Positions 1 to 35,620 of a stretch of 35,620 nucleotides of DNA are shown here, in pieces (within the stretch, counting starts at the first letter, position 1; each line of letters opens with the position of its first letter). The notes beneath the pieces were generated by a model. That model was not told the DNA's origin. It saw nothing but the letters and a program-made list of their open reading frames with translations, and ran no database searches. The DNA comes from Reclinomonas americana ATCC 50394 (Eukaryota): contig PS015064.1 of assembly GCA_048213135.1 (NCBI GenBank), positions 117,060 to 152,679 of the forward strand, read 5' to 3'. The position numbers and the translations under genes were made by a program.

Positions 1-363
1 GATGGTCGACACATCGTGAGTGGGAGTGGAGACAGCACCGTGCGAGTATGGTCTCTGGAGAGTGGAGAGGAAGTGCGACGGCTGGAGGGGCACACTGGAT
101 GGGTGTCATCTGTGGCCGTCTCTCCCGATGGTCTCCACATTGCGAGTGCTGGTGGCCAAGACAATAGCGTGCGAGTGTGGTCCACACCGCGTGGCCTTGC
201 CTGCCTCGAACTCGACGCCGCGCGCTCGGCCATGCTGGCTATGCAGGAGATGCAGGAGGAGGAGAGGGCCACCGAGGAGGAAGTAGATTCACGACGTCTT
301 CCCGAGCTGGTTCTGCGCTGCTTCATCGTCGAAGATGCCGAGGTTGTCCTTTTTCGGTGCTGA
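1..363 (+). CDS. Stand-alone WD40 beta-propeller protein, tandem copy 1 (3' part only; 5' end lies outside the window)
   Basis: Frame-1 ORF from base 1 reads DGRHIVSGSGDSTVRVWSLESGEEVRRLEGHTGWVSSVAVSPDG...VRVWS, then the tail PRGLACLELDAARSA...LPELVLRCFIVEDAEVVLFRC* that copies 2 and 3 also have. Confidence 0.9.
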   Translation, partial: DGRHIVSGSGDSTVRVWSLESGEEVRRLEGHTGWVSSVAVSPDGLHIASAGGQDNSVRVWSTPRGLACLELDAARSAMLAMQEMQEEERATEEEVDSRRLPELVLRCFIVEDAEVVLFRC

Positions 364-2271
364 GTCGGTGAGGCGAAGAGTGGGAAGGTGGCCGCTGGTG
401 ATCTTGAGTTGTTTTTTCGTGTCTTGTGCGGGGGTGCGGGTGGTTATGCGAGTGCTGGATGGGGGAAGAGAGAAGGCAGAGAGGTCGTTGTTGATGATGA
501 TGAATTGCTCACCGTGCTTGTTGTCCTGTCATGTGAATGTGAGTGTGGGCGTGAAGGATATCTCTCTCTCTCTCTCTGGATGCGTGTCTCATTCTCACCT
601 CCATTTTGTGTGCAAGCGCGACGGGTCCCTTGGGAGTCTGTTGTGTCTTTTTGTCTCGTTGTGATGTCTGTTGTGCGTATCTTTCATCGTGCATGTATGT
701 GTCTCAGGAAAGCGAGTGCCGGTGATTGTTTTCTCGCGTATTATTTTGCGTACTTCGTTGGCGTCACTGCTCTGCTTCCCATTGTGCATTTGTGCCGGTG
801 ATGTTCTCCTTCTGGCTCAGCAGGGTTCATGTCATTCCGATCTCGAGCCCTCCTTCCCTGTCCCTTGTAGAGTCTCTCTCTCTCTCTATCTCTGTCGTCT
901 CCCTCCTTTGTGCGCTCATCATCTTCCCCAGTCATCCACCCCATCCTTCCCGCACACGCTCAAGGCCGAGCATGCTGGTCTGCTCACGATGCACCGATTG
1001 CCATCCTGCCAGTCCAACATGGTGAGCTTCCCGACACCGAAGTGTGTGGGGTGGTTGACTACGTGCTGACTTTGCTCCCTCTCCTTTGCAGGATGGATGT
1101 GTATGCAGAAAACGTCCCTTGGCTTGCCTCTGACCAAACGCGTATTGGTATCAGGTGCTGATCGGTGTGTTCGTCACGTGAGACGGAACAGATATCTCTC
1201 TCCTTCCTCCATTCCTTTGCTCACATCGATATCGCACTGACATGCAGATGTCTTGGTAAACACGTGTTCCTCGTCGTTGTTTCGTGACGATGACTGGCGC
1301 GCTTGTGCATCGCCTGTTGTCGGCTGTCACCGCACTCTCTCGGCTCCCCATCCGCATCCCATCATGCGCGAAGCAGTTGTGTGGCCCTGTTCTTCGTGAT
1401 CTCTCTTTCCTTCTTCCCTCCCACTCACCTCATTCATGCAGGCCGTGCATGTCATTGAGTACGTGGCGTGGGTGGGTGCACACATGCGTGTCGTGCTGTG
1501 CGATGGTGGCCTGGTCGGTGGATCGTTTTCAATCCCGGCTGGCAAGTCGGAGCGGATCGATGATGTTTTTTCACCTTGGCTGCCGCCGTCTCCGCCGAGT
1601 GATGATGCTGGTGGCCATGGAAGACTGCAGACGCGTGCTCGGCAATCTACTCATGGGTTGACTCATGCGTGTCGTGTTTCCCGATGGGTGGCCTGGTCGG
1701 TGGATGGTTCTCGATCCCGGTTGGCAAATCAGAGCGGATCGATGGTGTGCGCACCTTGGTTGCTGCTGTCACTGTCGAATGACGATGGTGGTGGCCATGG
1801 GAGACTGCTGGCGTGTGCGAGGCCAGCAACACATGGTTTGTGCGTGTTCTGTGTCTGCGTTGAGGAACAAGTTGACGAGGTATGGAGGTTGACTGACTCA
1901 GTTCTGTGTGTGATCTGAACGCAGTCGTGTTGGGAAGTGACTGGCATGCGAAGACACGTGGTTCCGTGCCACACAGTGCATGCATGAGACAATGCACCGA
2001 CCGACTGTGAGTGTGATTGAAGGCACGAGGCATTGATTGTGACTTGGGTGAGAGGAGGCGAGTCACACGACCAAGCTGCCTCTTCCATGTGGTCGCTCCT
2101 TTCCTGTTCCTTGTGGCTCTCTCCTCCCTGTGTCATCATCGTGCCCCTCATCATGCTCTCTGTGGGCCAATCCAAGGACGAGTAAGGCATGTCGATGACT
2201 CCTGTGCTCATTGGATTCTCGGGTGTGCTATGCTGTGGCATCTGCACAACAATCGGGCCGGCGCCACAGCT
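364..2271 (+). repeat. Downstream part of the tandem segmental-duplication unit, copy 1
   Basis: Colinear similarity by eye to 5536-7973 and 9503-11189 (shared gtgatgtctgttgtgcgt, ggcctggtcggtggatcg, gagtgtgattgaaggcacga). Similarity to copy 2 ends at ggcgccacagct (2271 vs 7973). Confidence 0.9.
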
Positions 2272-2433
2272 GACGTGAGGATTACGCGACCAGGTCTGCC
2301 AAAGTTAAGAGGTCGTTGCCGTACGAACTTTGGCTTGCAGGTACGGTAGCTGTCCAGGCGAACACATGTCTCTTTCCACATGATGGCGATCACTGCTCGA
2401 TGCTCGTTGTTGTGTATACGGATTAATGAAGTT

Positions 2434-3831
2434 TCATTGTGCGTGGACAGGCTTCTGCTCGACGGAGGATGCCGTCGGTATGTCCAGGCCAGGAGCGGTG
2501 GGGCGAGACAACAGCCACTCGGGCGCCTTGAAACCCGTCTGGCTCTCGATCGTATCCAACATCGGCACCATCGACTGTGCCAAACTGCGAATCGTGGCGG
2601 GACCCGTGGTCGGATCATGACTCCACACCGTGATCTTGGGCTCCAGACCTTGAATAGCACGGGCATTGGCCTCGGCCAGCTTCTCGTACACATTCTTCTC
2701 CACCATCAGGTGGGTGATGAAACCACGCACATCGCCGTTGAAGGCGACCATCATGCTCTGCAGACCACTGGCCTGTCCGTTGTAGAACGCTTGCACGCCT
2801 TCCGCTTCCTTGAGCTTGGCGTACAACTCAGCCTCGGCCCTGATACGCAGGGCGCTCGCTTCGCCCTCTGCATCCTTGATCAGGCGCTCGGCAAGTACGC
2901 GGCTCGTGGACAGGACGTCGGCACGCTGGCGTTCCACCTCCATCTCCTGCCTCTTGGCCTCCACATCTCGCTCCAACGCCATGCTCAGCGACTTGGCCTC
3001 CTGTGCCGCCCGGATCTTGGCAGTTTCTGCCACCAGGGCCTGCTCGTGTTGCGTCTTGGCCAGGGTGGCTTTGGAGCGCAGAATCTCCTGCTGCCGCTCG
3101 TTTTCGATCAACTGAGTCTCGGCTTCGATCTGGGCCGTGCGTTGACGCTTCTCCGCCTCGCGCTCCTTGGCTCCAATGTCGCCCAACTTGACTTGCTCGG
3201 CTACCTCAATCTTGGCTCGGTTCTCCGCCTCGGCCTGGATGCGCTGACTCAACGACTTGAAGTAGTTGGAAGCGGGACCGTCCTTGAGCTCCTCAATGTT
3301 GGCGTTGTAGACCTCCAAGCCGTACTGGTTCAGCTGCGACTGCACATTGTCAAGCACGTCACGCTTGAACTGTGTGCGGGCGGCGAAAATGGTCTCCACG
3401 GGCAGGTTGGCGGCGACGGAGCGAGCCTCGCCCTCAATGATGCCACTGACGACGCGCAGGCGGTCGTTGCTCTCTTGATTCAGCAGGAAGCGTGCGTACT
3501 TGGCCAGGTCCGCCTCCGTGTTGCGTGGGCCCAGGGTAAAGACGGCCGGAAAGCGGAACTCCATCTTCTCCACCGACATGGCATTCACGGCAAACGAGAA
3601 TGTCGAGGGCGACATGTCGATCGTCTGGATGTTCTGGAAGGGGAGGCGGAAAAAAGTCTTGCCGATGGCCATATCCTTCACAAAGATGCCTGTCTTGACG
3701 AGCACCTCGTGGGCACGGGCGGTGTGCAGTCGTCCGACCATCAGCGCGCTCACAGCCGCTCCGGCGATCAGGATGCCGCCGCCGACCTTGACAGAGTTGG
3801 GAATCTGATCCAATGTCGTCGACAACGTCAT
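2434..3831 (-). CDS. Flotillin-like SPFH/band-7 protein, plant/fungal FLOT type, ~465 aa, intronless
   Basis: Uninterrupted ORF from ATG 3831. Motifs VNAMSVEKMEFRFPAVFTLGP, GIIEGEARSVAA, VQSQLNQYGLEVYNANIEEL and NRAKIEVAE..KLGDIGAKER match from memory the plant FLOT motifs [33 protein letters not shown] and LNQFGLVIYNANVKQL. Has an EA-rich coiled coil and an N-terminal hydrophobic segment. Confidence 0.93.
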   Translation of the reverse strand: MTLSTTLDQIPNSVKVGGGILIAGAAVSALMVGRLHTARAHEVLVKTGIFVKDMAIGKTFFRLPFQNIQTIDMSPSTFSFAVNAMSVEKMEFRFPAVFTLGPRNTEADLAKYARFLLNQESNDRLRVVSGIIEGEARSVAANLPVETIFAARTQFKRDVLDNVQSQLNQYGLEVYNANIEELKDGPASNYFKSLSQRIQAEAENRAKIEVAEQVKLGDIGAKEREAEKRQRTAQIEAETQLIENERQQEILRSKATLAKTQHEQALVAETAKIRAAQEAKSLSMALERDVEAKRQEMEVERQRADVLSTSRVLAERLIKDAEGEASALRIRAEAELYAKLKEAEGVQAFYNGQASGLQSMMVAFNGDVRGFITHLMVEKNVYEKLAEANARAIQGLEPKITVWSHDPTTGPATIRSLAQSMVPMLDTIESQTGFKAPEWLLSRPTAPGLDIPTASSVEQKPVHAQ

Positions 3832-4010
3832 TGTTCTGCGCGCGGTCTTTCGCACACAACAAACAGGCGCAGCGCTAGCGACGAGAGAAATTTACACTGT
3901 AGTGCAAGTCCAGAAGACACAGCGGGGGAGCTCGAAGCGAACCTGCGGTGAATCTGCGGCCAATATGTGCTAGTTTTTATCTAAAAAGTCTTGGGTTGGT
4001 TCTCGCTTTC

Positions 4011-4110
4011 AAGCCGATGCATCGATGCATGCAAGCGCATGCGCACGCGCTGATCATGAGCTCGCGATCGATATCGCGCAGCGATATCGCGATGTACCGC
4101 AATATCTCGC
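4011..4110. promoter_or_regulatory. Palindrome-dense putative bidirectional promoter between the divergent flotillin and WD40 copy 2 genes
   Basis: ATGCATCGATGCAT (4017-4030), GCGCATGCGC (4035-4044), CGATATCG (4069-4076) and GCGATATCGC (4081-4090) lie in the ~530 bp between the two ATGs. Promoter function is inferred from position only. Confidence 0.4.
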
Positions 4111-4363
4111 TCACATTGCAGGTTGAGAATGGAGCTCCGCGACGAGGACGCGGAGAGACAGGGGGCACTGAGACACAGACAGCACCGCGAGGCGCACGCA
4201 CACGCGCGCGAGAGAGTTGAAGTTGATGTTCCGTCGGATGAATCAGCCTGCTTCACACACATAACACACTACACGCACACGCACGCACACGACACACACA
4301 CACCCTCTCTCTCACACACACGCACTCTCTCTCTCTCTCTCACACACACGCACACACCGGAGA

Positions 4364-5535
4364 ATGGCAACAAAGGTGTGAATGTATGCGCACTTTGCGT
4401 GGTTGGTGTCGACGTCTGTGCGTGCATTCGTGTGCTCGTGCATGTGTGCGGTTGCTCTTTGTGTGTGTATGTTTGTGTGTGCGCGTCTCACCGTGAGTGC
4501 TTGATACAGATCATTCAGAGTCTCGATGTGGTACGATCCGTCGCCGTCACGCCCGATAGCAAGCACATTGTTGGCGGATGCATGGACAGTTCCGTCCGAG
4601 TGTGGTCACTGGCGAGTGGCAAGGAGGTGCGACGGCTGGTGGGACACACTGCAAGGGTGATGTCTGTCGCCGTCACCCCAGATGGCAAGCATGTTGTCAG
4701 TGGCGGCTGCGACAACACAGTGCGGATGTGGTCTCTGGCGAATGGGGAGGAGGTACGACGTCGACGGCTGGAGGGCCACGCCGACATGGTGATGTCTGTC
4801 GCAGTCACTCCTGATGGCCAGCACATTGTCAGTGGGAGCTGGGACAACACAGTGAGGGTGTGGTCGCTGGCGAGTGGCAAGGAGGTGCGACGGCTGGTGG
4901 GACACACTGCAAGGGTGATGTCTGTCGCCGTCACCCCTGATGGCCAGCATGTCGTGAGTGGGAGCGAAGACAGCACCATGCGGGTATGGTTGCTGGCGAG
5001 CGGCGAAGAAGTGCGGCGGTTGAAGGGACACACTGACTGGGTGATTTCAGTCGCTGTTACTCCCGATGGTCAGCACATCGTGAGTGGGTGTGGAGATAGT
5101 ACCGTGCGGGTATGGTTGCTGGAAAGTGGAGAAGAAGTGCGACGATTGGAGGGACACACAGGATATGTGTGGTCTGTCGCCGTCACTCCCGATGGCCAAC
5201 ATATCGTGAGTGGGGGTGGGGACTGCACAATTCGGATGTGGTCTCTGGAGAGTGGAGAGGAAGTGCGACGGTTTGATGGTCACACTGGATGGGTGTCGTC
5301 TGTGGCCGTCTCTCCCGATGGTCAGCACATTGTGAGTGGAGGTGGCCAAGACAAGACAATACGAGTGTTGTCCATGCCGCGTGGCCTTGCTCGCCTCGAA
5401 CTTGACGCCGCGCGCTCGGCCCTGCGAGCGGTGCAGGAGATGCAGGAGGAAGAGGTAGATTCACGATGCCTTCCCGAGCTGGTTCTGCGCTGTTTCATCG
5501 TCGAGGATGCCGAGGTCGTCCTTTTCCGGTGCTGA
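4364..5535 (+). CDS. Stand-alone 7-repeat WD40 protein, tandem copy 2 (~345 aa; exons 4364-4375, 4510-5535)
   Basis: ATG GCA ACA AAG|gtgtga...gatacag|ATC ATT CAG gives a phase-0, 134-nt intron. Seven ~42-aa repeats follow (consensus LASGEEVRRLEGHTxxVxSVAVTPDGQHIVSGxxDxTVRVWS), then a ~50-aa tail. Copy 3 has the same MATK micro-exon. Confidence 0.92.
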
Positions 5536-7023
5536 GTCGGTGAGTCGGAAGGGAGAGCGGTGGCTGCTGGTGATTGTGAGTTGTTTTTCGTGTCTTGCGA
5601 GGGAGAGTGGGTGGTTGTGCGGGTTGCTGATGAGGGAAGAGAGGATGACAGAGGAGGAGAGAGAAGTCGATGTGGATGATGATGAATTGTTCTCTGCGTA
5701 CTGTTGCCCTGTCTTGTGAATGCGGGTGTGCGGGCGTGAAGCATGTCTCTCTCTGCATGCGTGCCTCTTTCTCACCTCAGTTTGTGTGTGCGAGCGCGAT
5801 GAATCACTTGGGAGTCTGTTGTGTCTTTTTCGTCTCGTTGTGATGTCTGTTGTGCGTGCATCTTTCATCGTGCATGTGTGTGCCTCAGGAGAGCGAATCA
5901 CCGATATTTGTTTCGCCGCGTCTTGTTTTGCACACCACCTGGGCGCCACTACTCTGCTTCCCATTGTGCGCATGCATGTGTAACATTCGCCACGCCCCCC
6001 CCCCCTTTTTTCGTCATGTCCGAAAACACATATAGTCCCCTGGTGACCGGGTGACGGGTTGAGCGACGGAGCAAGGGTCAAGGGTCAAGGGTAAAGGGTA
6101 AGAGAACAACTATAGAGTCACACTATAAGGGTATCAAAAGATANNNNNNNNNNNNNNNNNNNNNNNNNNNNNNNNNNNNNNNNNNNNNNNNNNNNNNNNN
6201 NNNNNNNNNNNNNNNNNNNNNNNNNNNNNNNNNNNNNNNNNNNNNNNNNNNNNNNNNNNNNNNNNNNNNNNNNNNNNNNNNNNNNNNNNNNNNNNNNNNN
6301 NNNNNNNNNNNNNNNNNNNNNNNNNNNNNNNNNNNNNNNNNNNNNNNNNNNNNNNNNNNNNNNNNNNNNNNNNNNNNNNNNNNNNNNNNNNNNNNNNNNN
6401 NNNNNNNNNNNNNNNNNNNNNNNNNNNNNNNNNNNNNNNNNNNNNNNNNNNNNNNNNNNNNNNNNNNNNNNNNNNNNNNNNNNNNNNNNNNNNNNNNNNN
6501 NNNNNNNNNNNNNNNNNNNNNNNNNNNNNNNNNNNNNNNNNNNNNNNNNNNNNNNNNNNNNNNNNNNNNNNNNNNNNNNNNNNNNNNNNNNNNNNNNNNN
6601 NNNNNNNNNNNNNNNNNNNNNNNNNNNNNNNNNNNNNNNNNNNNNNNNNNNNNNNNNNNNNNNNNNNNNNNNNNNNNNNNNNNNNNNNNNNNNNNNNNNN
6701 NNNNNNNNNNNNNNNNNNNNNNNNNNNNNNNNNNNNNNNNNNNNNNNNNNNNNNNNNNNNNNNNNNNNNNNNNNNNNNNNNNNNNNNNNNNNNNNNNNNN
6801 NNNNNNNNNNNNNNNNNNNNNNNNNNNCTCTCTGTTTCTCCGCCGTCTTCCTCCTTTGTGCGCTCACCATCTTCCCCAGTCGTCCACCCCTCCTTCCCGC
6901 ACAAGCTCGAGGCCGAGCATGCATGTTGGTCTGCTCAAGATGCGCTGACTTCCATTCTGCCTTCTGCGAGTCCATGATGGTGAGCATTCCGATACCGAAG
7001 TGGCATGACTGCATGCTGACTCT

Positions 7024-7058
<35 letters not shown>

Positions 7059-7973
7059 GGATGGATGTGTGTGCAGAAACGTACCTCGCCTTGCCTCATG
7101 ACCAGCCGTGTGTTGGCATCAGGTGCTTATCGGTGTGTTCGTCAGCGAGACAAGAGCTCCTCTTCTTCCATTCCTTTGCTACAGCACACCGACATGCAGA
7201 TACCTTGGAGGCACGTGCTTGCCGTCGGCCGTTACTGGGTATCACCTCACTCACTCGGCTCCCCGCTCGTATCCCACCATGCACGAAGCAGGTCTGTGGC
7301 CTTGTTCGTCTTGATCTCTCTTTCCTCCTTCCCTTCCACTCACCTCATTCATGCAGGTCGTGCATGCTATGGAGGGCGTGGCTGGCCATGGGTGTACGTA
7401 TGCATGCCGTGCTGTGCGATGGGTAGCCTGGTCGGTGGATCGTTGCAATCCAGCCTGGCAGGTCTGCGCGGATCGATGGTGTGCGCACCTTGGCTGCTGC
7501 TGCTGTCACTGTCGAGCGACGATGGTGGTGACTGCAGGCACGTGCGAGGCCAGCAACTCATGGTGGGCGCGTATTCTACTCCTGCGTTGAGGAACAAGTT
7601 GACGAGACTTGGAGATTGACTGACTCAGTGCTGCAGGCGTGTTGGCAAGTCGAAGACACGGGGTTCCGTGCGTCACAGTACTTGCGTGAGACGATACACC
7701 GACCGACTGTGAGTGTGATTGAAGGCACGAAGCATTGATTGTGACTTGAGTGAGAGGAGGCGAGCCTCACGACACAGCTGCCTCTTCCATCGCTGTGCTA
7801 CTGTGTTGGTCGCATCTCTTCTGTTCCTTGTGGCTCTCTTTCTTCATTATACCATCTTCGTGTGCGCCTCATCAACCTCGCTGTGGGCTGGTTCAAGGAG
7901 GTGTGCGGTTTCGATGACTCGGTGATGGATTGTGTGGCATCAGCACAACAGGGCCATGGCAGGCGCCACAGCT
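5536..7973 (+). repeat. Downstream part of the tandem unit, copy 2 (interrupted by an insertion and a gap)
   Basis: Colinear with 364-2271. Similarity breaks at ~5978 and resumes after the gap at 6828. Confidence 0.88.
5979..6143 (+). mobile_element. Left end of an insertion specific to copy 2, possibly an LTR
   Basis: Absent from copies 1 and 3. Begins TGTAAC (LTRs typically start TG), contains C and T homopolymer runs and (AAGGGTC/AAGGGTA)x4, then runs into gap 6144-6827. The right end and any target-site duplication are not visible. Confidence 0.4.
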
Positions 7974-8332
7974 TTATATATTACATCCAACAGACCGACA
8001 TTCCAGTCCTCATTGAGAGAGAATACAGGACAGTCGAAATGAAGTATCGCTGGGCATGCACGGAGCAATGGAGCGCCACCTTGTGTCACCACCAACACCC
8101 TGCTTGTCCATTCTGCCCATATCGACATCGCATGGACGAGTCCCAAATCGGTCTTCGAAAGCCCGCACGCATCAAAGAAGCCACATTGCTCTCATACTGC
8201 TGTATGTTGTGCGGGGTGCTGGTTGCAGCCTGGCGAGGGATGGACGACGTCTCGGAGCAAGGCGGGAGAAGAAAGGCGGGATGGAAACGGTGACAAGTCC
8301 GAGCGAGCAAATCACACACACACACACGGAGA

Positions 8333-9502
8333 ATGGCAACAAAGGTGTGATGTGTGCGCACTTTTGCGTGGTTGGTGTCTATGTGTGCATCCGTGTGCTT
8401 GTGTATGTTTGCAGTTGTTGTTTGTGTATGTGTGTACTTGTCGTCGAATGATGCTGTGTGTGTGTCTCACCACCAGCGTTTGGCTCAGATCATTCAGAGT
8501 CCCGCTGCAGTGCGGTCCGTCGCCGTCACTCCCGACGGCAAGCACATTGTTGGTGGATGTATGGACAAGACGATTCGAGTGTGGTCTCTGGCGAGTGGAG
8601 AAGAAGTGCGACGGCTGGAGAGAGACATTGGTCCGGTGTGGTCTGTCACTGTTACTCCCGATAATCAGCACATTGTGAGTGGGTGTGGAGACTGTACCGT
8701 ACGTGTGTGGTCGCTGGCGAGTGGAGAAGAGGTACCGGTGCGACGGCTGGAGGGACACACCAATGCGGTGGCGTCTGTCGCCGTCGCCCCTGATGGCCAG
8801 CACCTTGTTAGCGGGAGCTGGGACTGCACAGTACGGGTGTGGTCTTTGGCGAGTGGAGGCGAGGTGCGACGGCTGGAGGGGCACACCGATAAGGTCTGGT
8901 CAGTCGCCGTCACCCCTGATAGTCAGCACATTGTGAATGGGGGTGGAGATCATACCGTGCGAGTGTGGTTGCTGGCGAGTGGGGAAGAAGTGCGACGGCT
9001 GGAAGGACACACTGACTGGGTGCACTCTGTTGCCGTCACCCCCGACGGTCGGCACATAGTGAGTGGGAGTGGGGACCGCACCCTGCGAGTGTGGTCGCTG
9101 ACGAGTGGGGAAGAAGTTCGACGGTTGGAAGGACGCACTGGATGGGTGCAGTCTGTCGCTGTCACCCCCGATGGCCAGCACATTGTTAGCGGGAGCGAGG
9201 ACAGCACCATTAGGGTGTGGTCTTTGGCGAGTGGCGAGGAAGTGCGACGGTTGGAAGGTCACACTTATACGGTAGTCTCTGTAGCCGTCTCTCCTGACGG
9301 TCAGCATATTGTGAGTGCGGGTGGCTACGACAAGACCGTACGAGTGTGGTCCACGCCGCGTGGCCTTGCCCGTCTCGAACTCGACTCGGCCATGCATGCT
9401 GTGCAGGAGATGCAGGAAGGAGTAGATTCACGATGTCTTCTCGAGCTGGTTCTGCGCTGCTTCATCGTCGAGGATGCCGAGGTCGTTCTTTTCCGGTGCT
9501 GA
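8333..9502 (+). CDS. Stand-alone 7-repeat WD40 protein, tandem copy 3 (~341 aa; exons 8333-8344, 8489-9502)
   Basis: ATG GCA ACA AAG|gtgtga...ggctcag|ATC ATT CAG gives a 144-nt intron. Seven WD repeats follow, then the tail PRGLARLELD...LLELVLRCFIVEDAEVVLFRC*. Confidence 0.92.
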
Positions 9503-10070
9503 GTCGGTGAGTCGGAAGGGAAAGAGGGTTGGCTGCTGGTGACTGTGAGTTGCTATTCGTGTCTTGCGAGGGAGAGTGGGTGATCATGCGGTGCAGATGA
9601 TGGGGGGAGAGTGGACGACAGAGGAGGAGAGAGATTGCAGTTGATGATGCAGAATTTCTCACCGTGCTTGTTCCCCTTTCATGTGCACGTGAATGTGATT
9701 GTGCGGGCGTGGAGCATGTCTCTCTCTGTCTTTCTCACCTTCATTTGTGTGTGCAAGCGGGAGACGGTGGAGAAAGAGAGGAGACTCTGCAAGGAACAGA
9801 AAGGGAGGAACGAAGAGACATGCATTCTTCAGAGCCGGAAGGCGAATGAGATGGATTGCTTGGTAGTCTGTTTTGTCTTTCTGTCTCGGTGTGATGTCTG
9901 TTGTGCGTGCATCTTTAGTCGTACATGTATGTGTCTCAGGAGAGCGAGTGACCGACGTCTATTTTCTCGCATCTTGTTTTGCGCACCACTTTGGCATCAC
10001 GGCTCTGTGTCCCATGGGCGCGTGCTCCGTGGGCATTCTGCCTCTTGCTCTGAGGAATGCCTGTCATTCC

Positions 10071-10108
<38 letters not shown>

Positions 10109-11189
10109 TTTCTCCACCGTCTTCCTCCCTTGTGCGCTCATTTGCCTCCCCAGTCATCCACCCCATCCTTCCCGCACAAGCTCGATCCGAGTATCTGCTC
10201 AAGATGCGCCGGCTATGATTCAGCCATCACGTTGGGCAGTCTATCATGGTGAGCATTTCGATACCAAAGTGTGTGAGGTGGCGTAACTGCCGACTGAGTC
10301 TGCTCTCTCTCTCTCTTCTCTTGTAGGAGGTTGTGTGTGCAGAAGCTTCCCTCGTCTTGCCTCTTGAGCAAACCGCGTGTTGGTATCTGGTGCTGATCGG
10401 TGAGTTTGTCAGGTGAGACAGAGCAGATGTCTCTCCTCTTCCTCCGTTCCTTTGCTCACAGCGCACCGACATGCAGGCACCTTGGAAGCACGTTCCCCTC
10501 GTTGTTCCGTGACGATGACAGACGTGCTGTGCATCGCCCATTGCCGGCTGTCACCTCACTCACGCGACTCCCCACCCGCATCCCACCATGCACGAAGCAG
10601 GTGTGTGGCCTTGTTCGTGTCGTAATCTTTCTCTCTCCTCCTTCCCTCCCACTCACATCATTCATGCAGGTCGTGCTTGTCATGCAGAGTGTGGCTGGGT
10701 GGATGTACACATGTGTGTCGTGATGTGCGATGGATGGCCTGGTCGGTGGATCGTTTTTGAATCCCGGGCTGGCAAGTCGGAGCGGATCGATGGTGTGTGC
10801 ATCTTGGTTGTTGCTGTCACTGTCGAGCGACGATGGTGGTGGCCATGGGAGACTTACACGTGCTCGGCTAGCAACATGTGGTGAGTGCATATTCTGCGCC
10901 TGCGTTGAGGAACAAGTTGGCGAGACTTGGAGATACTGACTTTGTTCTATGTGTGATCTGAACACAGGCGTGATGGCAAGTAACTGGCCACTGGCACGCA
11001 TGCAGCATGGCAACTCGTGGTTCCGTGCCTCACAGTACACGCGTGAGACGATTCACCGACCGACTTTGAGTGTGATTGAAGGCACGAGGCATTGGTTGTG
11101 ATTTGGGTGGGAGGAGGCGAGTCTCACAACACAGCTGCCTCGTCCATCGCTGTGCTGCTGCACTGGTCACTCCTTTCATGTTCCTTGTG
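9503..11189 (+). repeat. Downstream part of the tandem unit, copy 3
   Basis: Colinear with copies 1 and 2 up to ...ctcctttcatgttccttgtg. Carries a private ~100 bp purine-rich insertion near 9760-9860. Confidence 0.88.
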
Positions 11190-11394
11190 TATGTAACAAG
11201 AGTGCTCTGGCACACGAGCGTGGGGGTGTATTCATCGCTACGAATAATAATTGCTCGCTGCGAAGAACTCTCTGCATATCATTCAAAACAAACCACCACA
11301 ACAGCTAAGAAAAACGATGCCTCGGCTATCTCTCCTACTCTTGCAGCCAATGTCTCTTCTCCAACCTCTCCTTCTCTCTCTCTCTCCCACTCAC

Positions 11395-14300
11395 TCAATC
11401 ACGACGCACGTTCGTAAAATCTGGCAAAAAGGAACCCACAATTCGCTGCAACAGCGGCTGCGCTGGTGGGCCGGCATGTGCCCCGTACTCTCTCGCCTCT
11501 CCGTCCTGCTTCAAGCTCCACATCCGCATCGTACGGTCGTTTCCACCAGCTACGATCCAGCGTCCACACGGCGACATTGCTGCCGTGAGCACCGCGCCAC
11601 CAAACGCATCGAGTCGATGTACTTCCTTGCCGGCACCATCACCAATCACCGACCACATTCGCACGGTGCCGTCGTCGCTAGCCGACAGGATGTGGCTCCC
11701 GTCGGCAGTCAGTGTCACAGAATTGATCCACTTGGCGTGTCCGACTAGCTCGCGCACGCATTCGCCAGTCGAGGCAGACCAAACACGCACCGTCGCGTCG
11801 GCGCTTCCCGACACAATGTGCTCGCCGTCGGGCGTGACGGCAACAGAGACCACATTGCCACGGTGCCCACGAAGTCGTCGCACTTCACGACCACGAGGTT
11901 CGACAGTGGACCACACATGTAATGTGTCGTCGCTGTTGGCCAGTACCACGTGCTGTCCGTCAGGCGTCAGGGCCACGCCATTGAGAAACTGTGTGTCGAC
12001 TGCTATGCATTGTAGCTCCTCGCCACTTGCTAAAGACCACACGCGCACAGTTTCGTCAAAACTGCCCGACACGATACGCTCGCCGAGAGAGTCCACCAAC
12101 ACTGACGTCACGCGATCGAGATGGCCGGCGCACTGCCGTATCTCTTCGCCAGTGCTTGCCGACCACACCCGCACCGTTCGGTCGTAGCTGCCGGAGACCA
12201 CGAATCGACTGTCGGGCGTCGTGGTCACAGTGCCGACTTCGCCTGTGTGGCCGAGCAGCCGTTGCAACTCTTCGCCGTTTGTCACAGACCATATGCGCAC
12301 TGTACGGTCTTGACTGCCAGTCACAATGAGGTTGCCATCCGACGAGACCGACACCGACAGGACCCAGCCAGCGTGGCCGTTGAGTCGTCGTACTTCCTCG
12401 CGGCTGGCCAGTGACCACTGTCGCAATGTGCGATCCCAGCTTCCCGACACGATAAGCCGACCATCGGGTGACACCGACAGTGATCCCACAACTTCCGAGT
12501 GACCCTCGAATCGACGAACCTCTTCGCCGCTGGCCAACGACCACACGCGAATCGTCTTGTCGTGACTTCCGGACACTACGTACTGCCCGCCGGGGAGCAT
12601 CGACAGGGTCCACACCCAACCAGTGTGACCTTCCATACGGCGCACCTCTTCGCCTGTCGCAAAAGACCACACTCGCACCAACTGGTCTTCGCCACTCGAC
12701 ACGATGTACTCGCCGTTTGGTGACACCATCAGCGACCACACCCAACCGGCAGCCACGTTCACGCATCGCACTTCCACGCCAGTGGCGACGGACCACACTC
12801 GCAAGTTGCCATCTTCGCCGCCAGAGACTACGTGCTGGTTGTCGGGGGTAACCGCGACTGCACGCGCTTCGCCAGCGTGCCCACGCAGTTTCCACAGCGC
12901 ATCGCCGCTAGCGAGCAGCCAGATGCAGACGACGGAATCGCGACCGGCAGACGCTGCGTGCTGTCCATCCGTCGAGACCGCCACAGCATTTACGGGACTG
13001 GAATGGCCCACCATCTCTCGCACTGGTTGATCACCACTGATTAAGGACCACATGCGCACTGAGCGATCTTCGCTGGCAGAAAGCACATACTGGCCGTCGG
13101 TCGTCACTGCCACTGACGTCACACGGTTCGTGTGGCCCACAAACTTCTTCACCTGCTTGCCACTGGTGAGTGACCACACGCGCACAGACCGGTCGTCGCT
13201 ACCGGATACCACGTGCAGACCATCCGGAGTCACCGCCACCGACGACACGCGATCCGAGTGACCCTCTATGGGCTTCCTCGGCCACATGACGCCCTCAACA
13301 TGGGCATCACGAAAGTCGGCATCACGAGCAAACGCCAAAGACAAGTTTGCATGGCTCAGATCCGCTCCGCACCACACCGATCCGTGCATCACAGCGTCGC
13401 GCAAATCCGCACCGCGCACTCGAACACCTGACAGATCGCGTGCCGAGAAGGAAACCTCCGCCAGGCAGAGGGCGCTGGCGGCGCTCGACGCCACGGTACC
13501 GAGCCATTCCTCCGATCGCGAGCGAGACAGTGCGATAGAGTGCCACAGTGACTTCTGCAACGCGTCGTCACCGCGCAATCGATCCGCAACAAACGAAAGA
13601 ACCGAGTCGAGTCCCTTCCACCACAAGGCAAGCCAGTGAGTTGATGATGACGACAACACAGAAGATAGCGGCCACGCGTGCTCAACTTCATCGCCACCGG
13701 CAAGTGCTCGTCGACCAGTGAACCCGGATCCGGAGCCGACACGATCCATACGATCCTACGCAACAAGAAAGTGATACAACTGAGTGATGCGTAGAGTAAA
13801 GAACTCTCAGCTGTCGCCTAACCTGCAAGTCAATGTGCTCCAGCGCCAGAAGTTGCACATCAGCCATCCATGCCTGTGCCGCAAAGAATTCCAGCACCGA
13901 CTTGTGCATGAACTCCACTCGCTGCCCCATCGCGCCGAGTTGGCTCCACTTGAGCAAAGCCTTGAAGGAGTGAGAGAGAGAGAGAGAGATGAACTCAGAT
14001 TGCATTTCCAGGTGTGTAACGAGGGATAAGAAAGAGCATAAAGGCAACAGAGCAAGATAGACAGCAATGTACAACCACGCAATCATACACGAAACTGCAC
14101 GAACTACGGTATTCTGCACGTCATCGTCACGCGAAAACCGATCGGACCAAAGATGCCACATGGCGGAGCCATGCTGTGAATGCAGCGTTAGTGCATCAAG
14201 AGGCAACTTATCGGAAAACAAGACGAGTCGAATACCTCGCTTTGCTGCACAAATGTAAGCGAGTGCTGCATCATGTCGCTGGCCAACTCGGCACAAAAGT

Positions 14301-14791
14301 CCCACACGCGTTCACTAAACTGCGCTTCGTCGACCTCGTCACCAAACACCTATTGCACATGCGCATGGCTGAGATCGCTTCTGCAGCAGATACACGCACG
14401 CACACACACACATTCACACCTGTCGTATGTTCACTTGATGATGCACAAATTCCCAGTGTATCTTGCGCCGGGCGAACAGATCATACAGAAAACTGCGAGT
14501 CACCCGTCGCGTTGCCGCATGTTGTAGCTCCTCCAGCACCAGGACAATCATATTCAACGTTAAAGGCTGCAAGCAGAATGCAGTAAGTCTTATAGAACAC
14601 ATACAGCGAGGGAGAGAGAAAAAACATGCGATGCGTGATAGGAGAGACACTGATGCACCACAGTGCAGCTGCGAATACACAATCAACTGCACTGCAAATA
14701 TGGACTCTCGCCAGTTCAGATCAATGTGACAGCACGCGACAGATAAAGTGCATACCATGAACAGTATTGTAGAGACAAACAACTGAAGAAC

Positions 14792-14831
<40 letters not shown>

Positions 14832-14898
14832 CCGCACCACAAATCACACAGAACTCAAGAACGCACAGAGCAAGATGGGTAGCGTGCGTGCACGAAGG

Positions 14899-14946
<48 letters not shown>

Positions 14947-15807
14947 TGCAAAAGAGATTCGACAACTCACCGATCTCGACAATTCTGCTAGTCCGGGAAC
15001 CTGACAGATTTGCCGCTTCAAGTCTCCTGACGAGTGCGCTCCCGGACGCGTCTCGGCAAACCTGTGGCAAGAGCAGACACGCAAGAAATCATCATTTCAG
15101 CTTCTCGACTGCGCCTGTATCCGACCGTTGAGATGAAGAACCAAACTTTTGCAGGAACAAATCAACGTCGGCGTCGGCAAAATGTCGCAAGATACAACGT
15201 GCCAACGTGCGCTCTTGCTGTGCAAAGCGCTCGGCTCGTGACAATGTCGGATTGACCGGAGAGAAGCACTGCTCAGCCCAGAAATTGCCGATTCGACTGA
15301 TGAGCTCGCGTCGGACAGACACAACGACCAAAACATTGGGATACCGCTGGAAAGGAAAGAATTCTGCGAGTAAGTGCATGTACAGATGATAGCCCACAAC
15401 TGTAGGACACAACAAAACCTCCAGTTCATGATGAACATAGAGATTGCCCGGTATTTCACCACACTCGTCGTACCCGTCGAGAATAAGCACAACAGTGCCG
15501 ATACGATCAAACTGTACACCGAATGTCAGTAAGATAAGCCTATAAGGCTCGTGAAGATGCATACGTGCACACATACACGCACCTCTTCATCGAGATGCAG
15601 AAAGAGTCGTTCATCTCCAACAGCCGCGTTAGTCTGCCGCAGTAGGTACGGCAACAGCTCACCCGGCTGATCAAGTACTTCGCGTCGAGGTATGCTCGGC
15701 AGCCGTGCCCACAACACAAGCGTGTCAGGGCGCTGCTGTAATCCACCGGCCAGCTGCCGTAGGAGAACTGACTTTCCGCCACCCGACCAGCCGGCTACAA
15801 CCATGAC
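11395..15807 (-). CDS. STAND/NLR-like NACHT NTPase with pentapeptide repeats and 14 WD40 repeats (core; exons 15807-15583, 15511-15419, 15346-15147, 15061-14971, 14566-14420, 14349-14236, 14173-14096, 13960-13823, 13755-11395)
   Basis: Walker A VVAGWSGGGKS, Walker B VVLILDGYDE, sensor-1-like VVVSVR, helical-domain SRS|PLTLNMI and winged-helix FMHKSVLEFFAA. These are followed by pentapeptide repeats (ARDLSGVRVRGADLRDA..GADLSHANLSLA) and 14 GH...WS repeats. Intron phases are mutually compatible. Confidence 0.88.
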
Positions 15808-16039
<232 letters not shown>

Positions 16040-16095
16040 CTGTCTGTCTCTCTCATGTCGATCATGCAGGTCTGGTGAAAATGAGGCCACCGACC

Positions 16096-17617
16096 TTCCT
16101 GCAGTACGGCGATCGAGTGTACATTGGGCATCCGGCTTCAGTGGGCTGGGTGTTGATCGAAGGGTGTGTCTGCCACCGCTGTGTGTGTGAGAGAGAGGCT
16201 GCTCACTCATTTGCAATCGTGAACGCGCCCGCAGAGCCTCCAGCGACGGTGTCGGTGTGATGCGCAACAGGTTTGTCTGTGTGTCACGCCGCGCTTTCAC
16301 GAGCCTGTAACTCGAGTATTGCTGTTCCTTAGCTTTCTGCTGTCGCCCTCCCACTTCTCACGTCTCTCCCAACACACGCTTCCTCCTACCTTCACTTCTG
16401 TTTTTTTCGACACGTCCAGTTCTTGTGGTTCTCCTTGCTCTTCCCCTTCTTCCCCCTCTTCTTCTTCTTGTACTTCTTGTTCTCCCTCTCTCTCTCTCTC
16501 TCTCTTCTTCTTCTTCTTCTTCTTCTTCTTCTCCNNNNNNNNNNNNNNNNNNNNNNNNNNNNNNNNNNNNNNNNNNNNNNNNNNNNNNNNNNNNNNNNNN
16601 NNNNNNNNNNNNNNNNNNNNNNNNNNNNNNNNNNNNNNNNNNNNNNNNNNNNNNNNNNNNNNNNNNNNNNNNNNNNNNNNNNNNNNNNNNNNNNNNNNNN
16701 NNNNNNNNNNNNNNNNNNNNNNNNNNNNNNNNNNNNNNNNNNNNNNNNNNNNNNNNNNNNNNNNNNNNNNNNNNNNNNNNNNNNNNNNNNNNNNNNNNNN
16801 NNNNNNNNNNNNNNNNNNNNNNNNNNNNNNNNNNNNNNNNNNNNNNNNNNNNNNNNNNNNNNNNNNNNNNNNNNNNNNNNNNNNNNNNNNNNNNNNNNNN
16901 NNNNNNNNNNNNNNNNNNNNNNNNNNNNNNNNNNNNNNNNNNNNNNNNNNNNNNNNNNNNNNNNNNNNNNNNNNNNNNNNNNNNNNNNNNNNNNNNNNNN
17001 NNNNNNNNNNNNNNNNNNNNNNNNNNNNNNNNNNNNNNNNNNNNNNNNNNNNNNNNNNNNNNNNNNNNNNNNNNNNNNNNNNNNNNNNNNNNNNNNNNNN
17101 NNNNNNNNNNNNNNNNNNNNNNNNNNNNNNNNNNNNNNNNNNNNNNNNNNNNNNNNNNNNNNNNNNNNNNNNNNNNNNNNNNNNNNNNNNNNNNNNNNNN
17201 NNNNNNNNNNNNNNNNNNNNNNNNNNNNNNNNNNNNNNNNNNNNNNNNNNNNNNNNNNNNNNNNNNNNNNNNNNNNNNNNNNNNNNNNNNNNNNNNNNNN
17301 NNNNNNNNNNNNNNNNNNNNNNNNNNNNNNNNNNNNNNNNNNNNNNNNNNNNNNNNNNNNNNNNNNNNNNNNNNNNNNNNNNNNNNNNNNNNNNNNNNNN
17401 NNNNNNNNNNNNNNNNNNNNNNNNNNNNNNNNNNNNNNNNNNNNNNNNNNNNNNNNNNNNNNNNNNNNNNNNNNNNNNNNNNNNNGTACGACGTACTCCT
17501 CCTCTCTCTCTCTCTCTCTCTCTCCTCTTCCTTCTCTCCGTTTCCGTACTTAGTCTCGTCTTCTTCGTCTCTACTACGCGTCCCGTCCTCTACGACGACA
17601 CTTCGTACTTGTTACGT

Positions 17618-17665
<48 letters not shown>

Positions 17666-18099
17666 GTCCCTGTCTCTCATGCACACGAGCGCTACCACGC
17701 AACGAGACACTCCACGGCCGAGAGGTTGGTTGGGTCATCAGGCAGCGGAAGCACGGTGCGAATTGCAGTGGCGTCATGGAGTGCAGCAATCTTATGTGCC
17801 ACAATCTGCGGCGCTTCCGGCAATGGCGGTGGCAGCGGCGCCAGTGATACGGGTGGTGACGAAGAGACGACATCTGAGGCACCCACATCGAAATTGTCGT
17901 CCCCCGCAGTGACGGCCCGAGACGCTGCACAACCACCTCCGCACAGGCGCCGGCGTGAGCGCAGGAGATATCTGTGGGCAAAGAACACAAGGGTGAAAAG
18001 ATGATGCACATCCACATAACTCACGCACACATACACGCACGCACGCACACACACATACACACACACGCACGCACACACACACGCACACACGCACGCACG

Positions 18100-18142
<43 letters not shown>

Positions 18143-18344
18143 GAAGCGGCCAAACCTGACTTCCAGACGAGTGCTCGACCGAACCGAACCCAACGCATTC
18201 TCAGGTACAATCCTGCCACAAGGTGCACTAGACAGATGCAGAGCGGTGGCACTGTGTATCCGGAGCTCGCAAGTCGCGGTCGTGTCGCGGACACGAGTCG
18301 CAAAAGAGTCCTCGAGTGCCATTGCGCAGCGCGCGCGCGCTTGA

Positions 18345-18411
<67 letters not shown>

Positions 18412-18650
18412 NNNNNNNNNNNNNNNNNNNNGAGAGAGAGAGAGAAGATACAACACACTGTGTTCTTCCGGAAGTCCGCTGTGGTGATGCCGGTCTCCCG
18501 CAAGTCCGCTAAGAAACTGCGCGCAATGTTGTTTGAAACAAGTTTCAAAGGATGCCCCGAAGGCATCTTCGAAGTTCCCCAAAGGCAACACGGCGTCGGC
18601 GACGACGGTGACACACCATCGTATATGCATCGATGTCGGAAACACAAAAA
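16096..18650 (-). CDS. Probable N-terminal exons of the NACHT-WD40 gene; no recognisable domain; spans gaps
   Basis: Exon-like segments bounded by YAG/GT lie between microsatellite introns, e.g. RARAAQWHSRTLLRLV...LRMRW, YLLRSRRR...PLPPPLPEAPQIVAHKIAALH...ECL, LVKARRDTQTNLLRI and PTEAGCPMYTRSPYCRK. The last is phase-compatible with the Walker A exon. Boundaries and start codon are uncertain. Confidence 0.4.
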
Positions 18651-18720
18651 AATGCTGGAGGTCTCAAGAGTTTCGAGGAGTGCAGACGTATATTGTTTCA
18701 TTTGGTGAATGGTTTCACTC

Positions 18721-19866
18721 CACTGCAGCACCCTCCCCTCCTCGCTGTGTCGACTCTTGCTCTTGAAGCGGTGGCGGTGAGACCTTCGGTCTCATCGCCC
18801 CATCCCTCTCTGAGTCTACCTCTCCACATGCAACAGCGAGGAATCGGAGATACCTCCCTCACGTGAGCTGAGATGCAATGCATCCACCACTGCAGCACCC
18901 CCTCCCCTCCTTGCTGTGTCGACTCTTGCCCTTGAAGCGGTGGCGGTGAGACCCTTCGGTCTCACCGCCTCTTCACTCTCTGAGACGATCTCTTCACGTG
19001 TAACAGTGAGGAACCGGAGATACCTCCCTCACTGTGTGCCGAGATGCAATGCATCCACCACTGCAGCACCCTCCCCCTCCTCGCTGTGTCGACTCTTGCC
19101 CTTGAAGCGGTGGCGGCGAGACCTTCGGTCTCACCGCCCCATCCCTCTCTAGAGTCTATCTCTCCACATGCAACAGTGAGGAACCGGAGATACCTCCCTC
19201 ACCGTGTGCTGAGATGCAACGCATCCACCACTGCAGCACCCTCCCCCTCCTCGCTGCGTCGCCTCCTGTTCTCGCTCACCGCCCCATCCATCTCTGATCT
19301 CTCCACATGCAACAGTGAGGAACCGGAGATACCTCCCTCACCGTGTGCTGAGATGCAACGCATCCACCACTGCAGCACCCTCCCCTCCTCGCTGTGTCGA
19401 CTCCTGTTCTCTCTAACCGCCCCATCCCTNNNNNNNNNNNNNNNNNNNNNNNNNNNNNNNNNNNNNNNNNNNNNNNNNNNNNNNNNNNNNNNNNNNNNNN
19501 NNGCCCCATCCCTCTCTGAGTCTTATCTCCACATACGACAGTGTGGAACTGGAGATTCCTCCCTCACTGTGTGCCGAGATGCAATGCATCCACCACTGTA
19601 GCACCCTCCCCCTCCTCGCTGTGTCGACTCCTGTTCTCTCTCACCGCCCCATCCCTCTCTGAGTCGATCTCTCCACATGCAAGAGCGAAGAACCGGAGAT
19701 ACCTCCCTCGCCGTGTGCTGCGATGCAACGCATCCACCACTGCAGCACCCTCCCCCTCCTCGCTGTGTCGACTCCTGTTCTCGCTCACCGCCCCATCCCT
19801 CTCTGAGTCGATCTCCACGTGCAACTGTGAGACCAATGCCATCCCTCCTCTCGGAGCTGAATGCAT
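18721..19866. repeat. Minisatellite with at least 7 units of ~139-171 bp in two subtypes
   Basis: Anchor ctg(c/t)agcacc occurs at 18723, 18890, 19061, 19231, 19370, 19596 and 19740. Long units contain the hairpin ggcggtgagacc-(c)ttc-ggtctcaccgcc and short units lack its left arm. Confidence 0.95.
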
Positions 19867-21109
19867 GAGACACCTTCTCTTGCTCTTCGCGCTGTGCACA
19901 ACCCTCTCATAGTGACCCACCAGCCATGTGTTTCTCTGCTACTCACCTCACTGTGGATCAAGAGAGGCGACCTACCTCATCCTCGGCATCTCTCTCTCGC
20001 TCTCCCTCACTCTCTCAGCCCTCTTATTTCTCCGGCCTCCGTTTGCATATGCATTCTTGCACGCTGTGGGAATATGCAGCACGTGAGACGCTGCTGCGTG
20101 GCGGAGCAAGCGCGACGCGCGGGCGACAAAGTTCACTCAGACAAACACACCTGACCGAGATGCCGATCGCACCTCTGTGAATGTCACGCACAGAATGCAG
20201 AGTGCACAGTCATTCAGAGCAGCACTCTTCGCATCATGTCACAGCACTGCAAGCAAGAAGCGCGCGTGATAGACGATGGCACAGAGAAATCAGCGACGTC
20301 CCGTTTCCAGGATCGCGTAATTTTCCGACTCTTCCACGCAGCACTCGGGGTGTGTACCGCTCTGTGCCGTCTGCACTGGCGATCACAGCAGCACCTTCAG
20401 ATACAAGCTTTGTGCCTTGCATCGATGCCGCATATCGTCTGTGCAGTGCAGCGCACCACGCATCTTTTGCGACGCATCCGGATCCCGGAGAATCAAGGCG
20501 TGCGAAGTGCACCTGCGTTCGGTGACCACAGATCACGCAGCAAACGTGTCCATCCCTCTCTTCCCGTCTAGGTACTTGTACCGACCCATGTGGAAGCTGT
20601 CTCCTGCAAAAGGCAGTACTCCTTGCACTCCTGAGTTTTCCCGCCACCACCTTCGCGTCTAGAAACCAGTGAACGTAGAGGCCACCGACCGAGCGATGCC
20701 GTTCATCGGTGCCAACTCCGTTCGCCTTCTTACTTTGCATACCTGTAGGGCGAGAGCCAATCTACGCATACCAATTCACCGTGCTGAATTAAACCACGAA
20801 ATGCACCACCGGCGGCCGTCGCAAGTTGACCAGCACCCCACCCCCTTTAACAGTCGCGCGAGCAGGACTGTCCAGGAGGTCGGACTGTCCGGGTGTTCAG
20901 TGTGCCTTTGGGGAACAATTTTATGCATATTATTCCGGATCCACAGTGCACATGCGTTGTTTTACGTTCAAGTGATCGCGCGACACTGGAATGCCCCCGT
21001 TGTAGCAGCCACTTATTAAACTCCCACCTGCAGTATGCTGGCGTGCATATCAACNNNNNNNNNNNNNNNNNNNNTTCTCCCAAGTGAGAACTGGACTGTC
21101 TTCGGCTGA

Positions 21110-22431
21110 TTTAGCAGACTACTTCTGACAGTTGAAGAAGGAGCCATCTGTCCTCTCCTCCCTGTCGCTGTCCAATCCACTCCTTGCAGGAGTCGCCAAG
21201 AGTCCAACTACCCTGAAGTCGACAACAGTGCCACAACCAACACTGCAGCATTCCCAACTCCACCGAAGTCCCTCTTCAAAACACGACTCAGTTGACTTTA
21301 TTTTACATGCCCTCGAGGTCTCGGGCGCGCCCTCAAGCACCCCGCAGACCCGCACATCCTTGATACCCGCATTTGACCAGCGCTCAGGCGTGTGTGCGAC
21401 CACTCCAACCTTCACGCTGGTCAACCTTCCCGCAAAAACGCCTTACTTAACACTCAAAACCCTTCCCACGCACACACGCACGCTTGCCGCACGCAGTACG
21501 GCGACAAGGATGCCTACGGAACCCGACATCCCGCAAAAAACCCCTTAGACTTCACCCAAGTACAGACTTCTCTGCACTCCCCTCGACAATCTCTCCGAGA
21601 GCGAGAAGGAGAAAAAACACCCTAACCCAACCAGGGAATGCAACACACACGTGCACCCAGACGATCGTGGACCACAGCACCACCGTCTTACACACAATAC
21701 GAGCACACCACACAAACCAGCAACTGTGTTGAGGGATGGGACAAACCTCTCCAACCTCACCCTCCAGTCGACACGAGCGATGCGCTAGCAAACACCACCA
21801 CAGCCACCGCAAGCAATCCTGCAAGCATGTGGATGGTGTGCACGCGAAGAAGGGCAAAACCCCCTCAGGGGAAAAAGCAACACTTCTTGAGAGGACCACT
21901 CGTGACATTGACTGCCAGACTGACTGCCATCAGTCGAGTCTAGAACCACAGCTACTCCAACCTTCCCTTCCCAACACGCACACCCACGCAAGTGTACCCA
22001 CACAACCCGCCAACATCCACCAACATGCAACATGCAAACCCAACACATGTACACCTCCAACATGCAACAGATACCACTTCCAACATCCACAAACGACCCC
22101 CCCCCCTCCAACAACGCCAACAAATTACATCACACACCAGCCCGCTCAACACATGCGACACCGAAAACCCGCGAGCGACCGTGTGCTCCAGTCGACAAAC
22201 ATCCGTAGCTGCCAGCCGACACCACAAACAATCTCGTCACGCACAGTCCAGCCGCCACGCCTGGCAACCGATGCGATGACGATACCGAGGGAGGGTGGGT
22301 GGGATATCGGTATCGGAAAAGCAACTAGGTGGTCTCCTCTCACAGAGTAAGGGAGACCACAGAAACAAGCAGTCTTTTGCAGTACGGAGAGGACAGATGG
22401 CTCCTGTCAACTGTCCTCGAAGTCTGCTAAA
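21110..22431. mobile_element. ~1.3 kb segment bounded by imperfect ~47-bp inverted repeats; putative non-autonomous element
   Basis: 21110-21158 is the imperfect reverse complement of 22386-22431, with a 20-nt perfect core (aggagccatctgtcctctcc). Both ends lie close to assembly gaps. No transposase or reverse-transcriptase motifs were recognised. Confidence 0.45.
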
Positions 22432-23016
22432 GCTGCGACANNNNNNNNNNNNNNNNNNNNNNNNNNNNNNNNNNNNNNNNNNNNNNNNNNNNNNNNNNNN
22501 NNNNNNNNNNNNNNNNNNNNNNNNNNNNNNNNNNNNNNNNNNNNNNNNNNNNNNNNNNNNNNNNNNNNNNNNNNNNNNNNNNNNNNNNNNNNNNNNNNNN
22601 NNNNNNNNNNNNNNNNNNNNNNNNNNNNNNNNNNNNNNNNNNNNNNNNNNNNNNGAGTATTCTTCTCTCTCCCACTACCTCCCTCTCTCCCTCCTCTCTC
22701 TCTCTCTCTCTTTCTTTCTCTCTCACTCACTCCCTTCCTTCCCACCGCCGCTACTGCTCGACGGCGACGACGGCATCGCCGAGCCCGAGCTGCCACCAGC
22801 GCTCCTTGCATCCACAATCAAGGGAAATGGAGCAAAAGGCGCGTCTGGTACGGTTTCGACAAGGGTGGCAATTGTGGCACATCACTGCAGGGTGGCGTAC
22901 CTCTGTCTCTCCCTCCCTCTCTCCCTCTCTCGCTTTCTCTCCCTCCCTTCCCTCCCTGCGTCCCTCCCTCCTTTGCCTCATCTCTCCCTTTCCCCTCGCC
23001 CCTCCCTCCCCCTCAC

Positions 23017-23646
23017 CGGGCGGCACGGTGGAGAGCCACGCCTCGGCCGCCCGGAGATACTGCTGCAGCGTCTCCGTGGCCTTGGCGAGTGTGTGAAAGC
23101 GCGAAGGCAGTCGCCAAGGAATCTCGGCGGCAATCTCTCGCGACAGCACGTGCGACTCAGTGGCCACCGATGGACGACACAGGATAATGTCGGCCGTCGA
23201 GCGGCGACTCTGCGGCAGAGCAATCTGCTCAAAGACCCACCGATCAAATGCGCCGTGGGGGGCCCTCATGTGCAGAATGCGTTGACATGCTGTTGGGGGA
23301 GGGGGTGAGAGAGAGGGAAAGGGGGAGAGAGAGAGAGGAGGGGAGAAGGCACACCTTCTTGCAGATAGTGCCGCAGGTACAGCATGATCTGGCTGCGGTG
23401 CTGCTCAATCAAGGGATGTGGCATTGTGTGCGCCTGCAAATGCGCGGCGCTCAGTGGCGTTGTGTCTGTTGCATCGCCCGTGTCACTGTGAATGCACACA
23501 TGAGCACAGACACACAGACACACAGAAGGAGACGACAAGCGCAACGGTCCGCGAGCTCGCTTCAGTGGCGGCTGCTCACGCTCCACGTCGTCATCGGCGC
23601 CTGCAGCGTCCGCGGAAGGCGACCTGGCGCGCTTGTTGCCGCTCAT
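23017..23646 (-). CDS. PCIF1: PCIF1/CAPAM N-terminal exons, on a contig that appears inverted in the scaffold
   Basis: Spliced translation ...PHPLIEQHRSQIMLYLRHYLQE|ACQRILHMRAPHGAFDRWVFEQ...REIAAEIPWRL...LQQYLRAAEAWL matches from memory human PCIF1 PHPEVELLRSQLILKLRQHYRELCQ...PPRESFNRWMLER...REIMNDIPIRL...LFKYAEAARRLI. Confidence 0.82.
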
Positions 23647-24144
23647 GCCGGCAAACAACAGATCTAGACGCGCAGGACAGACCTTGACGTCCTCCACGCG
23701 ATTGCTCTCANNNNNNNNNNNNNNNNNNNNNNNNNNNNNNNNNNNNNNNNNNNNNNNNNNNNNNNNNNNNNNNNNNNNNNNNNNNNNNNNNNNNNNNNNN
23801 NNNNNNNNNNNNNNNNNNNNNNNNNNNNNNNNNNNNNNNNNNNNNNNNNNNNNNNNNNNNNNNNNNNNNNNNNNNNNNNNNNNNNNNNNNNNNNNNNNNN
23901 NNNNNNNNNNNNNNNNNNNNNNNNNNNNNNNNAGTGAGTGAGAGAGAAGAAAGAGAGAGAGAGAGAGAGAGGGAGAGAGGAGGGATTGGGGAGAGAGAAG
24001 AATACTCAGAAAGGGAGCGGAGATTGGGCTATTTATTGTGCCTGGAAAAGCACCTTGCTTTTGTCGGTGTCCAGTGCGCTCGCAAGGATCCATGAAAAAA
24101 CCCAATGGAGCGAGACTGAATGGCTGAGCTTGTGCGTGACGCAG

Positions 24145-25790
24145 ACGACGTGGAGCGGATTCGACGTGCACTGCATGAGGTGGCAGAGGGAGCACGCCAT
24201 GTGCCGCCATCCACGGTGGATGCTGTCTTGTCGCTGATGAAGCAACTGAAGGCCGAGGTGTCGGCACCGCTTGCCGAGTTGGCGCAAGACCGAGTGCTCC
24301 AGGTGTGTACCGAGTTGTCGGCCGAGGCCACGCGGTGTGCGCAGGAATTCGTCGAATGGTTCACCCTCATCCCCGTTCCCCTCGCCATCTCGTGCCGTAC
24401 CCGACTGACACGCTCTTGTGCTCTTTGTGGCAAAAGGGAGTCGACATTTGATCGCACCGCCACTGTTCCCGTCCAGTGTCGATTTCGAGCTGCCGATGAT
24501 CTGTGCGAGGTGGAGTGCCACGGTGACAAGCTGCGCATCACGTACGCACACTACAACCGCATACGAGCCCTCTACCGTCAGCACGGCGGTGTGCACGACC
24601 CAGAACGAGCGCATTTCGATCGACTGTTGTACTGCATGCTGAAGAGGTGCGTGTCGCCGCTGTCGTGCGGCAAGTTCTCGTTCTCTTGTTCAGCGAGATC
24701 ACGACCCGCGTCTCCCTCTTCGCATGCTCACTTGCCTTCTTCTCCTTCTTCTTCTCCTCCTCATTCTTCTTCTTCCCCTTCTCCTTCTTCTGTTGTTCTT
24801 CTCCTTCTCCTTCCCCTCCCCTCCTCCCCCCTTCCCCTCCACTTGGTCGACAGATACGACTCGCTTCTCGCCAGCAAGGAACCGGGCAACCTGGTCAACA
24901 TGCACGCAGCGGCAACGCCAGTGGCGTTTGCCACCATGTCACAGGAGCTTGGCATCAACATGGTGAATGGTGACGCACACTGCACGCCGCCACTCACCTC
25001 TGCTGACTTGTCCGCAGGAGCTCTTCGCGTCGCCACTAAACTGCCACTTTTCCACGTTTTGCTCGGCCTTTCCCGACACGGATCGGTGCCGTCTTGAGTC
25101 ACCCGCGCTCGTTTTCTCCTTGTTTCTTTCCTGACGAACGACGCTGTGTGCAGGTATTTCGGCAGCCATGGCTCATTCTTCGATCGCGCACCCACCGGTG
25201 GCTCGTACGAGGTGAGTCGCGTTTGCCACGGCAGTGTGCTTGCATGCCACTCACGACTCTCGCATTACTCGACGCAGTGTAATCCACCGTACACAGAAGA
25301 GGTGCGTGGCGTTTTCCGCGATATCCGTCTTTTTGGTACGCATTCATCACGGCGTTCATGTGATGCAGGTCATGGAGCGCATGGCAGAGCACCTGGAAGC
25401 GCACATGCACGGCACGGCAGAGCCACTGTCGGTACTGGTGATTGTTCCCAACTGGAGTGATCCGATGATGCGCGCACTTGAGCTGCTGTTGGCGTCGCAG
25501 TTTGCCCGCGGCGATGTGGTACTGCCTGGCGGTGAGCACGGATTCGTACACGGCCAGCAGCACATGTTGCGTGCAATTACGACGTGATGCGCGTACGTGC
25601 GTACTTATAACGCTGTGCGCGCAGGCACGTTCGCGAGCGACCGCGACACGCCCAGGCGCTGACTTACGCGGCGCCGCACGGATCGCGCCTGGTTCTCCTG
25701 CAGAACGAGGCCGGTGCCCGCAAGTGGCCCGCCAACGACGCATTGTTGCAGCGACTTCGCGACGCAATGGCCGTGCCAGCAAGCAAATAA
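24145..25790 (+). CDS. PCIF1: PCIF1/CAPAM cap-specific adenosine N6-methyltransferase, C-terminal exons (about 8 exons)
   Basis: Spliced motifs LYCMLKR|YDSL, ELFASPLNCHFSTFCSAFPDTDR|YFGSHGSFFD, GGSYE|CNPPYTEE|VMERMAEH, EPLSVLVIVPNW, EHGFVHGQQH and LQNEAGARKWP, with stop TAA at 25788-25790. They correspond to human ECFASPLN...CSAFPDTDGYFGS...GSFEANPPF...EPLSFIVFIPEW...LQND. Confidence 0.92.
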
Positions 25791-26047
25791 AGTCGATGTC
25801 CGATATCGCCACTCAATCAATCGCGCGACAAATTTCATCATTATCATCATCATCATCATCTTTTGCGCGTGTGCACCGTTTGTTGTCTCTCCCCGCAACC
25901 GACACTCTCTCTTTCTCTCTCTTGTCCTACGTGCTGCCCTCTGTCTCCCCAGACTACGCTCGCCTTCTGTGCCATCAAACGCACACTCGCTCGCTCTGTT
26001 GCTGAAAGAGCATTGTCTGTCGCGGTCGGCGAAAGGCCACTTCTCTC

Positions 26048-34857
<8,810 letters not shown>

Positions 34858-35067
34858 GGAAAAAGAAAAACACAAATCGTTGTAAAAAAACAAATCACTT
34901 GCTTGTAACTTTGTTTGCATCCTGAAAGCGAAGATGACTGTTGGAGAAGTAGTTATGTGTTTGTATAGCCAAGGTCATTGTCGGCAAGGGATTTGATTGT
35001 TACGTAAACAGCTCTCGTCTGTCCCTTGTCCCGACTCTCTCGTTTGGCCTCGTTTTTTCCGCACACT

Positions 35068-35589
35068 ATGGGCGCGCCCGCAGCTGCCGCCGGCGACACC
35101 AAGCGACCACGCACAGGCACGAGCGCAAGAGGCGACACCAGCATCAACAACAACAACAACAGCAGCAAGGAGGACGACACGAGAAAGAGCTGCTGCACGG
35201 CGGTGGAGTCCAACAACGACCACGAGCATGACGACGAGGCACTTGTGCATCAGTGGGAGGGATGGGGCGAGCGGGAGGCGAGTGTGGTGTCGCGACACGA
35301 GGCACCGCATTGGATGGTCGACAATCCGTACTTGGAGCACGGGTATCGCGTGGCGCATTGCACGCGACGCGCGGTCATGTCGGTGGCCTCGGTGCACAAT
35401 GAGTTGACCAACATGTGGACGGCACTCGTGCCCGCCATCTACTGTGTGTGGTTGGTGGGAGGGTTGGTGGTGGGAGGTGCCGATGGCGATGGGTATTGGG
35501 CGAGGCAGACGGTCGGCGATCGCGGAGTGATGTTGTTGCTGGTGGTGGCGGAGTTGGTGTGCTTCTCGTGTAGTGCGCTGTTTCACACG
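35068..35589 (+). CDS. PAQR / haemolysin-III (adiponectin-receptor-like) membrane protein, first exon; continues beyond the window
   Basis: Open frame from ATG 35068 with PHWMVDNPYLEHGYR, SVHNELTNMWT and CFSCSALFHT, matching the PAQR motifs PxWxxDNxxIxxGYR, HNExxNxWT and SxxxH. Donor |gtgagg at 35590. Confidence 0.88.
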
Positions 35590-35620
35590 GTGAGGGAGGA
35601 GGGAGGGAGGAGGAGAGAGA

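Follow-up and report, generated by a model that had tools for sequence, protein, structure and literature searches.

An NLR-like gene tail-to-tail with stand-alone WD40 propeller genes in a jakobid-like protist: probable products of one repeat stock

We describe, in a window of 35,620 nucleotides (the whole stretch of DNA that was analysed), an NLR-like gene on the minus strand which converges, tail-to-tail, on three WD40-only genes (A, B and C) of the plus strand. With moderate confidence, we regard the locus as two products of one lineage-specific WD40 stock, whose adjacency would stem from local duplication, and not as a recognition locus of the HET-E type. A preliminary description of this DNA had proposed the latter comparison. 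Judged from the sequence, the link between the NLR-like gene and the array is weaker than was claimed there, and the locus lacks the dynamics that mark the fungal loci.

Architecture of the NLR-like gene

The NLR-like gene (11395-15807, minus strand) is multi-exon and encodes a NACHT-type NTPase, pentapeptide repeats and 14 WD40 repeats. Its parts are as follows.

11395..13755, minus: last exon, with linker, pentapeptide repeats (~13288-13461), 14 WD40 repeats (~11515-13296), short tail and stop
13823..13960, minus: predicted exon carrying the motif ...VEFMHKSVLEFFAAQ..., where the NOD module ends
14236..14349, minus: exon (model only) for the helical portion of the NOD module
14420..14566, minus: exon (PLTLNMIVLVLEEL...), collinear with residues 990-1025 of P0011
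14971..15061, minus: exon whose upstream junction is the least certain (weak donor at 15126)
15126..15511, minus: exon encoding Walker B (VVLILDGYDE) and matching positions 80-142 of the Pfam NACHT model
15583..15807, minus: exon encoding Walker A (GWSGGGKS) and matching positions 2-67 of the Pfam NACHT model
15811..15933: (CA)61 microsatellite, lying within the intron 5' to the Walker A exon

The last exon encodes 786 amino acids, in which Pfam detects 13 WD40 stretches and we count 14 repeat units. The pentapeptide repeats (PF00805, 35.1 bits against a cut-off of 20.2) lie downstream of NACHT and directly before the first propeller. The Walker A pattern GxxxxGK[ST] is present as GWSGGGKS where its exon begins, and the Walker B motif, in which a hydrophobic run leads to D and then to a small residue, with an acidic pair at the end (DGxDE), as VVLILDGYDE. 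Taken singly, two exons score 17.8 and 17.6 bits with the Pfam NACHT model PF05729, each below the cut-off of 26.7, and they match consecutive halves of that model (2-67 and 80-142 of 167 positions). Moreover, the Walker A exon is matched by nSTAND_NTPase5 (24.5 bits, E 2.6e-5).

A seven-exon model with GT-AG junctions (predicted splicing) gives an open frame of 1153 amino acids, which is collinear with P0011 (28% identity over 1216 columns, E 4e-136) and also with the Mortierella protein P0088. The NACHT part (model residues 1-351) matches residues 793-1132 of P0011 (E 1e-16) as well as P0088 (E 8e-8), both of which carry a PF05729 annotation, and the linker-plus-pentapeptide module aligns with P0003, P0088, P0037, P0115 and P0011. 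The pentapeptide score, the 14 units, both Walker motifs and the seven-exon model bear out the earlier claim that a NACHT-pentapeptide-14xWD40 gene lies tail-to-tail with WD40-only genes. No N-terminal output domain was found in the visible sequence of this gene, upstream of which lie the (CA)n intron and a gap of 951 N (16535-17485). In the interval from 15.9 to 24 kb the frames of the minus strand appear to be non-coding (the frame 17577-18020 has no Pfam family match), and there is no second NACHT-like segment across the whole window.

A tandem array of free propellers

The WD40-only genes form a tandem duplication with a unit of ~3.7 kb, the copies of which share 75-80% nucleotide identity in an alignment that includes ~2 kb of non-coding flank.

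1..363, plus: 3' end of gene A only, with the last two WD40 repeats, conserved tail and stop at 361-363
364..2201: 3' flank of unit A, non-coding, with homology to the B and C flanks (75-80% nucleotide identity)
2434..3831, minus: single-exon flotillin/Band 7 gene (PF01145, E 1.1e-21)
4364..4375, plus: predicted exon 1 of gene B (MATK), followed by a GT donor
4376..4509, plus: intron of gene B, 134 nt, GT..AG, 81% identical to the gene C intron
4510..5535, plus: exon 2 of gene B, with seven WD40 blades (residues 1-288), 53-aa tail and stop
5536..7920: non-coding 3' flank of unit B, containing an N gap (6144-6827)
8333..8344, plus: predicted exon 1 of gene C (MATK), followed by a GT donor
8345..8488, plus: intron of gene C, 144 nt
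8489..9502, plus: exon 2 of gene C, with seven WD40 blades, tail and stop
9503..11189: non-coding 3' flank of unit C, ending ~200 bp short of the NLR stop codon

The flanks of units A and C are ~80% identical, and 11 of their 33 indels are divisible by three. The flotillin/Band 7 gene, which stands outside the WD40 family, is interposed between units A and B; it is divergent to gene B and leaves only ~530 bp upstream of it. Homology between units B and C begins only ~21 nt 5' of the ATG, so that their promoters are not shared.

Genes B and C each contain seven repeat units (Pfam WD40, E 7e-77 and 2e-77, respectively), whereas of gene A the window includes just the final two repeats with the tail, and the repeat count and leader of A are therefore not seen. 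Of the three or more seven-repeat genes announced previously, two are thus confirmed as such. The same division applies to the four-residue MATK leader, which is borne by B and C as a predicted first exon, that of A being outside the window. An identical ATGGCAACAAAG leads into a GT donor in both copies, and the AG acceptor of each is in phase (predicted splice sites).

The AlphaFold2 model is a closed propeller of seven blades (block-mean pLDDT of at least 86 over residues 1-290, pTM 0.83), and the first residues fall at the expected closing "velcro" strand (by alignment; strand residues 2-3 in the model). Within the stand-alone units, 17 of the 42 repeat positions are invariant, while entropy peaks at positions 4, 5, 7, 23 and 25. 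The top-face positions carry most of the variability in both the NLR and the stand-alone repeats. Since the variability occupies these usual positions, the stand-alone propellers are most likely protein-binding adaptors in their own right. Genes B and C are under purifying selection (dN/dS 0.22).

A private C-terminal tail

In the stand-alone genes the propeller is followed by a conserved C-terminal tail of ~50 amino acids, for which dN/dS between B and C is 0.15 and the AlphaFold2 structure is of low confidence. The tail profile had a single match among 1.84 billion representatives (E 2.1e-17), namely P0358, the product of a Reclinomonas americana EST (a jakobid; EukProt EP00694). This expressed product, a fragment of 116 amino acids whose repeats end in WS, reads through its last repeat into the tail and, over the two, has 64% identity to gene A; its own C-terminus extends past the point at which A, B and C stop. 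This jakobid product being the only homologue of the tail, a protist as the source of the locus is consistent with it. The WD40-plus-tail proteins are a new family, with that one other member among the representatives searched. An atlas search with the tail gave no usable match, and a metagenome scan with the A/B/C alignment yielded eight loci (best identity 47%), none of them with the tail.

In fungi, NWD2 and HET-S form a pair linked by an amyloid motif. A comparable pairing through the tail was rejected for the visible sequence, since a tblastn search of the window with the tail recovers the three gene copies alone, and the visible 5' region of the NLR-like gene gives no significant match. 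The jakobid WD40 proteins Gcp1-3, described as Pex7-like, were set aside as irrelevant.

How closely the two sets of repeats are related

Of the 14 NLR units, 13 end in WS, as do 12 of the 16 units of the stand-alone genes. This ending is rare elsewhere (170 of the 3156 repeat ends in 240 database relatives, 5.4%). Trees were built on repeat units, a whole-propeller phylogeny having been abandoned because registers slip in hmmsearch domains. A quick unit tree proved poor, the constrained tree being better by 33.7 lnL units, and a more careful tree was therefore relied on. In the latter, the units of the window require six label changes (23.9 in shuffles), and NLR and stand-alone units are interleaved. 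The careful tree is poorly resolved, with 59 of 96 branches open; one clade of window units occurred in 0 of 200 bootstrap trees, and with an AU p of 0.153 such a clade can be neither demonstrated nor rejected. The repeat-level phylogeny thus supports clustering and leaves a single clade unproven.

Because the WS ending is rare elsewhere and the window units cluster and interleave, a lineage-specific repeat type common to the NLR-like and stand-alone genes is plausible. The shared signature reported earlier holds for this ending, but the signature motif is not private to the locus. Gene B shares 55% identity with the NLR propellers, as against 63%, over 279 residues, with P0128, a planctomycete (Gemmatales) protein. 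Moreover, in seven of eight 42-aa units of the stand-alone genes, the most similar NLR unit takes only the 13th to 86th place among neighbours from outside the family. Common descent accordingly rests on one shared residue state and on a poorly resolved tree.

Sequence exchange and selection

Among 66 pairs within the array, the sole conversion signal joins two identical tracts within gene B, at a level reached by none of 2000 permutations.

4609..4679, plus: 71-nt tract in repeat B2
4867..4937, plus: partner tract in repeat B4

This pattern points to intragenic conversion. Repeat B2 has 87% nucleotide identity to B4, compared with 69% to its positional partner C2, while repeats 1, 3 and 7 keep their positional partners. 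Synonymous difference is higher in the repeats (0.46) than in the tail (0.24; Fisher p 0.007) or the intron (0.19; p 3e-7). Between NLR and array repeats, nucleotide identity is 57% and third-position identity 36%; no exchange tract was found beyond the longest shared run, of 15 nt. The gene-conversion test thus revealed conversion inside gene B and none between the two loci, and exchange from the NLR to the array is largely refuted.

Amino acid identity averages 42% (maximum 67%) among NLR repeats and 68% (maximum 83%) among stand-alone repeats within a gene. At positions 7, 9, 25 and 27, the four HET-E sites, dN/dS is 0.55, as against 0.17 elsewhere (a comparison of low power); position 9 is invariant. 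The most variable sites give 0.38-0.61, and no site class with dN/dS above 1 was found in a test whose power is low because synonymous sites are near saturation.

Discussion

The explanation that we favour is that the NLR-like and the stand-alone genes derive from one consensus-like WD40 repeat stock specific to a protist lineage, probably that of the jakobids. The former would be a STAND NTPase (NACHT, helical linker, pentapeptide repeats and two seven-blade propellers) acting as a nucleotide-driven switch, in which, by analogy with APAF-1, a ligand on the C-terminal repeats would release oligomerisation. The three stand-alone genes would have arisen by tandem duplication of the ~3.7-kb unit, each probably yielding a free, closed propeller of seven blades with its private, strongly conserved tail of ~50 amino acids. 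They appear to be old, intact and under purifying selection; their repeats may occasionally convert each other, while the array and the NLR-like gene would no longer exchange sequence. The adjacency of the two is probably incidental, the outcome of a local duplication of an exon that encodes repeats, and not the mark of a working hypervariable locus like HET-E.

Alternatively, the free propellers might be functional partners of this NLR or of others, whether as detached sensors, as decoys or as regulators. Their variable top face would recognise the same ligands, which they would hand on to the NLR or for which they would compete with its sensor propellers. We consider this unlikely. The tail-to-tail adjacency (~200 bp from the end of unit C to the NLR stop), the rare WS ending common to both, the interleaving of their units in the careful tree, the top-face variability of both sets and the retention of three copies under purifying selection all speak for it; but no sequence exchange is seen between the two loci, the tail is confined to its three copies in the window and has no counterpart in the visible NLR, the similarity of the propellers to unrelated bacterial WD40 proteins is as great or greater, and gene neighbourhood alone is weak evidence. 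A more specific form, in which sensor propellers of the NLR were released as free tailed genes and act in trans as decoys, guards or ligand-delivery adaptors, is more doubtful still. If true, it would mean a split NLR system in a deep-branching jakobid lineage, independent of plants, animals and fungi. We attach a similarly low, slightly smaller probability to an artefact of the gene models, the WD40-only frames being 3' parts of larger genes or decaying NLR fragments. The first exon has merely four codons, the B/C homology stops so close to the ATG that promoters are not shared, and the scaffold contains gaps. Against this, the frames of B and C are intact with a dN/dS that argues against decay, their leader and both splice sites agree, the first residues sit at the expected velcro strand, the flotillin gene starts ~530 bp upstream of B, the window holds no second NACHT-like segment, and the Reclinomonas EST product continues from its last repeat into the tail.

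A further reading, that array and NLR evolve in concert as a HET-E-like reservoir, with repeats shuffled between loci to diversify immunity or allorecognition, seems to us highly improbable. The fungal HNWD/NWD proteins (HET-E, HET-D and HET-R of Podospora anserina) likewise have NACHT followed by 42-aa WD40 repeats. The published criterion for such repeats is more than 85% identity across at least 100 amino acids, with values of up to 100% in HNWD genes, and HET-E-type repeats are under positive selection at four surface positions each. Variability is concentrated on the top face in both systems, and two of the four published positively selected positions, 7 and 25 as we read the numbering, belong to the most variable ones of this locus. 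The intragenic tract in gene B, the similarity of B2 to B4 and the raised synonymous divergence of the repeats also favour a reservoir. Nevertheless, the repeats of this locus are only 42% (NLR) and 68% (array) identical, the conversion signal is confined to one pair in 66, repeats 1, 3 and 7 retain their partners, third positions and shared runs give no sign of concerted evolution between array and NLR, and dN/dS stays below 1 at the HET-E sites and at the most variable ones. Pentapeptide repeats separate the NOD module from the WD40 repeats, unlike in HNWD proteins, the visible part of the NLR-like gene has no HET domain, and the HNWD family, in the descriptions available, is without WD40-only members bearing a private tail. 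The analogy with HET-D, HET-E and HET-R fails as regards repeat conservation, exchange between NLR and array, and selection.

NACHT-WD40 proteins occur in fungi, animals, algae and bacteria. The closest architecture that we found, with the same NACHT-pentapeptide-WD40 order, is that of P0088 (Mortierella sp. AD010), P0037 (Linnemannia schmuckeri) and P0011 (an NCBI record), each of which aligns collinearly with the NLR-like gene from Walker A through linker and pentapeptide repeats to WD40. These proteins are fungal, unlike the jakobid-like protist studied here; their identity to the NLR is only 27-28%, and they have ~680-790 residues ahead of NACHT, without a counterpart in the visible gene. 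No title or abstract opening among the papers retrieved pairs NACHT with a jakobid. In STAND proteins of the APAF-1 type, C-terminal WD40 propellers sense a protein ligand and license oligomerisation. The likeness is a mechanistic analogy only: both are STAND NTPases with C-terminal WD40, but APAF-1 has an AP-ATPase (NB-ARC) in place of NACHT, and its CARD, or any other output domain, is not seen in the visible NLR.

The best matches of the stand-alone propellers are bacterial repetitive propellers (2YMU, E 8.8e-131; PkwA, 5YZV; Gemmatales P0128) and the designed consensus propellers (WRAP-T). P0128 has the same scaffold (VAVTPDG...VSGS.D.TVRVW...G.EVRR..GH), but the bacterial repeats end in WD, WE or WN rather than WS, and these propellers are without the tail, being fused to a coiled coil, to FHA plus membrane segments or to a kinase. 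The WD40-plus-tail family may serve as a simple test case for sensor-type propellers apart from an NTPase, and the intact NACHT-pentapeptide-double-propeller gene would add a data point from a jakobid lineage on the spread of NLR-like switches.

Searches of protein collections with the proteins of the window returned no near-identical relatives, the best identity for the flotillin protein being 61%. One of the relatives, P0197, belongs by cluster membership to Salpingoeca infusionum.

Structure of the NLR-like gene and the WD40-only array

The presence of an NLR-like gene beside an array of WD40-only genes was confirmed. The preferred reading is an NLR-like STAND gene alongside free propellers that form an old tandem family, both of which would have arisen from one lineage-specific repeat stock. 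Its components are as follows (array units were delimited by self-comparison):

1-2201, array unit A
1-363, plus strand, gene A, WD40 reading frame (3' end only, cut by the window edge)
2434-3831, minus strand, intact single-exon flotillin/Band 7 gene (PF01145, E 1e-21)
4343-7920, array unit B
4510-5535, plus strand, gene B exon 2, WD40 reading frame
8313-11189, array unit C
8489-9502, plus strand, gene C exon 2, WD40 reading frame
11395-13755, minus strand, last exon of the NLR-like gene (linker, pentapeptide repeats, 14 WD40 units)

The NACHT-pentapeptide-14xWD40 architecture proposed in the preliminary description was borne out. The last exon contains pentapeptide repeats (PF00805, 35.1 bits; cut-off 20.2), and six more exons bordered by GT-AG were derived upstream of it. 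Joined by their coordinates in a script, the exons give a single open frame of 1153 aa, which begins at Walker A (GWSGGGKS), includes Walker B (VVLILDGYDE) and aligns in one piece with the database proteins P0011 (28% over 1216 columns, E 4e-136) and P0088 of Mortierella sp. AD010 (27%, E 1e-108); with the NOD part by itself the E values are 1e-16 and 8e-8, respectively. The Pfam NACHT scores per exon (17.8 and 17.6 bits) are below the cut-off of 26.7, although the two exons correspond to consecutive halves of the model. The least certain junction is the weak donor at 15126. The Walker A exon is preceded by a (CA)61 tract, further simple sequence and a 951-N gap, and this interrupted sequence yielded no convincing coding frame or family match.

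The gene belongs to the broader NACHT-WD40 class, and the nearest architecture is the NACHT-pentapeptide-WD40 of Mortierella and Linnemannia records. Its linker-plus-pentapeptide module is also present in P0003, P0037 (Linnemannia schmuckeri), P0088, P0115 and P0011. The module occurs two to three times within the single giant WD40 proteins P0003, P0037 and P0115, so that the “pentapeptide cap plus propeller” looks like a reusable supra-domain.

The products of A, B and C are closely related WD40 proteins. The same 12-nt sequence ATGGCAACAAAG, followed by GTGTGA, precedes both B and C, and an in-phase AG acceptor 134 nt (B) or 144 nt (C) further on joins the predicted MATK to IIQS. Seven repeats of 42-45 aa (Pfam WD40, E 7e-77 for B and 2e-77 for C) are followed by a conserved tail of 49-59 aa ending in CFIVEDAEVVLFRC. 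Seven repeats were thus found in B and C, but the earlier count of at least three such genes includes A, of which only the 3' end is visible. In an AlphaFold2 model of B built from a 13-row alignment, residues 1-290 form a seven-blade propeller (block-mean pLDDT at least 86, pTM 0.83), residues 2-3 are a strand, and the tail consists of a low-confidence helix (294-312) and a segment with pLDDT below 50. IIQS falls in the L-E-G-H columns of the unit alignment. The four-codon exon and IIQS together would therefore occupy the expected place of the final blade's closing strand, which argues that the N-terminus is complete. Since, in addition, the start of the flotillin gene lies on the opposite strand, about 530 bp upstream of B, and no second NACHT-like segment was found anywhere in the window, B and C lack a NACHT domain as far as the DNA shows, in agreement with the four-residue leader and lack of an NTPase initially described.

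Among 1.84 billion representatives, a tail profile matched one protein (E 2.1e-17). This 116-aa protein is encoded by a Reclinomonas americana EST (EukProt) and is 64% identical to the last repeat and tail of gene A. A jakobid or close relative is therefore the probable source of the window, and the WD40-tail family is transcribed in at least one such organism. No Pfam, Atlas or metagenome match to the tail was obtained.

Duplication, selection and repeat exchange

The array arose by tandem duplication long ago, and its units share 75-80% nucleotide identity, including about 2 kb of 3' flank in each. Eleven of the 33 indels between the A and C flanks are multiples of three, which indicates that the flank is non-coding. 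On the 5' side, homology of units B and C extends no more than about 21 nt ahead of the ATG (to 4343 and 8313) and starts just past a CA-rich run; promoter sequence is therefore not common to the copies. The dN/dS of B versus C (0.22, with dS 0.64; 0.15 for the tail alone) shows that both are maintained protein-coding genes.

Positional partner repeats are the most similar (mean 79% nucleotide identity), and repeats 1, 3 and 7 retain their partners and private indels. Repeat B2, by contrast, is closer to B4 (87% identity) than to C2 (69%); B2 and B4 share an exact 71-nt run (4609-4679 = 4867-4937), a length reached in none of 2000 permutations, and are the sole pair of 66 to pass correction in the conversion test. 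Synonymous difference is higher in the repeat region (0.46) than in the tail (0.24; Fisher p 0.007) or intron (0.19; p 3e-7), which fits past repeat scrambling, although other causes are possible. Repeat shuffling is thus partly upheld, as a process confined to the array.

Relationship between the array and the NLR-like gene

Evidence for a tie between the two sets of repeats points both ways. Serine follows the conserved W in 13 of the 14 units of the NLR and in 12 of the 16 stand-alone ones, against 170 of 3156 repeat ends (5.4%) in the 240 closest database proteins, and the repeat of the EST fragment also ends in WS. This ending supports the proposed common signature, but the best solved-structure matches of the stand-alone propellers (the bacterial repetitive propeller 2YMU, E 8.8e-131, the designed WRAP-T propellers and PkwA) indicate that much of the signature is the general consensus of an idealised WD40 repeat class. 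A careful maximum-likelihood tree was built from 99 units and 42 columns. On it the 27 units from the window require 6 label changes, compared with 23.9 for shuffled labels (none of 500 shuffles went that low), and NLR and stand-alone units (e.g. B2, B4, N2, N3 and N13) are interleaved. The window units cluster in this sense, but resolution is poor (59 of 96 branches open), they form one clade in none of 200 bootstrap trees, and the AU test neither rejects nor demonstrates such a clade (p 0.153). Seven of eight 42-aa units of the stand-alone genes had their best NLR match at rank 13 to 86 among non-family neighbours. Gene B shares 55% identity with the NLR propellers but 63% with P0128, which itself has a full-length, 81% identical counterpart in a Gemmatales MAG. 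A WD40-only protein with seven repeats and no tail, P0189 (ENA, 397 aa), is 53% identical to B, resembles the window genes in its mixed WS/WL endings and H after DG-x, and may come from a related eukaryote.

The proposal that the free propellers serve this NLR as a repeat reservoir, in an allorecognition system, is largely refuted. Gene conversion left one tract within the array, but between NLR and array DNA identity is 57% (36% at third positions) and the longest common run is 15 nt, so that recent sharing is absent at the nucleotide level. A functional partnership of the free propellers and the NLR is possible but unsupported, and we consider it unlikely. The array is under purifying selection, without current exchange with the NLR.

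The suggested analogy with the fungal HET-D/E/R proteins did not hold for the dynamic features compared. In the consulted text of Paoletti et al. 2007 (PMC1805685), the family is marked by repeats whose conservation reaches 100% both within a gene and from gene to gene, by loci that evolve in concert and by positive selection at four codons (7, 9, 25 and 27); in that of Dyrka et al. 2014 (PMC4986451) high internal conservation means >85% identity over at least 100 aa. Mean repeat identity here is 42% for NLR units and 68% (maximum 83%) for stand-alone units, dN/dS is 0.55 at the four HET-E sites, 0.17 elsewhere and 0.38-0.61 at the most variable sites (chosen post hoc), and position 9 is invariant. 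Taken with the exchange results, these values show that the locus lacks the dynamic behaviour by which the fungal family is there defined. The variable positions (4, 5, 7, 23 and 25) are the usual top-face ones, which would mean that the propellers bind something, with no indication of racing.

NB-WD40 genes have already been recorded in bacteria and elsewhere, one example being the red alga Chondrus crispus (PMC7145615). In the NACHT-WD40 literature surveyed (mostly titles and abstract openings), WD40-only arrays beside an NLR are not described for a protist; among the matches listed for NACHT with jakobid or Discoba names, the sole “NACHT” paper concerns the Euglena ribosome.

Other features of the window

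Outside gaps the G+C content is about 56%; there are nine N runs, introns are of the GT-AG type, and (CA)n and (CT)n microsatellites are abundant. Further features are:

15811-15933, 18022-18141 and 30533-30662, long (CA)n/(TG)n tracts
18720-19265, tandem satellite (170-bp unit, 3.2 copies, 89% matches)
19503-19815, 144-bp array akin to the 170-bp satellite, separated from it by an N gap
29294-29725, plus strand, exon-sized frame, RhoGEF/DH domain start (PF00621, 29.5 bits vs 27.6)
35008-35619, plus strand, exon-sized frame, Haemolysin-III/PAQR domain start (PF03006, 28.5 bits vs 26.2)

The last two are separate scaffold genes with no relation to the WD40/NLR finding. The flotillin gene, whose top database identities (58-61%) are all to unnamed records, lies between array units A and B and is missing between B and C; it therefore either entered the locus once the duplication had taken place or is not part of the duplicated unit. 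The satellite arrays, upstream of the NLR gene, carry no coding signal. The (CA)n/(TG)n tracts, one of which comprises 61.5 perfect copies within an NLR intron, match one another at 88-100% simply as microsatellites; together with the (CT)n runs they fill many introns and may be the cause of the assembly gaps.

Follow-up and report, generated by a model that had tools for sequence, protein, structure and literature searches.

The closest described counterparts of the genes analysed here are the HNWD/NWD NLRs of Podospora anserina (HET-D and HET-E as well as HET-R), in which, according to the available text of PMC1805685 and PMC12222747, pairs of variable residues flank a conserved Val and a conserved Asp on the top face of a WD40 propeller. 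These partial accounts also describe repeats exchanged between genes, a scaffold under purifying selection, and many combinations of the variable sites. The principle of a variable WD40 face is already known from HNWD genes; in Reclinomonas americana, it is found outside fungi, uncoupled from NLRs, and in hundreds of genes. HNWD/NWD NLRs carry a NACHT domain and an N-terminal effector domain and set off cell death on recognising non-self. The R. americana family shares the variable-face features listed above. It differs in that its predicted proteins lack HET and NACHT domains and form a single 7-bladed propeller, where HNWD proteins have about 11 conserved repeats in two propellers; it also counts hundreds of genes rather than 10, has a modest omega, and bears a novel tail. 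Diversifying selection at four top-face codons is found in both, modest here and with mixed results in per-position tests.

Other systems resemble parts of the family. WRAP-type propellers (PDB 5yzv and 2ymu), proposed to act in innate immunity in the available text of PMC9218822, share its fold at about 1 Å rmsd and have a consensus-like 42-residue repeat; they are described there as products of recent amplification, frequently part of STAND proteins and nearly identical from blade to blade, unlike the blades here, which differ. Nematode F-box genes likewise form hundreds of tandem paralogues with a constant module under purifying selection and a positively selected substrate module (available part of PMC8120010, citing Thomas 2006); in contrast to them, the family here varies a WD40 propeller, and its constant module is C-terminal and matches no F-box in Pfam or profile comparisons. 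[quoted passage not shown] In DCAF1, the helix-loop-helix comprises 30 residues N-terminal to the propeller (PMC6821201, in part), unlike the family tail, which is C-terminal and longer, with helices of about 20 residues each and no WDxR. None of the papers listed by our literature search describes a DCAF family this large whose face is hypervariable.

A family of hundreds of stand-alone propeller genes

The window, that is, the whole stretch of 35,620 nucleotides analysed, holds a stand-alone gene type with two predicted exons, in two complete copies and one more of which only the end is present (Table 1). Comparison of paralogues predicts that a 4-codon exon is spliced to the WD40 exon, with ATG and a GT donor at matching spacing in 60 of 62 paralogues and an AG acceptor in 60 of 62. 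The product has about 345 residues, a 7-bladed WD40 propeller followed by a helical-hairpin tail of about 50 residues. Pfam reports only WD40/propeller families in the gene products and no NACHT domain, and the family proteins contain no 19-residue segment with a mean hydropathy above 1.7. The modelled propeller of copy 3 lies within about 1 Å rmsd of the 7-bladed structures 5yzv and 7big. A single long repeat protein was rejected because every copy ends in its own stop codon, and so were alternative terminal exons of an NLR, since the copies have their own predicted start exons and the neighbouring NLR is on the opposite strand.

Table 1. Gene copies and associated features in the window
Feature	Position	Strand	Basis or remark
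Copy 1, 3' end: last 1.4 WD40 repeats and tail	1..363	+	Upstream part falls in assembly gap
Copy 2, predicted 4-codon first exon (MATK), GT donor at end	4364..4375	+	Paralogue comparison
Copy 2, predicted phase-0 GT-AG intron	4376..4509	+	Paralogue comparison
Copy 2, seven WD40 repeats (first partial), one 7-bladed propeller	4510..5370	+	
Copy 2, blade 2: 71-nt tract identical to 4867-4937 of blade 4, carries AR/M variant	4609..4679	+	
Copy 2, blade 4: probable donor of the 71-nt tract (direction inferred)	4867..4937	+	
Copy 2, conserved C-terminal tail (two helices joined by an acidic loop) with its stop codon	5371..5535	+	
Non-coding flank, duplicated with the gene; about 78-87% identity to 364-2088 and 9503-11189; assembly gap 6144-6827	5536..7832	+	
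Copy 3, predicted first exon (MATK)	8333..8344	+	
Copy 3, predicted GT-AG intron	8345..8488	+	
Copy 3, seven WD40 repeats, one 7-bladed propeller	8489..9349	+	AlphaFold2 mean pLDDT 90
Copy 3, conserved tail and stop codon	9350..9502	+	

Searching the assembly with the tail motif gave 1,258 matches, against 0 for a reversed control pattern. WD40 repeats lie upstream of 25 of the 29 matches sampled, with at least 5 in-frame repeats in 20. Single-copy-type genes are present as pairs, so both haplotypes are partly assembled, and the gene number would be about 630-1,260, the assembly being partly diploid. Broken copies and tail-only duplicates also occur in the genome. Expression of one family member is supported by an EST-derived protein. 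The sequence-only reading of this DNA had missed that the genes stand alone without NACHT, that they number in the hundreds, and that they share a conserved tail. We found no published description of the family, the literature on jakobid WD40 expansion having been judged by titles and the beginnings of abstracts.

Site pattern and mosaicism of the propeller face

Hypervariable residues had been proposed to occupy fixed positions of near-identical repeats on an almost invariant scaffold. All of the residues listed in that proposal are present in their places (12 of 12 for GH-x-xx-V-x and 10 of 10 for SG-xx-D-x). Across the 12 full repeats of the window, 19 of 42 repeat positions are invariant, positions 17 and 19 take 8 residues each, position 37 takes 6, and positions 16 and 35 take 5 each. 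In the close paralogues used for the analysis of variation (70 genes with six full repeats each, 420 repeats), entropy at positions 16, 17, 19, 35, and 37 is 2.6, 3.1, 3.4, 2.9, and 2.9 bits, and every other repeat position has at most 1.75 bits. The near-identity, in contrast, does not hold: the repeats of one gene share 73% of their DNA and 69% of their protein sequence (76% with the five variable sites left out), DNA identity in the window ranges from 67 to 88%, and comparing blades shows differences at about 38% of third codon positions.

The variation is combinatorial, with 264 different four-site combinations among the 420 repeats and a distinct whole-gene signature in each of the 70 genes. 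Trp, Tyr, and Phe make up 33% of the residues at positions 17, 19, and 35 versus 0% at four other variable positions. Positions 17, 19, and 35 correspond to the R1-2, R1, and D-1 hot spots in the available part of Wu et al. 2012 (PMC3419727), and the pairs 17/19 and 35/37 lie on either side of the conserved Val and Asp, as do the four codons under selection in that of Paoletti et al. 2007 (PMC1805685). In the secondary structure predicted by AlphaFold2, these positions fall at the entry of strand a and in the b-c turn. The earlier assignment of these positions to the top face agrees with this model and with the hot spots as described in those sources, which together support a top-face location.

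The same variants do recur at different blades, as had been noticed (DW in 5 of the 6 blades, GW in all 6, SW-D in 3, CG-D in 4, and SE-D-S as well), each concentrated in one or two blades; SW-D, for example, is in blade 3 in 16 of 19 cases. Diversification by repeat shuffling stands as far as exchange between paralogues and one cross-blade case are concerned, but exchange is mostly in register, with cross-blade transfer rare: the nearest neighbour of a repeat is the same blade of another gene for 373 of 420 repeats, a different blade for 47, and a repeat of its own gene for 0. Intragenic homogenisation was rejected as the main process. Same-blade repeats of different paralogues are 78% identical, above the within-gene value, and the high within-gene conservation that concerted evolution gives HNWD repeats is absent here. 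In-register identical runs of at least 60 nt number 75, against at most 55 in 60 permutations, and the histories of half-blades are decoupled. The 71-nt tract of copy 2 is the longest identical run among 73,500 cross-blade pairs, and four genes, among them copy 2, have its codons at blade 4; we interpret it as a recent cross-blade conversion, probably from blade 4 to blade 2. Cross-blade shuffling between genes was rejected as a significant general signal (24 runs of at least 45 nt, with a null mean of 6.5 but a null maximum of 48).

The conserved tail and its candidate partners

Folded alone, the tail is predicted at pLDDT 90 to form an antiparallel hairpin (helix 3-25, loop, helix 34-53). 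Its pN is 0.03-0.06 versus a pS of 0.21-0.30, and residues L, R, F, and E are invariant in 153 of 153 tails. The tail is retained on very divergent propellers in the R. americana genome and in two outside proteins, so it predates the expansion of the family. Among 34 members, no Pfam family scores above cut-off, with weak DED matches (E 0.057) in 2. Sequences of solved structures gave 0 matches and then 1 at E 0.93, a 5.8-billion-sequence collection gave none (a profile recovered only the two proteins from which it had partly been built), and the ESM Atlas gave no usable match. Fold searches listed only helical hairpins of a generic kind, the top one (Z 8.6, rmsd 2.1 Å over 53 residues) being level with many others, with no F-box, SOCS-box, or DCAF entry among the matches listed, and Foldseek gave no match at E 0.001 or better.

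F-boxes had no Pfam match in 34 tails and profile probabilities of 0.6% and 1.2% against the 8 F-boxes of the genome; the window copies end about 20 residues past the segment resembling an F-box, a motif that spans 42-48 residues. The BC-box consensus (S,T,P)LXXX(C,S,A)XXX-hydrophobic (PMC4878042) fails at two of four positions: 140 tails have Cys at the first and 149 have Val at the central one. The Leu and the last residue, Phe, of this register are invariant (153 of 153), and 7 of 154 tails contain a strict match at any point. No proline is among the common residues of the columns that follow, so that, unlike BC-box receptors (VHL box, SOCS box), the tail has neither the consensus nor a proline-containing cullin box. 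Pfam SOCS_box has 0 matches in the genome, whose assembly may be incomplete, and WDxR is found in 0 of 154 family proteins. Predicting a complex of the tail with the genome's Elongin C gave a score of 0.00, without alignments and with an uncertain partner fold (Elongin C was read through an in-frame intron), and this score weighs in neither direction. Of the PF03178 loci considered in looking for DDB1, one is SF3B3 and a second resembles it by eye, and neither was identified as DDB1. Exons of CUL4, other cullins, Elongin C, and Skp1-type proteins are present, which lends weak support to a ligase role because cullins are general equipment of eukaryotes.

We propose that every gene would encode a small soluble protein that works at both ends. 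A target would be bound by the propeller's top face, which differs from copy to copy, and the hairpin, exiting after the last strand c on the opposite face, would dock on one partner common to the family. The repertoire would grow by tandem duplication. Short gene conversions between paralogues, mostly in register and occasionally across blades, would reshuffle it, and selection would filter it, purifying on scaffold and tail and modestly positive on the face. That the proteins bind targets and also share one partner is probable. The likeliest partner would be a cullin-RING ubiquitin ligase adaptor, with DDB1-CUL4 fitting the architecture best, then Elongin C, then Skp1, and the family proteins would be its exchangeable substrate receptors; we place this ligase role slightly below an even chance. 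Foreign (viral or bacterial) proteins may then be sent for degradation, in a putative defence role. The fullest version, in which a jakobid antibody-like intracellular repertoire of 600-1,200 WD40 receptors delivers invader proteins by the C-terminal hairpin to one cullin ligase (probably DDB1-CUL4) for destruction, is rather doubtful as a whole; its diversification would come from gene conversion and selection at aromatic-rich contact sites. If true, a deep-branching eukaryote would have a ubiquitin-based immune repertoire with a new docking motif. Intracellular recognition of viruses and bacteria by free-living protists is a largely open question. The constant tail would offer one experimental handle on the machine served by the whole repertoire, and the family would be a naturally occurring library of binders with a regular scaffold.

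The variable positions match those of HNWD sensors, and a NACHT-like gene with pentapeptides and 14 WD40 repeats adjoins the array on the minus strand. Both observations would suit detached NLR-type sensors, in which propellers recognise non-self, the tail docks on a STAND/NLR or other signalling hub, and sensor and engine are split. However, the repeats of this neighbour are old, sharing 55% of their DNA sequence with one another and no more than 70% with any repeat of the family, and the neighbour thus lies outside the family repeat pool; with the tail also giving no family match above cut-off, we consider such sensors unlikely. Self-assembling binders, whose hairpins would pair in varying combinations into homo- or heterodimers that act alone by sequestering or blocking targets, seem to us less likely still. 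Two-helix antiparallel hairpins often form four-helix dimers, the tail is predicted to be such a hairpin, and its presence in all copies would permit any pairing, but a tail carried by unrelated, divergent propellers suits a fixed outside partner, as in the proposed receptor mechanism, at least as well.

Selection regimes and the assembly

To test for selection, we computed an MG94-type grid likelihood of our own on trees from FastTree. The face is under real, though modest, positive selection: omega is about 1.4 when pooled and about 3 at five blade-sites, versus about 0.2 (0.23) for the scaffold, and 13 of the 14 sites with a posterior above 0.9 are face positions. The site-mixture LRT is 75 in the real data; 7 neutral simulations with within-blade mosaicism reach no more than 21.6, and another 7 that lack it no more than 2.8. 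Pooled omega in the simulations is at most 1.0, and they yield 0-1 sites with omega of at least 2, versus 5 in the real data. When the synonymous rate is free per position, only positions 37 (p = 0.004) and 16 (p = 0.03) exceed 1, and positions 17, 19, and 35 are not significantly above it. Within the hot codons, counted dN/dS comes to 1.05 (0.95-1.17) for subfamily A, whereas subfamily B, which is more saturated, has 0.74 (0.58-0.93). Positive selection at the face sites, as anticipated from the sequence, is thus borne out by the mixture test, which beats the simulations, but mostly not by tests against the synonymous rate of the same codon.

Relaxed constraint and genomic drift would explain this diversity without a selected repertoire, with surface loops tolerating change at an omega near 1 and recombination inflating the tests. 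The counted ratio that includes 1, the three of five positions that lose significance, the LRT reached by mosaic neutral simulations, and the broken copies and tail-only duplicates would all fit. We nevertheless judge drift improbable: the real LRT and pooled omega exceed those of all 14 simulations, other exposed positions are far less variable and lack aromatics, and the scaffold omega, together with a tail conserved across hundreds of genes, indicates that the proteins are maintained. That short-read misassembly of repeats made the mosaics and raised the copy number is very improbable, although the assembly consists of 16,441 contigs with many gaps, both haplotypes are partly assembled, and Illumina assemblies misbuild HNWD repeat domains (available text of PMC12222747), as the repeats here, about 73-78% identical, are far easier to assemble than those of HNWD genes, misassembly is not expected to give site-specific omega patterns, haplotypes could halve the count but not abolish the family, and an independent EST-derived protein matches one member at 100% over 116 residues.

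Architecture of the window genes and their relatives

The window's two complete gene copies and the 3' end of a third were duplicated together with their flanks (~78-81% identity). Each gene is predicted to start with an exon of four codons, followed by a GT-AG intron (134-144 bases) and a long exon that encodes seven WD40 repeats ahead of a ~50-residue tail. The AG acceptor is kept in 60 of 62 paralogues, as are the ATG and GT donor (60/62), and this conservation points to a two-exon structure for the window copies. The long exon matched only WD40-type families in Pfam, and no membrane-length hydrophobic segment was found in the protein. The AlphaFold2 model (mean pLDDT 90) is a propeller with seven blades and superposes on structures of that kind at ~1 Å; the tail modelled alone is predicted to form a helix, an acidic loop, and a second helix (pLDDT 90).

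Coordinates of window features and of individual loci elsewhere in the genome
Feature	Position	Strand	Remarks
Copy 1, 3' end alone	1-363		
Flotillin-like SPFH/Band 7 gene	2434-3855	-	intronless, between copies 1 and 2; E 1e-21
Copy 2, complete gene	4364-5535		
Copy 3, complete gene	8333-9502		
STAND/NLR-like gene	11395 to ~16000	-	multi-exon; P-loop exon (NACHT matches weak, below cut-off), pentapeptide repeats, 14 diverged WD40 repeats
Tandem repeats	18720-19830		periods 170 and 144 bases, ~89% matches
PCIF1-like gene	~24100-25600	+	PF12237, E 7e-11
RhoGEF gene	~26600-33000	+	PF00621, E 8e-7; with proline-rich exons; one segment taken by eye to be SH3-like, without Pfam confirmation
Gene with third tail type	L041:6790-7824		
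Genes with shifted blade affinities (L058, L067)	C7910:453-1496; C7258:4261-5289		
Divergent Elongin C	L111:1495-1872		apparent intron in frame and stop-free
Two tail-only duplicates	L141:2692-3455		~350 bases apart, after a frameshifted copy

For comparison, the window and 110 fetched loci yielded 190 candidate frames, 154 of them with the tail. Excluding from these 154 the 14 with an unanchored tail start and the 41 with fewer than seven parsed repeats left 99 genes, namely, 70 of subfamily A, the window's two-exon type, and 29 others. This set is biased to intact copies because loci were chosen among the best full-length matches, and alleles may account for some few of its most similar pairs. 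A third tail type (WILVDVVLRCF; L041, L089, and L146) constitutes its own subfamily; its copies often adjoin subfamily A arrays, and P0002, a tail-bearing protein from outside this genome, is closest to it. At three loci (L128, L131, and L143), the WD40 genes are divergent, in part spliced, and carry the family's tail; they are candidate representatives of its low-copy ancestral state.

Variation, selection, and exchange among repeats

All the variable residues listed in the sequence-only reading are found in the window, and its description of the repeats as near-identical was overstated, since DNA identity among the window's 12 full repeats is 67-88%. In subfamily A (420 repeats), variability is highest at positions 16, 17, 19, 35, and 37, the same five as in the more saturated subfamily B. 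Positions 19, 17, and 35 correspond to R1, R1-2, and D-1, the top-face hot spots described by Wu et al. (PMC3419727); 17/19 and 35/37 flank a conserved Val and Asp, as codons 7/9 and 25/27 do in repeats from Podospora (PMC1805685). Aromatics make up one third of the residues at 17/19/35 and are absent from four other variable positions, and the face signature is distinct in each of the 70 genes. The likeness to the HNWD sensors lies in the way in which the family varies, but its members are not HNWD proteins: they have no NACHT domain, one propeller, and no high internal conservation. That the propellers are detached NLR sensors is unlikely. The adjacent NACHT-like WD40 gene does not draw on the family's repeat pool.

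Selection was assessed with a custom MG94-type grid likelihood, for which each blade had its own FastTree tree. Scaffold omega is mostly 0.05-0.35 (0.23 by counting). A site mixture permitting omega >1 was favored (likelihood ratio test [LRT] 52 and 39; 75 on a finer grid), compared with neutral simulation LRTs of ≤21.6 with within-blade mosaicism and ≤2.8 without it, a small null of seven runs per setting. Pooled omega at the five face positions is 1.4 and reaches ~3 at five blade-sites (17 and 19 in blade 2, 16 and 19 in blade 5, and 35 in blade 7). When the synonymous rate was free per position, significance was left at 37 and 16 alone, and counted dN at hot codons was 1.26 (1.17-1.35) times scaffold dS and 1.05 (0.95-1.17) times same-codon dS. 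Since the mixture test speaks for selection and the free-rate and counted measures against it, positive selection on the face is probable and modest; that the variation reflects relaxed constraint is improbable. Between subfamily A paralogues, divergence is 17% in the intron, 21-30% at tail synonymous sites, and ~41% at repeat synonymous sites. The higher repeat value may stem from import of sequence from other blades, in which case repeat dS would overestimate the neutral rate.

Repeat identity is 78% for the same blade across genes versus 73% inside one gene, and of the 420 repeats, 373 are closest to the equivalent blade in a different gene, 47 to a different blade, and none to a repeat of their own gene. 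Half-blade distances correlate at 0.12-0.20 versus 0.34-0.40 for odd/even codons (66 of 70 genes), a pattern indicating that the paralogues are fine mosaics. Long identical in-register runs exceed those in any of 60 permutations, and cross-blade identical runs between genes stay within the null maximum. No cross-blade run is longer than the 71 nt that blades 2 and 4 of copy 2 have in common, a tract carrying AR/M. The repeat shuffling proposed earlier therefore does occur, but in-register conversion dominates. Recurrent motifs are mostly encoded by shared codons (29 of 35 for DW-V, for instance), consistent with transfer or common descent. In the two genes at L058 and L067, several blades most resemble the adjacent blade number in other genes, as would follow an off-register crossover in which the seven-blade count was preserved.

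The conserved tail and its candidate partner

The tail is the most conserved part of the protein (pN 0.03-0.06, pS 0.21-0.30) and persists on propellers without any remaining repeat similarity. From WD40 topology, it presumably exits on the face opposite the variable one. Hundreds of tandem genes that pair a variable face with a constant docking module show the pattern of exchangeable receptors, which nematode F-box genes also follow (PMC8120010). A repertoire sharing a single partner or mode of assembly is a likely reading of this arrangement; self-pairing binders seem improbable.

A cullin ligase is the leading but tentative candidate for the shared partner. The genome contains CUL4, CUL1-like cullins, Elongin C, and Skp1-type exons; DDB1 was not identified in it, the one PF03178 locus searched being SF3B3. 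CRL4 receptors combine a WD40 ring with a helix-loop-helix whose sequence similarity is very low (PMC13061254, PMC6821201), although in DCAF1 this motif is N-terminal (PMC6821201), in contrast to the C-terminal tail here. No Pfam family matched the tail above cut-off. Its spacing is BC-box-like, yet two of four consensus positions fail (consensus from PMC4878042), and by profile comparison it is not an F-box. The CUL1-like loci L152, L154, L155, and L156 have at least four different C-termini by eye, two of which lie in tandem on a single contig; this may be a small expansion of cullins.

Family size and expression

A protein search of the genome gave 145 matches, the tail alone gave at least 150 scored matches, and a tail-core codon pattern gave 1,258 versus 0 for a reversed control. 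The pattern undercounts slightly because it misses some known tails (97 of 98 caught in subfamily A, 46 of 55 in subfamily B). Eight of nine tested F-box and cullin locus pairs align at 84-97%, so the assembly is partly diploid, and the haploid family comprises roughly 630-1,260 genes. In 20 further regions, picked among the first 100 pattern matches listed and holding 29 matches, WD40 repeats lie upstream in 25, with at least five in frame in 20; the remaining four comprise a pair of tail-only duplicates, a gap, and a spliced gene that has diverged. The WD40-plus-tail family is real, and an artefact is highly improbable. No prior description was found in the literature at title and abstract level. 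Outside this genome, the tail profile retrieved three proteins among 1.84 billion, two of which are highly diverged propellers that carry this tail. The third is EST-derived, labeled Reclinomonas americana, and 100% identical over 116 residues to one locus here; thus, the organism is probably a jakobid, and at least one member, other than the window copies, is transcribed.
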